From the NCBI GenBank assembly GCA_963713755.1, contig CAVQMW010000005.1, positions 1,455,119-1,519,118 of the forward strand: DNA of 64,000 bases. The letters run 5' to 3'. The notes beneath the pieces are model-generated. The model ran no database searches, was not told where the DNA came from, and saw nothing but the letters and a program-made list of their open reading frames with translations. Positions 1 through 64,000 of this stretch are shown here, piece by piece. Both the position numbers and the translations under genes were made by a program. Within the stretch, counting starts at the first letter, position 1. Each line of letters begins with the position of its first letter. Source of the stretch: an uncultured delta proteobacterium. GTDB lineage: Bacteria > Desulfobacterota > Desulfobacteria > Desulfobacterales > CAVQMW01.

Positions 1-1877
1 CGCCTACAGCGAGCTGGGCGCCACGGCTGCCGATGCTTTCTACGGTGATATCACCGGCAGCATCGTCATAAATTCGTCGGGTGTGGATACGCTTTACTGT
101 GGGATCCTACACGGTGACCTACGATGTCGACCGATGCCAACAGCAATGCGGCCATCCAGGTAATCCGGACCGTGGATGTAGTGGATACCACCGCTCCGGT
201 GATCACGCTGCTGGGTTCTGATCCGGTAACTGTCGAAGTGGGCACTACCTATACCGATGCCGGCGCCACAGCCACCGATATCGGCGACGGTAATCTGACC
301 GGCCTCCATTGTCACCGTCAATCCAGTGGATCCGAACACTGTCGGTAGGGATCTACACAGTCACCTACGACGTTACGCGATTCCCAAGGCAATGCGGCAG
401 TTTCAGGTCACCCGCACAGTGAACGTGGTGGATACCACCGCCCCGGTGATTACCCTTTCCGGAGTTCCGATCCCCAGTCACCATCGAGGTGGGCAGTACC
501 TACACGTGATACTGGGCGCCACGGCTGCTGATGTCTGCGACGGTGATATCACCGGCTCCATCGTGATTGATGCCACTGCGGTAGATACTGCCGTAGTGGG
601 TTCCTACACGCGTCACCTACGATGTCGACCGATTCCAACGGCAATGCGGCCATGAAGTCACCCGCACGGTGAATGTAGTGGATACCACCGCGCCGGTGAT
701 CACTCTCTCCGGTGTCAATCCGGTCACCGTTGAAGTGGGCGATGCTTATACCGATGCCGGTGCAACCGCTTCGGATATTGGCGATGGCGACCTGACGGCC
801 TCCATTGTCACAGTCAACGGCGTGGATACGGCGGTGGTCGGTTCTTACACGGTCACCTACAACGTGACCGATTCGAGCAGCAACGCGGCAGCTGAAGTGA
901 CCCGCACGGTCAATGTAGTGGATACCACCGCGCCGGTGATTACTCTCAACGGTTCAGGTCCGGTCACCGTTGAAGTCGGCGATACTTATACCGATGCCGG
1001 GGCAACCGCTTCGGATATTGGCGATGGCGACCTGACGGCCTCCATTGTCACAGTCAACGGCGTGGATACGGCGGTGGTGGGTTCTTACACGGTCACCTAC
1101 AACGTGACCGATTCGAGCAGCAACGCGGCAGCTGAAGTCACCCGCACGGTCAATGTGGTGGATACTACCGCGCCGGTGATTACGCTGCTCGGTGCCGATC
1201 CTGTCACTGTGGAAGTGGGCGATACCTACACGGATGCTGGCGCTACGGCTGCTGACGTCGGTGATGGGGATCTCACCGGCTCCATCGTCACAGTCAATCC
1301 AGTCGATGCCGCCGTGGTGGGAGTCTACACCGTCACCTACAATGTGGACGACTCCCACGGCCATAGCGCAACTGAAGTCACCCGAACGGTGAACGTGGTG
1401 GATACTACAGAGCCGGTGATCACGCTGCTGGGGTCTGATCCGGTCACCGTTGAAGTCGGCGATGCTTATACCGATGCCGGGGCAACCGCTTCGGATATTG
1501 GCGATGGCGACCTGACGGCCTCCATTGTCACAGTCAACGGCGTGGATACGGCGGTGGTAGGGATCTACACCGTCACCTACAACGTTAGCGACTCCCACAC
1601 CAACGCGGCAGCTGAAGTGACCCGCACCGTGAACGTGGTGGATACCACCGTCCCGGTGATCACCTTGCTGGGTGCCGATCCAGTGACTGTCGAAGTGGGT
1701 TCTACGTATACCGATGCCGGGGCTACGGCCACCGATGTGGGTGATGGGGATTTAACCGGCAGCATCGTCACCGTCAACCCGGTGGATCACACCGCGGTGG
1801 GAAACTACACGGTCACCTACAATGTCACCGATTCCCAGGGCAATGCTGCCGTGCAGTTGAGCCGTATGGTGAATGTC
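1..1877 (+). repeat. Tandem coding repeat with a 240-bp unit: five in-phase copies (678-1877) preceded by at least three degenerate, out-of-phase copies.
   Basis: The anchor GTGGATACCACC recurs at 181, 428, 678, 918, 1158, 1398 and 1638. The spacings are 247, 250, 240, 240, 240 and 240. Confidence 0.9.
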
Positions 1878-3935
1878 GTCAATGCCCCTCCCAGTCTCAA
1901 TCCGCTCTCCAACCAGACGATACCGGAAAAAACAGAGGTGGCCTTTACCGTCTCGGCCTCGGATCCCGATCCAGCCGATACCCTTACCTACAGCCTGACC
2001 GGCGCGCCCACCGGATCAACCATTGATCCGGTAAGCGGAGCATTCTCATGGACGCCGAGCGAGGCCCACGGTCCCGGGAATTATACCTTTACCGTGGTGG
2101 TCCGCGATTCAGGCACCCCCCCCCTAACCGACCGCCGGTCCATCACCATCGCGGTGACTGAGGTCAATGATCCTCCAGTGGCCGCTGCTGATGTGATGGT
2201 GGTTGATCACGGCGATCAGGCCAGAGCAAGTTTGATTGCGAACGATCTGGATGTCGATGACGGAATCGATCCGGCCGGGATCACGGTGACCTCCCAACCG
2301 GCCCATGGCACTGTGACCGCGCACACCAATGGATCGGTGACCTATAATCATGATGGCTCTGATACGACCCGGGATAGTTTCACCTATACGGTTACCGATC
2401 TGAGCGGTGCGCCATCCATTGACGCCACTGTTTCTATCGTCATCAATCCCCCGGATCCCCAAATCGTAATCACGGCGGGGCAAAACTTTAATGTCAGCGA
2501 GTCCGCTGCTGCCGGTACATGGGTGGGAACGGTGCAAACCACGGGTGATTCCCCCACGGGCTTTGCCATTGTGGGTAGTAATCCCAACACAGTCTTTCGA
2601 ATTGATGCCCAAGGCCGTATTACGGTTGGCAACGGAACGCTTTTAGACTATGAAAGCCTTTCAGGGTATACATTAACCATCGAGGCTACCGCCGCCCAAT
2701 CCAGCCATACGGCCAGGGTGGCCATCCGTGTCGGCGATGCCAACGACACCGCGCCTGTTATTCAAAGCAATCAGGTATTCACATTTAACCAACGCCCCCA
2801 GAGCGGTGATGCCATGGGAACCGTTGTGGCTTCGGACGCAGATACGGTGGGAGGTCTTGAAAACTGGCGTATTATGACCGGCAATGATGCCGGGATATTT
2901 GCCATTGATCCGGTCAATGGCCTGTTGCAGGTGGTGGAAAACGGCCCCATTCATTCCGGCCGCTCCAGTTACAACCTCCAGGTCCGGGTATCCGATGGCA
3001 TTCAGGATTCTGCTTTGGAAACCATAACCGTGGAAATCAATTATTTATCGGGCGGCTCCGGTGTGGCGGGCCCCGGCCCCACACCGGACCCTGACCCCGA
3101 TCCCGACCCCGAGCCCGAGCCGGAATTGGAGCCCAACCCCGATCCGGAGCCAAACCGCGATCCTGAACCCGATCTGGAACCGGAATCAGGGAATAGTGCG
3201 GATCCCGCTATTGATCCTGAGCCGGACCCGGAATTGACGCCGCCAGTTGAGCCAGAGCCAGATTTTGAACCAGTATTCGAACCGACACCGGATCCCGAAA
3301 CCGTTGCCCTTGCGGAGCCCCCCCCCAGCGAGAGCACTTCACCCCCGGATTCCATGGCTCCCCGGAACAGCGCCCCCCACCGCGCCCCGGGTATCTACAC
3401 GGGTCCTGCAGGGGGACAGGCCCCCCATGGACTTCCCCCGGCGGCCCCAAACGCACAAACCCGCGGCGCCCGCTATCCCGAAATCACCACCACCAATCCG
3501 AATCCCGGCGAGGATGCGACCCCCTGGGGGAAAACCGGCTATGTACCGCCCCAACTGGCCGGCATGTCGCCCGAGTTTCAAGATGCAATTCAGACCATGA
3601 GCGATACCTTCCAGGATGCGATGCAGGATACCGAAAAGCGACAACGCCTTGTGATCCGCGCGGCCCAGGGCGCCGGTATATCCATCACCCTGGGACTGAT
3701 TCTCTGGGTCCTGCGCTTCAGCAGTTTGATTGCCTGCGCCCTGGGGAGCTTGCCGGCCTGGCGCAGCTACGATCCCCTGCCGGTGCTGGATTTAAGCAAG
3801 AAGGAACGCGAAGCGCATCGGCAAAGAATGTGCCAGGCCCATAGCGAAGAGCAGTCCGAAATGGGCTTGGCCCGGGTTTTGGATCCAGAGATCGATGCCG
3901 ATCCTGATCTGAACCCGGTGAGAGAGAAAAAATGA
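1..3935 (+). CDS. Giant repeat-rich surface adhesin. The 5' end lies outside the window and the reading frame is broken several times before nt 669 (decay or sequence errors).
   Basis: ORFs 124-348, 326-655 and 669-3935 all carry the same 80-aa unit: VNVVDTTAPVITL.G..PVTVEVG..YTDAGATA.D.GDGDLT.SIVTVN.VD..VVG.YTVTYNV.D......EVTRT (DUF5011/HYR-like Ig repeat). Downstream are cadherin-type motifs (VTEVNDPPVA, GDANDTAPVI, LLDYE) and a PDPEPE-rich linker (about 3070-3300). A hydrophobic segment, ISITLGLILWVLRFSSLIACALG, lies near the C-terminus. Confidence 0.75.
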
Positions 3936-5500
3936 TCCGCTTATCTCCGGTATGGCGCATCAGCATCGGCCTGGCTTTTATGAGTGTGGCCCTGGTGTTG
4001 TCGGGGGACTTTCTCTTCGATCTCTCCGCCGGCCGCAGCGCCGATCTCTTCAAGGAACGTAAAAAACTGATTGAATCTCTAGCTCTGGAGTACTCCCAAC
4101 TGGCCCTGGAGGGCAGATCCGGGGCCATGGTCACCAAAATGAAGGATCTCATCGTCAAAGATGATCAGATCGCCTCATGTGCCCTAAAAACAGCAGACGG
4201 CAAACTCCTCGCGCAAGCCGGTGACCACGAAACCCATTGGGACCCACCGCCGGCAGGCACCTCCACCTTGGACCATATCCAGGTCCCCATTTTCCAGAAC
4301 GAGCAACGCTGGGGCACCCTCGAAGTCAGCTTTACCGGGCGCGGCCCGTTTAGCGAAATCCTCTTCCTGGCCAATCCCTTGCTCAAACTGCTCCTGTTCA
4401 TCGCCGTTGTTGGGCTATTTTCCTACCTGCTTTTCATGAAACGGGTGCTGAAGCATTTAGATCCATCGGCCGTGGTCCCGGAACGGGTAAAAACCGCCAT
4501 GGATATCCTCACCGAAGGCGTGATGTTTTTAGATGAAAAGGGGCTGATCGTCTTGGCCAACGCCGCAATTGCCAAAAAAATGGGCACGGATATGGCGTCT
4601 TTGCTGGGACGGGACGTGGGGGGCTTTCAATGGCTGGATCCCAAAAGCGGCCGGCCCCATGAAGGCTTTCCCTATTTGAAGGAGCTGTTGGCCGGTCAAG
4701 TCATCCGCCGGGTATATCTCGACCTTAAAACCGCCGACGGCAAGGTTCACAAACTTGTGGTCAACGCCTCGGCCATCAAGGACCCCAAAGGGATGCTGCG
4801 AGGCGCCCTGATCTCCATGGATGACATCACCTTGCTGGAGAAAACCAACCAGCGACTGCTGAAGCTGACCACGGAACTTCAATATTCCCGCAAGCAGGTC
4901 GAGCATCAAAATAAAAAGCTGAAACTTTTGGCCACCCGGGACCCCCTCACCGGCTGCTATAACCGCAGGGCGCTGTTTGAGCGATTTGATGCTATGTTTG
5001 ACCGGGCGCGGGCGCAGCACAGCGAGATCTGCTGCATCATGACCGACATCGATCATTTCAAAACCTTCAATGATACTTACGGTCATGCCGTGGGCGACAA
5101 AGTACTCCAGATCGTGGCCAAGATCATAGGAATCGGCCTGAGACAAAACGATATTGTAGCCCGCTATGGGGGTGAAGAATTCTGCCTGATTATCGCTGGT
5201 GCCACGCTGGATCAAGGAGTCAGGGTCGCCGAGAGAGCCCGGGCGGCCATCGAATCCAAAGCCGGGCGCAGTCTGCGCAGCAAAGAGGATATCCGCGTCA
5301 CCGCCAGTTTCGGGGTTTCTTCCATCAAGCTGGATGCAGCCAACCCAGAAGCCCTCATCGATCAGGCCGATCAGGCGCTGTATAAAGCGAAAGAGGCCGG
5401 CCGAAATCAGGTAATCCGGTTTGATGAGATTAAAACCAAACCCTTCCTGCACCAGATATCACCAGCCGAATACAAGGAGCCCCAGCTGTCGCCACGCTAA
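3932..5500 (+). CDS. Membrane-anchored PAS-GGDEF diguanylate cyclase.
   Basis: Two hydrophobic segments flank a roughly 130-aa N-terminal domain. A PAS-like region and a coiled coil follow. The GGDEF domain has RDPLTGCYNRRAL, DIDHFKTFNDTYGH and an intact GGEEF, with an RxxD I-site (RQND) five residues upstream. The start ATG overlaps the adhesin stop (ATGA at 3932-3935). Confidence 0.9.
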   Translation: MIRLSPVWRISIGLAFMSVALVLSGDFLFDLSAGRSADLFKERKKLIESLALEYSQLALEGRSGAMVTKMKDLIVKDDQIASCALKTADGKLLAQAGDHETHWDPPPAGTSTLDHIQVPIFQNEQRWGTLEVSFTGRGPFSEILFLANPLLKLLLFIAVVGLFSYLLFMKRVLKHLDPSAVVPERVKTAMDILTEGVMFLDEKGLIVLANAAIAKKMGTDMASLLGRDVGGFQWLDPKSGRPHEGFPYLKELLAGQVIRRVYLDLKTADGKVHKLVVNASAIKDPKGMLRGALISMDDITLLEKTNQRLLKLTTELQYSRKQVEHQNKKLKLLATRDPLTGCYNRRALFERFDAMFDRARAQHSEICCIMTDIDHFKTFNDTYGHAVGDKVLQIVAKIIGIGLRQNDIVARYGGEEFCLIIAGATLDQGVRVAERARAAIESKAGRSLRSKEDIRVTASFGVSSIKLDAANPEALIDQADQALYKAKEAGRNQVIRFDEIKTKPFLHQISPAEYKEPQLSPR

Positions 5501-6255
5501 TCGGATTGTTCGCTTTGTTCACGGGTCATGCCGAAAATAGAGTCGCAGCCTTTAGAACAATTATCCCGAAGGCCAAGATCTTGTCACCAGGAAGATAAAT
5601 TGAACTCTCGGCGAGCCATGCAGTAGAAGGGTAAGAATGCCACAAGGAATCCTTAAATTTTACCGAGCCTGTCTACCCGGTGATAGCTAAAGTTTTTTTA
5701 TAATATGGCAATATAAAATAAGGGAAATAGTGATTTTTACCCCTAGCGATACAACTAGTATGGAGACATAAGTTGGTGGCCCATCAAGAGAGAAACAGGA
5801 TCGATCGGACCACAGGATTGATAACCAATCTGCCCAACGCTAATCAGATGGGGTTGATGGAGGCGCGCCAATACCATGCCAATGGGATTGGTCAGTTTGA
5901 TTGTTCCGCAGCCCAAATGGCGAATGAACTTACCACTGTTTCCAAATCAATATCCAGCCTGCTAAATCGCCATATTAGTATTCCGGCTTCCAGCAAACTA
6001 TTAATCGCCAACTCAATAAAAGCCCTCCAGCACGCATTGGATCATTTGACCCGAAAGAGCGAGCAGTCGGACCAAGGTGATCACGCACATAAAATCCGTA
6101 CCTTACATTTGGACAAGCATCAAAATCAGTTGGAAAGTAAGGTTCAAATGCGTACAAAGAACTTTCGCTGCTTTTGGAAACCTCTGCCAGATTGTCTCAC
6201 AGGAGTTTCGGGGATAAAGGGTCGCAGCGGCTGCGAGGTCCCGTCAATAGCGGGC

Positions 6256-7977
6256 TTAGGTGACTATAGGTTGTAAGACCCCACTTCCGTCGATATAGTG
6301 GCCAAACGCCGATAGGACTTCGGCTTGGGTCTTCGTGGGGGTTTCCATGCGCCGGATAGGCTTTATCGAGCCTTTGTTGAGCATCAGCACCGAGTGAAGA
6401 TGCCTCATATCATCCATTACATCTTCCGCCGTTCGGTTTATGCCCGCTGACATCAGCTTGAGTTCCAATCTGCGCAAGTAGGTCATTGCCACAACGCATG
6501 TAAACAAATGGCAGCGGATCTTGCTATCGGTCCAGTGCCTGATAGGACACGTAGCGACCAGATCGTCGTTCTTGCTGAGACGAAAGCGCTCTTCCACTTG
6601 CCATCTGTCCAGACTGGCCTCTACGATTTCACCGGTGGTCCAATCCGTATTGTCCGTGATGATAATGTTTTTTCCAAACAACGCCTCCTTTTTGCCAATC
6701 CTGTATACGTCCTTACGAAAGCTCATTGATAGGACGTCTTCGGCCTGATTGAAACTGAGGATATAAAAATCCGAGGAAACGTTCATCCTTTCGCATAACC
6801 GCACATAGCGCTCCTGGATCGTTTCCGGATTTTTCCAATGCGGGGCCTTTTCACGCACCTTGTTGCGCATGGCAAGCAGCTGCTGGCGGATCGAATCCAT
6901 CTTGTCGCGGAATGTATAGGTCTGCTTGCGTGCCGTTGCCGGATTATAGGTCACCACCACGGTTCGCTGTTTACCCCAGTATTCGCCCTTGCTGCGATAA
7001 ACAAGCAGTTGATCCTCAGCACTTTCGTCTTCAACCAGCTGTCTGTTTTTTGCAGTATCCACCGGCTCAAAACGGTCAAGTGACGTTGCGGCTAGATCCT
7101 GAGCAAAATAGGTCGAATAGGTGGTTACGAAATGAATCCGCGCATGCTCGTCTATCCATGCATAATTGCCGTCCGAGTTCATTCCTTTGTCAATGACAAC
7201 GGTTAACCGTTCTTTTGTTTTGTGCAGCCCACACACGACACCGAACATTTCATCCATGATCGATTCAAATTGCTTGCTGTCATGTACGTTGCCTGGATAC
7301 ACGCAGTAATATAGCGGCAGCCTTGATTTTCGGGCCACCAAAAGACCGAGCCCGATTTGCCGCAAATAGTGCCTGCCTTCCTTGTTTTTCCCTCGCTTGG
7401 CAAGATCGGATTGGGTATGGCTGGACAAAATGTAGTAGTTGGTGGTGTCGAACAAAAGGCAGTCCGCACTTGGAGAATCGCGTTGCCAGATCTGCTCGAA
7501 AAAGCCTTGGGCTATCGTTTTCAGGGCTTTTTCACCGACCCGATCCCACTTTTCCCAGAAGCGTTTGCTGGTCAGTTCGCCCAGATCCACAGGCCGGATA
7601 TGCTGAATCGCCGTCCGGCTGTACCACCGGGACAATCGGTTTTTGCTGACCGCCTCAACCATCCGGTTCCATACGCAATATAGAAAATATTCTCCGACAG
7701 TAGGACCCTTTTCACGGTCGGCTCTCGGCACTACGCTGTCAACGACAGCGGCAAGATCAATATCGTAGTTGATCTGCTTGGCCAGCCACAAGGCCCCGAA
7801 CTCTTCGACCTTTATGTTCACCGGCCCGTGTTCTTTGCCGGTCGCATAGCCGGCAACACGCTCCGGGGAACCGACGTAGATCTGGGAAACCACTTTGGGT
7901 TTGCCCTCGACGCGGGCAATTTCCCGGACGTACAGGTAGGGTCTTCCTTTTTTCTTTTTGACATGGAAGTGCGACAT
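6256..7977 (-). CDS. IS4/IS1634-family DDE transposase.
   Basis: 573 aa. The N-terminus is MSHFHVKKKKGRPYLYVREI. Candidate DDE residues lie in LLFDTTNYY, VVIDKGMNS and RWQVEERFRLSK (the YREK-like signature of IS4-type enzymes). Confidence 0.75.
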   Translation of the reverse strand: MSHFHVKKKKGRPYLYVREIARVEGKPKVVSQIYVGSPERVAGYATGKEHGPVNIKVEEFGALWLAKQINYDIDLAAVVDSVVPRADREKGPTVGEYFLYCVWNRMVEAVSKNRLSRWYSRTAIQHIRPVDLGELTSKRFWEKWDRVGEKALKTIAQGFFEQIWQRDSPSADCLLFDTTNYYILSSHTQSDLAKRGKNKEGRHYLRQIGLGLLVARKSRLPLYYCVYPGNVHDSKQFESIMDEMFGVVCGLHKTKERLTVVIDKGMNSDGNYAWIDEHARIHFVTTYSTYFAQDLAATSLDRFEPVDTAKNRQLVEDESAEDQLLVYRSKGEYWGKQRTVVVTYNPATARKQTYTFRDKMDSIRQQLLAMRNKVREKAPHWKNPETIQERYVRLCERMNVSSDFYILSFNQAEDVLSMSFRKDVYRIGKKEALFGKNIIITDNTDWTTGEIVEASLDRWQVEERFRLSKNDDLVATCPIRHWTDSKIRCHLFTCVVAMTYLRRLELKLMSAGINRTAEDVMDDMRHLHSVLMLNKGSIKPIRRMETPTKTQAEVLSAFGHYIDGSGVLQPIVT

Positions 7978-8006
7978 GTAAGCACCATATATAGTAGGGT
8001 CTTACA
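6272..8006 (-). mobile_element. Possible IS boundaries for the IS4/IS1634-type element.
   Basis: A 14-bp imperfect inverted repeat is present: TGTAAGACCC(C/T)ACT at 6272-6285 and its reverse complement at 7993-8006. No target duplication is recognisable, and the left repeat lies inside the 3' end of the ORF. Confidence 0.3.
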
Positions 8007-8327
8007 TGGTTTGGAGCAAAATACGCTGTAATTGCAGCGGGTTAGGCGGCAAGCCGAGGGTTATCTCTGAAAGTCCTGTTGGACCCTCAAATTGTGGATG
8101 TTTTTCTCAAAATTTCTCCGAAAATCTAGTTATATGATAACATAAGTGTTTCATTTCTTATTTCAATGTATTTGCTTATTGAAGATTTTTCGATATACTA
8201 AAGTTTAACAGAAACCCTTGATTCCATAAAGATAGAAGATACTTTTCGAGTGAATCCACATCCCGGATGCCCGTCTTTTGTCATAGTCATTATATCCGCA
8301 GCCCTCCCCCCCGCTACGTTTTTACTC

Positions 8328-8459
8328 CGCCATACATACCTGAGACTGCCGGTAATACCTGGCCAATCCGCTGACCGCGGTAAGATAGGATCGTTGGGTG
8401 CGACGGGAAAGGTTTTTCAAATCCATGGTTCTGATCACCTTTTGACGCAAGGTTGTCAT
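8328..8459 (-). pseudogene. N-terminal stub of a tyrosine recombinase/integrase (SAM-like N-domain only).
   Basis: A GGAGG RBS precedes an ATG at 8459. The product is MTTLRQKVIRTMDLKNLSRRTQRSYLTAVSGLARYYRQS, then a stop after 43 codons. The opening matches the common integrase N-terminus MT.LRQ.MI.DM.LRNLS..TQ..Y...V..LA..Y..SP, from memory of the family. Confidence 0.5.
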
Positions 8460-8665
8460 GGCCTACCTCCTTGGTTTGGGGTTAACAATGGAGGTAGTTT
8501 ACACGATCAGAGCGATAGGATGTGCCGGGGGGTAATTCGGTAGGCAAATGGCTGAATAGCCTCAGGTGGGTAAGCTACCGAGCAGCGGTTTCGTGCACTT
8601 CATGGAAACCTGAAAACTGTGATGCCCAATTTGGTGCTTGACGACACTCAACAATAATTATCCTA

Positions 8666-9699
8666 GGTGGGTATCCATACGTCTCTCGTAACGGTATGCT
8701 GGCCGTATGCAAGAGAAAATTCGTCATCCGGTACCTGGCGTCGATTACCCACGCACACTGATTGAGTTTGAGGAGTGGTTTTCTTCCGAGGAGGCCTGTC
8801 TCCAGTACCTTCGTCGTCTGCGATGGCGTTATGGGTTTCGATGCCCTGGGTGCGGCAGGCAGAAAGCATGGCCCACCAACAGGGGCGAGCTTCGGTGTGC
8901 CGCATGTCAACGCCAGACTTCGCCGACTTCCGGTACGATTTTACAGGGGACCACCAAGCCCCTTCATCTGTGGTTCCATGCGATGTGGCACATAACCAAC
9001 CAGGAGTTTGGGGCCAGTGCGTTGGGACTTCAAAGGGTCCTCGGGTTTGGCAGCTATCAGACGGCATGGGCGTGGCTTCACAAGATGAGACGTGCGATGA
9101 TTCGTCCGGGTCGCGAGAAACTTAGCGGTCTCGTGGAGGTGGATGAGACCTATGTCGGCGGCCTGGAGGAAGGCGCACACGGCAGACATACCGAGAAGAA
9201 GGCCATCGTAGTAATCGCCGTGGAGATCCACGTGCCGATGGGGTTCGGCCGAGTCCGGCTTGGACGCGTCCCCGATGTTAGCGCTGAAAGCCTCGTGTCG
9301 TTTGTGCGCGGGGCCATTGAGCCCGGTTCTGTTGTGCACACCGATGGCTGGAAAGGATACAATGATCTCCCCAAGTTGGGCTAAACTCGCAAGAAGACAA
9401 TCTTATCGTCCAGTCCAGAGCCAGCCCACGTCGTGATGCCAGGCGTCCACCGGATAGCAGCGCTGTTGAAACGATGGCTGTTGGGGACGCACCAAGGTGC
9501 GACAAGTGCGCGGCATCTGGACTATTACCTCGACGAATATACGTTCAGGTTTAACCGGCGCACCTCAAGATCACGAGGATTGCTCTTTTATCGTTTACTG
9601 GAACAGGCGGTGCAAACTGATCCAACGTCCTATGCGAATATGATTGGAGGCAAGCCCCGCACTCCAAAAGTCTAACGAGAGAGAAGTGGATACCCCCCT
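8666..9699 (+). mobile_element. IS1595-family insertion sequence (inactivated copy).
   Basis: Imperfect terminal inverted repeats match at 20/26 positions: GGTGGGTATCCATACGTCTCTCGTAA (8666-) against the reverse complement of 9673-9698, GGGGGGTATCCACTTCTCTCTCGTTA. The flanking 8-mers are TTATCCTA (8658-8665) and TTATCCAA (9700-9707), a 7/8 match. Confidence 0.7.
8707..9675 (+). pseudogene. IS1595-family transposase interrupted by one in-frame TAA.
   Basis: ORFs 8707-9384 and 9433-9675 are in the same frame, separated by TAA at 9382-9384. The zinc-ribbon CPGCG..CAAC, the ISXO2-like core and HTDGWKGY lie before the stop. VMPGVHRIAALLKRWLLGTHQG and LDEYTFRFNRR lie after it. Confidence 0.85.
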
Positions 9700-10166
9700 T
9701 TATCCAATTCATAACTGGCAGCGTTTCTGAAGGCTTAACAATAAAATTCGAAATGTGTAATTAATAAACGTCGGACTCCAGGTTAAATACAAAATTGATT
9801 GTTGGTTTTCAGGAAACAATCACAGATGAAAATGGATGGCGGACCATTACTGATTTCTCCAGATCACCACCGAAATAGCTAAAATGATATTTACAATGAT
9901 GAAATGTAATCACAAGTTAACGGATTTTTCTTGCCACCTACTTTGATGAAATGGAACCTTTTTTCACCTTTCCCCAAGCCCTTTCAATAGGGGTGCTCCC
10001 ATAGCCGAACTTAATGTGGTCGGTATCTATGATTCCGGGTCGCTACACTAAGACCGTCACGGACAGCTTTCAGTCACCAAATGAAAAACCGGATCGATCG
10101 AACTCAACCTTTGCACTGATTTGCCGATAACATATTAGGCACATTCATTCATCTGGGGTACCCGGC

Positions 10167-11924
10167 TTGATGACGAAGCTTGGGATGCAAATTGGGTCGA
10201 ACAAAGCGCGAACGATGTCTTTAAATTCCAGCATACTAAAGCCGAAAGTACCGTTCCCCGAAGCTCGGTCGATCATTGATGCCCTATTGTTGGCGGAAAA
10301 AAGTATGTCCCTCTATGCTGAGGGGCACGCAAAATTCCAAACACCGGTCATGGCGTTGAAAGAAAAGTTCGATGCCTATTTTAAATATGAAGACGAACTC
10401 TGCATTTTTGTCATGAAAGATCGTCTGCTGGCCGATGATCAAGTTATCTACCAAGGCGAAGCAAAAGAGGGGGACTTTGCGTTTGCTTTGTTTCGCGATG
10501 GCATGCAGAAACTTCTGTTCCATCTGGGAATCGATTTTGACGAGACCATGGCATTCGTTAAAATATTCCATGATTATAAGGCGATCCCCCCCGAAGCCGA
10601 AGGTGATATCGTTACAGCCCTATGGGAGGCACAACTGCCCCATGTCCGGTATGAGGCGGCTCTCAATAGCATCGATACAGATACCGATGATGAAGGTGGT
10701 CCGGATCAAAAAGATAGCCAGTCAGCGAGTGACGCTCCTCACCGGAGAGGCCATACCCCCTTCAAATCCTTGGCTTCTATCACCATGGATACGGCGCCAG
10801 CAGGGCCTTCCCCTCGCCCCAGTCCAGGGCAGGTTTCCCAATTGACTCTGATCGAAATGACGCCAAATGAGGTTAAACAGATCAAGGAGATGGTCCAGCA
10901 TGAGGAGCATCGTGATGCTTCGGAAGAAATCCTGAATATGCTGGCTGACATTTTAAAAGCGCCCGAAGGTGGAGAGTTTTTTAATGTTGTACTGGAGTAC
11001 CTCTCCACAGGGCTACACAGGGCCTTAACGGACAAGGATTTTAGCTGCGGATACCAAATTCTGAAGAAATTATATCAAGTCCGCATGCTGCACCAGGAAT
11101 CAACGCCGCTGAATCATCCCGGACTCAACGAATTCTTCCAAAAAATAGCAAGCCGGGATTTTCTGTCAGCGCTTCAGGGACCATGGCCTGAACTTAATGA
11201 ATCCGAATTGAAAAAAACAAAACAGATGTTTTTGTTCATGCCGCCCTCGGCGACGATTGCCCTTGGTTCCCTGTTGTCTGAAGATTTGAGCCCCACCGTA
11301 AAAAATATGATCGTTGAGGTAATTGCCCAATTGTCTGAACGGGACCCCCATCCATTAGAAACCCTACTGGGCAGTGCTAAAGCCGATCTGATATGCCTCT
11401 TACTCCCTATAATCGCTGGAATTGAAGGGAAGGCTGCGGCCCGAATCCTCATAAACTTTATGAGCCACCCCGATGAACGTGTCCGCATGAAGGTACTGAG
11501 CTCAATCATCCGCATGGATCTATGGCTGCCGGACAGGCTCATCGCTCTTGTTGATGACAAGAGTTCGTCCATTCGGCAAAAATGCTTAGAGTATCTGGGA
11601 TCTCGCCGCAGCCAAAAAACTGAAATGCTGCTCTGGAACTACCTGAATAACAGAAAATTCAAGAAAAAAGAGCAGAGTTACCAGATGACTTGCTATCATG
11701 TGCTCGGCAAATGCGGCACTGAAAGTGTGCTTCCCTATCTTGAAAATGCCCTATTAAACGGTGGGCTCTATTCCAAATTGGTGTATTCCCCTCGCCGCCA
11801 GGGGGCCGCCCTGGCCTTAAAGGGCCTGAGAGGGGTAAAAGCGAATGAAATTTTAGCCGAGGCTTCAAAAAGTAAATTTCCGGGTATTCGTAAAGTTGTC
11901 AATACCGTTCTGGAATTGAATTAG
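10167..11924 (+). CDS. HEAT/PBS-lyase-repeat protein of unknown function.
   Basis: 585 aa. The C-terminal third has HEAT-like repeats (HPDERVRMKVLSSIIRM, DDKSSSIRQKCLEYLG, FPGIRKVVNTV). An acidic Pro/Ser-rich linker sits mid-protein. The start is uncertain (TTG 10167, ATG 10170 or ATG 10215). Confidence 0.55.
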   Translation: MMTKLGMQIGSNKARTMSLNSSILKPKVPFPEARSIIDALLLAEKSMSLYAEGHAKFQTPVMALKEKFDAYFKYEDELCIFVMKDRLLADDQVIYQGEAKEGDFAFALFRDGMQKLLFHLGIDFDETMAFVKIFHDYKAIPPEAEGDIVTALWEAQLPHVRYEAALNSIDTDTDDEGGPDQKDSQSASDAPHRRGHTPFKSLASITMDTAPAGPSPRPSPGQVSQLTLIEMTPNEVKQIKEMVQHEEHRDASEEILNMLADILKAPEGGEFFNVVLEYLSTGLHRALTDKDFSCGYQILKKLYQVRMLHQESTPLNHPGLNEFFQKIASRDFLSALQGPWPELNESELKKTKQMFLFMPPSATIALGSLLSEDLSPTVKNMIVEVIAQLSERDPHPLETLLGSAKADLICLLLPIIAGIEGKAAARILINFMSHPDERVRMKVLSSIIRMDLWLPDRLIALVDDKSSSIRQKCLEYLGSRRSQKTEMLLWNYLNNRKFKKKEQSYQMTCYHVLGKCGTESVLPYLENALLNGGLYSKLVYSPRRQGAALALKGLRGVKANEILAEASKSKFPGIRKVVNTVLELN

Positions 11925-11958
11925 GTCCCTTCAAAGTATAGCATGACGAAATCAAAAT

Positions 11959-13389
11959 ATGAGTGAACACGAAAACCATAATACATCTTCTAAATGGCAA
12001 GAATTTTTTGCCGTCACCTTCTACCGGCTGCTGCAGGTGGCCCGGATACATGAAGACAACAACAAACTGGTAAAGGAGAATCTGCACAACTTTAAAAGGG
12101 TACTATCCCAGATTGAGATCATAGACAATGTCACCCTGGTGATGTCCGAGGGAAGACTCTACATTGATGGGGAGCGATTAAATTACAGGAAAAAATTTAT
12201 CGGTGTGATCAATGCGATGGTCGCCTATTTCAATGAACGCTCCCTCTATGGTCTCAGGTTCCATTCTGCTACTCAAGCTGCAGGCCATGGCGAAATCATT
12301 AATCTGGTAAGATTACTGAATTTTGCTGTTCAAAAGGAAGAACCGACAACCTGGTTAGAACAGCAATTGATTAATCGGCAATTATTATGGGTTAAGATTC
12401 TCCGGAAGAAAGATACCGCCCAAGAGGAGATCGATCCAGATATTAAACAGAAAGCTAAGAACACCTATCATAGTGCGGTAACATCCTTGAGGCAGGTATC
12501 GCAAAAAATCAGCAAGCAAGGATCTGCCGGAGTTCGCAAGGCCAAACGCATGATACAGAGCATGATCGATTTAGCCCTTGAAGAAGAAAGCATCATGATT
12601 GGCCTTAGTACCATAAAGGACTACGACGACTATACCTACGCCCACTCCGTCAGTGTAGCGGTACTCTCCTTGTGCCTGGGAAACCGTCTCGGCCTATCCC
12701 GAATTTCCCTGGAACGACTCGGTATTAGCGGGCTCTTTCATGATCTGGGCAAGGTGGACATTCCCCATGAGATCGTTAACAAACCAGGGAAGCTAAATGA
12801 CACGGAGTGGAATGTGATCAGAAAACACCCGTTGTCGAGTGTCCGGCAAATCTTGAAGCTGCATGCCTCCCAGTCCCTGAAATCGGAGATTTTATTGGCT
12901 CCCTACGAGCATCATATCCGGTATGATCTCTCGGGGTACCCCAAAGCCCACTTTCTGAAAAAAATCAGTCTCTTCGGCCGTATTATCCATATTACCGATG
13001 TATACGACGCGATCACTTCGCCCCGGATCTATAGGCCTTCTGCATATAGCCCGGATCAGGCTCTGGCCCATATGTTAAAAAATGCGGGCACTGATTTCGA
13101 TCCATTACTTATAAAAGTATTCGCCATGATGATGGGCACCTATCCCCCCGGTACACTCCTGCAACTCGACACCGGCGAGATTGGCCTGGTCGTGGATTAT
13201 CCCATGGAATCAGGAGAAAATTTGCCCCGTGTGGTGCTCCTCCAACAGGATACGGATCATAAGCTAAAACGGGGTGAGCTGGTTAATCTGTCCGAGAAGG
13301 ATCTCTCTTCTGGAACTTATCTCCGGCAGGCGGTAAAAACCCTTAATCCCACAACCTTCGGTATCCAACCGGGCGAATTTATCGTTTAG
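11959..13389 (+). CDS. HD-GYP domain c-di-GMP phosphodiesterase.
   Basis: Motifs present: HSVSVAVLS, GLFHDLGKVDIP, KLNDTEWNVIRKHP, HHIRYDLSGYPK and ITDVYDAITSPRIYR. Confidence 0.85.
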   Translation: MSEHENHNTSSKWQEFFAVTFYRLLQVARIHEDNNKLVKENLHNFKRVLSQIEIIDNVTLVMSEGRLYIDGERLNYRKKFIGVINAMVAYFNERSLYGLRFHSATQAAGHGEIINLVRLLNFAVQKEEPTTWLEQQLINRQLLWVKILRKKDTAQEEIDPDIKQKAKNTYHSAVTSLRQVSQKISKQGSAGVRKAKRMIQSMIDLALEEESIMIGLSTIKDYDDYTYAHSVSVAVLSLCLGNRLGLSRISLERLGISGLFHDLGKVDIPHEIVNKPGKLNDTEWNVIRKHPLSSVRQILKLHASQSLKSEILLAPYEHHIRYDLSGYPKAHFLKKISLFGRIIHITDVYDAITSPRIYRPSAYSPDQALAHMLKNAGTDFDPLLIKVFAMMMGTYPPGTLLQLDTGEIGLVVDYPMESGENLPRVVLLQQDTDHKLKRGELVNLSEKDLSSGTYLRQAVKTLNPTTFGIQPGEFIV

Positions 13390-13533
13390 CATACTGTAGA
13401 GTTCGAAAAAATTACATCTTATCCTATAGGTCAGGTGACCGGGGGCTGGGAAGCGTTAAAAACCGGTATTGACGGCTGGTGCAAGGACAAATCAAAAGCG
13501 CACAAAGGCAGTCCAGCGGCGATTAATAAAACA

Positions 13534-14643
13534 TCAGAATGAAAACCGGATACGTAAAAACTGGCAGTTATCAGGTAAAATCCATATAGTACTTGGCCTT
13601 GGAGGCTCGGTACCTGTGCGGGGATTTTTCTCTACGATTCCGAACAGTGCAAAAAATTCCGAGATTGGATCGATGTCCCACGAGATGTCCTCACATCTGA
13701 GTTTCACTGAGTTAACCACCTGCTGGACGATGCGCATGAACTTCTTTCCAATGTATTTCGATTTTCGTCGATTGAATCGAAATACATATTCATCCAGATA
13801 GTTCTGAAGGTATTTGGGTTCAAATCGGCCCTGAAAGGTACTGTTCATTAGCCTTTTAACAAGGGAAGCCACCAGATGGACTCCATAGAGGCTATCGTCT
13901 TGAAAACCTGATACTGATTGGTTTATCCGGACGTGGTCTTGGTCTTTGATAATTGATGGATAGCTCGACCAGGAGTCGGTAACTATGGTGCTGCCGGGTT
14001 CGACATTTTCATCGATAAAAGTTTCCAACGAAAACGATGAATAGTCCAACATGACGTGCAGACGGATCCGGCCAATTTCCGGCAGTTCCGGATCGGGTTC
14101 AACGGCGGCGACTACAATGGTTTTATGCTCAGCACCACGGCCGCGCTTGCCCGATCTTCGGCCTCCGATGACAAATTCATCCACTTCGACCCGGCCAGAT
14201 AGTTTTTCCCTATCCGTGCGAATGTTACAGCGTCTTAACTTTTGTAACCAACTCCAGGCGGTTTGGTAGCTACCAAGGCCTAAAAGTTCTTTCAGATTGA
14301 CCGCATTGACGCCGGATTTTCGGGTGGTGAACCACCACATGGCCTTGAACCAATAGGTGATTGGTTTTTTCGAGCTATCCATTATCGTGCCGGCGGTCAG
14401 TGAGTGCTGATGATTGCACTTGGTGCAGATGTACAGGTCTCTATTGCTGTGCCAGTAACTGCCGTTTCCACACTTTTTGCAAGTGAAACCACCAGGCCAT
14501 TTCATTGCAAATAAATATTGGTAACATGCTTTCGGATCGGAAAACCTCAAATCAAATTCGATCTCGGATTTTGGAAAATCCTCTGAAATGTTGAAAACTT
14601 CCATCATGGCCTCCTTTTTTTTGATTTGAGGCCAGTTTATCAT
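13534..14643 (-). CDS. IS1595-family transposase (intact copy).
   Basis: 369 aa. It has a zinc ribbon (CKKCGN..CTKCNH), the ISXO2-like core LGLGSYQTAWSWLQKLRR and LDEYVFRFNRR. It is collinear with the broken copy at 8707-9675 but clearly divergent from it. The element ends were not resolved. Confidence 0.85.
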   Translation of the reverse strand: MINWPQIKKKEAMMEVFNISEDFPKSEIEFDLRFSDPKACYQYLFAMKWPGGFTCKKCGNGSYWHSNRDLYICTKCNHQHSLTAGTIMDSSKKPITYWFKAMWWFTTRKSGVNAVNLKELLGLGSYQTAWSWLQKLRRCNIRTDREKLSGRVEVDEFVIGGRRSGKRGRGAEHKTIVVAAVEPDPELPEIGRIRLHVMLDYSSFSLETFIDENVEPGSTIVTDSWSSYPSIIKDQDHVRINQSVSGFQDDSLYGVHLVASLVKRLMNSTFQGRFEPKYLQNYLDEYVFRFNRRKSKYIGKKFMRIVQQVVNSVKLRCEDISWDIDPISEFFALFGIVEKNPRTGTEPPRPSTIWILPDNCQFLRIRFSF

Positions 14644-14768
14644 AGCGGTGTGACAGATCCGGTCACAGTTTTCGGCTACTGGAGCTTTTTAGATAAGTGT
14701 GTTCTTCTATTTAAAGGGTACACAACAATTCAGATAATCAAAGTTTTAGACTGCCCCTAAATGAACCC

Positions 14769-15199
14769 ATGCCTAGTGTTCGGCAAGTCCCAAGCAGTGA
14801 AACTTTATTGCTGAAATTTTCGGTTGTCAAAAAAATGAAATTTGGTAAGTTATTCCCGTATTTACATTTGGATGGTATCGTGCTCAAACGCACCCGGGCG
14901 GGGGATGTGCGCAATGTTTCCATATTGGTTTCCATTGGTATGGCGGAAGACCGTTGTCGCCAGGTTCTGGTAGGTGCCGGAGAGGATAATGAAGACTATG
15001 TTGGTTGGGGCGGCTTTTTGTGACACCTGGAAAGGCTATTTCTGACAAGTGCCAGGCTGGTCATCAGCGACGTTTGTCTGGGGCTTGTGGAATCTATGGG
15101 CAATTTTTTTATCCCCAGACCAAATGTCAGGGGTGTGCATTCAACTTTTACCGCAATGTGATATTTGATAGAAGAAAAACACCGGTGAAAGAAGCTTAG
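14769..15199 (+). pseudogene. IS256-family (mutator-type) transposase remnant, multiply frameshifted.
   Basis: FPYLHLDGIVLKRTRAGDVRNVSILVSIGMAEDRCRQVLVGAGEDNEDYVGWGGFL is followed, in other frames, by LVISDVCLGLVESMGNFF and YPQTKCQGCAFNFYRNV. This is collinear with the conserved IS256 core. The N- and C-terminal parts are absent. Confidence 0.65.
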
Positions 15200-15664
15200 G
15201 TGTCATCATGACTGGAACAGGAGGAGATCAGAAAAATTAGATAGATGAGGAGAAAATGTTTTGGGGTGAGTGAAAACTCAAATCATAACTCCTACATATT
15301 CCCACCCATAAACGATGCCATTGAGGCTTTCAAAATTAGGGCAATCAGTTGCTTTGGTCATAAAACAAACTGGCCGCTGGACACTGATTACCGGAATTAA
15401 GGAGGAATTCGGTTCGAAATTCTTCCCTCCATGGGATCCATTTCCATTGCTATTATCTCTTTTCACCCTGATTTGACGTGACGCTCTCCTTTTTTTGGCC
15501 CTTAGAACAACCCGCCGGGTCTTGGTTTCTGATCATGCGTAGTATTTATTTTTCGCCCGCTCTGGGGACAGTCGCGCCATAATATGCTAAACAGGATTCA
15601 AGCGCGGGCATCCGTTGTCCTTTAGGCGCCAAAAGAAAACTCAATCTAGATTAGGGAGGACCCC

Positions 15665-17425
15665 ATGTCTGATATTTCCCAAAAAAAAGCTACGCCCATC
15701 AACCCCGGCATTGCCGCGGTGCAAACCCAGGGCAGCCGGATTGTGGCCCAGGGCACCCGGATGCTGCCGGCGGCCTCGCTGATGAAAGCCGCCGGGGTGA
15801 TCCGCACCCTGGACGACCTCGAAAAACCCTTTATCACCGTCATCAATTCCTACACCACCCAGATTCCCGGCCATGCCCATCTGAATCACCTGGGCGAGGC
15901 GGTGGTTGCGGAGCTGAAGGCCCTTGGATTCAATGTCTGGTATACCAACATCGGCGGCGCGGTGTGCGACGGAATCGCTATGGGTCATTTCGGGATGAAA
16001 TACTCCCTGGCCTCCCGGGAGCTGATCAGCGATCAGATCGAGACCATCATCGCGGCCCACCCCTGTGATGCCTGGATCGGCATCGGCAACTGCGACAAGA
16101 TCGTGCCGGCCATGTTCAACGCCATGGCGCGGGTCAACCTGCCCGCGGTGTACGTTTCCGGCGGTCCCATGCTGGCCGGCGCCCGGGGGGGCGACCTGAT
16201 CACGGTGTTCGAAGGCGTGGGCAAACACGCTGCCAAGAAAATCGATGATGCGGAACTGAAATCCCTGGCGGAACACAGCTGCCCGGGGTGCGGCTCCTGC
16301 GCGGGCATGTTCACCGCCAACTCCATGAACTGTCTGGGGGAGGTGATCGGCCTGGCCCTGCCGGGCAACGGCACCATCACCGCCGAAACCTGGACCGACG
16401 AAACCAAGACCCGCACCCGGATCAATCCCGCGCGCCTCGATCTCTGCCGCCAAGCGGCGCGCACCCTCAAAACCTGCCTGGAGGCCGACCTTCGGCCCCG
16501 GGACATCATCACCCCCACTGCCATTGATAATGCCTTTATCGTGGATATGGCCATGGGCGGCAGCACCAACACGGTCCTGCACACCCTGGCCCTGGCCGCC
16601 GAGGCGGGCATCGACTACGACCTGGCGCACCTCAACACCATCTCCGCCCGCACTCCCTGCATCTGCAAGGTGTCGCCCTCGCGGCCCGAGGTCCATATCG
16701 AGGATGTCCACACCCAGGGCGGCATTCCCACCATTATCAAAGCCCTGGAGGATTATGGCAAAACCGGCCTCGACCTGGGCGCCACCACGGTGAGCGGCAC
16801 CCTGGCCGATGCCGTGGCCGGCGCCCCGGCCCCGGACGGGGATGTGATCCGCGGCGCCCAAAACGCCTTCAGCCCGGACGGCGGCCTGGCCGTGCTCTTC
16901 GGCAATCTGGCGCCCCGGGGCTCGGTGGTGAAAACCGCCGGGGTGGCCCCCGAGATGATGACTTTCGAAGGGCCGGCCGTGATTTTCGAGTCCCAGGAAG
17001 CGGCCCTGGACGGAATTCTGGAGGGATCTGTCAAGGACGGCGATGTGGTGGTGATCCGTTATGAAGGCCCCCAGGGAGGACCCGGCATGCAGGAGATGCT
17101 GGCCCCCACCGCCGCCCTTCAGGGGGCCGGGTTGCGGGCGGCCCTGATTACCGACGGCCGCTTCTCCGGGGGCACCCGGGGACTCTGCATCGGCCACATC
17201 TCCCCGGAAGCCGCCGGCGGCGGCCCCATCGCCGCCCTGCGGCCCGGGGACCGCATCCGCATCGACGCCCGCCAGCGAACATTGGAAGTGGATCTGGTGG
17301 AGGATGAGATCGAAGCCCGCCTGGCCGCCCTGCCGCCCTTTGAATCCAAAGTGCGCCGGGGCTGGTTGGCCCGCTACGCGGCCCATGTCAACTCCGCGGA
17401 CAAAGGCGCCACCATGGATATGTGA
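15665..17425 (+). CDS. ilvD: Dihydroxy-acid dehydratase.
   Basis: 586 aa. Motifs: [40 protein letters not shown] and [33 protein letters not shown] is present. Confidence 0.95.
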
Positions 17426-17666
17426 GGGTGTCCAGGCCGCCACGGAAACCCAAGCCAGATGACCCAGGCACTCCCCGCTAAGGCTGGAAGAGCCAGAGTC
17501 AATGGTGCGGAGGGCGATTTTCCCGCATCCCTTCCATGAATCCGGAATATTCAGATGGTTGGATCTATCTTCATTGCCGACCGATGCATCTCACAGATCG
17601 ATATCCTTACGGATGGGGTGATATCCAGATCTGTATAATAATTTGTTAGCCAAGAAAGAAGAAAGC

Positions 17667-18503
17667 ATGCATCCGACAACCTCAGTACCTGAAAAATGCC
17701 GAATGCAGTTCCGTTCATTTACCCCCTTTTTGCTGATTTCGTTCGGCATCGCTTGGGGTATCCTTGGACTGTATATTCTTTTCTCGGATCTTATGGTAAC
17801 GGTGTTCGGCCAACTCACCGGCAACCATCCGCTTTTTTTTCTGGCCGTTTATGCGCCTGCAATCGCAGCGTTTATTCTTGTCGCCCGCAACAGTGGCTTC
17901 GGCGGACTGCGGCGTTTCCTTGGTCGGGCATTGCTATGGCGCTGCAGTGCGGCCTGGTATGCCTTTCTTTTCATTGGCATGCCTTTGATCTTCATTGGTG
18001 GTTCTGCGATTAGAGGTAACCTTTTAACGGAACCTTTTCCATTTTCATCCTTTCAGGCTCTGTTCGTGGCGTTGACCCTTGCCGCCATCAAAGGCCCGAT
18101 CGAGGAGTTCGGTTGGCGGGGGCTCGGACTTCCTCTTCTGCAAAGGAAGTTCGCTCCGCTTTGGGCCGGGCTGATTCTTGGAGCCATCTGGGGTCTGTGG
18201 CATATGCCAGCCTTTCTGTTGAGCGGAACACAGCAGAGCGAGTGGTCATTCGCGGCATTCTTTGCTGGATGTCTGGCGATCAGCGTCATCGCAACTGCAC
18301 TGTTCAACAGCTCGCGAGGCAGCATCCTTCTATCGGCGTTCTTCCACTTTTCGCTCATGAATCCGATTTTCCCGGATGCGCAACCCTATGATACATACCT
18401 GCTGATCGTTGTTGCAACCCTTATCGTTTGGTGGAAACACAAGGATATGTTTACAAGAGAAGGGGCTTTCACAGAAGTAATTCCCCGACCGAAAGCCCTG
18501 TGA
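17667..18503 (+). CDS. CPBP (CAAX/Abi) family intramembrane glutamic endopeptidase.
   Basis: A polytopic membrane protein with EEFGWRG (the EExxxR motif) and GLWHMP (the FxxxH-type motif). The ORF opens at a TTG at 17643; the ATG at 17667 is preferred. Confidence 0.75.
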   Translation: MHPTTSVPEKCRMQFRSFTPFLLISFGIAWGILGLYILFSDLMVTVFGQLTGNHPLFFLAVYAPAIAAFILVARNSGFGGLRRFLGRALLWRCSAAWYAFLFIGMPLIFIGGSAIRGNLLTEPFPFSSFQALFVALTLAAIKGPIEEFGWRGLGLPLLQRKFAPLWAGLILGAIWGLWHMPAFLLSGTQQSEWSFAAFFAGCLAISVIATALFNSSRGSILLSAFFHFSLMNPIFPDAQPYDTYLLIVVATLIVWWKHKDMFTREGAFTEVIPRPKAL

Positions 18504-18558
18504 TGTTTCTTGATTCTGAAAGTGACGTGCGGCTACGATGAATGATAAGGAAATCTAA

Positions 18559-19827
18559 ATGCCAACGATATTCAAAACGATTTTAAGCAATTTTACGGGG
18601 GCTCGTATTCGAGTCGTCATATTGGTCTTCTTCCCACTTCTGCTTATATCGACAGGGTTTTATTCACTCTTGATCACCTATCCGGCTATTGCCGATTCCG
18701 TAGCGACTTCTGATCCTAATAAAGATTTTCAAGCAGCACTCGATGGATTTCAGGAGAGATATGGCTTTCCGGGAGCAACGGCTGCTTATGTGTTGCGGGA
18801 CGGCACAACCGGCGTTGCCGCAACCGGACTGGCCGATGTTGAAGATGGGACGCTGATGACGGTGCGATCTCGGATGCTTTCAGCCAGTATTGGCAAGACT
18901 TTTGTTGGAGCGACTGCTTTGGCGCTTGCTCGCGAGGGCGTGCTGGATTTGGATGCACCAGTGTCGCGATGGCTTGGTGACCGGCAGTGGTTTGTCCGCT
19001 TACCCAATCACGCCACAATGACCGTACGTCACCTTCTGAACCACAGTTCAGGATTGCCGGACCATGTCCATTTGGAAAGCTTTGCAACCGAGGTCTCTCA
19101 CCGATGGCCAGAGAAAAACAATCCCTTTTCACCTGAAGTCTTGATTAGTTTTGTTCTTGATATGCCGCCCCTTTTCGAAGCTGGTGAGGCGTGGTCATAC
19201 TCCGACACAGGGTATGTCTTGCTGGGGCTGGTGATAGAAGCGGCTACGGGCAGAACCTATTACGAAGAAATACAGGATCGCTTTCTGGCACCGCTTGATC
19301 TCACGCTGACGGCGCCGTCTGACAGGCGATTGCTACCCGGGCTAGCTGCCGGCTATATGGAATCAGAGAAGGCTTTCGGGTTTCCCCGAAAAACAATCCA
19401 GTCAAATGGAATGATGGTATGGCACCCCGGATTCGAATGGACTGGCGGTGGTTTGGTGAGCAATTCACGCGACCTTGCGAGGTGGGGGGCATCATTGTTC
19501 GGGGGCAATGCGATGCCCGGCGACTATCTGAAGGAACTTCTGCGAGCGGTTCCAATCAGTCCTGATGATACCAAGGTTTGCTATGGAGCAGGGGTTGGCA
19601 TTTATCGATCAGGTCCCTTTGGGCCCGTCTATGGACATGGCGGGTGGATACCCGGTTATAGTTCCAGTTTGCGCTACTATCCAGACCATGGGGTCACCAT
19701 AGCTTTTCAAATCAATACTGACGTCGGCATAGTCGATGATACGACTGCGGTGGTAAGCGAAATGGAAGAGCGGCTGGCACAAATCGCCATATCTGCTGAA
19801 AATGCCATGCACGATTGTAGGAACTAA
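18559..19827 (+). CDS. Serine hydrolase of the beta-lactamase/transpeptidase-like family, N-terminally anchored.
   Basis: SxxK motif SASIGKTF, YSDTGY, LLNHSSGLPD and HGGWIPGY. An N-terminal hydrophobic segment is present. Confidence 0.75.
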   Translation: MPTIFKTILSNFTGARIRVVILVFFPLLLISTGFYSLLITYPAIADSVATSDPNKDFQAALDGFQERYGFPGATAAYVLRDGTTGVAATGLADVEDGTLMTVRSRMLSASIGKTFVGATALALAREGVLDLDAPVSRWLGDRQWFVRLPNHATMTVRHLLNHSSGLPDHVHLESFATEVSHRWPEKNNPFSPEVLISFVLDMPPLFEAGEAWSYSDTGYVLLGLVIEAATGRTYYEEIQDRFLAPLDLTLTAPSDRRLLPGLAAGYMESEKAFGFPRKTIQSNGMMVWHPGFEWTGGGLVSNSRDLARWGASLFGGNAMPGDYLKELLRAVPISPDDTKVCYGAGVGIYRSGPFGPVYGHGGWIPGYSSSLRYYPDHGVTIAFQINTDVGIVDDTTAVVSEMEERLAQIAISAENAMHDCRN

Positions 19828-19854
19828 TCCCATAGAAGTAGGGACGCACTGCTT

Positions 19855-20694
19855 ATGTATTTCCTATATTTAATTCTTTCAATACTGGGATTTATTCTGT
19901 TTGCGCTGTTTGCAATTCGCCTGTGGGACGGGCGTGCCGACCGATTGGAATGGAATCGACTGGCAACTTTGCAACCTCAAAATCCAGGTATATATAACTC
20001 CGTGATGGTTGCCGATTTGCCTGAGCCCGCCCGGCGATTCTTTAACTTTACCATTACGCCCGGCACTCCTCTACTCACTGTGGCTGAAATCGATATGATC
20101 GGACAGTTCAGTCTAGGCACTCGGCAAGCCCCAAACTATCAGCAAATGAACGCAAAGCAGATTCTTGCAGCGCCATCAGGCTTCGTTTGGAAACTTCGCC
20201 TGCCTGGAATCGTACCGGTTTCCGGCTCTGATTCTGGCCGGTGGACACGCTTCCGCATTTTCGGCCTGTTTCCGGTTGCCCGGATGGGGGGCAATCCGGA
20301 TCACTCGCGGGCTGCATATGGTCGGTATGTCGCGGAGGCGTTGTTCTGGACACCTGCCGCCTTGCTTCCTGGCCCGGGGGTTGTTTGGGAAAAGGTTGAC
20401 GAAAACACTGCTCGAGTTAGTGTAAGTCATATGGGTCTTTCACAGGCGGTGGATCTGAAGGTTGACGGTGATGGGCGACCTGTTGAGGTGTATTTCATGC
20501 GGTGGAGTGATTCAAATCCTGAAAAAACACATCGGCTTCAACCATTTGGTGGGAAACTATCTGATTTTCGAGAAGTTCAAGGCTTTCGCCTTCCCTTCAA
20601 TGTAGAGGCGGGTAACATGTTTTGTACGGAAGATTATTTCGTCTTTTTTAAAGCCGAGGTTGTTTCCATTAGTTTCCCGTTATATAGATCATAA
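19855..20694 (+). CDS. Membrane-anchored hypothetical protein.
   Basis: 279 aa with an N-terminal TM helix (LYLILSILGFILFALFAI). No family was recognised with confidence. Confidence 0.5.
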   Translation: MYFLYLILSILGFILFALFAIRLWDGRADRLEWNRLATLQPQNPGIYNSVMVADLPEPARRFFNFTITPGTPLLTVAEIDMIGQFSLGTRQAPNYQQMNAKQILAAPSGFVWKLRLPGIVPVSGSDSGRWTRFRIFGLFPVARMGGNPDHSRAAYGRYVAEALFWTPAALLPGPGVVWEKVDENTARVSVSHMGLSQAVDLKVDGDGRPVEVYFMRWSDSNPEKTHRLQPFGGKLSDFREVQGFRLPFNVEAGNMFCTEDYFVFFKAEVVSISFPLYRS

Positions 20695-20729
20695 GCGTGA
20701 AGACCAACTTTTGCTTCCAATCCATGTAG

Positions 20730-20945
20730 CATTCAGCTAACGAAATTTCTGACAAATCAGAATTTTTCAGCGAATTGTTCTCACTACTAAAATCAAACAG
20801 ACGAGCTCTAATCGTAGAACCAACCTTTCACGTATCGGAGTCATCATTTCAAAAAACCTTACAAACAGCAAAGAAGGTTGGATTTATAAGTTCTGAAGGA
20901 CCAAAAATGTTCCTCCATAAAACAGCAATATCTATAAAAGGTTAA
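20730..20945 (+). pseudogene. Possible 3' remnant of a class I SAM-dependent methyltransferase gene.
   Basis: An open frame without a start codon reads ..EFFSELFSLLKSNRRALIVEPTFHVSESSFQKTLQTAKKVGFISSEGPKMFLHKTAISIKG*. This resembles the C-terminal L.PGG.L.I.EP..HV....F......AGF pattern of such enzymes. Confidence 0.35.
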
Positions 20946-21125
20946 CCAACCATTCCACCGGAATCGCTGAAGCTCGCCCATGAATTATACGTTATGCGGT
21001 TTTTGGTCATCATAAAATCGGATGCACAAAAAATATAGAAAAGGCATGAAATTGAAAGAAAGTGAAGGGGTAAGGAACAAAAAGTTTCTCCAAAAAGGCT
21101 GGGTTTTAGAATAGTAAAGACGACA

Positions 21126-22562
21126 ATGATGAAACAAACAGATGAGACATTTGGCAAGGGAATTCTCTTTGAAAAAGAGGTACAATTCGAAAAGGCCAAG
21201 GCCATTTATGAAGATCTTTTTTGTCACGTCACCGACGAAACGGTCCTGAGAAAAGTTCGATGTCGGATGGAGGACATCGACGATCTGATCGCAGAGAAGG
21301 CTATATACCAGCGCATTGACGAAAACGCAAAACGGGTACTTACGGAAATCGGTATAAATATCATTGAGAACCAATCCCTTATGGATCTTCTTATGGAAGC
21401 AGATGCCGTGGATTTCGACAATGAAACGGCGCTTTTCATTCCCTTAAAGCGGGCTTACATCGACCAATGTTTAGAGCAGGTGCCCCGTAGAATGCCTGGG
21501 GATCCGGGAATGAACACCTTTGGCACCGGAGCGACACCACCCTTTCTGAAGCGGACTGACGACGAAGAACTGCGTCCGGCTAACCGCGAGGAATACGAAG
21601 AAATTATCCTCACGGTGCGAGACCAACAAGATATTGTAGGCATTTTCAGCCTGCCGGTGGCCTGCGACAAGAGCATTTCCCTCTTCGAGATCGCCCAGCT
21701 GATGGAAAAAAACTACCAAGGCCTCAAGATGATCACCACCAATACGATGAGAGATGACGAAGTAACATTTTTTAAAAAAAAGGAGTATTGGCTCGACGGA
21801 ACTAGCCTGATTACCTCCTTAGCTCCAATGAACAACATGGTTGATCCTTTTTTGCGTAGCGCCCGTACAGGCAACAACCTTTTATTGATCGACCAGAGCA
21901 TTGCCGGCGTCTCTGGCCCCGGTAGCCCGGAATCTTTCCTGACGCAGAACCATGCCCAAGTGATTTTCATGATGATTGTCGCCCAGACCGTCAAGCCGGG
22001 TATATCATGCATACACTGTGGGATACCCAGCGTTATCGATGCAGGCGGCAATCTTTCTTACAGCTCTCCCCATCAAACCTTCATCAACGCGGCCTTGGCT
22101 CGGGTTAATACCTGGATTACAGGATTCCCTTCCGCCCAGACCGGAGGCAGTACCAGCCTGCCTGATATGACCCCTCAGGCGCTGACGGATTCAGAATTGA
22201 GCCGCAATGCGCTACGCAAGTATGGGGTGCATATTGTACGGCACGCTATGGGTGCTTTAGGCAGTCTCAACTTTTTCAGCCTGGAGAAATTTTTAGAAGA
22301 CTGCGAGCGAGAAAGGCGTTCCAGGATTATTTTTGAATCGATTCCAAAGGATACTGGCGTGATACCGATGTACTTTCCCGGTGACGACCAGGCTCTTGTT
22401 GGGATCCGAGAAATTGCCGAAAAGGGCAACCCTAAAAACGCCGATCACACACTGAAGAACGTGGATTCGTTCCGTTTGTGGGAGGACAGTATCAGTCAAG
22501 CTGCTAAAAAGAAACTCTATTACCTGCAGCTCAACGATATAGTTATCGACAAAATCAAATAG
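21126..22562 (+). CDS. MttB-family (trimethylamine/glycine-betaine methyltransferase-like) protein; no in-frame stop, hence no pyrrolysine-type UAG codon.
   Basis: 478 aa. The size and N-terminal pattern VLTEIGINIIENQSLMDLLMEADAVDFDNETALFIPLKRAYIDQCLEQVPRR resemble MttB-superfamily proteins. No corrinoid protein gene is adjacent. Confidence 0.45.
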   Translation: MMKQTDETFGKGILFEKEVQFEKAKAIYEDLFCHVTDETVLRKVRCRMEDIDDLIAEKAIYQRIDENAKRVLTEIGINIIENQSLMDLLMEADAVDFDNETALFIPLKRAYIDQCLEQVPRRMPGDPGMNTFGTGATPPFLKRTDDEELRPANREEYEEIILTVRDQQDIVGIFSLPVACDKSISLFEIAQLMEKNYQGLKMITTNTMRDDEVTFFKKKEYWLDGTSLITSLAPMNNMVDPFLRSARTGNNLLLIDQSIAGVSGPGSPESFLTQNHAQVIFMMIVAQTVKPGISCIHCGIPSVIDAGGNLSYSSPHQTFINAALARVNTWITGFPSAQTGGSTSLPDMTPQALTDSELSRNALRKYGVHIVRHAMGALGSLNFFSLEKFLEDCERERRSRIIFESIPKDTGVIPMYFPGDDQALVGIREIAEKGNPKNADHTLKNVDSFRLWEDSISQAAKKKLYYLQLNDIVIDKIK

Positions 22563-22572
22563 GCATTCTTTC

Positions 22573-22808
22573 TTGAAAGTGACCAACCTCGTTGCGATTT
22601 GTTTTATGCTGATCGTTGGTGGTGTCTCGCTATTGTCGTTTCTTCCAATGATCATCTTGTGGGTCTATCTTACTGTGAGCGTTGTAACTTTTGTTGCATA
22701 TGCGCTGGATAAATCGGCCGAAAAAAAGGGAGTTGGAGAACGAGTCAAAGTACTTTACATTTGTTCGCATTGGTTGGTGGTCGGCCCGGCGCGCTGGCCG
22801 TCGCTTAA
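22573..22808 (+). pseudogene. DUF1294-family small membrane protein, frameshifted at an A7 run.
   Basis: Frame 1 gives ..VTFVAYALDKSAEKKG up to the A-run at 22721-22727. The conserved continuation SWRTSQSTLHLFALVGGRPGALAVA* is in the -1/+2 frame (22731-22808). One extra A would restore the reading frame. Confidence 0.6.
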
Positions 22809-22956
22809 CCCGACGCGATGCATTATAAAGATATCTTATTCTAAAGGCACTATCTATCCAACAACCCCCATATTCTTTTAGCAAAGAGATGCTCCGTGAA
22901 GCGCTCGACGCGTTCGGTGTGTCCGGCAAGACCCATGGAGAAGAGAGGATTTTCGT

Positions 22957-23412
22957 TTGCTGAACATCTTTGTAGATGCGGATGCGTGCCCGGTCAAACA
23001 GGAAGTGTACCGCGTTGCAAGCCGGCACCACCTTAATGTCACGCTGGTGGCCAACTCATGGATGCGGATTCCCAAGGAGCGATGGATATCTCTCGAAGTT
23101 GTTGCGGACGGTTTCGATGCGGCCGATGATTGGATTGTCGAGCGCGTGCAACCTCACGACATCGTTGTCACCGCGGATATCCCCCTTGCAAGTCGTTGCT
23201 TGAAGGAAGGCGCAAGCGTAATTGGCCCAACCGGAAAGCCGTTCAGGGAAAATAACATCGGTGATGCTGTTGCGGCGCGTAACCTGTTGTCAGGGCTTCG
23301 TGACGCTGGAGAGATAACAAAAGGTCCCGCACCGCTAAAGAAGGGTGACCGGTCACGTTTTCTTCATCAGCTGGACGAGATGATTAAAGCGATTCTCCGT
23401 GAACAAACATGA
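22957..23412 (+). CDS. YaiI/YqxD family protein (UPF0178/DUF188).
   Basis: TTG start. Motifs: IFVDADACPVK, DAADDWIV and DIVVTADIPLA. Confidence 0.8.
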   Translation: MLNIFVDADACPVKQEVYRVASRHHLNVTLVANSWMRIPKERWISLEVVADGFDAADDWIVERVQPHDIVVTADIPLASRCLKEGASVIGPTGKPFRENNIGDAVAARNLLSGLRDAGEITKGPAPLKKGDRSRFLHQLDEMIKAILREQT

Positions 23413-23702
23413 TACAGCTCCTAATAAAATCCTATGAAGCGCAGTTGCACGCATTAAAGAAAATTCGGCGAGAAACCAAATCATGGAGATATAATGCTGA
23501 GCATGGATTTAAGAGGGTGAATAGAATGGTTAAGCGGGCCGCCGACCGCCCCCGGGACCTTGCGAAGAACTGATATTTAGGGTAATCCGATGCCGCTTGG
23601 CCAATCTGTGGCGGATGGGGATGGCCAAACCCATACTGCCCGCAGCGTTTCGTTATCACGCCGCATAGGTGGCGCAAACTTAACCTGAACCCACATCGAA
23701 AA

Positions 23703-23739
23703 CGCCTGCCCCATTCAGGGGCGGGTTTATCTCTTTTTT
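23703..23739 (+). terminator. Intrinsic-terminator-like hairpin with a U-tract, 18 nt upstream of the DUF554 start codon.
   Basis: CGCCTGCCCC (23703-23712), loop ATTCA, GGGGCGGGT (23718-23726), giving 9 bp including 2 G-U pairs. It is followed by TTATCTCTTTTTT. Confidence 0.6.
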
Positions 23740-23756
23740 GGGAAAGGAACCAGGCG

Positions 23757-24449
23757 TTGCTGGGAACCGTGGTCAATACCTTGAGCATCATTGCCGGCAG
23801 CTTGCTGGGTCTGCTTTTCAGGGGCAAGATACCGCAGAAATACAGCCAAACCATCATGCACGGCATCGGCCTTGCGGTGGTGCTGATCGGCATCAAATCC
23901 GCCCTTAAAACCGATGCGATTTTGATGGTGATCATCAGCCTGGCGGTGGGCAGCCTGCTGGGTGAATTGCTCGGCATCGAGGATAAACTCGATCAGATGG
24001 GCAATTGGATCGGCCGGCGGATTTCCAAGGACAGTTCAGGGATCTCAAAGGGGTTTGTCAGCGCCAGCCTGCTCTATTGCGTGGGGGCCATGGCGATCAT
24101 CGGCGCCATGGAGAGCGGCTTGACGGGGAATCACCAGACTCTGTTCGCCAAGTCGATCCTGGACGGAATCGGGTCGGTGCTTTTTGCCTCCACCTTGGGG
24201 ATCGGGGTCCTGTTTTCGGCGGCATCAGTGTTTGTCTATCAAGGGTTTCTGACCCTAACCGCCGCTTGGATCAAACCTTTTCTCTCCGCCGAGGTGGTGG
24301 CCCAAATGTCGGCCATTGGAGGCCTGCTGATTGTGGCCATCGGCATCTCCCTGCTGGAGATCAAAAAGGTCAAAATCGGAAATATGCTGCCGGCCATCTT
24401 TATCCCCCTGGGGTATCAGGTGGCCAAGCACCTCTATGCCCTGTTATGA
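23757..24449 (+). CDS. DUF554 (YqgA-like) membrane protein.
   Basis: TTG start. The N-terminus is LGTVVNTLSIIAGSLLGLLFRGKIP. It is polytopic, and the size and N-terminal pattern are typical of DUF554. Confidence 0.75.
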   Translation: MLGTVVNTLSIIAGSLLGLLFRGKIPQKYSQTIMHGIGLAVVLIGIKSALKTDAILMVIISLAVGSLLGELLGIEDKLDQMGNWIGRRISKDSSGISKGFVSASLLYCVGAMAIIGAMESGLTGNHQTLFAKSILDGIGSVLFASTLGIGVLFSAASVFVYQGFLTLTAAWIKPFLSAEVVAQMSAIGGLLIVAIGISLLEIKKVKIGNMLPAIFIPLGYQVAKHLYALL

Positions 24450-24570
24450 TCTCCGTTGGATCCAAACTCGCACCGGTTAAATAGGGCGAAGAGCACTGAT
24501 AGGTGGACGAGCAGTGCTGTTGCGCGCTTTGCCCTGCCGGATATGCAACTCGCGCTGCCGGGAGGAAATC

Positions 24571-24828
24571 ATGCGCTGCAAACCCATTGCCTGTCTCGTT
24601 TATGCGTTAGCAGTTATCCTCGCTGGTTGCGCTGCCGCGCTCCGGAAACCGTTGGAACGGGTGCCGGGAGACTTTAGCTACACCCGCGAGTTCACAGAAC
24701 TGGTGGTCGAGCCGCTTTCCGATACGGAAGCCCTGCTGCTGGGTCCTCTGGCGGGGGCCGGCGAAATGATCCGGGTGGTGATGATCGACGGTGTGGAGAT
24801 GTGGCGCTACTCCGGGTACCTCTTCTAA
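24571..24828 (+). CDS. Small putative lipoprotein.
   Basis: A GGAGG RBS at 24561-24565 precedes the ATG at 24571. The signal peptide and lipobox read MRCKPIACLVYALAVILAGC. Confidence 0.5.
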   Translation: MRCKPIACLVYALAVILAGCAAALRKPLERVPGDFSYTREFTELVVEPLSDTEALLLGPLAGAGEMIRVVMIDGVEMWRYSGYLF

Positions 24829-24858
24829 CGGAAAGCCGATCGATTCCGGATAACAATC

Positions 24859-24887
24859 TTGACGCCTCATATTAACGTAATTACAAT
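24859..24887 (+). promoter_or_regulatory. Sigma70-type promoter of the mazEF-like operon, with overlapping palindromes.
   Basis: TTGACG (24859-24864), a 17-nt spacer, then TACAAT (24882-24887). The palindromes GTAATTAC (24877-24884) and GTGATCAC (24888-24895) overlap or follow the -10 box. Confidence 0.6.
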
Positions 24888-24919
24888 GTGATCACTTAAG
24901 CTTGAAAGGAGGTGCTTTG

Positions 24920-25171
24920 ATGAGGGCACGAGTGATAAAAATCGGTAATTCCCAAGGGCTGCGGATTCCGAAACCTATTCTTGAGCAGACCGGGATCTTG
25001 GATGATGTTGAAATTGAGGTGGAGAAAAATCAAATCATCATTCGACCGGTGAAAAATGTTCGCGAAGGTTGGGAGGCCGCGTTTAAAAAAATGGGCGAAC
25101 AAAAGGATGACACACCAATCATTAATGAAAACATTTCACATTCATGGGATAAAGCGGAGTGGCAATGGTAG
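24920..25171 (+). CDS. mazE: AbrB/MazE/SpoVT-type antitoxin.
   Basis: An AAGGAGG RBS is present. The product opens MRARVIKIGNSQGLRIPKPILEQ (SpoVT-AbrB fold signature). Confidence 0.8.
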   Translation: MRARVIKIGNSQGLRIPKPILEQTGILDDVEIEVEKNQIIIRPVKNVREGWEAAFKKMGEQKDDTPIINENISHSWDKAEWQW

Positions 25172-25488
25172 TGAAACGTTTTGACGTCTATTTGGTGAAT
25201 CTCGACCCCACGATGGGTTCAGAAATCCAGAAAACTCGACCTTGTTTGGTAATTTCGCCCGATGAGATGAATCGTAATATTCGGACCGTGATTATCGCAC
25301 CCCTGACCTCAGCCCCAAAAGAATATCCCACCCGTGTTTCCTGCACGTTTCGCAATACACAAGGGCAAGTCGTGTTGGATCAAGTGCGAACCATCGATAA
25401 GGCGCGGCTGATTCGAAAACTTGGTACCCTGGATTCAAGAGCACAGTCCGAAGTGATCTTAGTCCTGCAGAGACTGTTTGCATTTTAG
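25159..25488 (+). CDS. mazF: MazF/PemK-family endoribonuclease toxin.
   Basis: VKRFDVYLVNLDPTMGSEIQKTRPCLVISPDEMN and VIIAPLTS. It overlaps mazE. An alternative start is at 25165. Confidence 0.85.
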   Translation: MAMVVKRFDVYLVNLDPTMGSEIQKTRPCLVISPDEMNRNIRTVIIAPLTSAPKEYPTRVSCTFRNTQGQVVLDQVRTIDKARLIRKLGTLDSRAQSEVILVLQRLFAF

Positions 25489-25557
25489 AACGCTGCAGGC
25501 GCCTAGAGCAGGTGTTGGATCCATAGCGTCTATACCCCACCGGGGCCTCTGAGGTCT

Positions 25558-25586
25558 TTGACTTTGTACCCCATTTGAGCTACATT
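25558..25586 (+). promoter_or_regulatory. Sigma70-type promoter of the dinJ-yafQ-like operon.
   Basis: TTGACT (25558-25563), a 17-nt spacer, then TACATT (25581-25586). Confidence 0.55.
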
Positions 25587-25611
25587 AGTGAAAAACAGAT
25601 GGAGGCACACC

Positions 25612-25872
25612 ATGGCAAAAATAGCAACTATACGAGCCCGGATTGAGCCTGATTTAAAAGAGAAGGCGGAGCACATATTTCGCCAGCTTGGATTAACTAC
25701 GACTCAAGCCATAACGCTTTTTTATAAGCAGGTTGAATTGCGAAAAGGGCTGCCCTTCGATTTAGCCATTGCCAACAAGATCACACGTCAGACTTTCGAC
25801 GATACAGATGCTGGAGAGAACTTGATCGTTTGCGAAAACGTCGACGATATGTTCAAGAAGCTGGGTATCTGA
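25612..25872 (+). CDS. dinJ: RelB/DinJ-family antitoxin.
   Basis: MAKIATIRARIEPDLKEKAEHIFRQLGLTTTQAITLFYKQV, an RHH DinJ signature. Confidence 0.8.
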   Translation: MAKIATIRARIEPDLKEKAEHIFRQLGLTTTQAITLFYKQVELRKGLPFDLAIANKITRQTFDDTDAGENLIVCENVDDMFKKLGI

Positions 25873-26156
25873 TGCTCACACCTCAATATACCCGTCAATT
25901 TGAGAGAGACATAAAGCGGCTGAAAAAGCGAGGTAAGAACCTTGAAAAGCTTAAAATTATCATCCGATCCCTGATTGCGGAAGAACCTCCTGATCCTCTC
26001 CATCGGGACCATAAGTTGATCGGCAACTGGAAGGGACGACGGGAATGTCACATAGAGTCCGATTGGCTGTTGATCTATAAAACAGGTTTGGACTGCATCA
26101 TATTCGAACGCACAGGAACTCACGCTGACCTATTCCAGAAAAAAGGGCCGCAATAG
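25872..26156 (+). CDS. yafQ: YafQ/RelE-family mRNA interferase toxin.
   Basis: MLTPQYTRQFERDIKRLKKRGKNLEKL and HRDHKLIGNWKGRRECHIESDWLLIY. The start overlaps the dinJ stop (TGATG). Confidence 0.8.
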   Translation: MLTPQYTRQFERDIKRLKKRGKNLEKLKIIIRSLIAEEPPDPLHRDHKLIGNWKGRRECHIESDWLLIYKTGLDCIIFERTGTHADLFQKKGPQ

Positions 26157-26202
26157 CCTCACCGGGCAGGGAGCCGTTTTAGAACCCCGGGCCCGGCAGT
26201 GG

Positions 26203-27651
26203 GTGATCGGAGCGGCGCTGCTGGCGCTCTTTTTAGGCGCCCTGGACGCCTTGATCATTTCGGCGGCCATGCCCTCCATCGTGGCCGATCTGGGGGGCAT
26301 GCATCTCTTCAGCTGGGCCTATTCGGCCTATATGCTGGCCCGGGCCGTGGCCTTGCCCATTGTGGGCAAGCTGGGGGATCTCTGGCCCAGCCGCGCGCTG
26401 TTGGCCGGAAGTATTGCGCTGTTCATGGCGGCCTCTCTGGTGGCCGGCTTCGCCCCCGGCATGGGTATTCTAATCGCCGCCCGGGTGTTTCAGGGGATCG
26501 GTTCCGGGGGAATCTTCGCCCTGGTCTATACCACTCTGACCGACGTGGCCCCGCCCGGCAGGCGGGCCAAAACCCTGGCCCTGGCCAGCTTTGTCTGGGG
26601 CCTGGCCAGCATTTCCGGTCCCACCCTGGGCGGTTTCCTGGTGGCCTATGCCGATTGGCGCTGGATCTTTTTCATCAACATCCCCTTAGGCGCCTGCGCC
26701 CTGTGGGGGATCTATCGCTACCTTGTGGAATTGCGTCCCAAAAAAGCCCAGGCCCACATCGATCTGTGGGGCGCGGGCTTCCTGACCGTGACCATTCTGG
26801 CGCTGCTGACCGCATTTCTACTGGCCGGCAGCAGCCACGCCTGGCAATCGCCCACTGTTCTGGGCCTGCTGGGGCTCACCCTGTTGGCGGGGGTGGGGTT
26901 TTACCGGACTGAAAGAGGGGCGCCGGAACCGATCCTCAACCCGGCCTTTTTCCGCTTGCGGGGCTTCAGCGCGGGCAATGGCGCCACTTTTTTGGCCAGT
27001 TTCGCCATTTTCGGTTTCTTTGCCTATGGTCCCCTTTACATCCAGGGGACGTTGCGGATGAGCCCGGTGGAGGTGGGTTGGGTGTTGCTGGCGGTCAGTT
27101 TGGGCTGGTCCCTGGGCTCCTGGGGATTGGGGAGCGTGATTCACCGCCTGGGACGCAAACGGGCCGCTTTGCTGGGAGGTGCGATTCTCTCCGCCAGTTG
27201 CGCCTTGAGCCTGACCTTCAACTCGGCCAGCGGCCTGGCATGGTGCTTTGGGGTGTTCCTGATGGCCGGCGTGGGAATGGGTTTTGTCTCGCTCTCGACC
27301 CTGCTCATTGTGCAGGGCAGCGTCCATGAGAGCGACCTGGGGATTGTGACCGCCTCCAACCAGTTCGCCCGCACCATGGGGGGCACCGTGGGCGTGGGAA
27401 TTTGCGGCAGTTTCCTCATGGCCCACCTGCTGTCCGTCCTGAAAACGACCTCCGGAAGTGACAGCGTTCAACTGCGTCTTCAGCTCAGTGAGCTGTTTGC
27501 GCCCGAGGCGCGCGGCAGCCTTCCCGCGGAGTTTTTGGCGCCTCTTCAGGAGGCCCTGGCCAGTGGGCTGGGGATTGTCTTTGCCATCGTGACCGGAGTG
27601 GCGATCCTCTGTCTGGGGGTGTGCGTCCTGCTTCCCCGCACCTCTGAGTGA
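26203..27651 (+). CDS. MFS transporter, DHA2/EmrB-like (14-TMS type).
   Basis: 482 aa. Motifs: LDALIISAAMPSIVADLGG and GKLGDLWPSR (motif A-like). Confidence 0.8.
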   Translation: MIGAALLALFLGALDALIISAAMPSIVADLGGMHLFSWAYSAYMLARAVALPIVGKLGDLWPSRALLAGSIALFMAASLVAGFAPGMGILIAARVFQGIGSGGIFALVYTTLTDVAPPGRRAKTLALASFVWGLASISGPTLGGFLVAYADWRWIFFINIPLGACALWGIYRYLVELRPKKAQAHIDLWGAGFLTVTILALLTAFLLAGSSHAWQSPTVLGLLGLTLLAGVGFYRTERGAPEPILNPAFFRLRGFSAGNGATFLASFAIFGFFAYGPLYIQGTLRMSPVEVGWVLLAVSLGWSLGSWGLGSVIHRLGRKRAALLGGAILSASCALSLTFNSASGLAWCFGVFLMAGVGMGFVSLSTLLIVQGSVHESDLGIVTASNQFARTMGGTVGVGICGSFLMAHLLSVLKTTSGSDSVQLRLQLSELFAPEARGSLPAEFLAPLQEALASGLGIVFAIVTGVAILCLGVCVLLPRTSE

Positions 27652-27688
27652 TGGGGGTTGGCCTGAAACCGGTTTTGGGAGGGGGGCG

Positions 27689-29494
27689 TTACCGGTAGAC
27701 CGCCTCGATTTCCCGGGCGAATTTTTGGTAGATGTTGGCCCGGCGAACCTTCATGGTGGCGGTGAGCTCGTCGTCGTCGTGGTCCAGCTCTTTTTCCAGT
27801 AGTTTGAAGCGCCGGATGTTCTCGACTCTGGCGAATTGCCGGTTGACCTGTTCCACCTCTTGTTGAATCAGCGCAAGAGTTTCCGGATTGGCCGAAAGGT
27901 TTTTAAAGTTGGTGTAGGCAATTCTGCGATCCGTGGCCCATTTGCCCACATTGTCGAAATCGATCTGGATCAGGGCGGCCAGGTAGTTGCGGCCCTCGCC
28001 CACCACGATGGCCTCTTTAATGTAAGGGCTGACCTTGAGGGCGTTTTCGATCTCCGAAGGGGCGATATTCTTTCCGCCGGAGGTGATGATGATGTCCTTT
28101 TTGCGGTCCACGATCAACACATGGCCGTCCGCGTTGACCCGCGCGATGTCGCCGGTGTGCAGCCAGCCGTCCACCACGGTCTGCCGGGTGGCCGCTTCGT
28201 TCTTATAGTACCCCACGAAGATCAATTTGCCCCGCTTTAGAAGTTCGCCATCCTCGGCGATCTTGTACTCCACGCCCGGAATCGGTTTGCCCACGGTCCC
28301 CAGTTGGATATCCTCTCCGCGGTGGATGAACGAGAGGCCGGTGGATTCAGTCATGCCGTAACCCTCCTTGACCGGGATGCCGATATCGTGGAAAAAGCGC
28401 AGCACATCGGGGCTCACCTTGGCGGCGGCGGAAAAGCAGAAGCGCGTCTTGCGCAGTCCCACATAGTTTTGCAAGGATCGCAGCATGACACCATAGGCCA
28501 GCCACTGAGCGAGGCGGGGTAATAGACCGGGGGGCGCGCCGTTGAGCCGCAGGTTCGCGGTGCGATGTCCCGCTGCCAGGGTTTTTCGAAACAGCCACCG
28601 CTTGATGGGAGTGGATTCCTTGATTTTAATCATGATGGCGGACTGCAGCTTTTCCCAAATGCGCGGCACACCCAGGAATACCGTGGGGCCGATCTCCCGC
28701 AGATCCGCCTGAATGGTGGCGATGCTTTCCGCGAAGTTGACCGTGTAGCCCACATACATGGGCAGGAACAGGCTGAAGATTTTTTCGGCCACATGGCAGA
28801 GGGGCAGGTAGGAGACCACCGAATCGCCGGGACCGGCGCCGATGGCCGCAATGGTGCCCTGAGTCATGGCCTCGATGTTGATGTGGTTGATCATGGCGCC
28901 CTTGGGCTTGCCGGTGGTGCCCGAGGTATAGACCATGATGCAGAGATCTTCGGGGCTTCCCAGTGCCACTTCATCTTCAAAGCGCCGGGGCTGGGTTTTG
29001 GCGAGGCCACGGCCCATCTGCTCCACCTGGGCGAACGATGTGATATGCTCTTTGGGATAGCGCCTGAGCCCCTTCATATCCTTGACGATGATTTTTTCAA
29101 GGGCGGGCAGGCGATCCCGAACTTCCAAAATCTTATCGGTTTGCTCCTGATCCTCCGCCACCACGAACCTGGCGTCTGCATGCTTCACCACATAGTGCAC
29201 TTCGGGGTAGGGACTGGTGGGGTATACGCCCACCGATACGCCGCCCAGACAGATGGCCGCCATGTCGGCGTAGAGCCATTCGCAGCAGTTTTCGCTGACT
29301 ATGGCCAGGTGGTCGCCGCGCTTGAATCCCAGGGAGATCAGCCCCAGGGCGAAATGGTGCACATGGTCCAGGTATTGGGCCCAGGTCACCCGCTGCCAGA
29401 TGCCGAACTCTTTTTCTCGCAGAGCCACCCGGGAGTCCCAGGCTCCCGCGCGCTCCAGAAAAATTTGAGCTAATGTCTTGCCCGTTGGTTCCAT
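27689..29494 (-). CDS. AMP-forming long-chain acyl-CoA synthetase.
   Basis: 601 aa. AMP-binding motif YTSGTTGKPKGAM, GYGMTES, and TGDIARVNADGHVLIVDRKKD. Confidence 0.85.
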   Translation of the reverse strand: MEPTGKTLAQIFLERAGAWDSRVALREKEFGIWQRVTWAQYLDHVHHFALGLISLGFKRGDHLAIVSENCCEWLYADMAAICLGGVSVGVYPTSPYPEVHYVVKHADARFVVAEDQEQTDKILEVRDRLPALEKIIVKDMKGLRRYPKEHITSFAQVEQMGRGLAKTQPRRFEDEVALGSPEDLCIMVYTSGTTGKPKGAMINHINIEAMTQGTIAAIGAGPGDSVVSYLPLCHVAEKIFSLFLPMYVGYTVNFAESIATIQADLREIGPTVFLGVPRIWEKLQSAIMIKIKESTPIKRWLFRKTLAAGHRTANLRLNGAPPGLLPRLAQWLAYGVMLRSLQNYVGLRKTRFCFSAAAKVSPDVLRFFHDIGIPVKEGYGMTESTGLSFIHRGEDIQLGTVGKPIPGVEYKIAEDGELLKRGKLIFVGYYKNEAATRQTVVDGWLHTGDIARVNADGHVLIVDRKKDIIITSGGKNIAPSEIENALKVSPYIKEAIVVGEGRNYLAALIQIDFDNVGKWATDRRIAYTNFKNLSANPETLALIQQEVEQVNRQFARVENIRRFKLLEKELDHDDDELTATMKVRRANIYQKFAREIEAVYR

Positions 29495-29514
29495 GCGTAA
29501 AATTTATTCAGCCG

Positions 29515-30336
29515 CTAACTTAACCAGCGTTTCCTTCGTTTATAGTGTTTGACGTCGTGATAGCTCTTAGCTGCGCCTTGTTCCCCCAGGCCGAGGTAGA
29601 ACTCCTGGACATCCTTGTCCTGGAGCAGGCGCTCCACGGGACCGTCCAGCACCACCCGACCGGTTTCCATGATGTAACCGTATGAACTCACCGAAAGGGC
29701 CATCTGCGCGTTTTGCTCCACCAGCAGAATAGTGGTGCCCTCCTTGCGGTTGATCTCGCGGATGATGGCGAAGATCTCTTCCACCAGCAGGGGTGCCAGC
29801 CCCAGAGAGGGCTCGTCGAGCATCAACAGCCGGGGGCTGGCCAGCAGCCCCCGGCTGATGGCCAGCATTTGCTGTTCGCCTCCGGATAGGTAGCCGGCGG
29901 TCTGTTTGAGCCGGGTTTTGAGGATCGGGAAGTAGGTGAGACATTTATCCAGATCCTGCTTTACAGCCGAACGATTTTTTCGGATATAGGCGCCGCAGCT
30001 GAGATTTTCATCTACGGTGAGCTCTTCGAAAATTCGGCGCCCCTCCATCACCTGAAATATCCCCTGGCGCACAATCTGGTGGGGCGCCAGGCCGGTCAGG
30101 GAGGCTCCGTCAAACTCGATGGAGCCGTCGCTGATCTCCCCATCCTCCAGGGGCAGAAAACCGCTGATGGCTTTCAGGGTGGTGCTTTTCCCGGCGCCGT
30201 TGCTGCCCAAAAGGGCAATGATCTCCCCTTCGGGCACCTGCAGGGAGAGCCCCTTGAGCACCAGCACCACATGATTGTAGACCACCTCGATATTGTTCAC
30301 CTTCAGGATCGAGGGCCGGCGGGGTTGCGCTTCCAT
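29515..30336 (-). CDS. Liv-type ABC transporter ATP-binding protein (LivF-like).
   Basis: Walker A GSNGAGKST, signature LSGGEQQML and Walker B LMLDEPSLGLAP. Confidence 0.85.
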   Translation of the reverse strand: MEAQPRRPSILKVNNIEVVYNHVVLVLKGLSLQVPEGEIIALLGSNGAGKSTTLKAISGFLPLEDGEISDGSIEFDGASLTGLAPHQIVRQGIFQVMEGRRIFEELTVDENLSCGAYIRKNRSAVKQDLDKCLTYFPILKTRLKQTAGYLSGGEQQMLAISRGLLASPRLLMLDEPSLGLAPLLVEEIFAIIREINRKEGTTILLVEQNAQMALSVSSYGYIMETGRVVLDGPVERLLQDKDVQEFYLGLGEQGAAKSYHDVKHYKRRKRWLS

Positions 30337-31521
30337 CTACTCTTCCAAATAGATCCAGTCCGACGCCGGGTCAAAGCGGCCTTCCTTGGCGATATAGACT
30401 TTGCCCACGGCCGTGGCGTTGGTGCTTTTAAAGGTGACGATGCCGGCAAATCCCTGGGTATCCCAATCCTTGATCTGGGGCAGGGCGTCTTTCAGATTTT
30501 CCCCGGTAATGGGCAGCCCCAGTTCATGGCATTTTTTGGCTGCCTGGGTGAAGATCATGCCGGTGAACCAGCCCTGCATATAGGAGTTTGGGCGGTAGGT
30601 GACATCCGGGTGATGGCGCTGGTTAAACTCATGGATGGCCTGAATCATGGGGACATCCGTATGGTACCAGTAGGCATAGGGGTTGACCCCCATGAAACCC
30701 TCCCCATCGGGTCCCAGTTTGTCGAGTAGCATTTTGGACATGGTCCAGAAGGAACCCATAAACGTGGTTTCGAGGCCGAAGTCCTTGGCGCCCCGGATCA
30801 CCGCGGGAATGGGAGGCACCACATAGCCCTGGAAGATGCAGAAGTCGGGATTATTGCGTTTCAGGTCCAGCAGTTGGCTGGTCACATCCACAGCCCCCAC
30901 GGCGGTCACCTCCTCGGCCACGACCTCCACCCCCAGCTTTTCCGCCATCTCGCGGGCATAGGGGATGGGGTCGCGCCCAAACTCGGTATCGCTGTAGAAG
31001 AAGGCCACCGTGGGTTTTTGGCCCTCTTTCTTGGGATGGGCGGCAATGTATTTGAGCAGGATGCCGAACTGCTGGGCATAAGTAGGGCCGGAGACGAACA
31101 TGTAGGGGTTCTTGCCGCGGTCGGCCAGCTCTTCGGAAAAGGAGGTAGAGCCGTAGAGTACGTGGTAACGGTCGTTGATCTCCGGGGCGAGAGCCTTGCC
31201 CTGACCGGTGGATTCACCATAATTCATGGGCGGGCTGTGCTTGGCCATCTGCTTTTTGAAAGAGGCCACGGCGCGTTTAACGTCGTAGCCGGTATCTTCG
31301 TAGGTGTATTCGAACATCATCCCGGCCACGCCGCCCTGCTCATTGGCGTAGGCCAAGGCGTCCGCCAGGCCCTGGTGGATGTTCTTGCCGGCGAAGGCAA
31401 AACGGCCGGTGATGGGCTGTTGGCCTGTCACCTTGATGGCTTCGGCCCCCATAGCCAGAGGGGTCATGAGAAGAACGCATAGTAATGCCATCAGCCAAAC
31501 CCTGCAATGTCGCCTCTTCAT
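30337..31521 (-). CDS. Periplasmic substrate-binding protein (type I, LivK-like).
   Basis: Signal peptide MKRRHCRVWLMALLCVLLMTPLAMGA. 394 aa, positioned within the Liv-type operon. Confidence 0.75.
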   Translation of the reverse strand: MKRRHCRVWLMALLCVLLMTPLAMGAEAIKVTGQQPITGRFAFAGKNIHQGLADALAYANEQGGVAGMMFEYTYEDTGYDVKRAVASFKKQMAKHSPPMNYGESTGQGKALAPEINDRYHVLYGSTSFSEELADRGKNPYMFVSGPTYAQQFGILLKYIAAHPKKEGQKPTVAFFYSDTEFGRDPIPYAREMAEKLGVEVVAEEVTAVGAVDVTSQLLDLKRNNPDFCIFQGYVVPPIPAVIRGAKDFGLETTFMGSFWTMSKMLLDKLGPDGEGFMGVNPYAYWYHTDVPMIQAIHEFNQRHHPDVTYRPNSYMQGWFTGMIFTQAAKKCHELGLPITGENLKDALPQIKDWDTQGFAGIVTFKSTNATAVGKVYIAKEGRFDPASDWIYLEE

Positions 31522-31596
31522 CTCCTGCTCCTTTCGTTACGAGTATCCTCTTTCGGCGGGGCGACCCCCAGGGTCCGCCCGCCGGCCGGCTGTGGA

Positions 31597-32640
31597 TCAA
31601 TTTTCAAAAGGCCACAACCGAAAGTAGTTCTTTACCCGCCGCCACATCTCAGCCAGTCCGTGGGGCTCGAATACCAGAAAGACAACGATCAGCAGCCCGA
31701 ACACCACGGTCTGCAGGGGGTACAGATAACTCATAATCGTGGGACTGAGCCCCTGGAAAAAACCCATGATGCTTTGCAGCACTTCAGGAATCAGGGTCAT
31801 GAAAATAGCCCCGCAAATGGCCCCCAGCACCGACCCCAGGCCGCCCACGATGATCATGGCCAAATAGCGGATGCTCTCGTGGAGGGGGAAATGCTCCGGG
31901 GTGACGATCTTGAGCAGGTAGACATTGAGGCACCCCGCCACTCCGGCGTAAAAGGAGCTGGCCGCAAAGGCCAAAAGTTTGTAGTGAAACAGATTGATCC
32001 CCATGATTTCGGCGGAGATGTCCCGGTCGCGGATAGCGATAAAGGCGCGCCCTACACGGGTTCGAAACAGGTTCCGGGCGCCGGTCACGGCCACGATTAC
32101 GATGGGTAAGGTGACAAAATAGAAGCCGAACTCCGTGTTCAACTTGACGCCGAAGATTTCAGCGGTGGGCACATTGATACCCCGGATGCCACCGGTAACC
32201 GGCTCCCAGTGAATGAAGATAAACTCAAAGATCATTTGCGCGGCAAGGGTGGCGATACACAGATAGAGCCCTTTCATGCGCATGGAGGGCGCGCCCACGA
32301 CCACCCCCGCCAGGGCCGCGGCCAGCCCCGACAAGGGCAGGCAGACCAGAAAGGGCAATCCTAGACGGGTGGTCAGGATGGCGGCGGTGTAGGCGCCTAC
32401 ACCGACGAAGGCCGCATGCCCCAGGGAGATTTGGCCGGCCGCTCCGGTCAGGATATTGAGCCCCACGGCGGCGATGATGGCGACTCCGGTATGGTTGGCC
32501 ATGTAGAGTAAATAGGGACCGGCTAAAAAGGGAAAGATCAGCAGCGCGGCAAAGAGGATTCCCATCCACACCCAGGAGGTGGGGCTGGGAAAGACCGCCT
32601 CGTCGGCGGCATAGCTCTCTTTGAAATCTCCGATACGCAT
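31597..32640 (-). CDS. Liv-type ABC permease (LivM-like).
   Basis: 347 aa and polytopic, with TGAAGQISLGHAAFVGVGAYT. Confidence 0.8.
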   Translation of the reverse strand: MRIGDFKESYAADEAVFPSPTSWVWMGILFAALLIFPFLAGPYLLYMANHTGVAIIAAVGLNILTGAAGQISLGHAAFVGVGAYTAAILTTRLGLPFLVCLPLSGLAAALAGVVVGAPSMRMKGLYLCIATLAAQMIFEFIFIHWEPVTGGIRGINVPTAEIFGVKLNTEFGFYFVTLPIVIVAVTGARNLFRTRVGRAFIAIRDRDISAEIMGINLFHYKLLAFAASSFYAGVAGCLNVYLLKIVTPEHFPLHESIRYLAMIIVGGLGSVLGAICGAIFMTLIPEVLQSIMGFFQGLSPTIMSYLYPLQTVVFGLLIVVFLVFEPHGLAEMWRRVKNYFRLWPFEN

Positions 32641-32644
32641 ATAA

Positions 32645-33529
32645 TTACAGCCGCTCGATCTCCTCTTTGCCGAACAAGCCGTAGGGTTTGATCAGCAGGA
32701 TGATCACCAGCACCACAAAGGGCGCCAGGTTTTTAACGCCACCGCCCACATAGGGATCCAAATAGCCCCCGGCGATGTTCTCCACCAGGCCCACAATAAA
32801 CCCGCCCACCACCGCCCCGGCAATGGAGTCGAGGCCGCCCAGGATAACCACCGGAAAAATTTTAAGCCCGATATGGCCCAGAGTGGGCTGGATGCCGCCC
32901 ATATTGCCGATGATCACTCCCCCCAGGGAGGCGGCCACCGCGCCCAGGGACCAGGCCAGGGTGAACATGGCGCGCACATTGATTCCCATGGAGAAGGCCG
33001 CCATCTGATCGTTGGCCGTGGCCCGCATGGCCACTCCCACTTTGGTGTACTTGAACAGCAGCGCAAAGAGGATCACCGCGGCCATGGCGATTAAAAAGCC
33101 CCAAAACAGGTTGGAGCGGATGATGATATCTCCCATGATAATGGGCGCCCGGGGAAAAAGGGGCGGGAAGCTCTTGAAATCCGTGGACCAGATGATTTCA
33201 GCCGCGCCCATCAGGATCGAGGAGAGACCGATGGTGACCATGATGACGCTGATCGCGGGCTGGCCCAGCATATGGCGAAGAATGGCGCGTTCCACCCAGA
33301 ACCCGAGCAGTGCCGCGCAGCCCATCACCAGCACAAAGGCCGGTATGGCCGGAATCTCGGCCCCAACCATGAAAGTGTAGAAAAAGTAGGCCCCAATCAT
33401 CATGAACTCGCCGGTGGCGAAGTTGATGATACTGGTGGCTTTGTAGATCAAGACAAAACCCAATGCGATCAGGGCGTATACTCCACCCACGGCAATTCCG
33501 CTGACGATGAGCTGTGCCAGGATATCCAT
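32645..33529 (-). CDS. Liv-type ABC permease (LivH-like).
   Basis: 294 aa and polytopic, with INFATGEFMMIGAY. Confidence 0.8.
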   Translation of the reverse strand: MDILAQLIVSGIAVGGVYALIALGFVLIYKATSIINFATGEFMMIGAYFFYTFMVGAEIPAIPAFVLVMGCAALLGFWVERAILRHMLGQPAISVIMVTIGLSSILMGAAEIIWSTDFKSFPPLFPRAPIIMGDIIIRSNLFWGFLIAMAAVILFALLFKYTKVGVAMRATANDQMAAFSMGINVRAMFTLAWSLGAVAASLGGVIIGNMGGIQPTLGHIGLKIFPVVILGGLDSIAGAVVGGFIVGLVENIAGGYLDPYVGGGVKNLAPFVVLVIILLIKPYGLFGKEEIERL

Positions 33530-33530
33530 G

Positions 33531-34337
33531 TCAGACTTTCTTTTCTCCTAGATAGGCCTTGATCACCTCCGGGTGGCGCTGAACATCCCGCGGGGTGCCT
33601 TCGGCGATTTTCTCTCCGAAATTGACCACCAGGACCCGGTCGCTGATATCCATGATCAGGCGGATATCGTGTTCGATGAGCACGATGGTGACATCCCGCT
33701 CCTGCTGGATATCGAGAATGAAACGCGCCATGTCTTCGGTCTCCTCGGCGTTCATCCCGGCCACCGGCTCGTCCATGAGCAGCACTTTGGGCTGCATGGC
33801 CAACGCCCGGGCCAGTTCCACCCGTTTTCGCAGTCCATAGGGCAGCGATGCCACGGGGCGTTTGCGGATATGTTCAATTTCCAGAAAATCGATGATTTCC
33901 TCCTCGATTTCCCGCCTCAGGGCCATCTCCTCGCGATGGGCGGCACCCCAGTAGGCAAAGGCCGACAATAGGCCGGTTTTCAGGTGGGAATGTGCGCCCA
34001 GCTTGATGTTGTCCAGGACGGTCATTCCGCGGTAGAGGGCAATATTCTGAAAGGTGCGGGCCATTCCCAGTTTGGCCCGGCGGTCGCAGGAGAGCCGGGT
34101 AATCTCGCGCTCCATGAAGTAGATCCGGCCTTGGTCCGGCTTATAAAACCCGCCGATGATGTTGAGGATGGAGGTTTTACCGGCGCCGTTGGGGCCGATA
34201 ATGGCAAAGATTTCACCCGGGGCGACCTCAAAACTGATGCGGGTGAGGACGGCGAGACCGCCAAAGGCCAGACTCACATCCTCTGATTTGAGGATGGGGG
34301 GGTCCCCGGAGTTGCCCATGGCGGCCGTTTGCGGCAT
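33531..34337 (-). CDS. Liv-type ABC transporter ATP-binding protein (LivG-like).
   Basis: Walker A GPNGAGKTS and Walker B LLMDEPVAGMN. Confidence 0.85.
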   Translation of the reverse strand: MPQTAAMGNSGDPPILKSEDVSLAFGGLAVLTRISFEVAPGEIFAIIGPNGAGKTSILNIIGGFYKPDQGRIYFMEREITRLSCDRRAKLGMARTFQNIALYRGMTVLDNIKLGAHSHLKTGLLSAFAYWGAAHREEMALRREIEEEIIDFLEIEHIRKRPVASLPYGLRKRVELARALAMQPKVLLMDEPVAGMNAEETEDMARFILDIQQERDVTIVLIEHDIRLIMDISDRVLVVNFGEKIAEGTPRDVQRHPEVIKAYLGEKKV

Positions 34338-34360
34338 AGGGTCTTAACCTGATTTCAATT

Positions 34361-34415
34361 AATAAATGAAATTTATTATTTGGCGCACTATCTCAAAAGG
34401 CTGGGGGGGTGTCAA
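34361..34415 (-). promoter_or_regulatory. Candidate promoter and palindromic operator of the Liv-type/acyl-CoA ligase operon.
   Basis: On the minus strand: TTGACA (34415-34410), a 17-nt spacer, then GATAGT (34392-34387). The perfect palindrome AATAAAT-GAA-ATTTATT at 34361-34377 lies between the -10 box and the start codon. Confidence 0.45.
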
Positions 34416-34508
34416 TGCTTTAGCTGTAGGGGGAATCATTATTGAGGCTGCCGTGTGGAATTTGGATGGCGGGCCGCGGAAGATTGGGCGCGCTGATTGG
34501 ACGCGGGG

Positions 34509-34536
34509 GTAGGGGTTCAATATTTTGAACCCCTAC
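34509..34536. repeat. Perfect 12-bp-stem hairpin just 3' of the KamA-family gene.
   Basis: GTAGGGGTTCAA-TATT-TTGAACCCCTAC. No U-tract follows on either strand. Confidence 0.8.
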
Positions 34537-34551
34537 TAGAAAGGATAGAGG

Positions 34552-37029
34552 TCAGGATAGGGCGAAGTCCGTGGTTTTCACCAGCCCCTTGACCGGGATC
34601 ACGGGATGGCCGTCGGCATCCTCGCTGACCTGCGCCGGCCAGCTGAAATTGGGATCCAGGGCTTTAAAGTAGGCCAGGTCGTAGGGCAGCAATTTGAGGG
34701 AAAGGTCGCTATCGCCACCCTCGAACCTGGAAGAGAGGCCGAAATCCACTTCCCCCAGGGCCGTGCGGATGATGTAGCGGGGGATTTCCCGGCCGCTGCC
34801 TTCCCTCCGCACCCGGGTGGCGATGTCCACCACATCGTAAAGCGCCACCGGGTGGTTTTGGTTCCATTTTTCCTGGACAGGCAGGCCGGCCACATAGAGA
34901 TGATGAAATTCGATGGCGGCCTGGCGGCAGGCAAAAGCCAGTCGGTGGATATCTTCGGGGGTGTCATTGATTTTGCCCAGCAAGGGGGTGTTGTTGTACA
35001 CCGTAATGCCCTTGTTGTTGAGCCGCCGCACCAGGCGGGCATGGTCTTGGTTCACTTCCTCGGCGGCCAGAAACTGGGTTTCGATTTCGAGGCGCAGAGG
35101 GTTGACGATGGTCAACTGGTTCAAGGCGCCCAGGGCGTCCACCACCGCCGCGGTGTAGCTTTGCGGGGCGGTGTTAAATTTCAGGCTGCGCAGACGCACG
35201 GCATTGACATGGGGCGTATCCTGAAGTTCGCGGACGATCCAGCGGATCTGGGACAAGGCATCCACGGTGTCGCCGGAGGAAACGATGCGCACGTCACTGA
35301 TGCGTTCATCGCCGCGAATGTAGTACAGATCCTCCGGAACGGCGTTGACATCCAGTTCCACTCGGGTTTCGTGGACCCGCGAGAGGGTTCCCGAGCCGCT
35401 ATTGACGATGCCGGGGGTAATGCCTTCAAGCTCATCAATGAGCGGCCTTACGGCATCGCTGCTCTCGGGCTGGGGGGTGATGCCGCCGCCCAGACGCAGG
35501 GGCCGGGATCCCAGATATAAATTTTCATCTCCGATTTGGGCCATGTATTGAATGTCGATGGTGCCTTCCGCATTGACCCGGATATTGGTCAGTTCGTTGG
35601 CGATGGGCGCGAACTGTTTGAAGTAGTTCGGGGTGTAGGGGCTGCGGATCCACATGAAGTTGGGGTTTTCGGCCACCGGCTCCACGGCCCAGCCGCTGGT
35701 GTGCCAATCCATCTTGCCGATGGGCGTGGCGGTGCAGATCCGGGGGATCACCCGGTCGGAAAGATGAGCGCGCAGGTAATTGCCCGCTGCCAGGCCCTTG
35801 GCGATGGGCGTCCAGTAGACACTGTTGCCGTGGATGGGACTGCAGGGGATGTAAATATAGTGCAACTCCGCTCCGGCGCCCCGCAGCAGGCTGAAGAGCC
35901 GCACCAATTCGAGACCTTGGTCGTTGCAATTTTTCAGAAAAGGGGTTTGCACATAGACCGCAATGCCGCTTTTCACCAAATCGGTGATAATCATCAGGCT
36001 TTGGGGGGAGATCTCGTCAGGATGGATAAAGTGCGTGGCCACTTCCATGCGCTTGCCGCGCTGCTGCAACGCGAGGTTTTTTTGCTTCAGATAGTTGAGC
36101 ATCTCCCCGTCATGGGAGAGGAACAGGTGGGGATAATAAGCGATGGCGCGGGTGGCCAAACGCAGGGTCTGCACGTGGTCAATGGCCATGAGGCCTTCGA
36201 TGGCGGCCTCCATGTTTTTGCGATTCATAAAAGGGTCGCCCCCGGTGATCACAATCTCCTTGATGGCGGGGGAATTGGCTACGTGGGCCACGGCGCGCTT
36301 CACATCGGCCATGCGGGGGTTGGTTTCGTTGCGGGACTCCTTGTGCTTGCGGAAGCAGAAGCGGCAGTAAACCGGACAGCTCATGTTGAGCAGGAAAATC
36401 ACCCGATTGCGGTACATCTGTTCCAGTAGTCCCTGGTGAAACTGGCCGATCCAGGTGTTGGTGTGGCCGGCATCGTCCAGCTCTTGGGTAAAGGGCAGAT
36501 ATTGGTAGGCCACATTGCGGGAGACTTGCATCTGGCGGATGGTGTGCATGGAGAGCCGCACCGGGTAGGTCTCGATCACTTTTTGCAGGTCCGCCCGGTC
36601 CGCCTGGGGCACCTTGATGTTGACCGCTTGTTCCAACTGGTCAACGGTTTTAATGGAGATAAAGCGGTTGCCGGGCAGCACCACTTCCAGGATCGCCATG
36701 AGCAGCAGATGGGGCAGGGTGACCCCGTTGATGGTCGGCCGGCGGATGCCGTCCGCGGTGCTCTCCACGGCGGAGCCTAACAGATCGAGCAACCGGCGGA
36801 AGAATCCATGGGGATCGTTCGCATAGCCGCAGGCTTCCAGCAGCCGGGAGAATTTGGCGGGTCCCTCGCCGGTCTGGATGATGCCGTAAAAGTCCGGGCC
36901 GACCCATGATTTTACGCCGTAGTGCTCCAAGAAATGGGTCATGGCCGCCACCAGCTCGGAAAGAGGCGCCTGGTGTTCTTCACCTGAATGGGCGTAGGTG
37001 ATGGTCAATACCGTATCGTTCGCCGACAT
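34552..37029 (-). CDS. Double-length KamA-family (2,3-aminomutase-like) radical-SAM protein with a degenerate second module.
   Basis: CPVYCRFCFRKH (Cys triad at nt 36355-36378), IVITGGDPF and the KamA-type barrel order. The ATG at 37029 is preceded by an AGGAG RBS. The ORF is formally open to 37158. Confidence 0.8.
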   Translation of the reverse strand: MSANDTVLTITYAHSGEEHQAPLSELVAAMTHFLEHYGVKSWVGPDFYGIIQTGEGPAKFSRLLEACGYANDPHGFFRRLLDLLGSAVESTADGIRRPTINGVTLPHLLLMAILEVVLPGNRFISIKTVDQLEQAVNIKVPQADRADLQKVIETYPVRLSMHTIRQMQVSRNVAYQYLPFTQELDDAGHTNTWIGQFHQGLLEQMYRNRVIFLLNMSCPVYCRFCFRKHKESRNETNPRMADVKRAVAHVANSPAIKEIVITGGDPFMNRKNMEAAIEGLMAIDHVQTLRLATRAIAYYPHLFLSHDGEMLNYLKQKNLALQQRGKRMEVATHFIHPDEISPQSLMIITDLVKSGIAVYVQTPFLKNCNDQGLELVRLFSLLRGAGAELHYIYIPCSPIHGNSVYWTPIAKGLAAGNYLRAHLSDRVIPRICTATPIGKMDWHTSGWAVEPVAENPNFMWIRSPYTPNYFKQFAPIANELTNIRVNAEGTIDIQYMAQIGDENLYLGSRPLRLGGGITPQPESSDAVRPLIDELEGITPGIVNSGSGTLSRVHETRVELDVNAVPEDLYYIRGDERISDVRIVSSGDTVDALSQIRWIVRELQDTPHVNAVRLRSLKFNTAPQSYTAAVVDALGALNQLTIVNPLRLEIETQFLAAEEVNQDHARLVRRLNNKGITVYNNTPLLGKINDTPEDIHRLAFACRQAAIEFHHLYVAGLPVQEKWNQNHPVALYDVVDIATRVRREGSGREIPRYIIRTALGEVDFGLSSRFEGGDSDLSLKLLPYDLAYFKALDPNFSWPAQVSEDADGHPVIPVKGLVKTTDFALS

Positions 37030-37145
37030 GGTCTTTGCTCCTGTTGCGCGCTGGAATCGGAATGTTAAACCCCGTGAGGGCCCATCAATCCTATTGCCGC
37101 CGGCCGGCGGCCAGGGGCGGGTTTGAAACCCTTTTTTTCCGGCAT

Positions 37146-37213
37146 TTGACATTCTCATTTAAATCTGCCACTATTAACTATTATAGTAAATCATTTTCCA
37201 TTATAGTATGATC
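37146..37213. promoter_or_regulatory. Divergent promoter/operator region between the KamA-family gene and iclR.
   Basis: Plus strand: TTGACA at 37146-37151. Two direct repeats C(T/C)ATTATAGTA(A/T)(A/G)ATC lie at 37178-37193 and 37198-37213, 20 bp apart. On the minus strand each contains TATAAT (37185-37180 and 37205-37200). The latter has TTGGGG 17 nt upstream (37228-37223). Confidence 0.5.
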
Positions 37214-37233
37214 CTAATGCATCCCCAAAGCCA

Positions 37234-38007
37234 ATGTCAAAAGGAAAATACTACTTTTCCAAATCACTGGAAAAGGGTCTGAAAATATTGACACTTTTCG
37301 ACGCCGAGACGCCGGTGTTGACCCAGAGCGGCATCGCCCGGACCCTGGGGATGAATATGACCTCCACCTATCGTTACATCAACACCCTTCAAGAGTTGGG
37401 CTATTTGGAAAAGGATCTCAAAACCAAGGAGATCCGGCCCAGCATCCTATGTCAGTTGCTGTGCAACAACCTGACCCAGGCTACGGACCGGCTGCGGCTG
37501 GTCAAGGCCGTGGTGGATCGGATCCACCGTGAAAACAACATCAGCATCGACGTGGTATTGATCGTGGACGATACCCTCCGGCGCCTGTACCATCGGGTGG
37601 CCCAGGAGACCCTGACCTACAGCCTGCCGGACGAGGCCAAACATTGCTTGCACAATACGGCCCTGGGCAAGGCCTATTTATTCAGCTTGCCTGGAGACCA
37701 ACTCCCAGGGAAGATCGGTGCCCTAAAGTTGGCGGCGCGCACGTCCCAAACCATTGTGGATGCTGCGCTGCTGATCAAGCAGCTGCAAGCCTACAAGCGA
37801 CGCGGATACGCAATGTGCGCAGAAGAGTATCTGCAAGGATTGGTGGCCATTGGCGCGCCCCTGATGGACACCACCCGCGGCAAAGGGATCGGTGCGGTCT
37901 CCTTTGATTTTTCCATCCTGCAGCACAGTGCCGGGGAGATCGAGGCCAAATACGGAACAATGATCATCGAGACCGCCCAATCGCTGTCCGAAGTTCTGAG
38001 CGCCTAG
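37234..38007 (+). CDS. IclR-family transcriptional regulator.
   Basis: SLEKGLKILTLFDAETPVLTQSGIARTLGMNMTSTYRYINTLQELGYLEKD (wHTH), followed by a C-terminal IclR effector domain. Confidence 0.85.
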   Translation: MSKGKYYFSKSLEKGLKILTLFDAETPVLTQSGIARTLGMNMTSTYRYINTLQELGYLEKDLKTKEIRPSILCQLLCNNLTQATDRLRLVKAVVDRIHRENNISIDVVLIVDDTLRRLYHRVAQETLTYSLPDEAKHCLHNTALGKAYLFSLPGDQLPGKIGALKLAARTSQTIVDAALLIKQLQAYKRRGYAMCAEEYLQGLVAIGAPLMDTTRGKGIGAVSFDFSILQHSAGEIEAKYGTMIIETAQSLSEVLSA

Positions 38008-38063
38008 AACCCATCGGCCTGTCGGGTTTTCTGCTACCCGAATCGTGAAAAGGTAAGATTGCC

Positions 38064-38930
38064 ATGAAATCCGAAAGCTGGAAACCTTGGGCCCTGCTGT
38101 CGCCGGCCATGAGCGCGGTCTTTTTGCTGCTGGTGATTCCGGTCTGTTTTGTGGTGGTCTACAGTTTCTGGCTGCGGGCGCCCAGCGGCGCCGACATTCC
38201 GGCATTCCAGCTGGGCAACTACGCCAAGTTCTTCGAAGATTTCTTCTACCCCAAAATACTGATCCGCACCATCCGGATCGCCTTTGAAACCGTTTTTCTT
38301 TGTGTGGTGCTGGGCTACATCCCGGCCTACTACTTCTACCGCAGCGAGAGCCGCTACAAACAGGTGTTTCTGCTGTTGATCATGCTACCCTTCTGGGTGA
38401 GTTTTATCATCCGCACCATGAGCTGGATCAACATCATGGGGGATACCGGGCTGATCAACCATTTTCTGCTCAAGACCGGGCTGATCGAAACGCCCCTCTC
38501 CATGCTCTACAATGAGTTTACCGTTCTCATGGGGCTGATCATGTACCTTTTGCCCTTTATGGTGCTCAACATCTATGTCAGTCTGGAGGGGATCGACAAA
38601 AGCCTCTTGGAGGCGGCCCGCTGCATGGGTTGCACCGAGTGGCAGGCTTTCCGTGAAGTGACGCTGCCCTTGAGCCTGCCCGGAGTGAGCGCCGGCTGTC
38701 TACTGGTGTTCGTCCTTACCGCCGGCACCTATCTGCCCCCCATGATCCTGGGGGGTCCGGGCAACGACATGATCGCCAACCTCATCTTCAAGCGGGTCAT
38801 CGGGACTCTGGACTGGCCCTTTGGTTCGGCCATCAGCGTCATTTTGCTCAGCCTGTTGTTTGTGATCGTCTGGACTTACAACCGCTACCTGGGTATCAAT
38901 CAGATTTTCAAGAGCTTTCAAGGCAGCTGA
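38064..38930 (+). CDS. Pot-type ABC permease (PotB-like).
   Basis: 288 aa with 6 predicted TMS and the EAA-loop LLEAARCMGCTEWQAFREVTLP. Confidence 0.8.
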   Translation: MKSESWKPWALLSPAMSAVFLLLVIPVCFVVVYSFWLRAPSGADIPAFQLGNYAKFFEDFFYPKILIRTIRIAFETVFLCVVLGYIPAYYFYRSESRYKQVFLLLIMLPFWVSFIIRTMSWINIMGDTGLINHFLLKTGLIETPLSMLYNEFTVLMGLIMYLLPFMVLNIYVSLEGIDKSLLEAARCMGCTEWQAFREVTLPLSLPGVSAGCLLVFVLTAGTYLPPMILGGPGNDMIANLIFKRVIGTLDWPFGSAISVILLSLLFVIVWTYNRYLGINQIFKSFQGS

Positions 38931-38933
38931 CCC

Positions 38934-39731
38934 ATGAAACACTTCTCCCCGGGCTGGACTCTGATTCGCCTTTACACCCTGCTGGTCTACCTCTTCATGT
39001 TCGCCCCCATCGTGGTGGTGATCGTGCTGGCCTTCAACCCCAAACAGTTCGGCATTTTTCCCATGGAGGGGGTCAGTCTGCGCTGGTTCATCAAGCTGGC
39101 CCAAAACGAATCCATCATCGATGCTTTTAAAAACTCCCTGGTGCTGGGTTTTTTTACAGCGCTGATTTCCACGGGCGTCGGCATTTTAGCGGCCCTGGCC
39201 TTTATCCGTTTCGAGTTTCCCGGCAAAAACACCATCAATACCCTGCTGCTCTCGCCGATCATGATTCCCGAAGTGGTGCTGGGGGTGGCTCTGCTGCTTT
39301 TTTTGCGCTGGCTGCAGCAGCCCAAGAGTTTTGTGCTGCTGTTGATCGGCCATGTGGTGCTGACCCTGCCCTATGTGCTGCTCATTGTTCAGGCGCGGCT
39401 GGTGGGCATCAAGAAGGAGTACGAAGAGGCGGCCAAGTCCCTGGGGGCCAATGGCTTTCAAACCTTCAAGGAGATCACCTTCCCACTCCTGCTGCCGGCC
39501 GTGTTGGCCGGGGCTCTGTTCGCTTTTACCATCTCTTTTGATGATATCACCGCGACCCTCTTTTGGGCCACGGCCCAAAACCAGACGGTTCCGGTGAAAA
39601 TTTTCAGCATGTTGCGAAATTCCATCAGCCCAGAGATCAACGCCTTGGGCGCGGTGATGATCGTGCTCACCGTGGCCACCCCCTTGCTGGCGGGATATCT
39701 CTCCCGTAAGTTTTCCAAATTCAAGGACTAA
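38934..39731 (+). CDS. Pot-type ABC permease (PotC-like).
   Basis: 265 aa with the EAA-loop YEEAAKSLGANGFQTFKEITFP. Confidence 0.8.
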   Translation: MKHFSPGWTLIRLYTLLVYLFMFAPIVVVIVLAFNPKQFGIFPMEGVSLRWFIKLAQNESIIDAFKNSLVLGFFTALISTGVGILAALAFIRFEFPGKNTINTLLLSPIMIPEVVLGVALLLFLRWLQQPKSFVLLLIGHVVLTLPYVLLIVQARLVGIKKEYEEAAKSLGANGFQTFKEITFPLLLPAVLAGALFAFTISFDDITATLFWATAQNQTVPVKIFSMLRNSISPEINALGAVMIVLTVATPLLAGYLSRKFSKFKD

Positions 39732-39762
39732 TCCAACAACCTTCAACTGAAAGGAGACTCTG

Positions 39763-40926
39763 ATGGCTATCGTTACCCAAGAAAAACTGGATCGGATTAT
39801 GGAGGCTTATCAACAGGGCACCCTCAGCCGCCGTCACTTCATCAAATATCTTTCCATGGCCGGGGCTTGCCTGGGACTTACGGCCATGCCCTTGGGCGGT
39901 TTAACGCAAAAGGCCTGGGCGGCGAAGTCCATCCGTTTTGACGGCTGGGGAGGTTCGGTTTCCGAAGCGTTCCGGGAACACGCCTTCAAACCCTTCACCG
40001 AAGCGACCGGCATTGAGGTAATCGACGGCGAATTCGGCGATATGAACTCCTATCTCACCCGGGTCAAAGCCTCCTTCCCGCCGGGTGGAGAGTTCAACAT
40101 CGCCCATCTCAGCGCCGTGTTCGACTATGCCCGCTACGTGGACCTGGGATTCTCATCGGTGCTGGATGAGACCAAAATCCCCAATTTGAAAAATGTGATG
40201 TCCTCCATGATCAAACCCTTGCGGGATATCACCCAAGGCACGCTTTCGGCGGTGCCCTACGACCTGGGGCAAACCGGCATTGCCTACAACACCCAGCATA
40301 TCAGCAAGGAGAAGGCCGAGAAACTGGGGGCTTCCCTGCTGTGGGACAAGGAGCTCCAAGGCAAGCTGGGCAGTTGGGAGGGCGATTTCAGGACCAACAT
40401 GTGGTACGCGGCGCTGCACACCGGCCAAAGCCCCAACAACATGACCGATCTGGAGGCGATCTGGGCGGCGTTGCGCGAGCAGAGGGATCTGATGAAAAAG
40501 TATTGGGCCTCGGGGGCCGAATTGATGAGCCTGCTGGCCAACCAGGAGATCTACGCCACGGTGGCCTGGTCCGGTCGGGTAGCGGCCCTGCAGCAGGAAG
40601 GGCACCCCATCGGCTATCTCTCTCCCGAGGGCACTTACTCCTGGATGGAGTATCTATTTGTCCTCAAAGGGACCGATTTGGACGTGGCCCAGCAACTGCT
40701 CAACTTCATGTTGGAGCCCGCCGCGGCGATCGCCGTGGCCGAGGGCCAGAACTATCCGCCCAGCCTAGATCCCACCAAGGTGGAGCTCACCGAGAAGATC
40801 AAGCAGATGCCGGCCTTTGATCCCACCGGTAAGCTGGAAGGCTACCTCTTCGCCGATCCGGCCTACTGGAACGCCAACCAGGTGGAATGGACAGAGAAGT
40901 GGGACCGTATCAAGGCGGGCAGCTAG
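39763..40926 (+). CDS. Pot-type periplasmic substrate-binding protein with a twin-arginine signal.
   Basis: Tat consensus SRRHFIKYLSMAGACLGL and cleavage-like AWAAKS. A PotD/PotF-like SBP of 387 aa, with a strong RBS (AAAGGAG). Confidence 0.75.
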   Translation: MAIVTQEKLDRIMEAYQQGTLSRRHFIKYLSMAGACLGLTAMPLGGLTQKAWAAKSIRFDGWGGSVSEAFREHAFKPFTEATGIEVIDGEFGDMNSYLTRVKASFPPGGEFNIAHLSAVFDYARYVDLGFSSVLDETKIPNLKNVMSSMIKPLRDITQGTLSAVPYDLGQTGIAYNTQHISKEKAEKLGASLLWDKELQGKLGSWEGDFRTNMWYAALHTGQSPNNMTDLEAIWAALREQRDLMKKYWASGAELMSLLANQEIYATVAWSGRVAALQQEGHPIGYLSPEGTYSWMEYLFVLKGTDLDVAQQLLNFMLEPAAAIAVAEGQNYPPSLDPTKVELTEKIKQMPAFDPTGKLEGYLFADPAYWNANQVEWTEKWDRIKAGS

Positions 40927-41036
40927 CAGGCTAAACAGAAAACGATTCGCCTCTTGGGCCGCCGCCGCCCCTCCTATGTCAACGGGAGGGCAGTGGCGGC
41001 ATCCCGATTCAATCCCAACCGGGGGAGTACAAGACA

Positions 41037-42137
41037 GTGGCAAGCGGCAAGACCCAGCCCATGGTGCAGTTCAAAGGCATTTTTAAGCGGTTTGGCAAAG
41101 TGACCGCTGTGGAGAAAATGGATTTTGAAATCGAAGAGGGGACTCTGGTGACCCTGCTGGGGCCGTCAGGGTGCGGAAAGACCACCCTGCTGCGTATGGT
41201 GGCCGGGCTGGAGGAGCCCACCGAGGGGGATATCTTCATCAATGGCGTGCGGATCAACGATACCCCCATCCATCAGCGCAACCTGGGAATGATCTTCCAG
41301 AACTACGCCCTGTTTCCCCACAAAACCATTTATGAAAATGTCGCCTTCGGCCTGAAGTACCGCAATGTTCCTAAGGCGCAGATCCCGGATAAGGTGTCTC
41401 GGGCGCTGGAGATGGTCCGCTTGCCGGGGGTGGAAAAGCGCATGCCCAGCCAGCTCTCCGGCGGACAGCAGCAGCGCATCGCCATGGCCCGGGCGATTGT
41501 CATCGAGCCGGACGTACTGCTCATGGACGAGCCTCTCTCGGCCCTGGATGAAAATCTGCGGGAAGAGATGCGGCGGGAGGTGGACAACCTTCAGCGGATG
41601 CTCGGCGTCACCACCATTTTCGTCACCCACGACCAGCGCGAAGCCCTGAGCATGTCGGACAAGATCCTGGTGATGAAGGAGGGCCTTAAGCAGCAGGAGG
41701 GCGACCCCGAAACGGTTTACAATGAACCGGTTAACCATTTTGTGGCCGATTTTCTGGGCCACTCCAATTTCATCAACGGCGAGGTCGTAGAGGTCGGCAA
41801 CGATCATCTTAAGGTCAGGATCGAAACCGGCGATCTCCTCCTGGCGAAAAACAAAGGCGGATTCTCGACGGGGGATCCAGTGGAGATCATCGTCCGCGCC
41901 CAGCGCTTTGACGCCTTTCCCAGAGATGAATTCAAACCTGCGGAAGGCATGAACCATTTTGAAGGGCGCATCAAGGACCGCAGCTACATGGGCGGAGAGG
42001 TGAGCTATTTCATCGATTTGGGCGCCGGCCGTGAAATTCATATCATCAGCATGATGCGCACCCGGCTCTACAACATCGGTGAGACGGTGAGTGTGCAGGT
42101 CTCCCCCCACCACTGCCACCTGATTCCCCTGGCCTAA
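41037..42137 (+). CDS. Pot-type ABC ATP-binding protein (PotA-like).
   Basis: Walker A GPSGCGKTT, signature LSGGQQQRIAMARA, Walker B LLMDEPLSALD and a C-terminal TOBE-like domain. The start is GTG 41037 or ATG 41061. Confidence 0.85.
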   Translation: MASGKTQPMVQFKGIFKRFGKVTAVEKMDFEIEEGTLVTLLGPSGCGKTTLLRMVAGLEEPTEGDIFINGVRINDTPIHQRNLGMIFQNYALFPHKTIYENVAFGLKYRNVPKAQIPDKVSRALEMVRLPGVEKRMPSQLSGGQQQRIAMARAIVIEPDVLLMDEPLSALDENLREEMRREVDNLQRMLGVTTIFVTHDQREALSMSDKILVMKEGLKQQEGDPETVYNEPVNHFVADFLGHSNFINGEVVEVGNDHLKVRIETGDLLLAKNKGGFSTGDPVEIIVRAQRFDAFPRDEFKPAEGMNHFEGRIKDRSYMGGEVSYFIDLGAGREIHIISMMRTRLYNIGETVSVQVSPHHCHLIPLA

Positions 42138-42140
42138 GCC

Positions 42141-42395
42141 TGACTGTTGGACACACTTGACACTGGGGGTGTGTTGTCATGCTTCGAGCTTATCGGCTAC
42201 AGGCGCGACTACTGGATCTCCGCCCCCCGCCTAAAGCCTGCGGGGGCAGGCCCCGCGGAGATGACGTGCAGTCAGTAGGATCCGTCATTCCCGCGCAGGC
42301 GGGGCACGCAGTGAAGCTTTAGCGCTATCCATACTCAATATATTGAATTTATTTCGTAAATACTGCCCACAGTGTCAAGTGTGGCCAACAGTCAG
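42141..42395. mobile_element. 255-bp MITE (non-autonomous element) with 30-bp terminal inverted repeats and a 9-bp target-site duplication.
   Basis: Left TIR is CTGACTGTTGGACACACTTGACACTGGGGG (42141-42170). The reverse complement of the right end (42366-42395) is CTGACTGTTGGCCACACTTGACACTGTGGG, a 28/30 match. GGCCTAAGC flanks both sides (42132-42140 and 42396-42404, 9/9). No ORF is inside. Confidence 0.85.
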
Positions 42396-42442
42396 GGCCT
42401 AAGCAACGGTTTTTTTCTGGGACACCTGCCGGAGTCAAGGCC

Positions 42443-43276
42443 ATGGCCGACACGGTTGAAAACATCCTGGGCTCTCGGGTCCAGCACGGTCCTCACAACC
42501 AACGCATCTACCTGATGAAATTGGGCCCCCGGCATACGCCGGGACTTGTGGCCGCCTTGGATGATTTGGCCCGGCAAAAGAGTTACGGGAAAATCATTGC
42601 CAAGATTCCGGCCTCGGCCTGGGAGCCTTTTGAACGCGCCGGGTATCGAATCGAAGCGCGGGTGCCGGGATTGATCCGCAACCGCCATGAGGCTCTGTTC
42701 GTGGCTAAATATCCGGTCCCACGGAGAGCGCGGGAGTACCGGGACCCATTCGATTCAGCCTCTCCTCGACCTCCGAATTCCATTCGCGCCAGACAATTGC
42801 GCCCAAAAGCGCAGCCCTCCCATCCGGTTTCTCCCCTGATACCCGACGATGTCGAGGATATGCGCGCGATATATCGCCGGGTATTCCGCTCCTACCCCTT
42901 TCCCATCGACAACACTCACTACCTGAAGGGGATGATGAGGGCCGATGTTTTGTACTACGGGGTTCGAATGGAGGGGAGCCTGGCGGCCATCGCCGGCGCT
43001 GAGATGGATGCAACGGACCGCAACGTGGAGATGACGGACTTTGCCACCCGGCCTTCCTGGCGGGGCCGGGGTCTGGCCAAATCCCTGCTCACCCACATGG
43101 AGCGAACCTGCCGCGGGCTGGGTTTTTTAACCGCTTACACCATTGCCCGGTCGGCATCCGCGGGGATGAATCGGGTCTTTCAGTCGCGGGGATACCACCA
43201 GGGCGGGCGGCTCATTAACAACACTCAAATCAGCGGTAAAATCCAAACCATGACCGTTTGGTACCGCCGGCTATAG
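42443..43276 (+). CDS. AblB-family GNAT (putative beta-lysine N-acetyltransferase).
   Basis: 277 aa. Motifs: QHGPHNQRIYLMKL, YGKIIAKIPASAW, IYRRVFRSYPFPIDN, NVEMTDFATRPSWRGRGLAKSLL, YTIARSASAGMNRVFQSRGY and NNTQISGKIQTMTVWYRRL. The pattern is recalled from the AblB/YodP family, not searched. Confidence 0.65.
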   Translation: MADTVENILGSRVQHGPHNQRIYLMKLGPRHTPGLVAALDDLARQKSYGKIIAKIPASAWEPFERAGYRIEARVPGLIRNRHEALFVAKYPVPRRAREYRDPFDSASPRPPNSIRARQLRPKAQPSHPVSPLIPDDVEDMRAIYRRVFRSYPFPIDNTHYLKGMMRADVLYYGVRMEGSLAAIAGAEMDATDRNVEMTDFATRPSWRGRGLAKSLLTHMERTCRGLGFLTAYTIARSASAGMNRVFQSRGYHQGGRLINNTQISGKIQTMTVWYRRL

Positions 43277-43295
43277 TGTACCTTTTCTTCGGAAA

Positions 43296-44231
43296 TCATG
43301 ACATTTCCTTGCGGGCCGAGGCGAGCAGAAACCGGTGCATGGCTTGGCAGGCCGGAGAGGCTGCGCGAAGTTTATTGCGAATCAGGTAGAAACTGCGGGA
43401 CATGGCCAGGCCTTCCACTTCGACGGCTGCCAGCACACCTGCCCCAAGCTCGGTGTCGATGGCTCTTTTTGACAAAACCGATATGCCCAGCCCGGCCTTG
43501 ATCCCCTCTTTGACTGCCGTGGAAGAGCCCAGGCAGGCCCGCACCTCAAACCCATCGGTACCTGGGATGCCATTTTGGCGCAAGTAGGATTCCAGCATCT
43601 TCAGGGTTCCCGACCCTCTCTCCCTTAAAATCCAGGGGGCGCCGCACAACTCCGCCAGGGTTATGGTTTCCCGCTGCGCCCAGAGGTGGTCCCCGGCAAC
43701 GGCCAGTACCAGTTCGTCCCGCCACAGGGGCTGGCACAAAAGGTTGGGATGCCGGCCTTTGAAGCCGATCACGCCGATCTCGTAAGTTCCCTTCAGAACG
43801 CCCTTTTCAATGCTGCGGCTGTCGGCAACGGCCAGCTTGATGCTCAAGCGGGGATATTCGGCGTGGAACTGGCTGATGCAGCGGGGAAGAATGTACTCCC
43901 CAGGAATGGTGCTGCCGCCCATGGACACCTCGCCCTGCTCCCGCCCCAAAAAACGCTCCATTTCCAGCCGGCTGGTTTCCTTCATTTCCAGCAGTAGGGT
44001 GGCATGTTTATGCAGCAGTTCGCCGGCGGCGGTGGGAACCACCTTGCGGCCCAGGCGATCCAGCAGCTGCACGGTCATTTTACGCTCCAGGGTGGCAATG
44101 CGCTCGCTCACGGTGGCCTGGGCCAGGTGAACCGCTTCGGCGGCCTTTGAAAAACTACTCAATTCAACGACTTTACAGAAAATCTCAAGTTCCCGCAAAC
44201 CAAAGTCCATGGATTTCATTTTCTTGCCCAC
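43296..44231 (-). CDS. LysR-family transcriptional regulator.
   Basis: LRELEIFCKVVELSSFSKAAEAVHLAQATVSERIATLE. The start is GTG 44231 or ATG 44219. Confidence 0.85.
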   Translation of the reverse strand: MGKKMKSMDFGLRELEIFCKVVELSSFSKAAEAVHLAQATVSERIATLERKMTVQLLDRLGRKVVPTAAGELLHKHATLLLEMKETSRLEMERFLGREQGEVSMGGSTIPGEYILPRCISQFHAEYPRLSIKLAVADSRSIEKGVLKGTYEIGVIGFKGRHPNLLCQPLWRDELVLAVAGDHLWAQRETITLAELCGAPWILRERGSGTLKMLESYLRQNGIPGTDGFEVRACLGSSTAVKEGIKAGLGISVLSKRAIDTELGAGVLAAVEVEGLAMSRSFYLIRNKLRAASPACQAMHRFLLASARKEMS

Positions 44232-45890
44232 TCAATCGATGGAGGTTGCGCCGACGTTTTTTAAGATCTTGTCCCGGGCCGCGGTTTTGTTGAAGTAAAG
44301 TTTGTAGGCGATGTAGTACTTATTGATATTGGCAACATAAGACACCGTCTCACGGCCGATTTTTTCGGCGGCGATGCGTTCCACATGGCCGAACCAGCGA
44401 TTGGGATCCAACCCTCTTTCTTGGGCGCTCTTGCGCAGTTGCTTGATTTTCGCCGGCCCGGCGTTGTAGGCTGCCCAGGCAAAGTCCACCTGGGCCGCCG
44501 GGGAGATAGCCGGATCGCTGAAATAGCGTTTGCGGAGAAAATCGAGGTATTTCACTCCGGCGTGAATGTTGTTTTCGATCTTTTCGATCTGCTGGATGCT
44601 GACGGGCGCCCCCGCCGCCGTGCTGGGCAATAGCTGCATGATGCCCACCGCCCCGCTGGGGCTTTTTTTCTGCTGGTCCAGCTCAGATTCCTGATAGGCC
44701 TGGGCGGCAATGGCCAGCCAGTCGAAGCTGTACTGATCGGAATACTTTTCAAACAGGCCGACCAAGGTTTCAACTTTTTTGCGCTCTTTTTCGGTAAGTG
44801 GATTCTTGATCCATCGGGAGTCTTGGTAGTAGCGTTTGAAGAGAATATTGCCCAGCAAAGAGCCCTTCTTATTGATTTTAAGGTGCTCATTGAGGCTTTG
44901 CAGCAATTGCGGGCTCTCTTTGCGCACGGCCCAGGCGATGCGTCCGCCGCTGTGGATGGGGATATCTGTTTCAACGCGGATGTCGGGCAGGACCTCGGCC
45001 CATACCTCGGCAATGTGCTCATCGGCCACCGTCAGCTTCACCACTCCGGCATGCACCATCTCCAGGATATCTTCCGTGGCGAGAATCGATTCCGCGTTTA
45101 CGATCTTGACGAGGGGTAGATTTTGGTCTTTCAACCTGTCGTTCAGCGCCTTAAGATGGGCTGAATAACTGCTTTTGGCCCGCACATAGACTTCCTGCCC
45201 CGCCAGATCCTGTAGGGACTTGAGATCCGGAACCTCGTTGTTACGTACGATCACCTCTGACACTTCCGTTAAGTAGGGCTCGCTGAAGCTGACCTTTTTT
45301 TCGCGTTCAGGGGTAATGGTCAGCCCGGCCGCCGCGATATCGCCGTGCCCTTCGGCCAAAGCATCCAAGAGCTGATCAAAGGGAAGCGGAATGAAAACGA
45401 TTTTGATTTGATCATGAGCGTTTTTAACACCCTGGTTGAGATGTTTTTCATACTCCCGCAGCAATTCGTATTCAAAGCCCCGCGCCACCCCTTTATCCAG
45501 AAAGTAGTTGGATTTGCTGTAGGAAACTAGAGCGCGAATTACTCGCCGTTTGCGCATTTCAGGGAGATCATCCGTAAACGATTGGGTGACCCGTTGGACA
45601 ATGACGTTTTCAGCGTCCGGGGTGCTTTTTTGGGCGAAAAGCAGGGTTGCGGGATGGTTACCCGCAGCGGATTGGCGAAGATCGGCCATCGGCCAACTTA
45701 CGTGATCCGGCTGCTGCCCGGTTTCAACCCTGGCGGGCAGGGTACCTTCAAATAGGGTTCCGGAACCGGCTGGCAGCACCCCGGCGATCAACCCAGCCAG
45801 CATCATGAGCGCGGTCAGAGCCCCATGGTGTCGGGGAATGTGGATCATCATTATTAACCTCCATGGATGGATGGATAACCAGTTGTCCAA
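44232..45890 (-). CDS. MltF-like protein: family-3 solute-binding domain fused to an SLT lytic transglycosylase domain.
   Basis: The SBP_bac_3-like N-half contains FEYELLREY. The SLT motif is AQAYQESELDQQKKSPSGAVGIMQLLPSTA, followed by AAYNAGP. Confidence 0.75.
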   Translation of the reverse strand: MDNWLSIHPWRLIMMIHIPRHHGALTALMMLAGLIAGVLPAGSGTLFEGTLPARVETGQQPDHVSWPMADLRQSAAGNHPATLLFAQKSTPDAENVIVQRVTQSFTDDLPEMRKRRVIRALVSYSKSNYFLDKGVARGFEYELLREYEKHLNQGVKNAHDQIKIVFIPLPFDQLLDALAEGHGDIAAAGLTITPEREKKVSFSEPYLTEVSEVIVRNNEVPDLKSLQDLAGQEVYVRAKSSYSAHLKALNDRLKDQNLPLVKIVNAESILATEDILEMVHAGVVKLTVADEHIAEVWAEVLPDIRVETDIPIHSGGRIAWAVRKESPQLLQSLNEHLKINKKGSLLGNILFKRYYQDSRWIKNPLTEKERKKVETLVGLFEKYSDQYSFDWLAIAAQAYQESELDQQKKSPSGAVGIMQLLPSTAAGAPVSIQQIEKIENNIHAGVKYLDFLRKRYFSDPAISPAAQVDFAWAAYNAGPAKIKQLRKSAQERGLDPNRWFGHVERIAAEKIGRETVSYVANINKYYIAYKLYFNKTAARDKILKNVGATSID

Positions 45891-46113
45891 TCAGGACACT
45901 ATGCCCGAGTATGTCTGTTTTTTCCAGGCATATGATCCAGTGGTTTCTAATTCAAGCCCCGGGCCTGGATGCATTCCGTTTGATCTCAGACGGCGACTAG
46001 CGTAGATTGGCGAGTATCGGTTGATCGTTTTCAAATGCTTTGCTGACTGGGTTATCCGGGGCAAGGGATGTATCCCGCCCCGCCTGCCACCCACACCGAG
46101 AAAAGGAGAGAGT

Positions 46114-47760
46114 ATGAAGGTACCTAAGGTATTGTCCCGAGTCATCCTCGCAACGGTCGTGGCCCTGCTGTTATGCCCCTTGGCCTCGGCCCAGGAGCTG
46201 GCCAAAGAGCAGGTGCTGATGATCGCATTCGATGCTGGGGATGCCAAGAATCTCGATCCCCACCGGGCGGCCAGCACCGTGGATCGCTCCACGGTGGACC
46301 CCATCTTCAACGGGCTGGTGCGCTACCCTCCGGGACAACAGGTGGATGTGGAGCCGGACCTGGCGGAAAGCTGGCAAACCTCCCCCGACGGCAAGACCTG
46401 GAGCTTCAAGCTGCGCCAAGGGGTGATGTTCCATCCCTATGAAAAACAGCCCCAGGGCTATGAGCTGACCGCCGCGGATGTGGTCTATTCCCTGGAGCGG
46501 GCCGCCAATCCCGATTTTTCCTCCTATGCCGGGGAGTATACCGGGCTGACCTTCAAGGCCGTGGATGACTACACAGTGGAGATCGGTATCCAGCAACCCG
46601 TTTCGGCGCCCCTCTTCCTGGCCAAGTTTGCCAACTATGCCGGGGGCTTTGTCGTGTCCCAAAAGGCCATCGAGGAGATGGGCAACGAGTGGTTCCAGAC
46701 CCATCCGGTGGGTACGGGACCCTTTATGTTCCAGTCCTACGAACCCCGCCAGGAGATCACCTTGGCGGCCAATCCCGGCTACTTCCGCGGCGCGCCGATC
46801 CTGGAAAAGCTGGTGATCAAGTACATGCCCAATGTGGCTTCCCGGGAATTCGGCCTGCGCACCGGCGAGCTGCACGTAATCGAAGGCTTGAACGAGAGCA
46901 AATGGGTGGAGAAGATCGCCACCTTCCCCGAGGTTTCGGTGACCCCCTTCGGCCCTTGTGAAACCCAGATGCTGCACATCAACATGGCCAATGAAGTCTT
47001 TCAGGATATCCGGGTGCGCAAGGCCTTAAGTTATGCCATCAGCCGCGGGGAGGTGGCCGCTTTTATGGGCGAGAGCTTGGCCGAGCCCATCTATTCGGCG
47101 GCCATGGCGCCCCCGGCGCCCGGCGCCCTGACCCAAGCGGAAGCCGAAGCGGCCGGGGTGGTCTACGAGGGCGATATCGAGAAAGCCAAGGCCCTGCTCC
47201 AAGAGGCCGGTAAATCCGATCTGAGCTTCGAGGTGGTGATCAGCGAACTGGCCACCAGCTACCGTAAGCCCCTGGTAGGCCTCCAGGCCCAGGTGAAGAA
47301 GGCCGGTATCGACATGCAGCTCAAGGTGGTGGACCACGCCTCCTTTCACAGCCTGATCCGAAATGATGCCAGCCCCTTGGTCTATTATGCCTGCTGGCGG
47401 CCCAATGCCGATGTTTTCCTGACCCGCTTCTACCACAGCGCTTCGGAAGTGGTGAAGGGCGCCAAGCCGGACACCAACTTCTCCCATTACGGGGCCGTGG
47501 ACGCGGACGGAGACGGGACGGTCGACACCATCGATGCCCTCATCGAGCAGGCGCGCTTCGAATTGGACGGTGACAAACAGGCCGCCCTCTGGAAGGAGGC
47601 CCAGATCGAACTGCTGAAAAATGCGGCCCTAGTGCCCATCATCCGGCTCAAGTACGCCTTTCCCATGAAGTCCTACGTGGATCTGGGACATCCCCTGGAG
47701 TTCAGCTGGCAAACCTACTCCCCCCAGATCACGGAACAGACCCGGATTCTGGCCCACTGA
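46114..47760 (+). CDS. Family-5 (OppA/DppA-like) periplasmic substrate-binding protein.
   Basis: An AAGGAGAG RBS precedes the ATG at 46114. Signal peptide MKVPKVLSRVILATVVALLLCPLASAQE; SBP_bac_5-like body. Confidence 0.8.
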   Translation: MKVPKVLSRVILATVVALLLCPLASAQELAKEQVLMIAFDAGDAKNLDPHRAASTVDRSTVDPIFNGLVRYPPGQQVDVEPDLAESWQTSPDGKTWSFKLRQGVMFHPYEKQPQGYELTAADVVYSLERAANPDFSSYAGEYTGLTFKAVDDYTVEIGIQQPVSAPLFLAKFANYAGGFVVSQKAIEEMGNEWFQTHPVGTGPFMFQSYEPRQEITLAANPGYFRGAPILEKLVIKYMPNVASREFGLRTGELHVIEGLNESKWVEKIATFPEVSVTPFGPCETQMLHINMANEVFQDIRVRKALSYAISRGEVAAFMGESLAEPIYSAAMAPPAPGALTQAEAEAAGVVYEGDIEKAKALLQEAGKSDLSFEVVISELATSYRKPLVGLQAQVKKAGIDMQLKVVDHASFHSLIRNDASPLVYYACWRPNADVFLTRFYHSASEVVKGAKPDTNFSHYGAVDADGDGTVDTIDALIEQARFELDGDKQAALWKEAQIELLKNAALVPIIRLKYAFPMKSYVDLGHPLEFSWQTYSPQITEQTRILAH

Positions 47761-47805
47761 TCCATGGCGGGATGCTAACCTTCAATTCAATTCCCCTGAT
47801 TAACT

Positions 47806-47906
47806 CCGCGGAGATGGCGTATGGTCGATAGAGTTCGTCATTCCCGCGGAGGCGGGGCACGCAGTGGAGCTTTAGCGCTATCTATTCTCAATATATTGAA
47901 TTCATT
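47806..47906. repeat. Second copy of the 101-bp core found inside the MITE (core at 42253-42353).
   Basis: 87/101 identical overall and 66/71 over the 3' block CGTCATTCCCGCG.AGGCGGGGCACGCAGTG.AGCTTTAGCGCTATC.AT.CTCAATATATTGAATT.ATT. It lies in the 258-bp gap between the SBP and first permease genes. Confidence 0.85.
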
Positions 47907-48018
47907 ATTAAATTAACACTCGCGGAGTCAAATGTGAGGCAGGGCTATCCCTTGATGAGAGGGGAGTTGCAAGGCTCCCGCAACCTGCTCCTGAATCAAG
48001 CCCGTAAAGTGGTCTGCC

Positions 48019-48960
48019 GTGTTTAAATACGCCATTCGCCGCATTCTGCAGAGCATCCCCATTCTGATCATCGTCTTGACGTTGGTCTTTGTGGTGGTAC
48101 GCGTGCTGCCGGGGGACCCGGCCGTGGCGGCCCTGGGCGACTACGCCAGTGAAGAGGCGGTCCAAGCCCTGCGGATGAAGCTGGGACTCAACGAACCCAT
48201 CTGGCTCCAGTATCTGCGCTTCCTGGGGCGTCTGGCCCGGGGGGACTTGGGAATTTCGGCCATTACCGGCTATCCCGTGGCCAAACAGGTGCTGCAGGTG
48301 CTGCCTTACACCCTGGAGCTGACCTTTTGCGCCATTCTTTTCGGCTATCTCCTGGGGGTGCCTTTGGGGATCTCCGCGGCGGTGCACCGCAACAGCTTCA
48401 TCGACTACTTCAATCGCATTTTCTCCCTGCTGGGCCTGTCGGTGCCGGCCTTCTATCTGGGGATCATTCTGATTCTGCTCTTTTCCATCATCTTTCCCAT
48501 CTTTCCGGTGGTGGGGGGCGGCGAGTTCTGGGACCTGAAGGACAACCTGCGGCACCTGGCCCTGCCCGGATTCTCCCTGGGGCTGCTGATGATGGCCTAT
48601 GTGACCCGCATGACCCGCTCGGCGATTCTGGATGTGCTCCGGGAGGATTATGTGCGCACAGCCCATGCCAAGGGCGTCCTGGAGCGCCTGGTGCTCTACA
48701 AGCACGTACTGCGCAACGCCCTGATTCCCATTGTGGCCCTGGGCGGGTTGTATGCCGTGGTGCTCATCGGCTCGTCGGTAATGGTGGAGATCGTCTTCTC
48801 CCGTCCCGGGCTGGGCAAACTCATGGTGGGGGCCATCAAACAGCGGGATTACACCACCCTGCAATCGGTGATGGTGATTTATGCGGTGCTGGTGGTGCTG
48901 ATCAACCTGGCCACGGATCTGATTTACGGGCTTATCGATCCGCGGATTAAATATGACTAA
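48019..48960 (+). CDS. Dpp/Opp-type ABC permease (DppB-like).
   Basis: 313 aa. N-terminus MFKYAIRRILQSIPILIIV; motif YVRTAHAKG. Confidence 0.85.
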   Translation: MFKYAIRRILQSIPILIIVLTLVFVVVRVLPGDPAVAALGDYASEEAVQALRMKLGLNEPIWLQYLRFLGRLARGDLGISAITGYPVAKQVLQVLPYTLELTFCAILFGYLLGVPLGISAAVHRNSFIDYFNRIFSLLGLSVPAFYLGIILILLFSIIFPIFPVVGGGEFWDLKDNLRHLALPGFSLGLLMMAYVTRMTRSAILDVLREDYVRTAHAKGVLERLVLYKHVLRNALIPIVALGGLYAVVLIGSSVMVEIVFSRPGLGKLMVGAIKQRDYTTLQSVMVIYAVLVVLINLATDLIYGLIDPRIKYD

Positions 48961-49870
48961 CGCTCAGGATAATTTTATGGCGGACATCGATACAGCCGCG
49001 TCCTTCGATGGCGAGATGCTGGTGGAGATCTCCCAGCGGCGCCGCATGTGGCTGGCTTTTCGCCGCAACAAGACCGCCATGTTCGGTGGAATTCTGGCGA
49101 TTGCCATCGTGCTGACGGCGATCTTCGCGCCCGTGCTCGCGCCCTACGATCCTCTGGCCCAGAACGCCCTGGCGCGGCTCAGCCCCAGCAGCGCGGCCCA
49201 CTGGCTGGGGAGCGACGATTTCGGCCGGGATGTTTTTTCACGGATCATCTGGGGTAGCCGGGTGAGCCTGATCATCGGTCTCAGCTCGGTATTGGCCGGG
49301 CTGCTGGTGGGCACCGCCATGGGCATGGTGGCCGGCTATTACGGCGGCAAGGTGGAAACCCTGATCATGCGCGCCGTGGATGTGCTGATGTGCTTTCCCG
49401 ACCTGATCCTGGCCATTGCCGTCACCGCGGTTCTGGGGGCCAACCTGGTGAACCTGATTATCACCATCGCCATCGTCATGACGCCCCGTTTTGCCCGGCT
49501 CTCCCACGGCCAGCTACTCAAAATGAAGGAGAGCGAGTATGTGGTGGCGGCCCAGGCCATCGGTGCCCGGGTACCGCGGATCATCGTCCGACACATTTTT
49601 CCCAACATTTTCGGGGAGCTGCTCGTGGCCGGAACCCTCTGGGTGGGGGTCGCCATCCGTCTGGAAGCCAATCTGGCCTTCATCGGTCTGGGGGTTCAGC
49701 CGCCCACGCCCACCTGGGGCAACATGATCCGGGAGGGAGTGGATGTGTTGATCAACGCCCCGGGCATTTCCATTTACTCCGGCCTCTGCATCCTGATCAC
49801 CATTTTGGCCTTCAACACTCTGGGGGACGGCATCCGCGACATGATCGATCCCCGACTCAGAGGAGCGTGA
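48953..49870 (+). CDS. Dpp/Opp-type ABC permease (DppC-like).
   Basis: 305 aa. Motifs HWLGSDDFGRDVFSRIIWG and EYVVAAQAIGA. Confidence 0.85.
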   Translation: MTNAQDNFMADIDTAASFDGEMLVEISQRRRMWLAFRRNKTAMFGGILAIAIVLTAIFAPVLAPYDPLAQNALARLSPSSAAHWLGSDDFGRDVFSRIIWGSRVSLIIGLSSVLAGLLVGTAMGMVAGYYGGKVETLIMRAVDVLMCFPDLILAIAVTAVLGANLVNLIITIAIVMTPRFARLSHGQLLKMKESEYVVAAQAIGARVPRIIVRHIFPNIFGELLVAGTLWVGVAIRLEANLAFIGLGVQPPTPTWGNMIREGVDVLINAPGISIYSGLCILITILAFNTLGDGIRDMIDPRLRGA

Positions 49871-49876
49871 TCCGCC

Positions 49877-50908
49877 ATGGCCGCCACCCCAACCCACTCC
49901 CCTGCCCCGCTGCTGGAGATCCGGAACCTGAAAACCTATTTCAACACCGACGAGGGGCTGGCCCGGGCCGTGGACGGCATGGATCTGGTCATCCGCAAGG
50001 GAAAAACCCTGGGGGTGATCGGCGAGTCAGGCTGCGGCAAGAGCGTTTCGGCGCTCTCCGTGATGCGGCTGATCCCCCAGCCGCCGGGGAAGATCGTGCA
50101 GGGGCAGATTATCTTTAAAGGTTCGGATCTCTTAGAGAAAACCCCTTCTGAAATGCGCCGCATCCGGGGCAACGAGATCGCCATGATCTTCCAGGAGCCC
50201 ATGACCTCCCTCAACCCGGTGTTCACCATCGGCAATCAGATCAGCGAACCCCTGATCCAGCACCAAAAATTAGATAAAGCCGCGGCCCGCAAAAAGGCCA
50301 TCGAAAGTTTGCGGCACGTGGGGATTCCCTCGCCGGAAAAGCGCATCGACGCCTACCCCCACCAGCTCAGCGGCGGCATGCGCCAGCGGGCCATGATCGC
50401 CATGGCCCTGGCCTGCGAGCCGGATCTGCTGATCGCCGACGAGCCCACCACGGCCCTGGACGTCACCATCCAGGCCCAGATTCTGGAGCTGATCCGGGGC
50501 ATCAAGGCGGAATACGGCATGTCGGTGATGATGATCACCCACGATCTGGGGGTGGTGGCCGAGGTCGCCGATGAGGTGGTGGTGGCCTATGGCGGAAAAG
50601 CCATGGAGTACACCGATGTGGTGACCATCTTCAAACACCCCAAGCATCCCTACACCCAGGCGCTCTACGACTCCATTCCGCGGCTCAGCGACACCCGCAA
50701 GCGCCGGCTGGAGGTGATACGGGGCAACGTGCCCAACCCCTTGAATTTTCCTTCGGGATGCCGGTTTCATCCCCGCTGCAAGGATGCCCGCGCGGTGTGC
50801 CGCGGCCAGGCCCCGCAACTGGAGACCGTGGCCCCGGGTCATCAGGTGCGCTGCTTTAAATACAATGCGGAAAAAAGCGCCCTTTTCAAAGTAGGATCCG
50901 GGTTATGA
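49877..50908 (+). CDS. Dpp/Opp-type ABC ATP-binding protein (DppD-like).
   Basis: [34 protein letters not shown] and a C-terminal CRFHPRC motif. Confidence 0.85.
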
Positions 50909-51915
50909 ACGACACCAGCGGCGATCTGCTCCAGGTCCGCGACCTGAAAAAATATTTTCCCATCCGGGGAGGTGTGTTTTCCAAGGTGGTGGGTCAGGTC
51001 AAGGCCGTGGATGGCATCAGCTTCTCCTTGAAAACGGGTGAAATCCTGGGGCTGGTGGGCGAATCGGGCTGCGGCAAGACCACCGCCGGCCGGGTGATGC
51101 TGGGTCTGATGCCCCCGACGCAAGGCGAGGTTCAATTCGAGGGCACGGACATTTTCAGCCTGAGCCGGGAGCAGCTACGCCTCACACGCCGGCACATGCA
51201 GATTATTTTTCAGGATCCTTACGCCTCCCTTAATCCGCGCATGACCGTGGCGAGCATCATCGCCGAACCCTTGAAGATTCACCTGGGGCTGGCCCGCGCC
51301 CGGCGGCGGGAGCGGGTGGCCGATTTGCTCACCACCGTGGGGCTCAGCGCCGATCATATGCAGCGCTATCCTCATGAGTTCAGCGGGGGCCAACGCCAGC
51401 GCATCGGCATTGCCCGCGCCTTGGCCCTGAATCCCAAGCTGATCGTATGCGATGAGGCGGTCTCGGCCCTGGACGTCTCTATCCAGGCCCAGGTGATCAA
51501 CCTGCTGGAGGACCTCCAGGCGCAGTTCGGCTTTGCCTACCTTTTCATCGCCCATGACCTGAGCGTCATCAAGCACATCTCCAGCCGGGTGGCGGTGATG
51601 TACCTGGGGCGGATCGTGGAGGCCGCGGAGACAGCGCAGCTTTTCAGCCGCCCCCTGCACCCTTATACCGAGGCCCTGCTATCGGCGGTGCCGGTGCCGG
51701 ATCCTACCCTGCGGCGCAGGCGGATCGTTTTGCAGGGTGACGTCCCCAGCCCCATTCATCCTCCCTCGGGTTGCCATTTCCGGACCCGCTGCCCCTTTGC
51801 TCAAGATATTTGCAGCCAAAAAACGCCGCCGCTGATTGAGATTCACAAGAGCCACCAGGCGGCCTGCCATTTCATTCAGCCGGGCCGGCAGCAGGGGTTG
51901 TCCCGGGGCGATTGA
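50905..51915 (+). CDS. Dpp/Opp-type ABC ATP-binding protein (DppF-like).
   Basis: [35 protein letters not shown] and CHFRTRCP. There is a 4-nt overlap with the upstream gene. Confidence 0.85.
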
Positions 51916-52146
51916 GTCTTCAATGGAAATAAGGGGCTGTATTTGATTTCTAGCGGTTTGCCTTCTGGGTTAGCTATAATTTTGGCTCAAGTTTGGACGC
52001 TGGATGCCGATGAATCTATGGATGATTGATATTACTCACCACATGGAATATGATATTCTAAATTTTTGCGCCTTGCTGAGCGGGCGCCTGAACTCTGACA
52101 ATCTGCAAATTTTTATTTCTACGCGAACCCTTAGAGTTAATTTTCA

Positions 52147-54807
52147 GTGAATGGATCGCCCTTAAAACTCAATCTAGTATACACGCTGGTGCTGGCAGCG
52201 GGCATTGCACTGATCTGGCTGTTGGAGCACAGCGGTCTTTTTTTAGGGTTCGACCAATACAGTTACGATCTGTTGTTCGGGTTACGCGGCCCGCGGGCGG
52301 CCAGTGATCGCGTGGCCATTGTGGCCATTGACGAAAAAACCCTGGAGCGTCATGGCCGCTGGCCGCTGGGCCGCGATATCTATGCCCGGGCATTGGCGCG
52401 GCTGGAATCGGCCGCGGCGGTGGGCATCGATCTGATTTTCACCGAACCCAGTTCCCAAGATGAAAGCCTGGGCCAGGCCATCAGCGCCCACGGCCGCGTG
52501 GTGCTGCCGGCCTACATCGATATGAGCAGCAGCCTGGCCCGCCCGCTGGGCGATTTTCGTGCCGCTCGGATCGGGCATGCCCATTTGGAGCAGGACGCCG
52601 ATGGGGTGGTGCGCACCATGTACCACTCCATTTACCATCAAGACCAGTTGCTGCCCTCCTTCGCCTCCCAGCTGTTTGTGATGTTGCCGGGAACCCAATT
52701 TGAACATCGCTTGCCGGAACATCTCTCCGCCGGACGGTTTCGACCCCGGGGGATATTTCAAACCGACCGGATGGGGATCAACTACTGCGGCCCCCAGGGA
52801 ACCTTTGAGACCGTCAGCATGGCGGATCTTTTGGACGGCCGCGTTCAACCGCAAATTTTCAAAGATAGAATCGTTCTGATCGGTGTCACGGCCGACGGCA
52901 TCCTGAGCGGTCTGCCCACGCCTTATTCAGGAAAACGCAGCCGCTTCCCCGAGGTCGAAATTCACGCCAATAGTCTCAATACACTGCTGCAGGCCAATCC
53001 GGTGCGGTCCATCGCCCCGGGACTGGGCACGCTGTTGGTGGTGGTGTTGGGGGGGCTGGGCCTTGTCGTTTTTGCCAGAGTCAATGGCTTGCGGGCGATC
53101 CTGGTTCTGCTAGTGGGTTTGTTGCTGGTTCTGGCGGCCTCATTTTTCCTGTTCAGCGGATTTAACCGTTGGCTCGCCCCGGCAGCCCCGGTGATGGTGA
53201 TCCTGGTGGCGTTTGTTCTGGCCTATATCTATAATCTGCAACGGCTCAGCGGGCGTCTGCAGGTGGCCAAGTATCAGTGGGAAAGCTCTTTTAACACCAT
53301 CGACGACGCAGTGCTCATCCATGACCTTAGCGGCAAGATCGTCCGGGCCAATCAGGCTTTGACCACTGCATTCAATCCAGAGCTGAAATCCCGATTGGAG
53401 GAACGCTGTCGCGTCCTCATGGGCCGATCGGGCGGTTTGAAACAGAACCCCGGCTCTGGGGACTGGCCCCAAGCCTTTGAGGATGATCTCGGAAATGATC
53501 TTGAGATTGGCCAGGGTGCCCAACGTCAGATCGTCGAAGTGAAGTCTCTGCCTCAATTTGACGCCCATCGGCGCTACCAGGGAATGGTCCAGATTGCCCG
53601 GGACATCACCGCTCGCAGGCAGGCGGATGAGGAACGGCGGGTCCTGCAGACCCAACTGATCGAGGCTCAGAAGATGGAGGCCATCGGTACGTTGGCGGGC
53701 GGGATCGCCCATGATTTTAACAACATACTGTCTGGTATTATGGGTTATACCGAATTGTCCCTCATGGATCTCAAGGGGGACGGGAAACTGCAGGACAATT
53801 TGCGGGAAATTCTCAAGGCCGGCGAGCGCGCCCGGGACCTTGTGCAGCAGATTCTCACCTTCAGCCGCCGGGCGGACCCGGAGCATACCCTGCTCCGGCT
53901 GGATCAGGTGGTGGAGGATGGCCTCAAGCTGCTGAAATCCATTTTGCCCAGCACCATCGCCGTGACCTCGGACATTAAATCGCCCTCGGTGATCCAGGGC
54001 GACGCAACCCAGTGTCATCAAATCATCATGAACCTGGGCACCAACGCTTATCACGCCATGCAGCCCGAAGGGGGGACACTATCTGTCTCGCTGGTGCATT
54101 TCACCCTGGAGCCCAACGCTTCCCACAGCCCGCCGAACCTATCCCCGGGCGAGTATGTGTTAATCACCGTGAAAGACACCGGCGGCGGCATTGCGCCGGA
54201 CACCTCCCGGCGCATCTTCGAGCCCTACTACACCACCAAATCCATCGGCAAGGGAACCGGATTGGGCTTGGCGGTGGTGCATGGCATTGTCAAGGACTTG
54301 GATGGCGCCATTACCATGGAGAGCAGCCTGGGCCAAGGCACCACCTTCAGTGTGTACCTGCCGCGGGTTTCGGATGCCCCCCAGGTCGACCAAACGGAAC
54401 AAGAGGCCGAACTGCGCAGCGGCAGCGGACACATTCTATTTGTGGACGACTCCCCGGAACTGGTGCAAATCGGAGGACAGATGCTGACTCATCTGGGGTA
54501 CCAGGTCACATTTTCCACCAGCAGCAATGAAGTGTTCGAGATTTTCAGCGCCGATCCGGATCGCTACGATGCCCTGATCACCGACATGACCATGCCCGAA
54601 ATGACCGGAGATCGCCTGGCCCAGATGATTTTGAGCATTCGGCCCGACCTGCCCATTATTTTATGCACCGGTTACCATCAAGGGATCAACCAGGAGACAG
54701 CGGTTGCCCTGGGCATCCGGCGCCTGCTCATGAAACCGATTAAGATTGATGTGCTGGCTGAAGCGCTGCACGCGGTTCTGCCTTCAGATGAAACGGATGC
54801 ACCCTAA
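52147..54807 (+). CDS. CHASE2-PAS hybrid sensor histidine kinase with a C-terminal receiver.
   Basis: The CHASE2-like N-domain contains VAIVAIDEKTLERHGRWPLGR, followed by TM helices. The H-box is GGIAHDFNNIL. HATPase motifs are DTGGGI and GTGLGLAVVHG. The REC region contains ILFVDD...DALITDMTMPEMTG. Confidence 0.85.
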   Translation: MNGSPLKLNLVYTLVLAAGIALIWLLEHSGLFLGFDQYSYDLLFGLRGPRAASDRVAIVAIDEKTLERHGRWPLGRDIYARALARLESAAAVGIDLIFTEPSSQDESLGQAISAHGRVVLPAYIDMSSSLARPLGDFRAARIGHAHLEQDADGVVRTMYHSIYHQDQLLPSFASQLFVMLPGTQFEHRLPEHLSAGRFRPRGIFQTDRMGINYCGPQGTFETVSMADLLDGRVQPQIFKDRIVLIGVTADGILSGLPTPYSGKRSRFPEVEIHANSLNTLLQANPVRSIAPGLGTLLVVVLGGLGLVVFARVNGLRAILVLLVGLLLVLAASFFLFSGFNRWLAPAAPVMVILVAFVLAYIYNLQRLSGRLQVAKYQWESSFNTIDDAVLIHDLSGKIVRANQALTTAFNPELKSRLEERCRVLMGRSGGLKQNPGSGDWPQAFEDDLGNDLEIGQGAQRQIVEVKSLPQFDAHRRYQGMVQIARDITARRQADEERRVLQTQLIEAQKMEAIGTLAGGIAHDFNNILSGIMGYTELSLMDLKGDGKLQDNLREILKAGERARDLVQQILTFSRRADPEHTLLRLDQVVEDGLKLLKSILPSTIAVTSDIKSPSVIQGDATQCHQIIMNLGTNAYHAMQPEGGTLSVSLVHFTLEPNASHSPPNLSPGEYVLITVKDTGGGIAPDTSRRIFEPYYTTKSIGKGTGLGLAVVHGIVKDLDGAITMESSLGQGTTFSVYLPRVSDAPQVDQTEQEAELRSGSGHILFVDDSPELVQIGGQMLTHLGYQVTFSTSSNEVFEIFSADPDRYDALITDMTMPEMTGDRLAQMILSIRPDLPIILCTGYHQGINQETAVALGIRRLLMKPIKIDVLAEALHAVLPSDETDAP

Positions 54808-54820
54808 AGGAGGAGCGGGC

Positions 54821-56488
54821 ATGTTCTCTCTTCGTTTTAGAAATCGGGCCTTTTCTTTGACCGTTCTTCTAGTAGGAGTGCTGTGGGCCGCCGCTGCCCA
54901 TGCCCAGGAAGAGTTCCTGGAAGTCACGGTGAAGCGGGGAGACAGCCTCTATGGGATCTGCAACATCTATTTGGAGAAATTCAGCCAGTGGCCGGAAATC
55001 GCCAAGTTCAACAACCTTGGGGATGCCCACCGGCTCATACCGGGCCAACGACTGAAAATCCCGGTGCACCTGCTCCAGGGAACACCCCTGATCGGCAAGG
55101 TGTCCTTCGCCAAGGGCGAGGTACATATCCGGGCCGGCGCCGACCTGGCGTGGGTTCCCCTCAAGCTGGGGGACCTGGTGCGCCAGCGGGACTGGCTCCG
55201 TACAGGGGCTGCCAGCGCTCTTGAGATTCAATTTGACGACGGTGACACCCTGTTTCTGCCCTCCCAAAGCACTGCGGAGATGACGCTTCTGCGCTCTAAA
55301 AGTTTCACCCACCGGCTCTATGAGATATTCTTGGAAACCGGCCGGATCATAACCAAGATCCGTAAAATCACCGGCAAGGAATCGCGGTTTGAGATTCAGA
55401 CCCCTTCCACGGTGGCGGCCGTGCGTGGTACGGACTTTCGGATCGCCAGCGATGCGCTGAAAACATCGCGCTGCGAGGTTCTGGAAGGCCGGTTGGTGGT
55501 CACCGCCCAAGATAAAGGGGTCGCCCTGGATCAATACGAAGGCACCCTGATCGCTCTTAATCAGGCGCCCTTGAAGCCCCGCCCGCTGCTTCTGGCCCCC
55601 CGGCCGCAGGACCTGAAACCGCTCTACCGCCAGCTTCCCCTGCGGATTGCCGTTGGCCAGGTAGATAAGGCCGCGGCCTATCGCCTGCAGGTGGCCCGAG
55701 ACCCGACAATCAAAGATCTGGTCAAGGATCTGACGGTCGGTCCGGGGGAATCATTCCAGATCATGGATATTGAGGATGGTCAATATTACATCGGACTGAC
55801 CGCCCTGGATGCCGAAGGAGTGGAGGGCCGTCCCAGTGAAGCCATCGTGCTCAAGGTGCGCACCAACCCCCGGCCGCCGTTTTTGAGTTCAGCTAAGGAG
55901 GGCAAACTGTTTTTTGAAAAACGCGCCCAATTTGAATGGCTCAAGGTTTCCGATGCCGTTGCCTATCGTCTCCAGATCGCCGCCGATTCCGGATTCGAGG
56001 GCATCGTCCTGGATCAGGAACAAAAGGCCGACGCCCTTTCCTTGACAGCCCCCCTGGAATCAGGAAATTACTTTTTTCGGGTCGCGTCCCTGGCCGCCGA
56101 TGGGTATCAAGGGGTATGGTCCGATCCCACAACTTTCGCCATCACCCCCAATCCGCCACTGACCTCAGATCCCGAGATCGGAGAGGACCAGATTACCTTG
56201 CGCTGGAGCGATGCCGGGGATCAATTCAGCTATCACTTCCAACTTTCCGCGGACGAAGATTTCAGTGATATCCGCCTGGATAGACCCATTGATGCCCCCC
56301 AGCTCACCCTGCCGCGTCCCGAAACCGCCGGCACCTATTACACCCGGGTCAGCACGGTCAGCCCCCAAGGCGTGGAGGGCGCGTTCAGCCCGCCCCAGAG
56401 TTTTCATGTGGTAGCGCCGCCCAGTTGGCTCGACAGGGTGCTCGGTATCGGCGCGCCCCTGGTGATTGTCCTGCTGCTCATGATCTGA
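54821..56488 (+). CDS. Secreted LysM-FecR protein with three roughly 90-aa beta-rich repeats and a C-terminal TM anchor.
   Basis: An AAGGAGG RBS is present, and a signal peptide ends AAAHAQE. The LysM region is VKRGDSLYGICNIY..IPGQRLKIP. The FecR region contains GDWLRTGAASALEIQFDDGD..VRGTDFRI. The repeats are marked by AYRLQVA.D, AYRLQIAADSGF and SYHFQLSADEDF. Confidence 0.75.
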   Translation: MFSLRFRNRAFSLTVLLVGVLWAAAAHAQEEFLEVTVKRGDSLYGICNIYLEKFSQWPEIAKFNNLGDAHRLIPGQRLKIPVHLLQGTPLIGKVSFAKGEVHIRAGADLAWVPLKLGDLVRQRDWLRTGAASALEIQFDDGDTLFLPSQSTAEMTLLRSKSFTHRLYEIFLETGRIITKIRKITGKESRFEIQTPSTVAAVRGTDFRIASDALKTSRCEVLEGRLVVTAQDKGVALDQYEGTLIALNQAPLKPRPLLLAPRPQDLKPLYRQLPLRIAVGQVDKAAAYRLQVARDPTIKDLVKDLTVGPGESFQIMDIEDGQYYIGLTALDAEGVEGRPSEAIVLKVRTNPRPPFLSSAKEGKLFFEKRAQFEWLKVSDAVAYRLQIAADSGFEGIVLDQEQKADALSLTAPLESGNYFFRVASLAADGYQGVWSDPTTFAITPNPPLTSDPEIGEDQITLRWSDAGDQFSYHFQLSADEDFSDIRLDRPIDAPQLTLPRPETAGTYYTRVSTVSPQGVEGAFSPPQSFHVVAPPSWLDRVLGIGAPLVIVLLLMI

Positions 56489-56557
56489 GGGTAGAGATCC
56501 ATCTGTTTTAGCGGGCTGGCGCCCGCCCCAGCCGTCGGCCTATTCCCGCAAACATTG

Positions 56558-57496
56558 TTAATCCCCGCTTTCCTGGAAACCAATGAAGAGCGCAAGCCCC
56601 GCGAAGACCAGGAAAATGCCGCCCCAGGCTGCGGGGCCGGGTAGGGCGGCCTTGAGAAACAGCGCCTCGCCCAGCACGGCGAAGATCACTTCGCTGGATT
56701 GACTGGCGTCCACCGCCGCCAGTTCACTCGCTCTGCTGGCGTTGTTACGGGCCAGCAGAAAAAGAGTCGTGGCGATGATGCCCGAAAAGAGGGCCACCAG
56801 CCCCGTTTGAAGCAGTTGACCCTGGGAGGGGAGGGGAGGACGGCTCACGGCCACGAGAATCAGCCAGAAGGGCACGGAACCCAAAGAGAGCAGCAGCACT
56901 TTGTTAAAGGGGTTTTCGATAAGCGGGTGGTTGATATCGGGAAGACGCCGGTTGCCGGTTTTGGCCTCCCATACCAGTTGGTTGCCGGTCGGATAGCAGA
57001 ACGCGGCAATCAGCACCGGAAATCCGCCCATGAGCAGTTCTTTAAGGCCGGACAGCTTCACTTGGCTCAGGTTCACCACCAAAACCCCTAAAAATACAAT
57101 GCCCGAAAAGAGCCACACTTTTCCGCTAAAGGACCGTCCGAAGCAGACCAGGACAACCAGGGAGGCCATGATGGTGAGTTGCCAGGTGGTGGCCACCACC
57201 CATCCCGGCGCATGATCGGCGCTGAAACAGATCAGGGAGTAAAAGCCGCCGAATCCGATGCTTCCGCTCAGGATCCAAAATTTCCAATGCGCGGCAAAGC
57301 GCCGAAGAATTCGCCAGGGGGTCCGGAATCCCTGAAAGAGCCCGGCGATCAGCATCAAAAGGATGATCATGTAGGCATATCGCAGGGTGGCCGACCACAC
57401 CCAGTGCCCGCCCTCCAGGCTCATGGCCCGGTTCAGGATGAAGGTCGAACTGAAAAAGAGGCCCGAGAGAAGTCCGAGCAGGATTAGACCGGTCAT
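56558..57496 (-). CDS. Polytopic membrane transporter, DMT/EamA-like superfamily.
   Basis: 312 aa with about 10 hydrophobic segments. No soluble domains. Confidence 0.5.
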   Translation of the reverse strand: MTGLILLGLLSGLFFSSTFILNRAMSLEGGHWVWSATLRYAYMIILLMLIAGLFQGFRTPWRILRRFAAHWKFWILSGSIGFGGFYSLICFSADHAPGWVVATTWQLTIMASLVVLVCFGRSFSGKVWLFSGIVFLGVLVVNLSQVKLSGLKELLMGGFPVLIAAFCYPTGNQLVWEAKTGNRRLPDINHPLIENPFNKVLLLSLGSVPFWLILVAVSRPPLPSQGQLLQTGLVALFSGIIATTLFLLARNNASRASELAAVDASQSSEVIFAVLGEALFLKAALPGPAAWGGIFLVFAGLALFIGFQESGD

Positions 57497-57556
57497 ATTT
57501 TAATCCATCGAATGCATAAGAATGATTTCAAGGTGTGATTCACCCTCCCGCTAAGG

Positions 57557-57720
57557 AAGGTTTTGTTCAACCCCTATCTAGTGTCTGACCGAAAACTCCC
57601 CTCCCCCTGGCGGGAGGGGTTGGGGGAGGGGGATATAAAGGCCTGATATCATTCACCCCCACCCCGGCCCTCCCCCATCAAGGGGGAGGGAGCAGAAGGT
57701 TTCCGTTCAACCCCTATCTA
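57557..57720. repeat. Intergenic repeat cluster: two 24/25-nt direct repeats bracketing G/C-run hairpins.
   Basis: AAGGTTTTGTTCAACCCCTATCTA (57557-57580) and AAGGTTTCCGTTCAACCCCTATCTA (57696-57720). A perfect hairpin CCCTCCCCC-ATCAA-GGGGGAGGG lies at 57668-57690. CCCCTCCC (57598-57605) pairs with GGGAGGGG (57612-57619). Confidence 0.8.
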
Positions 57721-58225
57721 TCATATCTCTTACCTGAGAACCGATAGAAATCATATGAATAAGTGGGTGTCGATGGGCAGGGGCCATGTGGGATCCCTCA
57801 TTCCTCAACCTATGGGTCCCCACAACGGACTGAAATGGGCATGGTATATTATCGCGATTAAAAGCCCGGCTGCCCATGGCTGCTGCGCCTGTTGGCCGGT
57901 TTGCGGATGACAGACCGTGGCGGGGATGATAGGTAGGGATTAGGATCCGATTACCGTCATTTTTGGGTCCTAAGATAACGATTCAAGCCGGTTGATGGGC
58001 GGGCATGTGTGCCCTCATCGCATCATTAGGTTGCTTGGCCCTGCCATACAAAGGATGCCGTGTGCTCACCGAAGAGACCCAGCACGGCTGGGCTGCAAGA
58101 CTCGGGAATCTGCTTGCCCCCAACCGGATGCACAAGTTTCACCAACTCTGGCTGGAGGGGTTGGAGATCCAAGCGAGTGCCGGCTTGCCCCCGTCAGCCA
58201 GTATCGTCAAGGAAGGTGGCTCCAA

Positions 58226-59726
58226 ATGATAGATCCAGCCGGTATGAATAAAGAGCTTGCCGAAGAAAACGCCCGCTTAAAGAGGAAAATTCAAGGGCTG
58301 GAAGAATTAAGGGCTGAGCGCAAACTGTTGCAAGAGGCGCTGCGGGAAAGCGAAGAGAAGTATCGAACCTTGATTCATAAAATTCAGACGGCTGTAGTTG
58401 TTCATGGGGCGGATACGCGGATTTTGGCCTGCAATCCCATGGCGCAAGAGTTGCTGGGGTTGACGGAAGCTCAACTGCTTGGGAAATCAGGGATTGATAA
58501 AGACTGGCATTTTTTAAACCCCGATGGCACCGTAATGAAGGTTGAAGACTATCCTGTTAACCGAGTAATTGCGACACGGCGGCCATTAAAAAACTTTATC
58601 GCTGGAGTGCGCTGTTCCAGCAAAGAGCCGGAAAAAGATGTGTGGGTTTTAATCAATGCCAATCCGGTTATTGCTAATGATGACATCGTTCAGGTAATCG
58701 TGACGTTCGTCGACATCACCGAACGCAAGCGGGCGGAAGAAGCGCTGCGGGAGAGTGAGCGGAAGTATCGCAGCCTTTACCAGTACGCCCATGTCGGCCT
58801 CTTCGAGACGGGTCTGAAAGATGCGAGGATTATCGCCTGCAACCAGCGATATTGCGACTTGGCGGGATTCCCTTCACCATCCCTTGGTGAAGATCGAAAT
58901 AGATCTTGAGCCGGACCTGCTGAACATCTCCGGCTCATCCGTACATCTCGGCAAGTCGATATACAATCTGGTTTCCAATGCAAGTGAGGCAATGCTGAAA
59001 GGCGGCGTTGTTACGATAAAGACAAGGAATCGGTATCTGGACGTGCCCATTCAGGGCTATGACCAGATTTCCGAGGGAGACTACGCTGTCCTTTCCGTGT
59101 CCGATGAAGGAGAAGGCATCCCTGAAACCGATATGAAGCGGATCTTTGAGCCCTTTTATACCAAAAAAATCTTGGGGAGAAGCGGAACGGGATTAGGGCT
59201 GGCGGTTGTCTGGGGTACGGTGAAAGACCATGATGGCTACATCAACATCCAGAGCGAAGAGGGGTCAGGAAGCACGTTTACCCTTTATCTCCCTATAACC
59301 AGGGAAGAATTATCCGCCGAACATATGGCCGTTGAAATTTCCGAATACATGGGGAAAGGCGAAACCATTCTTATCGTCGATGATGTCAAGGGGCAGCGGG
59401 ATATTGCGACGATGATACTTCAAGAATTGAATTACAATGTCTCGAGTGTAAAAAGCGGCGAAGAGGCTGCGGTATTTTTAAAGGATCACAAGGTTGACCT
59501 GCTGGTTCTGGATATGATCATGGATCCCGGCATGGATGGACTGGACACCTACAGGCGCGTGCTTGACATATACCCGCGACAAAAGGCCATTGTCGTGAGC
59601 GGTTTTTCTGAGTCGGAGCGGGTGAAGGCCGTCCAGTCACTCGGTGCCGGCGCCTATGTGAAAAAGCCCTATGTCATGGAGAAACTGGGACTGGCCGTTA
59701 AGGAAGAATTGAATCGGGCCATATGA
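58226..59726 (+). pseudogene. PAS / HATPase / REC hybrid kinase with an internal deletion and frameshift (DHp/H-box missing).
   Basis: ORF 1 (ending at 58909) has a coiled coil, a complete PAS, then the start of a second PAS (YRSLYQYAHVGLFETGLKDARIIACNQRYCDLAGF). It then jumps out of frame into LVKIEIDLEPDLLNISGSSVHLGKSIYNLVSNASEAM (ORF 2), followed by DEGEGI, GTGLGLAVVWG and REC (ILIVDD..DLLVLDMIMPGMDG). No H-box is present anywhere. Confidence 0.7.
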
Positions 59727-59774
59727 TTTCAGAGTGCCAGGAAAGCCGACATTATTATTCTCATAGAGCCGGCT

Positions 59775-60971
59775 TTAGCTCTCTTTTGAGTTCCGGACAT
59801 TTCGCGGCAGGCGGATGGTAAAGCGGCTGCCTTTGCCGGGGGTGGAGTTGACGGAGATTTTTCCGCCGTGGCGGCGGATGATCTGGTGGGCGATGAAGAG
59901 CCCCATGCCGGTACCCTGGGAGCCTTTGGATGAAAAGAAGAGGGTAAAGAGCCGCTCCCGGGTCTCGCGGTCCATGCCGATCCCGTTATCGGCAATGGTG
60001 AACCGAATCTCATCGTTATCTCCCTCCACGGTAAAGATGATTTCGCAGGAAGCAGGGGATTCAACCGCGCTGCAGGCATCCACGGCGTTATCCAGGATGT
60101 TGACCAGGGCCGACTGGAGCGCACCGCCATCCATGGTGCCGTTTCCGGCCGAGGGATCAAATTCGCATTTTACGGTGATGCCTTCCTTGTCCGCGCCGTG
60201 CTGGATGATATCGACGGCTTCCTGGGCCAAGGCCGCGGCGTCGACCTGCTCCAGGTTCAGATCGCGATCCTTGGCATAGTAGAGGATATCCAGTATGCGT
60301 TTGCGGATGCGGCCCACCATGGCTTTTACGGTTTCCCACCCCTGCTGAACCCGCTGATCGTCCTTGCGCTCAAATCCGGAATCCACCAAATAAATCCCTC
60401 CATCAAGGCCGGTGAGCTGACCTTTGATGTCATGGGCGATGGAGCCGATCATCAGCCCCAGGTTGGAGAGGTGGTCCTTGAGCTGGGTTTTTTCCTGGAT
60501 GAGCGCTTCTAGATTGGCGGTATATGCTTTGAGCCGCCGCCGGGTCTCAATCTTCTCCTTCACCTTGGTCAGGGAGATTTCCAGAATATCGACATTGATG
60601 GGCTTGGTGATAAAATCGGCGGCGTCGTGTTTCAAGCTTTTGATGGCCAGATCCATATCTCCGTGGCCGGTGATCATGATCACTTCGGCCTCCGGGTTAG
60701 CTCGCTTGATGGCCTTGAGCAGGGTGATGCCGTCCATCACCGGCATCTTGATGTCGGTCAGGACGATGGCGGGTTTTTCTTGACGGAATAGTTCCAGGGC
60801 CGCCAGTCCGTTTTCCGCGGTGATCACCTCCAGGTCCATATCCATCAAGGAGATGGCCACCACATCGCGGATATCCTCTTCATCATCCACCAGCAGGACC
60901 GTCCAGGGGGGTAGATGCTGATTTTCATTAGGCGGCATCGGCTTTGGTCTCCAGGGGAAAGGTGACGACAA
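59775..60971 (-). CDS. Receiver-histidine kinase fusion (REC-DHp-HATPase).
   Basis: REC region: VLLVDDEEDIRD..VLTDIKMPVMDG..ITGHGD. H-box: GSIAHDIKGQL. HATPase motifs: DNGIGM and GTGMGLFIAHQI. An alternative start at ATG 60938 overlaps the upstream stop by 11 nt. Confidence 0.85.
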   Translation of the reverse strand: MSSPFPWRPKPMPPNENQHLPPWTVLLVDDEEDIRDVVAISLMDMDLEVITAENGLAALELFRQEKPAIVLTDIKMPVMDGITLLKAIKRANPEAEVIMITGHGDMDLAIKSLKHDAADFITKPINVDILEISLTKVKEKIETRRRLKAYTANLEALIQEKTQLKDHLSNLGLMIGSIAHDIKGQLTGLDGGIYLVDSGFERKDDQRVQQGWETVKAMVGRIRKRILDILYYAKDRDLNLEQVDAAALAQEAVDIIQHGADKEGITVKCEFDPSAGNGTMDGGALQSALVNILDNAVDACSAVESPASCEIIFTVEGDNDEIRFTIADNGIGMDRETRERLFTLFFSSKGSQGTGMGLFIAHQIIRRHGGKISVNSTPGKGSRFTIRLPRNVRNSKES

Positions 60972-63216
60972 AGGCGGTGCCCTGATCTTCTCGCGGGCGG
61001 GCGAAGATATCGCCGCCGCAGTCTTTGACGATGCCGTAACTGATGGAGAGTCCCAATCCGGTTCCCTTGCCCACTTCTTTGGTGGTGAAGAAGGGTTCGA
61101 AAATCTTATCTACAATGTCGTCGGGAATCCCGGGTCCGGTGTCCTGGACCTCGATGCAGACGCGCTTGCCGTGAAGATAGGATTTCAGGGTGATGCGTTT
61201 ATCTCCGGGATCATAGCTGCGATGATCCCAATGCTCTTCAATGGCGTCCCGGGCATTGAGCAACAGATTGATGAAGACCTGTTCCATGCGATCCGGATCG
61301 CATTTAACCCGCGGCAAATCGAGGTCGGTCTCCCACACCACGTCGATGCCGCGCACCTTGAGTTGCTGGCTGAAAATTTCAAAGGCGCGCTCCAGGACCT
61401 CGTTGAGCTGAGTGCTGACCAGCTTGCGATCCGCTTTGCGGGCGAATTCCCGCATATGGTTGATGATCCGGGTGGCGCGGTCCACGTTACCGTCCACCTT
61501 CAGGAGCAGGTTGTTGAGCACATCCTCGGCAATGGGCTGGCCGTTGTTGATCTTTTTGATGCAGAAACTGCTGGCGGTTTTGATCACCGAAAGGGGTTGG
61601 TTCAGCTCGTGGGCCACGCCGGTGGCCATCTCCCCCAGGGTGGCCATCTTACTGGCCTGAATCAACTGCTGCTCGGCCTCCAGGCGTTTGGTGATGTCGC
61701 TGGTGGTCACCAGCCACACCACCTGCCCGGGATATTCGCAGGGGGAGATCCGAATGGTGACGTAAATTCCCTTTCCCGATTTGCGTATGTGGCGGACCTG
61801 ATTGAGCAGCGCATGGGTTTTCAGCTCCACCTGGTAGCGCTCGCGCTCCTCCGCCTCGAACAGGTCGAGGAAGGAGCGGCCGATAACCTCCTCGCACTCG
61901 TAACCATAAACCTGCCGCACGCTCTCATTGCAATCCAGGATATCCAATGATTTCAGGTCCAAAACGAACACCGGGTTGGGGATATTGTTGAAGATGGCAT
62001 GGTATTTCTTTTCCGATTGTTCCAGCCGGCTCTCGAGTTGCTTGCGATCGCTGATATCCAGACTCAGCTCCATGGCCGCCACTACCTCGCCCTTGTCGTT
62101 CCGGATGGGTGAGGTGCGCAACATCCAGTGGATCACGTTGCTGTCCTTGTCCAGGCCGGTCTCTTCACTGACGTGGGAGCGGCCGTCCCGGAAGGTCTGC
62201 TCCACCGGACAGTTGACACACTTGGTGTGGCGGCCCTTGTAGGCCTGGTAGCAGAAATCTCCGGTTTTGGGGGCGAATTTTTCGCTGAACTCGCGGTTGT
62301 ACTGCAGCAGGCGGAAATCGCGGTCCTGCACCGTGATCAAGCAGGGCACCAGTTGAAACAGTGTCTGGTACTCGTCACGCTGCTTGTTGAGATCGGCCTG
62401 GTTGTTGCCGATCTCCGCGCCCATCTGGTTGATGGCCAAGGCCAGCTGGCCCATCTCATCCTTGCTTTTGATCCGGATTACAGAGTCATAGCGGCCCTTG
62501 GCGATGAGCTGGGTTTCGTCGATGAGTCGCGATATGGGTCGGTTGACAAAGCGCCACACAAAGAGCGAGATAATCGTGGCCGTAACTAGAAAGGTAAATC
62601 CGGCCAGTCCAATCATGTCCCGCCGCGCCTTGCCGATGGAGAAATCGGTGCCCTTAAGGGAGACCACCACATCCAGGGCCCCGAGGATCTTCTTGTCCGC
62701 CGGGTGGACATGGCAGGCGTCCGTGGCGCAGGAGGTTTCGTTGCGGATGGGGCTGATGATACCCAGCAGTCGCGGGCCGTTGGCGGCGGGCAGGATGCGG
62801 GTGCGCGCCGTCAACGGGACCTCGGTGAGGGGCGGCTCCGTGCGGTGGCACACATAGCACGCCTCGGCTTCGATATCCGTGGTGCGATCCAGCTCCCCCG
62901 GCAGATTGGAGTATTTGATCTGACCGGCCTTGTTGAAGATGCGGATAGATTGAATCTCTTCGAGCTTGGCGATGTTGGTGATGATCTGGTTGATATCGTC
63001 CCGGGAGTTGAGCATCATGGCATAGTGAGTGCCCAGTTTGATGGTGCCGGCCAGCCGGTCGGCCCCGGAAACGATGTCGGTCATGGCCTTTTGCTTCTGG
63101 GACTGGACGTTGAAGTAGGCCCAGGTGGAGATGCTCACCAGCAGGGTCAGCCCCACGGCCAGAATCAATTTGACCCCCAGGCGATGGCGCAGGGAAGGTG
63201 TGGAAGAGTTATTCAT
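60928..63216 (-). CDS. Transmembrane sensor histidine kinase: periplasmic domain with two haem-c-type motifs, then HAMP, two PAS domains, DHp and HATPase.
   Basis: TM1 (aa 14-35), CYVCH (nt 62845-62859), CATDACH (nt 62710-62730) and TM2 (aa about 200-222). HAMP follows, then PAS with [17 protein letters not shown] and a second PAS. The H-box is [10 protein letters not shown]. HATPase motifs are DTGPGI and [11 protein letters not shown]. Confidence 0.85.
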
Positions 63217-64000
63217 CAGGCCGCGATCCGTGCCTTGAATTCCCGGGTGAGGGCCAGGTTCAAATTGAGCCCCAGTTCTTCCTTGGCCACGCCCAGGGCC
63301 ACGCCCAGCAGCTGGGGCAGGTAGAGAATGGTGATTTCATAATTGCGTTTCATCCGCCGGGAGATGCGCTTTTGAAATGCCTCCAGGTTGAGCTGGCACA
63401 TGGGGCAGACGGTGACGATGGCATCCGCGCCGCGGGCCGCCTCCAGGATGGCCGCCACCAGGGTCATACCCACCTCCGGTTTGGTATTCATGTGGCCCGC
63501 GCCGCAGCACTTGCCGCCCATCTCCCAGGGGTGGATTCGGGCGCCCGTGGCGCCAATCAGGGGTTCCATGGAGTGGGGCGCCTCGGGGTCGTCGAATACG
63601 GCATAGGGCCGCAGGCACTGGCAGCCGTAATAGGGGGCGATGGTCAGGCCCGCCAGGTTCTGCCGGCGCGCTGCGCCGATTTTCGCCGCAGTGATGTCCG
63701 TGGCGAGAACATCCAGCAGGTGGCGTACCCGGGGCGGATTTTGGAGCTGAAGCTCTTCCTCAGCCAGGATCGTGTTGAGCTGTGCCTTGAGGTCGCCGTC
63801 CAGCCGGATCTTTTCGGCGACCTGTTTTAAATTGAGATAGCAGGCGCTGCAGGGCACCAGGATGTCGCGGCTGCCTTCCATCTCCTGGGCCAGAGCCAAA
63901 TTGCGGGCCGGCAGGGCCAGGGCCAGCAGGGAATCCACGGCATGGGCCGCGGTGGCGCCGCAGCAGCTCCAGTCCGGAATGTCCGTCAGTTCGACCTTGA
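63216..64000 (-). CDS. HdrB-like CCG-domain protein (heterodisulfide-reductase subunit B family); N-terminus outside the window.
   Basis: The reading frame continues past 63938 to the window edge (..DWSCCGATAAHAVDSLL..). Two CCG-type cysteine sets are present: CCGA / PCSACY, and YYGCQC / KCCGAGH / CPMCQ. The stop TGA overlaps the kinase ATG by 1 nt (TGATG). Confidence 0.8.
   Translation of the reverse strand, partial: KVELTDIPDWSCCGATAAHAVDSLLALALPARNLALAQEMEGSRDILVPCSACYLNLKQVAEKIRLDGDLKAQLNTILAEEELQLQNPPRVRHLLDVLATDITAAKIGAARRQNLAGLTIAPYYGCQCLRPYAVFDDPEAPHSMEPLIGATGARIHPWEMGGKCCGAGHMNTKPEVGMTLVAAILEAARGADAIVTVCPMCQLNLEAFQKRISRRMKRNYEITILYLPQLLGVALGVAKEELGLNLNLALTREFKARIAA

Follow-up and report, generated by a model that had tools for sequence, protein, structure and literature searches.

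Results

Gene and neighbourhood

The window, i.e. the entire stretch of 64,000 nucleotides analysed here, carries a two-module gene of the KamA family on its minus strand (34552..37029; 825 aa plus stop), whose limits follow from the ORF list and from homologues that match it end to end. A longer reading frame of 868 aa (34552..37158, minus strand) is also present in the ORF list. The database holds an identical 825-aa protein as well as homologues of about 820 aa that cover the query over its full length. Since these homologues measure 819-826 aa, since their alignments begin at the ATG at 37029 and since an AGGAG ribosome-binding site is located 8 nt 5' of this codon, we take the 825-aa form to be the real protein, in agreement with the start codon chosen in a preliminary description of this DNA.

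In the numbering of this form, the protein begins with a family-specific domain of a β-hairpin and helices (aa 1-124; 36658..37029, minus strand), which lies outside all KamA profiles. The N-terminal extension, initially put at about 150 aa, has to be shortened to about 124 aa, as the KamA profile matches begin at aa 125. Within the family the domain shows a mean pairwise identity of 37%; AF2 assigns it a pLDDT of 93-98 at aa 20-80 (83 if the domain is modelled alone), and Foldseek against the PDB returned no fold match for it (best E 0.42). The domain is followed by module 1 (aa 125-495; 35545..36657, minus strand), a complete KamA-type radical SAM/PLP module according to profiles and matches to the structure 2A5H, by a linker (aa 496-545; 35395..35544, minus strand) of low identity (33% mean pairwise), varying length and low pLDDT around aa 511-520, and by module 2 (aa 546-825; 34555..35394, minus strand), a KamA-derived (βα)6 module recognised by profiles, hhalign and AF2.

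Just 3' of the stop codon, a hairpin can be read from the sequence (GTAGGGGTTCAAnnnnTTGAACCCCTAC; 34509..34536, minus strand). As no T-run follows it, this hairpin can only be called a putative terminator. The gap to the next gene measures 214 bp. A downstream Liv-type transporter and a FadD-like ligase were considered as partners and rejected, since the hairpin and the gap lie in between and both recur in few loci only.

On the other side of the gene, a divergent control region contains two copies of an operator-like palindrome, TACTATWATAGT (37177..37208), the first of which is perfect (37177-37188) and the second degenerate (37197-37208); the pair is found with equal spacing in all 25 loci that have an IclR gene. 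The divergent IclR-family regulator itself (37234..38007, plus strand; Pfam HTH_IclR and IclR_C) is syntenic and 62-67% identical in the related loci L001 and L005-L007. Behind it lies an ABC importer that resembles PotB/PotC/PotD/PotA by Pfam (38064..42137, plus strand) and consists of two permeases, a substrate-binding protein with a TAT signal encoded at 39763-40926, which matches PotD, PotF and polyamine-binding structures, and an ATPase. The importer components are 81-94% identical and keep their linkage with the enzyme gene across three or more gene orders, with PotA present in 33 of the 42 loci that have a flank of at least 8 kb. Beyond the transporter operon, 5.4 kb from the enzyme gene, follows a GNAT acetyltransferase of the AblB (β-lysine N-acetyltransferase) type (42443..43276, plus strand), which scores 269 bits with TIGR03827 against an equivalog cut-off of 205. 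A homologue of this GNAT occurs in 15/89 loci, six times directly upstream of the enzyme gene, and in only eight of the 42 well-flanked loci.

Relatives add further genes to this picture. In 46 of 67 loci, the next gene downstream of the enzyme gene is M23-like. Others encode a proline-racemase-family enzyme, an amidohydrolase and aminotransferases, and the aminotransferase genes lie downstream of the enzyme gene in several arrangements. The window contains no M23-like, proline-racemase-family or amidohydrolase gene.

Distribution of the two-module form

The form of about 820 aa is represented by more than 120 clusters at 90% identity and by 89 loci, and about 13 full-length representatives share 37-52% identity. 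The long architecture is hence not a one-off and defines a clade, which is one of the Desulfobacterales/Thermodesulfobacteriota, with relatives of Desulfosarcina or Desulfotignum as cultured carriers; the source samples or contigs of many members bear sediment-type names. A scan of genome contigs with the single protein yielded 4 loci only, and an alignment-based metagenome scan 80. The sole ground for regarding the long ORF as an assembly or annotation artefact, be it a gene pair fused by a frameshift or a contig that is chimeric, is the origin of the window in a metagenome-assembled genome. This reading is refuted by the uninterrupted ORF in all those clusters and in 89 independent loci from many samples; its occurrence on contigs of 1.4-5.6 Mb and the one compact fold that AF2 predicts also speak against it, so that we attach practically no probability to it. 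A 702-aa protein (P0217) that had been considered as a second tandem form is a KamA-ATP-grasp fusion and was discarded.

Many sources annotate the family as lysine 2,3-aminomutase. However, the 825-aa protein reaches no curated NCBIfam cut-off: it scores 170.9 bits with TIGR03820 (lysine 2,3-aminomutase AblA/KamA; equivalog cut-off 525.4), 160.5 with TIGR04368 (glutamate 2,3-aminomutase; 650), 153 with TIGR04468 (arginine 2,3-aminomutase BlsG; 600), 131 with TIGR03821 (EpmB/YjeK; 369) and 162.5 with TIGR00238 (KamA family; 199.2). By NCBI's rule it is therefore, as judged from profile scores, a divergent KamA relative and not a member of TIGR00238. Our literature searches on tandem or pseudo-dimeric KamA proteins, on the gene cluster and on Desulfobacteraceae proteomics returned nothing relevant. 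With all scores below cut-off and no paper found that describes it, the long form does not correspond to a known characterised family, as had been suspected.

Module 1 retains the catalytic motifs

Module 1 matches TIGR03820 with an E-value of 3.6e-50 over aa 125-438 and lysine 2,3-aminomutase (LAM, the KamA of Clostridium subterminale, 2A5H) with a phmmer E-value of 7e-21; its mean identity in the family is 69%. The motif CPVYCRFC, whose position at nt 36355-36378 we verified against the sequence (minus strand), provides the [4Fe-4S] triad C218/C222/C225, which aligns to LAM C125/C129/C132. In 90/90 of the family members over which motif conservation was counted, C218, C222, C225, R227, G263, G264, Q361 and K439 are kept, and the SAM-binding GGD/E motif with which strand 2 ends (T262-G263-G264-D/E265) is likewise invariant. 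R227 corresponds to LAM R134, the arginine after the triad, and an equivalent of LAM Q258 is present.

The predicted PLP Schiff-base lysine, K439 in TATPIGK (35713..35715, minus strand), was matched by eye to K337 in the GGGGK loop of LAM, as the alignment with 2A5H stops at G438/G334, three residues before K337; an alignment with a LAM-like protein pairs the GGGGK lysine of the latter with K439. The LAM loop before this lysine is two residues longer. From these motifs, module 1 is predicted to bind a [4Fe-4S] cluster, SAM and PLP.

Module 2 repeats the fold of module 1

The preliminary description had noticed by eye that the elements of module 1 recur in the same order in the C-terminal half, and the similarity far exceeds what chance would produce. 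A BLASTP comparison between aa 1-480 and aa 481-825 gave an E-value of 1e-15 (24% identity over 218 aa), and hhalign of the two module profiles a probability of 99.9% and an E-value of 2.4e-34 over 266 columns. The repeat as such is thus real; its extent had been drawn too narrowly, since the duplicated unit is larger and takes in the C-terminal tail as well (WIRSPYTPNYFKQF...NAEGTIDI versus LKLLPYDLAYFKAL...DADGHPVI).

When searched separately, the C-terminal 322 aa match TIGR04368, TIGR00238, TIGR03820 and TIGR04468 with E-values of 1.8e-17 to 3.8e-13, the best being TIGR04368 (1.8e-17, profile positions 184-371 of 404), and all these matches cover only the profile stretch after the cysteine triad. 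The second half hence belongs to KamA-type profiles and not to an unrelated domain, although this is detectable with NCBIfam profiles and missed by Pfam, where the C-terminal half gave no match, LAM_C included.

In the AF2 model, the full chain forms one compact body (pLDDT 91.1, pTM 0.93) with two (βα)6 cores, and both modules show the same succession of six strand/helix units, one hairpin and one tail. By far the best Foldseek match in the PDB is LAM (2A5H; E 4.6e-20, probability 1.00, TMt 0.69), followed by generic radical SAM folds at E-values of about 1e-4.

Module 2 is stripped of cofactor sites and yet conserved

The cysteines of the protein lie at positions 110, 261, 265, 268, 411, 439, 475 and 744 of the 868-aa numbering, so that the stretch between aa 476 and 743 is indeed free of cysteine, as first noted. 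Across the 90 members, module 2 has no conserved cysteine; the triad positions are cysteine-free and variable or the loop is absent, and three members have no cysteine at all across aa 500-825. AF2 secondary structure and MAFFT indicate that the cluster loop and one helix (about 26 aa) were deleted. The GGDP motif, described earlier as degraded, is lost throughout the family, as the GGD-equivalent positions 584-586 vary among members. Beyond what had been noted before, the PLP lysine is lost too: hhalign pairs K439 with E760 (in LGEVDF; 34750..34752, minus strand), a position that holds E in 83 members, D in six and V in one, i.e. E or D in 89/90. The idea of a live KamA module fused to one without cofactors therefore withstands closer inspection, with the module 1 motifs present in 90/90 members and module 2 stripped of triad, GGD and PLP lysine.

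Whether module 2 should be called catalytically dead is a matter of what is meant. With the cluster cysteines, the GGD/E motif and the PLP lysine gone, it would be unable to perform radical SAM/PLP chemistry, and to this extent the term is adequate. It does not convey, however, that module 2 is clearly subject to purifying selection and that some of its polar residues are invariant. Its mean identity is 51%, compared with 33% for the linker, and 12 of its residues are 100% conserved (R551, H553, D579, R612, E648, N688, G715, Q719, R741, S745, R747 and G759), with invariant polar residues at nearly every strand end. An equivalence of R551 with the carboxylate-binding R134 of LAM was withdrawn as unsafe, since it is backed by hhalign and contradicted by AF2 secondary structure and MAFFT.

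Origin of the two modules

Regarding the origin of this arrangement, an internal tandem duplication of one gene is favoured over a fusion of close paralogues, although the duplication postulated in the preliminary description is not proven. In a neighbour-joining tree, module 2 is the sister of module 1 and no single-module protein separates the two, at 62/100 bootstraps. The closest single-module relatives form a subfamily of 370-412 aa (P0168, P0173, P0175 and P0186 type) with 31-35% identity to module 1, which shares the short IGK loop and a C-terminal tail of the type W-I-R-T-P-Y-T ... E-E-G that is found in both modules too. The proteins of this subfamily differ in having one module, no N-terminal domain and other gene neighbourhoods, and they also stay under all NCBIfam cut-offs.

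It is this subfamily that lends some credit to the alternative that two neighbouring KamA paralogue genes, one of them already degenerate, were fused with no internal duplication. Over 199 shared columns, module 2 is 24.4% identical to the P0168-type proteins and 24.7% to module 1; its HMM scores P0168 with 147 bits, above every module 1 segment (90-137 bits); and the tail is common to the single-module type. The tree, however, places the two modules together, and no surveyed locus holds the halves as two separate adjacent genes, which is why we rate a paralogue fusion as rather unlikely. For the present protein the outcome would be identical under both scenarios.

Discussion

LAM is a homotetramer whose subunits are all identical and active, and to our knowledge all characterised KamA-type aminomutases are homo-oligomers of identical single-module subunits. 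Module 1 has the fold, the CxxxCxxC triad, the GGD motif and the PLP lysine of LAM, and module 2 is derived from the same fold, but LAM is half as long, and the two-module protein adds a fused cofactor-less module and the 124-aa N-terminal domain. The inter-subunit Zn site of LAM, formed by C268 plus C375/C377/C380, has no counterpart here insofar as C268 aligns to the variable position 371 and the LAM-type CxCxxC tail is absent from both modules, with Pfam LAM_C unmatched. Glutamate 2,3-aminomutase (TIGR04368), BlsG (TIGR04468) and EpmB/YjeK (TIGR03821) belong to the same superfamily, and their profiles are matched by both modules, but each of these enzymes has a single module. A formal parallel is offered by the eukaryotic Dph1-Dph2, in which a catalytic unit stands beside a homologous partner that lacks some cofactor-binding residues; these are separate polypeptides of another radical SAM lineage, whereas the present protein joins its two units in a single chain and falls into the PLP-dependent KamA branch.

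From our point of view, the protein is probably, though by no means certainly, a single-chain "pseudo-dimeric" aminomutase of the KamA branch with a catalytic module 1, a non-catalytic module 2 and an imported substrate. Architecture, loss of motifs, conservation, fold and linkage of the genes are shown by the data; that the enzyme is an aminomutase, that module 2 acts as a pseudo-dimer partner and which class of substrate is used are what we infer. Module 1 would move the amino group of an amino acid between the α and β positions, in one direction or the other, by a radical 1,2-shift, and module 2 would be a non-catalytic partner that it can never release. The 2A5H paper is reported to show the active-site channel of LAM closed at one end by the domain-swapped partner subunit. 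Module 2 may take the place of this second subunit, while possibly still binding a ligand in its conserved pocket. Two observations count against the favoured reading, namely the score below the TIGR00238 cut-off and the proline-racemase-family, amidohydrolase and M23-like partners of the relatives, which fit no known aminomutase pathway. Moreover, the invariant polar strand-end residues of module 2 are more in keeping with a functional pocket for a ligand than with scaffolding alone.

This last point leads to the alternative that module 2 is a ligand-binding pseudoenzyme domain, which binds substrate, product or an effector and steers module 1 by allostery, hand-off or product capture. Invariant polar residues at strand ends and in the hairpin of module 2 (D579, R612, E648/E650, Y678/N680, N688-D689, R741, S745, R747, T756, G759, E760, D762) for the most part pair one-to-one with the pocket of module 1 (E258, R290, E329, Y359/Q361, N369-D370, R420, S424, R426, T435, G438, K439, D441), and a mean identity of 51% is more than one would expect of a simple scaffold. 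Nevertheless, no ligand can be named, and the conserved charges could be structural, for instance as salt bridges in the interior or as contacts to module 1; we thus regard such a steering role as possible but doubtful.

Concerning the substrate of the putative pseudo-dimeric aminomutase, free lysine is probably not used, since the aspartates with which LAM binds lysine are replaced. D293 and D330, which reportedly bind the ε-ammonium group of lysine in the 2005 work of Lepore et al., correspond to S397 (84 S, 6 H) and A434 (88 A, 2 P) in the family. In this reading, the enzyme is co-regulated with the dedicated PotABCD-like importer via the common IclR-type operator pair. In relatives, it would work together with the cytosolic M23-like protein, the proline-racemase-family enzyme, the amidohydrolase, the aminotransferases and the AblB-type acetyltransferase. 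Importer co-regulation and partner genes together make an amino acid or N-acyl amino acid taken up from outside the most likely substrate, and the role of the enzyme is probably the catabolism or turnover of an amino-acid-type solute. The neighbourhoods of P0124, P0129 (divergent), P0168 and P0173 provided no functional clue.

The AblB-type acetyltransferase also raises the question whether the enzyme is nothing more than the AblA component of such an AblA/AblB pair, supplying β-lysine for the osmolyte Nε-acetyl-β-lysine, with the extra module irrelevant to function. In that pathway a KamA-type enzyme is likewise genetically associated with an AblB-equivalog GNAT, the GNAT gene lies within the window and is the direct upstream neighbour of the enzyme gene in six related loci, lysine 2,3-aminomutase is the name given by many sources, and the sample and contig names would suggest sediments, from which a saline setting that requires osmolytes may be surmised. 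AblA/AblB is, however, a two-gene biosynthetic operon, whereas the present enzyme is no AblA equivalog (171 versus 525 bits with TIGR03820), is only partially associated with the GNAT (8/42 well-flanked loci versus 33/42 for the importer) and belongs to a cluster built around an importer and regulators. As both ε-ammonium-binding aspartates are replaced and the ensemble of an IclR or σ54 regulator, importer, aminotransferases and amidohydrolase looks catabolic, we consider an AblA function improbable.

If the fusion of a live with a cofactor-less module is a conserved arrangement, it would reveal which parts of the partner subunit KamA chemistry needs, and it would offer a built-in asymmetric "half-site" enzyme for mechanistic work as well as a clear case of pseudoenzyme evolution within the radical SAM superfamily. 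Hundreds of sequences are currently annotated as "lysine 2,3-aminomutase" or "radical SAM protein", names that are probably either mistaken or uninformative. Members of the family abound in Desulfobacterales, an order that oxidises much of the carbon in marine sediments, and the gene resides in a tightly conserved, regulated import cluster, so that naming the substrate would add a pathway of anaerobic amino-acid or osmolyte turnover.

One could speculate further that marine sulfate reducers possess a new anaerobic pathway for scavenging an N-acylated or non-basic amino-acid osmolyte, in which α/β interconversion precedes β-transamination and module 2 acts as a working ligand-binding pseudoenzyme domain by allostery or substrate hand-off. 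In this complete form we think the scenario unlikely to hold. Candidates for such an osmolyte would be Nε-acetyl-β-lysine set free by ANME archaea or methanogens, the Nγ-acetyl-diaminobutyrate that forms when the ring of ectoine is opened, or a solute that contains proline.

Results

The open reading frame at 34552..37158 on the minus strand (868 aa counted from the first ATG) is genuine, as proposed in the preliminary description. Since homologues (>120 clusters, 819-826 aa) and one identical 825-aa protein align from the ATG at 37029, with AGGAG located 8 nt 5' of it, the length of the enzyme is 825 aa (34552..37029), and residue numbers refer to this form. The CPVYCRFC motif was verified at 36355-36378, and the cysteine positions (67, 218, 222, 225, 368, 396, 432, and 701) bear out the cysteine-free stretch claimed earlier.

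The internal repeat, consisting of module 1 (aa 125-495), a linker (aa 496-545), and module 2 (aa 546-825), proved to be real, as NCBIfam matches of both parts, BLASTP of the halves, and profile-profile alignment all agree. Pfam matched Radical_SAM over the first third of the model only (aa 218-281) and gave zero matches for the C-terminal half. Using NCBIfam, aa 125-438 matched the lysine, glutamate, and arginine 2,3-aminomutase and general KamA models (E 1e-45 to 4e-50), and so, when searched alone, did the last 322 aa (E 1.8e-17 to 3.8e-13), though solely within the profile part downstream of the cysteine triad. BLASTP of one half against the other returned E 1e-15, and hhalign, with module profiles built from 17 family members, paired aa 219-493 with aa 543-811 (99.9% probability, E 2.4e-34, 266 aligned columns). 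The duplicated unit comprises the barrel and the C-terminal tail.

An AlphaFold2 model based on a 50-sequence alignment confidently folds the chain into one body (mean pLDDT 91.1, pTM 0.93), in which six strand/helix units, a β-hairpin, two further strand pairs, and a tail occur twice in this order (strand starts 209, 258, 288, 327, 357, and 388 in module 1 and 556, 579, 610, 645, 676, and 707 in module 2). In a Foldseek search against the PDB, lysine 2,3-aminomutase of Clostridium subterminale (LAM; 2A5H) led by far (E 5e-20, TMt 0.69), followed by generic radical SAM folds at ~1e-4. The N-terminal extension described as preceding both modules is present, albeit not with the ~150 aa assigned to it, as all KamA profiles leave aa 1-124 uncovered. 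Modelled alone (pLDDT 83), it found no match in the PDB with Foldseek (best E 0.42), and we treat it as a family-specific domain.

Among 90 full-length family members, C218, C222, C225, R227, H229, T262, G263, G264, R290, R294, E329, H333, Q361, R420, R426, T435, G438, and K439 of module 1 are kept in 90/90. The positions of module 2 that pair with the triad are variable and without cysteine, the GGD positions are variable, and the PLP-lysine position carries E in 83 members, D in 6, and V in 1; cysteines within aa 500-825 number 0 to 9 per member, none of them conserved. While hhalign paired the triad loop with module 2 residues 543-550, AlphaFold2 secondary structure together with MAFFT points to a deletion of the cluster loop and the next helix (~26 aa) from module 2; judged by either alignment, module 2 could not bind a cluster. 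R551, H553, D579, R612, E648, N688, G715, Q719, R741, S745, R747, and G759 are invariant in module 2, most of them pairing with pocket residues of module 1, and mean pairwise identity reaches 69% in module 1 and 51% in module 2, compared with 37% in the N-terminal domain and 33% in the linker. Despite its losses, module 2 is thus under constraint. With these motif losses across the 90 members, the main interpretation of a degenerate C-terminal KamA module fused to a complete one stands.

The nearest relative is an as yet uncharacterised single-module subfamily, typified by the database protein P0168, which has a short IGK loop and a tail motif in common with both modules. In a neighbour-joining tree of 199 shared columns, module 2 is sister to module 1 in 62/100 bootstraps. 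From our point of view, the sequences favour an origin by internal duplication, and a fusion of close paralogues would be the less favoured route.

An exhaustive search of 1.84 billion representatives returned, besides many fragments, ~13 full-length ones (808-850 aa, 37-52% identity), each spanning the query end to end, so that the long form represents a clade rather than a one-off. Ordinary KamA proteins (340-460 aa) matched aa ~125-496 only, at 24-34% identity. The homologues carry generic names ('radical SAM protein', 'lysine 2,3-aminomutase', 'KamA family protein') and, where an organism is named, belong to Desulfobacterales, Desulfosarcina, Desulfotignum, and Thermodesulfobacteriota. The enzyme itself scores below every curated NCBIfam cut-off, including that of general KamA (162.5 vs 199.2 bits), and a literature search yielded no description of a two-module KamA form. 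The sole other long match, P0217 (702 aa), reads by eye as one KamA module with a C-terminal region resembling ATP-grasp (D-Ala-D-Ala-ligase-like) proteins, apparently a different and also undescribed fusion.

The enzyme gene belongs to an import cluster that is conserved and regulated. On its upstream side, in divergent orientation, are genes for an IclR regulator (37234..38007) and for an importer (38064..42137) made up of two permeases, a PotD/PotF-like binding protein with a TAT signal, and an ATPase, the latter separated by a 305-bp spacer from a GNAT acetyltransferase (42443-43276) that exceeds the NCBI equivalog cut-off for AblB (β-lysine N-acetyltransferase; 269 vs 205 bits). A canonical AblA is found nowhere in the 64-kb window. 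Two copies of the palindrome TACTATWATAGT (37177-37188 and 37197-37208) occupy the region between the enzyme and IclR genes, and since the pair recurs with identical spacing in 25/25 IclR-containing loci, it is the probable operator of IclR; adjoining the pair is a TTGACA box (37146). On its other side, the enzyme gene is followed by a hairpin and a 214-bp gap, and then by an unrelated five-gene Liv-type branched-chain amino acid ABC transporter and a 601-aa FadD11-like acyl-CoA ligase (27689-34337). Among the related loci, L024 has the pairing again, L019, L021, and L061 each have an AMP-binding ligase, and the remaining loci lack it.

Within 89 related loci, 42 of which had ≥8 kb of flank and were used for gene counts, the transporter genes are 81-94% identical, exceeding the conservation of the enzyme, and their linkage to it is kept in at least three gene orders. 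Genes for the ATPase (33/42), binding protein (29/42), a proline-racemase-family protein (25/42), Amidohydro_3 (22/42), GNAT (8/42), and an aminotransferase (8/42) recur; another arrangement has a second aminotransferase type after the enzyme gene, and some loci carry a σ54 activator in place of IclR. The racemase homologue has retained its two catalytic cysteines, and its closest similarity is to true proline racemases (E 3e-77). Immediately downstream of the enzyme gene, 46/67 loci (L001-L007 and most of L010-L089, e.g. L007:12476-13138) encode a 220-aa M23-like cytosolic protein whose HxxxD and HxH metal motifs are intact and whose best NCBIfam match is the mid part (positions 412-570 of 1015) of PRK06148, a model which we take to represent kinase-M23-aminotransferase fusion proteins. 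M23-like, racemase, amidohydrolase, and aminotransferase genes are absent from the genome segment of the window, and the exact place that the latter three have in relatives is occupied by a 258-bp element (42139-42396, between the ATPase and GNAT genes) with 31-nt terminal inverted repeats (94% complementary), the ends of which do not recur in the window. In appearance, this element resembles a MITE-like insertion or the scar of a deletion.

Discussion

The description that suits the enzyme best is that of a KamA-type protein in which a single chain joins a catalytic module to a degenerate one, and this chain is probably a mimic of the dimer that is obligate in the KamA family. Binding of free lysine in the manner of LAM appears unlikely from the alignment, since S397 and A434 stand at the positions of D293 and D330 of LAM and its Zn ligand C268 aligns with a variable residue, the roles of these residues being those reportedly assigned in the LAM structure paper. 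Four loci (L027, L028, L056, and L079) retain the genes for the enzyme, IclR, GNAT, and amidohydrolase but have, instead of the PotBCD-like parts, one permease and a 255-aa binding protein of the polar-amino-acid type, which suggests an amino-acid-like substrate. One could speculate that the substrate is an amino acid taken up from outside, its side chain neutral and possibly N-acylated, since this would agree with the types of importer, with the AblB-like GNAT, and with the partnership of an aminotransferase and an amidohydrolase; such a substrate would, however, leave the racemase and M23-like partners unexplained.

Elsewhere in the window, a 478-aa protein (21126-22562) weakly resembles trimethylamine methyltransferases of the MttB family (Pfam E 1.8e-18), falls far short of the NCBIfam pyrrolysine-type cut-off, and could be a non-pyrrolysine quaternary-amine methyltransferase. 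The stretches at 4000-16000 and 18000-26000, with 47-52% G+C vs 56-63% in the rest of the window, could be acquired islands.

Follow-up and report, generated by a model that had tools for sequence, protein, structure and literature searches.

Enzymes of the KamA family, of the radical-SAM/PLP type, are linked to GNAT acetyltransferases of the TIGR03827 type in the AblA/AblB pair of methanogens, which comprises a lysine 2,3-aminomutase (LAM) and a beta-lysine N6-acetyltransferase, and in kamA-yodP of Bacillus subtilis. In Pseudomonas, an acetyl-protected catabolism of beta-lysine reportedly proceeds by a beta-lysine acetyltransferase, an N6-acetyl-beta-lysine transaminase and a deacetylase, and the yodT-yodP-kamA operon of B. 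subtilis carries a similar gene set. The locus described here is a trimmed copy of a gene module of marine sulfate-reducing bacteria, consisting in short of a regulated importer, a double-length radical-SAM aminomutase and an acetyltransferase of the beta-lysine type; jointly they probably import and then rework some amine-bearing amino acid. No description of this module was found in the literature searched. All of the features claimed in an earlier note on this DNA were recovered at the positions it gave, and its proposal of uptake plus modification under an IclR regulator fits the locus better than a bare ablAB pair does.

Regulator, importer and acetyltransferase genes

The window, which is the whole 64-kb stretch of DNA analysed, was compared with approximately 90 related loci that carry the long KamA gene. 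An IclR-family regulator gene (37234-38007, plus strand; HTH_IclR and IclR_C domains both above cutoff; 62-72% identity in relatives) is divergent from the KamA-like gene, and the control region (37146-37208, plus strand) has a layout common to relatives. TTGACA at 37146-37151 is followed by the palindromic boxes ACTATTATAGT (37177-37187) and CCATTATAGT (37198-37207), and the same arrangement (TTGACA ... ACTATWATAGT ... CTATWATAGT) is present in 27 of 27 relatives with divergent iclR. The boxes are candidate IclR operators, and the position of the KamA-like gene suggests that it may be co-regulated by IclR. An extra insertion of approximately 76 nucleotides lies between this gene and the operator block in the window.

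The importer is encoded on the plus strand by genes for two ABC permeases with BPD_transp_1 domains (38064-38930, best NCBIfam match PotB; 38934-39731, best match PotC; both below cutoff, 88-95% identical in relatives), a periplasmic binding protein of the PotD/PotF family (39763-40926; SBP_bac_8, SBP_bac_6) and a PotA-like ATPase with a TOBE domain (41037-42137; ABC_tran and TOBE_2). The binding protein had been called Tat-dependent, and indeed it has the motif S22-RRHFIK-28 (SRRHFIK, nt 39826-39846), scores 26.7 bits against the Tat signal model TIGR01409 (cutoff 16.7) and shares the motif with 29 of 32 orthologues. The description of the importer as Pot-type holds at the level of families, but all four components fall under the PotABCD equivalog cutoffs (for example, 367.8 bits against 482 for the ATPase with PotA, and 59 against 582 for the binding protein with PotD). 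The ligands of the closest solved binding-protein structures are putrescine or spermidine, and the aromatic and acidic amine-binding box is only partly kept: at aligned positions that presumably have the roles known from PotD, W34, S83, D168, W229, W255 and Y293 are kept, D257 is replaced by Glu, and E36, Y37, Y85 and E171 are lost.

The acetyltransferase (277 aa; 42443-43276, plus strand) belongs to the AblB family, as had been proposed, with a score of 269.4 bits against TIGR03827 (GNAT_ablB; cutoff 205.1); it matches AblB and not SpeG-type models, and retains the RGRGLA acetyl-CoA loop together with 46 of the 47 columns conserved in the family. Among its closest database relatives (48-52% identity) are acetyltransferases of the module: P0122 and P0189 lie inside related loci (L010 and L009, respectively), and two more matches are on contigs of the same length as contigs with KamA2 matches.

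Between the ATPase and acetyltransferase genes is a MITE-like insertion with its target-site duplications (42131-42404). The element itself (42140-42395) ends in inverted repeats of 31 nt with 94% complementarity, and is flanked by the 9-bp direct repeat GGCCTAAGC (42131-42139 and 42396-42404). Its repeat arm has two matches in the window where none are expected; the element is present in one copy in the window and in none of the 90 related loci examined. As RNA it forms a long hairpin (z = -5.9). Without the element and one copy of the repeat, 38 nt separate the ATPase stop from the acetyltransferase ATG (42443), in agreement with the earlier figure of about 40 nt, from which a former operon of importer and acetyltransferase had been proposed. 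The closest relatives, in which the acetyltransferase gene ends the importer operon, bear this out in part, but in relatives a proline-racemase-type epimerase gene (ProRac), a YtcJ-type amidohydrolase gene (Amidohydro_3) and a class-I aminotransferase gene occupy the spot of the element and separate the ATPase gene from the acetyltransferase gene; the ancestral operon held more than importer and acetyltransferase.

The tandem KamA-like protein

The KamA-like open reading frame spans 34552-37158 on the minus strand; homologues share the start at ATG 37029, which yields a protein of 825 aa (34552-37029), here called KamA2, with a Radical_SAM Pfam match and similarity to LAM. There are more than 1000 homologues, including Desulfobacterales forms of 820 aa at 70-76% identity, and the window protein keeps 171 of 172 family-conserved columns. 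Its AF2 model (pLDDT 88, pTM 0.91) has LAM as its only close fold, and PDB 2a5h was matched both in sequence (E 7e-21) and in fold.

The protein had been described as a double KamA. The internal duplication is real (hhalign of N-half against C-half: probability 99.85%, E 6.8e-31, 243 columns, 22% identity), but it comprises one catalytic domain and a degenerate copy rather than two aminomutases. Aligned with 2a5h and the canonical LAMs of two related loci (L077 and L083), the N-half (approximately residues 125-480; 35590-36657, minus strand) contains the Fe-S motif C218xxxC222xxC225 (nt 36355-36378), the GGD motif, R227 (LAM R134) and the PLP lysine K439 (LAM Lys337; nt 35713-35715). The C-half (approximately residues 520-825; 34555-35472, minus strand) is without CxxxCxxC, has SSG for GGD and Glu for the PLP lysine, and looks catalytically dead, the catalytic motifs being kept in the N-half only.

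Throughout the KamA2 family, S397 and A434 stand at the positions of LAM Asp293 and Asp330, which reportedly bind the epsilon-ammonium group of lysine, whereas canonical LAMs encoded beside KamA2 in some relatives retain Asp at both. KamA2 matches the AblA (170.6 bits, cutoff 525.4), KamA, Glu, Arg and EpmB aminomutase models, every one below cutoff. Because of these replacements and missed cutoffs, lysine or beta-lysine is doubtful as a substrate, as is the label beta-lysine-type that the earlier note gave to the locus. The argument for a neutral pocket is based on two aligned positions and on the roles described for LAM residues, and by it KamA2 is probably not lysine-specific.

Gene neighbourhoods of relatives and candidate functions

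Co-conservation of the long KamA gene with the importer operon and the acetyltransferase, proposed from the window, holds in many relatives: across the approximately 90 related loci the KamA gene is linked to an importer and often also to an AblB-type acetyltransferase, in at least three gene orders and across relatives at 55-76% identity, with the acetyltransferase gene immediately upstream of KamA2 in some. The contigs of these relatives come from marine and hypersaline sediments. Relatives have four extra partner genes in linkage, namely the three between ATPase and acetyltransferase genes and, after the KamA gene, one for a cytoplasmic M23-type (zinc) hydrolase; with these additions the module looks like a catabolic pathway. 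Among 19 long loci, in which 9 kb or more is available on each side of KamA2, a Pot-type binding protein is present in 13, ProRac in 13, Amidohydro_3 in 12, the M23-type gene in 16 and IclR in 12; the M23-type gene was found in 46 of the 65 loci with enough downstream sequence. The acetyltransferase and the aminotransferase each occur in only a minority of the long loci, and acetylation may be accessory to the module. Import is integral to it: a polar-amino-acid type (SBP_bac_3) importer replaces the Pot-type in four loci (L028, L029, L057 and L080), and in another (L087) KamA2 has an OpuAC binding protein directly beside it. The regulator also varies: some loci have IclR, others a sigma54 activator. 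ProRac retains the catalytic Cys pair and most resembles true proline racemases (7pb3, E 2.6e-74; best NCBIfam match proline racemase); in L008, L009 and L010 it has a 4-nt overlap with Amidohydro_3, which suggests translational coupling.

None of the four partner genes is within the 64-kb window, although they might sit elsewhere in the genome, and in this copy only uptake, amino shift and acetylation appear to be still encoded together. The reading to which we lean, with modest confidence, is that the locus represents a reduced yet still functional version of a module conserved in Desulfobacterales, for inducible uptake and conversion. An amine-bearing, amino-acid-like solute would be imported when available and converted through a beta-amino-acid intermediate. 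IclR would act on the two ACTATWATAGT boxes beside TTGACA; the rightward promoter would serve the Tat-exported binding protein, the ABC importer and, as last gene of the operon, the acetyltransferase; and leftward, KamA2 would be produced, with an N-half whose sequence features are those expected for a radical-SAM/PLP 2,3-aminomutase and a dead C-half that most likely stands in for the other subunit found in the lysine-aminomutase dimer. Since the carboxylate-binding Arg is kept and both epsilon-ammonium Asp residues are replaced, KamA2 probably acts on an alpha/beta-amino acid whose distal end carries no charge, rather than on free lysine. N-omega-acylated diamino acids would be favoured candidates, such as N-epsilon-acetyl-lysine, interconverted with N-epsilon-acetyl-beta-lysine, and the acetyltransferase might, speculatively, make or restore the acetyl group. 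An acyl-lysine substrate leaves the proline-racemase-type enzyme unexplained, and an ornithine aminotransferase gene after KamA2 in one relative points instead to ornithine/proline chemistry.

Osmolyte synthesis, with KamA2 as a LAM variant and the acetyltransferase as AblB making N-epsilon-acetyl-beta-lysine from imported or internal lysine, and the importer serving for precursor or osmolyte, is close to the lead of the earlier note. The AblB match, LAM as the closest known structure to KamA2, the marine and hypersaline habitats, an MscS channel gene inserted in one operon (L008), the OpuAC protein, and the resemblance of the window's gene set to ablAB plus uptake all point to it; it is nevertheless unlikely in view of the family-wide Ser/Ala replacements where true LAMs nearby have Asp/Asp, the low AblA score, the many loci without an acetyltransferase, and the commoner partners (two hydrolases, epimerase, aminotransferase and substrate-type regulators), which look catabolic. 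Also rather doubtful is a pathway centred on ornithine or proline, in which a derivative of proline or ornithine (for example, an N-acyl or cyclic imino acid) would be imported and processed by the amidohydrolase and the proline-racemase-type enzyme, KamA2 then acting on the product, an amino acid resembling ornithine, citrulline or glutamine. The chemistry of PLP aminomutases depends on a primary amine, which rules out proline itself as the substrate of KamA2, and ProRac is missing both from this window and from loci with polar-amino-acid type importers. The catalytic Cys pair of ProRac, its likeness to true proline racemases and its gene overlap are consistent with such a pathway, as are an ornithine-oxo-acid transaminase gene directly after KamA2 (L083; 541 bits, cutoff 378) and MttB-family methyltransferases (L075 and L083), but these last two links are confined to one or two loci.

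That the window copy is a decaying remnant, nonfunctional as a pathway after four partner losses and two insertions, is improbable. The absent partners, the enlarged control region and the strong hairpin expected in the transcript between ATPase and acetyltransferase would fit decay, but the seven remaining module genes are all intact, the conserved columns of KamA2 and the acetyltransferase are kept almost completely, TTGACA and both operator boxes are still there, and reduced gene sets are present in four relatives also (L014, L028, L029 and L080). The census of neighbourhoods disfavours chance adjacency of an ordinary polyamine importer and polyamine acetyltransferase to an unrelated radical-SAM gene, which we regard as highly improbable: the best-scoring named families of the importer are PotA to PotD, and its nearest solved binding proteins bind polyamines, but linkage persists through the several gene orders, every Pot component is under its cutoff, and the acetyltransferase matches AblB rather than SpeG-type models.

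Comparison with known systems

The N-half of KamA2 conserves CxxxCxxC, GGD, Arg134, His230, Gln258 and the PLP lysine of Clostridium subterminale LAM (PDB 2a5h; Foldseek E 2.6e-19), its sole close fold match, but KamA2 is about 20% identical to it, has Ser/Ala for Asp293/Asp330 and approximately 125 more residues at the N-terminus, and has a C-terminal pseudo-domain where LAM presumably uses its second subunit. With the PotABCD and PotFGHI polyamine importers, the importer shares its four-component architecture, its protein families and part of the ligand box; it differs in its equivalog scores, in the Tat signal of its binding protein, in the loss of several spermidine-contact residues, and in being substituted by a polar-amino-acid type importer in some relatives.

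The full module of relatives, like the acetyl-protected catabolism of beta-lysine, combines aminomutase, acetyltransferase, aminotransferase and amide hydrolases, in a common logic of amine protection, transamination and deprotection. No beta-keto-acid cleavage enzyme was found near the module genes; the aminotransferase is class-I rather than class-III, the hydrolases are YtcJ-type and M23-type, a proline-racemase-type enzyme is present and the substrate pocket is not lysine-like. As in AblA/AblB and kamA-yodP, a KamA-family enzyme is linked to a TIGR03827-type acetyltransferase, and in some relatives the two genes adjoin, but the aminomutase of the module is a live core fused in tandem with a dead one. 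Unlike AblA, and unlike the canonical LAMs in relatives, KamA2 is without the LAM_C region; it is also without both lysine-binding Asp residues, and fails the AblA and KamA cutoffs. Whereas AblA and AblB form a pair alone, the pair of the module sits within a set of importer, regulator, hydrolase and epimerase genes.

Gene layout, importer and control region

ORF calls and profile searches recovered exactly those genes that the earlier note had listed for this region. The KamA-like radical-SAM gene is an 868-aa ORF on the minus strand (34552-37158); alignments with its homologues begin at the ATG at 37029, which makes its product, a tandem-domain radical-SAM/PLP protein here called KamA2, 825 aa long. 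Divergent from it, on the plus strand, are iclR (37234-38007), two importer permease genes (38064-38930 and 38934-39731), and genes for a PotD/PotF-family binding protein (39763-40926), a PotA-like ATPase (41037-42137) and a GNAT acetyltransferase (42443-43276). None of the four importer components reaches the curated cutoff for equivalog-level PotABCD membership in HMM scoring: the permeases score 190.1 bits against 348 for PotB and 216.7 against 326 for PotC, the binding protein 59.2 against 582 for PotD, and the ATPase 367.8 against 482 for PotA. The Tat motif previously noted in the binding protein is borne out (S22-RRHFIK-28; TIGR01409, 26.7 bits against a cutoff of 16.7), and the twin-arginine motif is kept in 29 of 32 orthologues. 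Among the residues that we take to be the polyamine contacts of PotD, W34, S83, D168, W229, W255 and Y293 are retained in the window's binding protein, D257 is replaced by Glu, and E36, Y37, Y85 and E171 are altered.

Between the ATPase stop and the GNAT gene lies a 256-bp MITE-like element (42140-42395), which ends in 31-nt inverted repeats (94% complementary) and is bordered on both sides by a perfect 9-bp direct repeat (GGCCTAAGC). It has the inverted repeats, target-site duplication, small size and lack of a transposase that are expected of a MITE. Without the element and one copy of the repeat, the GNAT ATG at 42443 would be 38 nt past the ATPase stop, in agreement with the spacing of about 40 nt on which the acetyltransferase had been assigned to the transporter operon before the insertion. 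The element is present in one copy in the 64-kb window and in none of the 90 related loci compared. Neither tRNA genes (by tRNA scan) nor Rfam families at gathering threshold were found anywhere in the window.

The regulator matches the N-terminal HTH_IclR domain (PF09339, 48.5 bits) and the C-terminal effector domain (PF01614, 65.7 bits), both over cutoff, with no equivalog-level match in the HMM search. Just upstream of iclR, all 27 relatives in which that gene is divergent have TTGACA and, after it, the palindrome ACTATWATAGT twice, and these elements are conserved in the window (TTGACA at 37146-37151; palindromes at 37177-37187 and 37198-37207). The palindromes are candidate IclR operators that would overlap the operon promoter. 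Between the KamA2 start and this block, the window also has a GC-rich insertion of about 76 nt (37071-37145), with a palindrome (GCCGCCGGCCGGCGGC) and a hairpin (GGGTTTGAAACCC) followed by a T-run. None of the 27 relatives that share the divergent arrangement has this insertion, which may affect the promoter of KamA2.

Directly downstream of KamA2 and on the same strand, at the site where relatives carry an M23-like hydrolase gene, is a five-gene LIV/Urt-type ABC importer operon (29515-34337, minus strand; LivG-, LivH-, LivM-, binding-protein- and LivF-like), which a promoter-like site at 34415-34387 suggests is a separate unit from KamA2. On the other side of the locus, a gene for a LysR regulator and then one for an MltF-like lytic transglycosylase (43296-45890, minus strand) are both convergent with the GNAT gene; the LysR regulator, at 256.8 bits against a cutoff of 250, narrowly passes NF040786, a model labelled "selenium metabolism-associated".

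Domain structure and substrate pocket of KamA2

Matches of KamA2 to KamA-type models in the profile search are confined to residues ~168-481 of the 868-aa ORF and fall below the curated cutoffs, both for AblA (TIGR03820, 170.6 bits against 525.4) and for the KamA family (TIGR00238, 162.3 against 199.2), as do those to the Glu, Arg, EpmB and AblA_like_2 models. The gene had been described as a double KamA, which holds insofar as the KamA core recurs, as an internal duplicate, in the C-half: profile-profile comparison of the two halves, built from 16 family members, aligned 243 columns with 22% identity (probability 99.85%, E 6.8e-31). The catalytic motifs, however, are kept in the N-half only. 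There, C218xxxC222xxC225 aligns with C125, C129 and C132 of lysine 2,3-aminomutase (LAM), a GGD motif with G170-G171, and K439 with the PLP lysine K337; Arg227 (equivalent to Arg134 of LAM) is also retained, along with the His and Gln equivalents of LAM residues. In the alignment of the C-half the cysteine motif is deleted, GGD has become SSG and the PLP lysine is replaced by Glu. By motif, the radical-SAM cluster, SAM-binding and PLP-lysine features of LAM are complete in the N-half alone.

The single-chain AlphaFold2 model of KamA2 is confident (pLDDT 88, pTM 0.91), and the sole close solved relative is the LAM of Clostridium subterminale (Foldseek E 2.6e-19; sequence search E 7e-21). The Pfam search found no match to the LAM_C region (PF12544) in KamA2, whereas the canonical LAMs encoded in three related loci (L053, L077 and L083) have it; from this we infer that the dead C-half stands in for a partner subunit such as the classical LAM oligomer has. 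The live-plus-dead fusion would be a clean natural case of a homodimeric radical enzyme that has become a single-chain pseudo-dimer.

In LAM, Asp293 and Asp330 reportedly bind the epsilon-ammonium group of lysine and Arg134 its carboxylate. Both aspartates are present in the C. subterminale structure (2a5h) and in canonical LAMs encoded near KamA2 homologues (L077, L083). Of seven aligned KamA2 N-domains, six, with identities as low as 41%, have Ser and Ala in place of the aspartate pair, and the most distant one (P0256, ~37%) has His and Pro; the Arg134 equivalent is retained. Since Ser and Ala replace the two aspartates while the arginine is kept, free lysine is an unlikely ligand of KamA2, and a more likely substrate is an amino acid whose distal end carries no charge. 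The "beta-lysine-type" label proposed for the locus is thus unsupported, given a pocket without the Asp pair and scores below the AblA and KamA cutoffs.

Conservation and variation of the gene neighbourhood

The ~820-aa KamA2 form has more than 1000 homologues, many of them in Desulfobacterales; the best 120 of these are 70-76% identical, and the few with a named source are mostly from Desulfobacterales MAGs. Full-length members extend to ~38% identity, below which single-domain KamA proteins appear at ~30%. Public annotation, where given, is "radical SAM protein" or "lysine 2,3-aminomutase" only, and no description of the tandem KamA family or of the module was found in the accessible literature. 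On these comparisons, KamA2 is a distinct, highly conserved family of ~820 aa.

A single-sequence scan of genome contigs gave 4 loci, and an alignment-based metagenome scan was far richer; in total 92 loci were compared, by tblastn (on all except those of the distant family members P0256 and P0244, whose short contigs yielded no gene context) and ORF clustering. A gene for a 220-aa M23-like protein lies immediately 3' of KamA2 in 46 of the 65 loci with adequate sequence. The other recurrent partners are a Pot-type importer, a 345-aa proline-racemase-type protein, a 542-aa YtcJ-type amidohydrolase (Amidohydro_3), an AblB-type GNAT and a class-I aminotransferase. Nineteen loci have 9 kb or more of flank on each side; among these, the M23-like gene was found in 16, the importer and the racemase-type gene in 13 each, the amidohydrolase in 12, iclR in 12, the aminotransferase in 5 and the GNAT in at least 5, the last count being a lower bound because the GNAT gene lies at the edge of the 10-kb flank in the commonest arrangement.

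The proposed association of KamA2, importer operon and GNAT recurs in relatives in no fewer than three gene orders. One, that of the closest relatives (L007, L015, L019/L009 and L024), is GNAT, aminotransferase, amidohydrolase, racemase-type gene, ATPase, binding protein, PotC, PotB and IclR, divergent from KamA2 and M23. In another, on one strand, the racemase-type gene, amidohydrolase, in some cases a sigma54 activator gene, and PotBCDA precede KamA2 and M23. In a third, KamA2 follows the GNAT gene, in some cases itself preceded by the aminotransferase gene, and the set is convergent with amidohydrolase, racemase-type gene and importer. The Pot-type importer is replaced in L028, L029, L057 and L080 by one of polar-amino-acid type, whose binding protein most resembles those for cystine and for Lys/Arg/Orn, and in L087 an OpuAC binding protein adjoins KamA2. 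Linkage that survives both rearrangement and non-orthologous importer replacement is strong evidence that the module is one functional unit to which uptake is integral.

The M23-like gene (12476-13138 in L007, and present in 47 other loci) is separated from KamA2 by 13-20 nt in most loci and by up to ~100 nt. Both zinc motifs of M23 peptidases, HxxxD and HxH, are retained in its product, which on reading of the sequence has no obvious signal sequence at its N-terminus and so is probably a cytoplasmic M23-type hydrolase tightly coupled to KamA2; its only NCBIfam match is to an inner stretch of NF004799, a 1015-aa "hypothetical protein" model. The racemase-type protein has both catalytic cysteines (YLCGH, DRSPCGTG), and true proline racemases are its nearest relatives (7pb3, E 2.6e-74), yet it is under all equivalog cutoffs. 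The amidohydrolase matches only the uncharacterised structures 3icj and 3igh. Occasional neighbours include canonical LAMs (L053, L075, L077 and L083), MttB-family methyltransferases (L075, L083) and an MscS channel (L008). In a 56%-identity clade, two conserved proteins of ~420 aa and 460-490 aa without Pfam or NCBIfam matches flank the canonical LAM just upstream of KamA2 (L077, 4712-6001 and 8334-9812; L083, 5520-6758 and 8493-9878). The single-strand, sigma54-regulated form of the module has a conserved ORF of ~110 aa between ATPase and KamA2, for which no family match was found (L036, 2138-2476; also L037, L061, L076, L084 and others).

The window's acetyltransferase falls inside the AblB family, as had been suggested, with 269.4 bits against the TIGR03827 (GNAT_ablB) cutoff of 205.1; the match is full-length, N-terminal extension included (residues 11-277 on profile positions 2-266), and the module GNATs of relatives also exceed the cutoff (292.6 bits). 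The gene is ~5.4 kb from KamA2 in the window; in relatives it either closes the operon or immediately precedes KamA2. Neither of the findings that would have spoken against the earlier proposal, a GNAT outside the AblB family or a lack of co-conservation, was thus made. The best database matches of the window GNAT include two module GNATs, P0122 (in L010) and P0189 (in L009), and it is the module orthologue. The gene is fast-evolving across all lineages: GNAT identity is 50-63% where KamA2 identity is 68-74%, and 44-52% for pairs with the window.

The racemase-type, amidohydrolase, aminotransferase and M23-like genes were found nowhere in the 64-kb window, and tblastn detected no remnant of the M23-like gene downstream of KamA2. 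The MITE-like element occupies the exact site of the first three in the closest relative (KamA2 76% identical). Reduced gene sets are also found in L014, L028, L029 and L080; the unit is therefore modular. The genes that remain are not in decay. Across 128 homologues, 172 columns of KamA2 are conserved at 98% or more, and the window's protein retains 171 of them; its GNAT retains 46 of 47 family-conserved columns.

Possible function and substrates

The best-supported interpretation is a substrate-inducible uptake-and-conversion module. IclR would govern the import of an amine-bearing solute, part of the PotD aromatic/acidic box being retained in the binding protein; KamA2 would shift the amino group of a non-basic amino acid between carbons 2 and 3 by radical chemistry; and the AblB-type GNAT would acetylate a free amine of substrate or product. 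Acetylation of the N6 amine of beta-lysine is doubtful, because the partner aminomutase does not look lysine-specific. With the epimerase, two amide hydrolases and aminotransferase added in relatives, the pathway looks catabolic.

The pocket and the gene partners argue for a substrate other than lysine, and N-omega-acylated diamino acids are favoured because they would be consistent with a neutral pocket, with hydrolases and an AblB-type GNAT as partners, and with the lysine-type neighbours. The proline-racemase-type enzyme is left unexplained by them, and a pathway centred on ornithine and proline is a less probable alternative; in L083 an ornithine-oxo-acid transaminase gene (541 bits against a cutoff of 378) directly follows KamA2. 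The combination of a cyclic imino-acid epimerase, a ring amidohydrolase, a GNAT and an aminotransferase brought an ectoine-type substrate into consideration, which was not adopted because the transporter families do not match and known ectoine catabolism, to our knowledge, requires no radical step. Modification of a RiPP or protein, prompted by the radical-SAM enzyme, peptidase, GNAT and ABC genes, was rejected, since the ABC genes encode an importer that depends on a binding protein.

Desulfobacterales rank among the main carbon oxidisers of marine sediments. It is conceivable, if rather unlikely, that the module is a hitherto unrecognised anaerobic pathway that allows marine sulfate reducers to scavenge a nitrogenous solute present in abundance, with a radical-SAM 2,3-aminomutase of new specificity in which a dead domain replaces the partner subunit. 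One candidate for this solute would be an N-acetylated diamino-acid osmolyte such as N-epsilon-acetyl-beta-lysine from methanogens or ANME archaea.

KamA2-type genes should not be named lysine 2,3-aminomutase, and a match to TIGR03827 alone is insufficient to infer synthesis of N-epsilon-acetyl-beta-lysine. Identification of the substrate would add a new radical-SAM reaction to a family of aminomutases with few established substrates, namely lysine, glutamate, arginine and that of the EF-P pathway. It would probably also reveal a new route by which a nitrogen-rich solute is taken up or catabolised in anoxic sediments.

Follow-up and report, generated by a model that had tools for sequence, protein, structure and literature searches.

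Related elements

Bacterial MITEs are in general short, non-coding and bounded by inverted repeats, with a target duplication on either side; they lie in intergenic DNA between co-oriented genes and can pair with themselves. All of these features are also found in the element described here. The Correia elements of Neisseria duplicate a TA target and have no known transposase; the present element differs in having both an identifiable parent family of insertion sequences and a 9-bp duplication. The closest described relatives are found in the IS50 subgroup of the IS4 family, for which the end consensus is CW------Y---CA-A--W- and the direct repeats are 8–9 bp long (PMC2266710). The outside end of Tn5 reads CTGACTCTTATACACAAGT (PMC2566895). 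Another element of the IS4 family, ISRm22, inserts into palindromic repeat elements (PMC1525189). The DruA/DUF4338 domain, which is N-terminal in the transposases discussed below, has been described as GNAT-like (PMC10853773). In the 64-kb stretch of DNA analysed here (the window), the sequence at 42140–42395 is very probably a MITE for which a Tn5-like enzyme acted in trans, namely a transposase of the IS4 family, IS50 subgroup, from a clade whose members carry DruA/DUF4338 at the N-terminus.

Structure of the element

The complete MITE (42140–42395, plus strand) is 256 bp in length, with its bounds set by terminal repeats and a 9-bp duplication, and it is without a transposase gene. The left terminal inverted repeat (CTGACTGTTGGACACACTTGACACTGGGGG; 42140–42169, plus strand) and the right one (42366–42395, minus strand, reading CTGACTGTTGGCCACACTTGACACTGTGGG on that strand) are both of the left-end type. 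Using a repeat finder and a pattern search, the repeats were found to be 30 bp long and to match at 28/30 positions, the mismatches being at positions 12 and 27. They abut two perfect copies of the 9-bp direct repeat GGCCTAAGC, located at 42131–42139 on the left and at 42396–42404 on the right. Inverted pairs matching at 28/30 positions and no more than 400 nt apart are expected by chance about 7e-8 times in 64 kb, and the terminal-repeat pattern had 0 matches in any shuffle of the window. The first-pass annotation had described the 30-bp repeats with their 28/30 match and the perfect 9-bp flanking repeat correctly, but its element of 255 bp at 42141–42395 is one base pair short and its start of the left duplication copy at 42132 is replaced here by 42131.

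The interior contains an imperfect palindrome (CCGCGGAGATGACG ... CGTCATTCCCGCG) together with the hairpin CCCGC-GCAG-GCGGG (42253–42304, plus strand), a region which is common to the second copy described below. This hairpin is the second of two and lies at 42290–42303, as had been reported; the first is GCGGGG-GCAGG-CCCCGC at 42240–42256, which is 17 nt and not 16 nt as previously given. As RNA, the MITE is predicted to fold with an energy of -120 kcal/mol (z -7.2), mainly through the pairing of the two repeats. The only ORFs inside it are of 43 aa and 47 aa, for neither of which a homologue or a recorded gene call was found, and no transposase remnant was detected in the interior by blastx against the transposases of the family. 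The earlier statement that the element contains no ORF thus holds in substance, if not literally.

Host locus

Using Pfam and NCBIfam, the order of genes at the locus was identified as an IclR regulator, two ABC permeases, a solute-binding protein, a PotA-like ATPase, the MITE, an AblB-type GNAT acetyltransferase and a divergent LysR regulator. The gene upstream of the MITE (41037–42137, plus strand) encodes the PotA-like ATPase of an ABC transporter; the protein includes a TOBE_2 domain, and the coding sequence is intact. The downstream gene (42443–43276, plus strand) encodes the GNAT acetyltransferase of the AblB type, a putative beta-lysine N-acetyltransferase (269 bits with TIGR03827, for which the cut-off is 205). 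The TAA stop codon of the ATPase gene (42135–42137) lies inside the left copy of the duplication, as had been noted from the sequence. The C-terminus of the ATPase falls in the same alignment column as that of an orthologue with 84% identity, which indicates that the stop codon is ancestral and the coding sequence preserved, again in agreement with the earlier reading.

When the MITE and one copy of the repeat are removed, the reconstructed empty site reads ...ATTCCCCTGGCCTAAGCAACGGTTTTTTT... and leaves a spacer of 40 nt before the ATG of the acetyltransferase gene. Two relatives were examined, and in both of these Pro_racemase and Amidohydro_3 genes are present between the ATPase and acetyltransferase genes, with one of them having an aminotransferase gene in addition. 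The earlier description of the two genes as formerly adjacent members of an operon can therefore be retained for this lineage only. That the duplication is perfect shows the MITE to have arrived later than this arrangement of the ATPase and acetyltransferase genes. A search for an empty-site allele or a close orthologue found none, the next homologue of the acetyltransferase being 52% identical.

Relationship of the ends to IS50 and Tn5

Both ends of the MITE agree with the IS50-subgroup consensus at 7/7 informative positions, and the 9-bp duplication is within the 8–9 bp of that subgroup. Like IS50/Tn5, the MITE has ends beginning with CTGAC, and its left end matches the outside end of Tn5 at 14/19 positions. 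It differs in being non-autonomous and in the 30-bp length of its repeats, which contain a conserved inner block, GGACACACTTGACAC.

The exact end pattern was found in 0 of 185,579 species-representative genomes and in 0 viral contigs. Five metagenome contigs contained it; in these the exact window-type end bounds another element of 240 bp (L001, L003, L004) and a third interior (L002, L005), both unrelated to the interior of the MITE. A relaxed form of the pattern, CTGNNNNTNGGNCACAYTTGACAC, was identified at 40 loci in genome bins belonging to Desulfobacterota, Acidobacteriota, Nitrospirota, Planctomycetota, Spirochaetota, Calditrichota, Bacteroidota and others, while relaxed end and interior patterns gave 0 matches in viral contigs. 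An A at position 12, which the pattern leaves unconstrained, was present in 36/40 of these loci and CTGAC in most of them; the ends are therefore homologous and not matched by chance.

A profile HMM was made from 58 distinct ends of other genomes, with the window excluded. In the window it matched only 42140–42170 (E 4.6e-9) and 42395–42365 (E 5.1e-9). The closest left end was that of a full-length insertion sequence of Desulfomonilaceae (L042), which is 33/36 identical and belongs to a different family-level lineage. The left-end type is GG[A/C]CACAC and occurs at both ends of the MITE, with most relatives having a distinct right end (ACCCACAC); among the full-length relatives, L025 has the left type at both ends. 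The MITE can be assigned with high confidence to the IS4 family, IS50 (Tn5-like) subgroup, and the first guess of IS4-type ends was right.

Full-length relatives and their transposase

Nine complete relatives were identified, of 2338–2396 bp, each with a single ORF of ~760 aa starting ~50 nt from the left end. The encoded transposase has, according to Pfam, a DruA domain (PF14236, E 2e-29) followed by Tnp_DNA_bind, DDE_Tnp_1 and Dimer_Tnp_Tn5 domains, and it matches the NCBIfam model for IS4 family transposases (NF033590) with an E-value of 1e-125. Its residues 300–750 align with residues 11–467 of the solved Tn5 transposase (phmmer, E 3e-41), and alignment with the Tn5 structures indicated that the DTT motif, the aspartates of DRExDI and the Y-R-E-K motif (Y..R...E...K...K) have been kept. 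The DDE and YREK signatures of the IS50 subgroup are hence present in the full-length relatives, an observation that refers to these and not to the MITE itself. The transposase is homologous to that of Tn5 over the whole length of the latter, DNA-binding and dimerisation domains included, and differs from it by an extra ~300 aa at the N-terminus (DruA/DUF4338). The size given for the IS50 subgroup, 1350–1550 bp, is exceeded by the 2338–2396 bp of the relatives because of this N-terminal domain; that range comes from a 2008 survey, is descriptive and not definitional, and is inapplicable to the MITE.

Most of the full-length relatives examined make 9-bp duplications. These are perfect in L022 (GGCTTGACC), L039 (GGCCTTGCG) and L049 (CCTTTGAAG), as well as in short elements in L024 and L037. 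Eight non-autonomous derivatives of the family, 207–355 bp in length, were found in other genome bins, and in one of these (L013) a part of the C-terminus of the transposase is still recognisable (blastx, E 2e-5).

At E <= 1e-30, the clade to which these transposases belong has at least 6333 matching protein clusters; these share one architecture and carry no annotation beyond 'IS4 family transposase' or 'hypothetical protein'. Most of these clusters are on contigs of 2.4–3 kb, as multicopy insertion sequences give in assemblies. The DruA part was covered by 0/587 matches of the clade transposase to PLSDB plasmids, and a search with PADLOC gave no defence-system match for the family transposase. 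No published description of a fusion of DruA with a Tn5-like transposase was found in the literature searched. The parent clade is abundant in uncultured anaerobes and, within the resources searched, annotated but uncharacterised.

The window itself encodes one IS1634-family and two IS1595-family transposase proteins. These were considered as partners of the MITE and rejected, having no matching ends. No repeat-like site beyond the two of the MITE was detected in the window by pattern search or end profile. The earlier observation that none of the transposases in the window has similar ends is therefore borne out, and the proposal that the autonomous partner lies elsewhere is consistent with these data. 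Among the best 120 homologues of the transposase, none is a partner on the 1.84-Mb source contig. Contigs of a closer homologue (P0122) have left ends 32/36 identical to that of the MITE, which is no better than L042, and contigs of P0124 have no comparable end match. The MITE shares its ends with autonomous insertion sequences at family level only (profile E ~5e-9; left end of L042 33/36).

Target site

In a logo of the flanking sequences, read toward the element, C is present at flank positions -14 to -10 in 44, 43, 50, 56 and 43 of 68 ends, respectively, and G at position -1 in 43/68 ends. Together with a 9-bp duplication, the positions of the C-run and of the G correspond to a CCCCC-N9-GGGGG target. 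Many of the targets of the family are also short GC-rich hairpins. This preference lies outside the duplicated 9 bp, whereas the reported preference of Tn5 lies within the target. A parallel exists with ISRm22, as the family of the MITE also enters GC-rich hairpins or palindromes in many genomes; ISRm22 has been assigned to a different subgroup, IS4Sa (PMC2266710), and the MITE insertion is itself not in a hairpin.

At the insertion site in the window, the ATPase codons ATT CCC CTG (Ile-Pro-Leu) create ATTCCCCT, in which CCCCT (42126–42130, plus strand) is directly 5' of the left copy of the duplicated 9-mer and is a half-site match to CCCCC-N9-GGGGG. The right flank of the MITE, which reads CCGTT in the inward direction, departs from this preference. 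It may be this C-run that decided the position of the insertion at the stop codon. Many relatives have a hairpin as their target, but this possibility was rejected for the window, since the reconstructed empty site is no more stably folded than its shuffles (z +0.9).

The insertion may be pictured as follows. A transposase would have bound both 30-bp ends and excised the MITE, which would then have been integrated through a 9-bp staggered cut at the target 9-mer, with repair doubling this sequence. The site was probably picked since the Ile-Pro-Leu codons supply a C-run 5' of the 9-bp target, and the ATPase gene was left unharmed because the duplicated 9-mer happens to contain its stop codon. 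The first-pass annotation had already proposed a transposase-mobilised non-autonomous element whose 9-bp duplication spared the stop codon, and the ends of the family, the duplications made by its relatives, the existence of derivatives of 207–355 bp and the absence of the sequence from orthologous loci all point in the same direction.

A broader reading may also be put forward, tentatively and with more doubt than confidence, in which a very large and apparently undescribed IS4/IS50-like clade has given rise to the MITE as a by-product. Such a clade would have a DruA-fused transposase, targets that are either CCCCC-N9-GGGGG or hairpins (terminators, REP-like elements), and numerous MITEs in phyla of anaerobic sediments and soils. 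If this is true, the extra DruA/DUF4338 domain might direct the target choice of the clade. The strong C5-N9-G5 preference of the parent clade represents a testable property of a well-studied transposase fold. The 2.4-kb copies and MITEs of the parent clade fragment metagenome assemblies, and its DruA match could pass wrongly for a Druantia defence gene.

Other copies of the element

Within the window there is no second intact copy of the MITE. A sequence at 47806–47936 (plus strand), located between a solute-binding-protein gene and a permease gene, is 79% identical to 42253–42383 (104/131, ungapped, E 3e-27), with the likeness entering the inner right repeat and then ending. It is read as a second copy of the MITE that has decayed and been truncated, with only sequence of the right half left. 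This partial copy had been overlooked in the first-pass annotation. What is seen directly in the 64 kb is thus one intact copy and one decayed partial copy.

This insertion was found, at the same site, in three other assemblies, namely the MAG GCA_049671625.1 and two Logan assemblies. The contigs of all three break inside the MITE, with the downstream contigs beginning at window position 42284 or 42320. The upstream contig of GCA_049671625.1 contains the left 158 bp of the MITE (to 42297) followed by different sequence; at this alternative junction (L009), ...CATTCCCGCGCAG continues directly into TTAATCAGGGGAAAGTC... Contig breaks and an alternative junction are what a repeat that occupies two or more loci would give, and they indirectly suggest that the MITE is such a repeat. 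A BLASTN search of the MITE against the PLSDB plasmids gave no match.

Origin of the interior

It is conceivable, if unlikely, that the MITE did not arise by deletion from a full-length insertion sequence but is a composite in which two left-type ends captured a REP-like hairpin module of the host and the whole then became mobile, the sequence at 47.8 kb being the resident module. Such an origin would fit with the left-type character of both MITE ends and with an interior lacking any transposase remnant. The interior hairpin CGTCATTCCCGCGCAGGCGGGG also resembles the hairpin targets of the family, such as CGTCATTCCCCGGCTTGACCGGGGAAT in L022; sequence of the interior's right half occurs at 47806–47936 without terminal ends; and a boundary motif, TTCCCCTGATTAA, is common to that copy and to the alternative junction in L009. 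However, the likeness of the 47.8-kb copy extends into the inner right repeat (GAGTCAAATGTG vs GTGTCAAGTGTG, 9/10 in register over GTCAAGTGTG), which argues that this copy descends from a repeat-bearing element. Symmetric ends, moreover, need no special origin, given that some full-length relatives (L025) have two left-type ends. Whether the interior came about by capture or by deletion, the present element would still be a transposase-mobilised MITE.

Possible effects on the acetyltransferase gene

The likely present effect of the MITE is a passive one, in that 265 bp of strongly self-pairing sequence (256 bp plus one 9-bp copy) has been added between the two genes. Such an insert could alter read-through or form a processing site of the RNase III type. 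If transcription reads through, the duplex of the 30-bp repeats would be a plausible RNase III substrate, as with the Correia elements of Neisseria. The acetyltransferase gene may be affected through polarity or through RNA processing.

A stronger proposal, and one that we regard as quite improbable, is that the MITE has been co-opted as a regulatory insert which controls the acetyltransferase gene through a TTGACA promoter or a processing or attenuation structure. Each repeat has an inward-pointing TTGACA, and that of the left repeat points toward the acetyltransferase gene; processing of the repeat duplex by RNase III in a read-through transcript would also be in keeping with such a role. 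In 10/10 full-length left ends examined, TTGACA is followed by 17 nt, a hexamer starting with TA and then the ATG of the transposase, and it most likely represents the inward-pointing -35 of the transposase promoter in these relatives. In the MITE, however, the left and right repeats have TGCTTC and GAAATA, respectively, at a distance of 17 nt, neither being a matching -10, and no promoter-like or terminator-like site passed a scan of 41900–42600. The idea of promoter activity that had been raised from the TTGACA hexamers is accordingly not sustained.

Insertion or ancestral DNA

The reading of 42140–42395 as ancestral structured intergenic DNA (a REP/BIME-like sequence, regulatory RNA or terminator region), bounded by repeats through coincidence, is hardly credible: it could appeal to the very strong RNA fold, to the related sequence in another intergenic region of an ABC-transporter operon and to the same sequence being fixed in 4/4 assemblies covering the site, but it is contradicted by a perfect 9-bp duplication adjoining 28/30 repeats, by the match of those repeats to an IS-end profile of unrelated genomes (E ~5e-9), by the absence of the sequence from orthologous loci and by the lack of an Rfam match or detectable terminator. 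The Rfam searches, which covered the whole window at gathering thresholds and both copies at permissive E-values, gave nothing significant.

The interior of the MITE is missing from the orthologous loci of the relatives, where the first-pass annotation had reasoned that conserved intergenic DNA of the same sequence, together with a lack of other copies and of related IS ends in the genome, would speak against an insertion, and the C-terminus of the ATPase is unaltered. On these comparisons the MITE is an insertion and not ancestral DNA. The apparent gap in the operon is then explained by the recent insertion of a mobile element, with both genes intact, and this insertion should be kept in mind where differences in expression between the transporter and the acetyltransferase are encountered.

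Junction and repeat copies of the element

In relatives, the ATPase gene and the AblB-like acetyltransferase gene are separated by genes for Pro_racemase and Amidohydro_3 proteins (L010, 4068–6727; L011, 2889–6830), with an additional aminotransferase gene between them in one of these two loci. None of these genes is present in the window junction (42138–42442). The acetyltransferase of the window shares only ~50% identity with those of the two relatives, as against 84% for the ATPase.

A decayed partial copy of the right half of the element was located at window positions 47806–47936 (79% identity over 131 nt), between an SBP_bac_5 gene (46021–47760) and the first permease gene (48019–48960), both members of an Opp/Dpp-like operon. 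This copy includes a degenerate inner portion of the right repeat; the CCCGC-GGAG-GCGGG hairpin is well conserved in it, as is the stretch AGCTTTAGCGCTATC..CTCAATATATTGAATT. An alternative junction was found in MAG GCA_049671625.1 (contig JBATVF010000407; L009, 4263–4373), where the element sequence continues up to the equivalent of window position 42297 and is followed by unrelated AT-rich DNA beginning TTAATCAGGGGAAAGTCAAC... The motif TTCCCCTGATTAA occurs at this junction and also adjoins the partial copy (window 47791–47810), in the opposite orientation, which hints either at a third locus or at a rearranged version of the repeat.

Targets and transposases of the IS family

Comparison of the flanks of 68 IS/MITE ends from the loci carrying family ends (L013–L056) revealed a strong target preference, with C at -14 to -10 on both sides, outside the 9-bp duplication (CCCCC-N9-GGGGG). 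GC-rich hairpins are frequent among the targets, as in L022 (CGTCATTCCCC|GGCTTGACC|GGGGAATCCAG). The full-length IS of L041 (196–2591) is centred in a perfect 46-bp palindrome, the arm GCGGGGATTCGCCCCCGCCGACG being followed by the IS and then by the reverse complement of that arm. The palindrome is bordered by T/A runs, resembling a bidirectional terminator. Inspection of the flanks gave no recognisable direct 9-bp duplication. A simple 9-bp staggered insertion does not account for this site. The arrangement in L044 is similar.

The transposase ORFs of L020, L022, L025, L039, L041, L042, L044, L046 and L049, together with the homologous proteins P0121–P0240, are Tn5-like with an N-terminal DruA/DUF4338 fusion, giving a total length of ~760 aa. 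At least 6333 protein clusters match this clade at E ≤ 1e-30, mostly on contigs of 2.4–3 kb. The N-terminal domain was covered by none of 587 plasmid matches, a PADLOC scan of the fusion transposase gave no match, and no published description of the fusion was found in the literature searched. The Pfam DruA match in these proteins could misdirect defence-system annotation.

Short sequences with family ends also recur in other genome bins. Six loci of Acidobacteria MAG CTSoil_012 (L014, L017, L021, L038, L045, L052) share a family end and, after it, a short non-coding interior, and in three loci of Thermodesulfovibrionales MAG-1293 (L016, L019, L047) a common family end is followed by a common short non-coding interior. 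Most of these shared sequences lie at contig ends; they have the appearance of non-autonomous derivatives that were amplified in other phyla.

Low-GC stretch of the window

Positions ~5000–26000 of the window are low in GC (0.46–0.51, compared with ~0.58 elsewhere), a stretch broken by the ilvD region at 16–18 kb. Within it lie an IS1634-family transposase gene on the minus strand (6256–7977) and two transposase ORFs of the IS1595 family (8707–9384, truncated, and 13534–14643). The stretch probably represents an IS-rich island gained by horizontal transfer.
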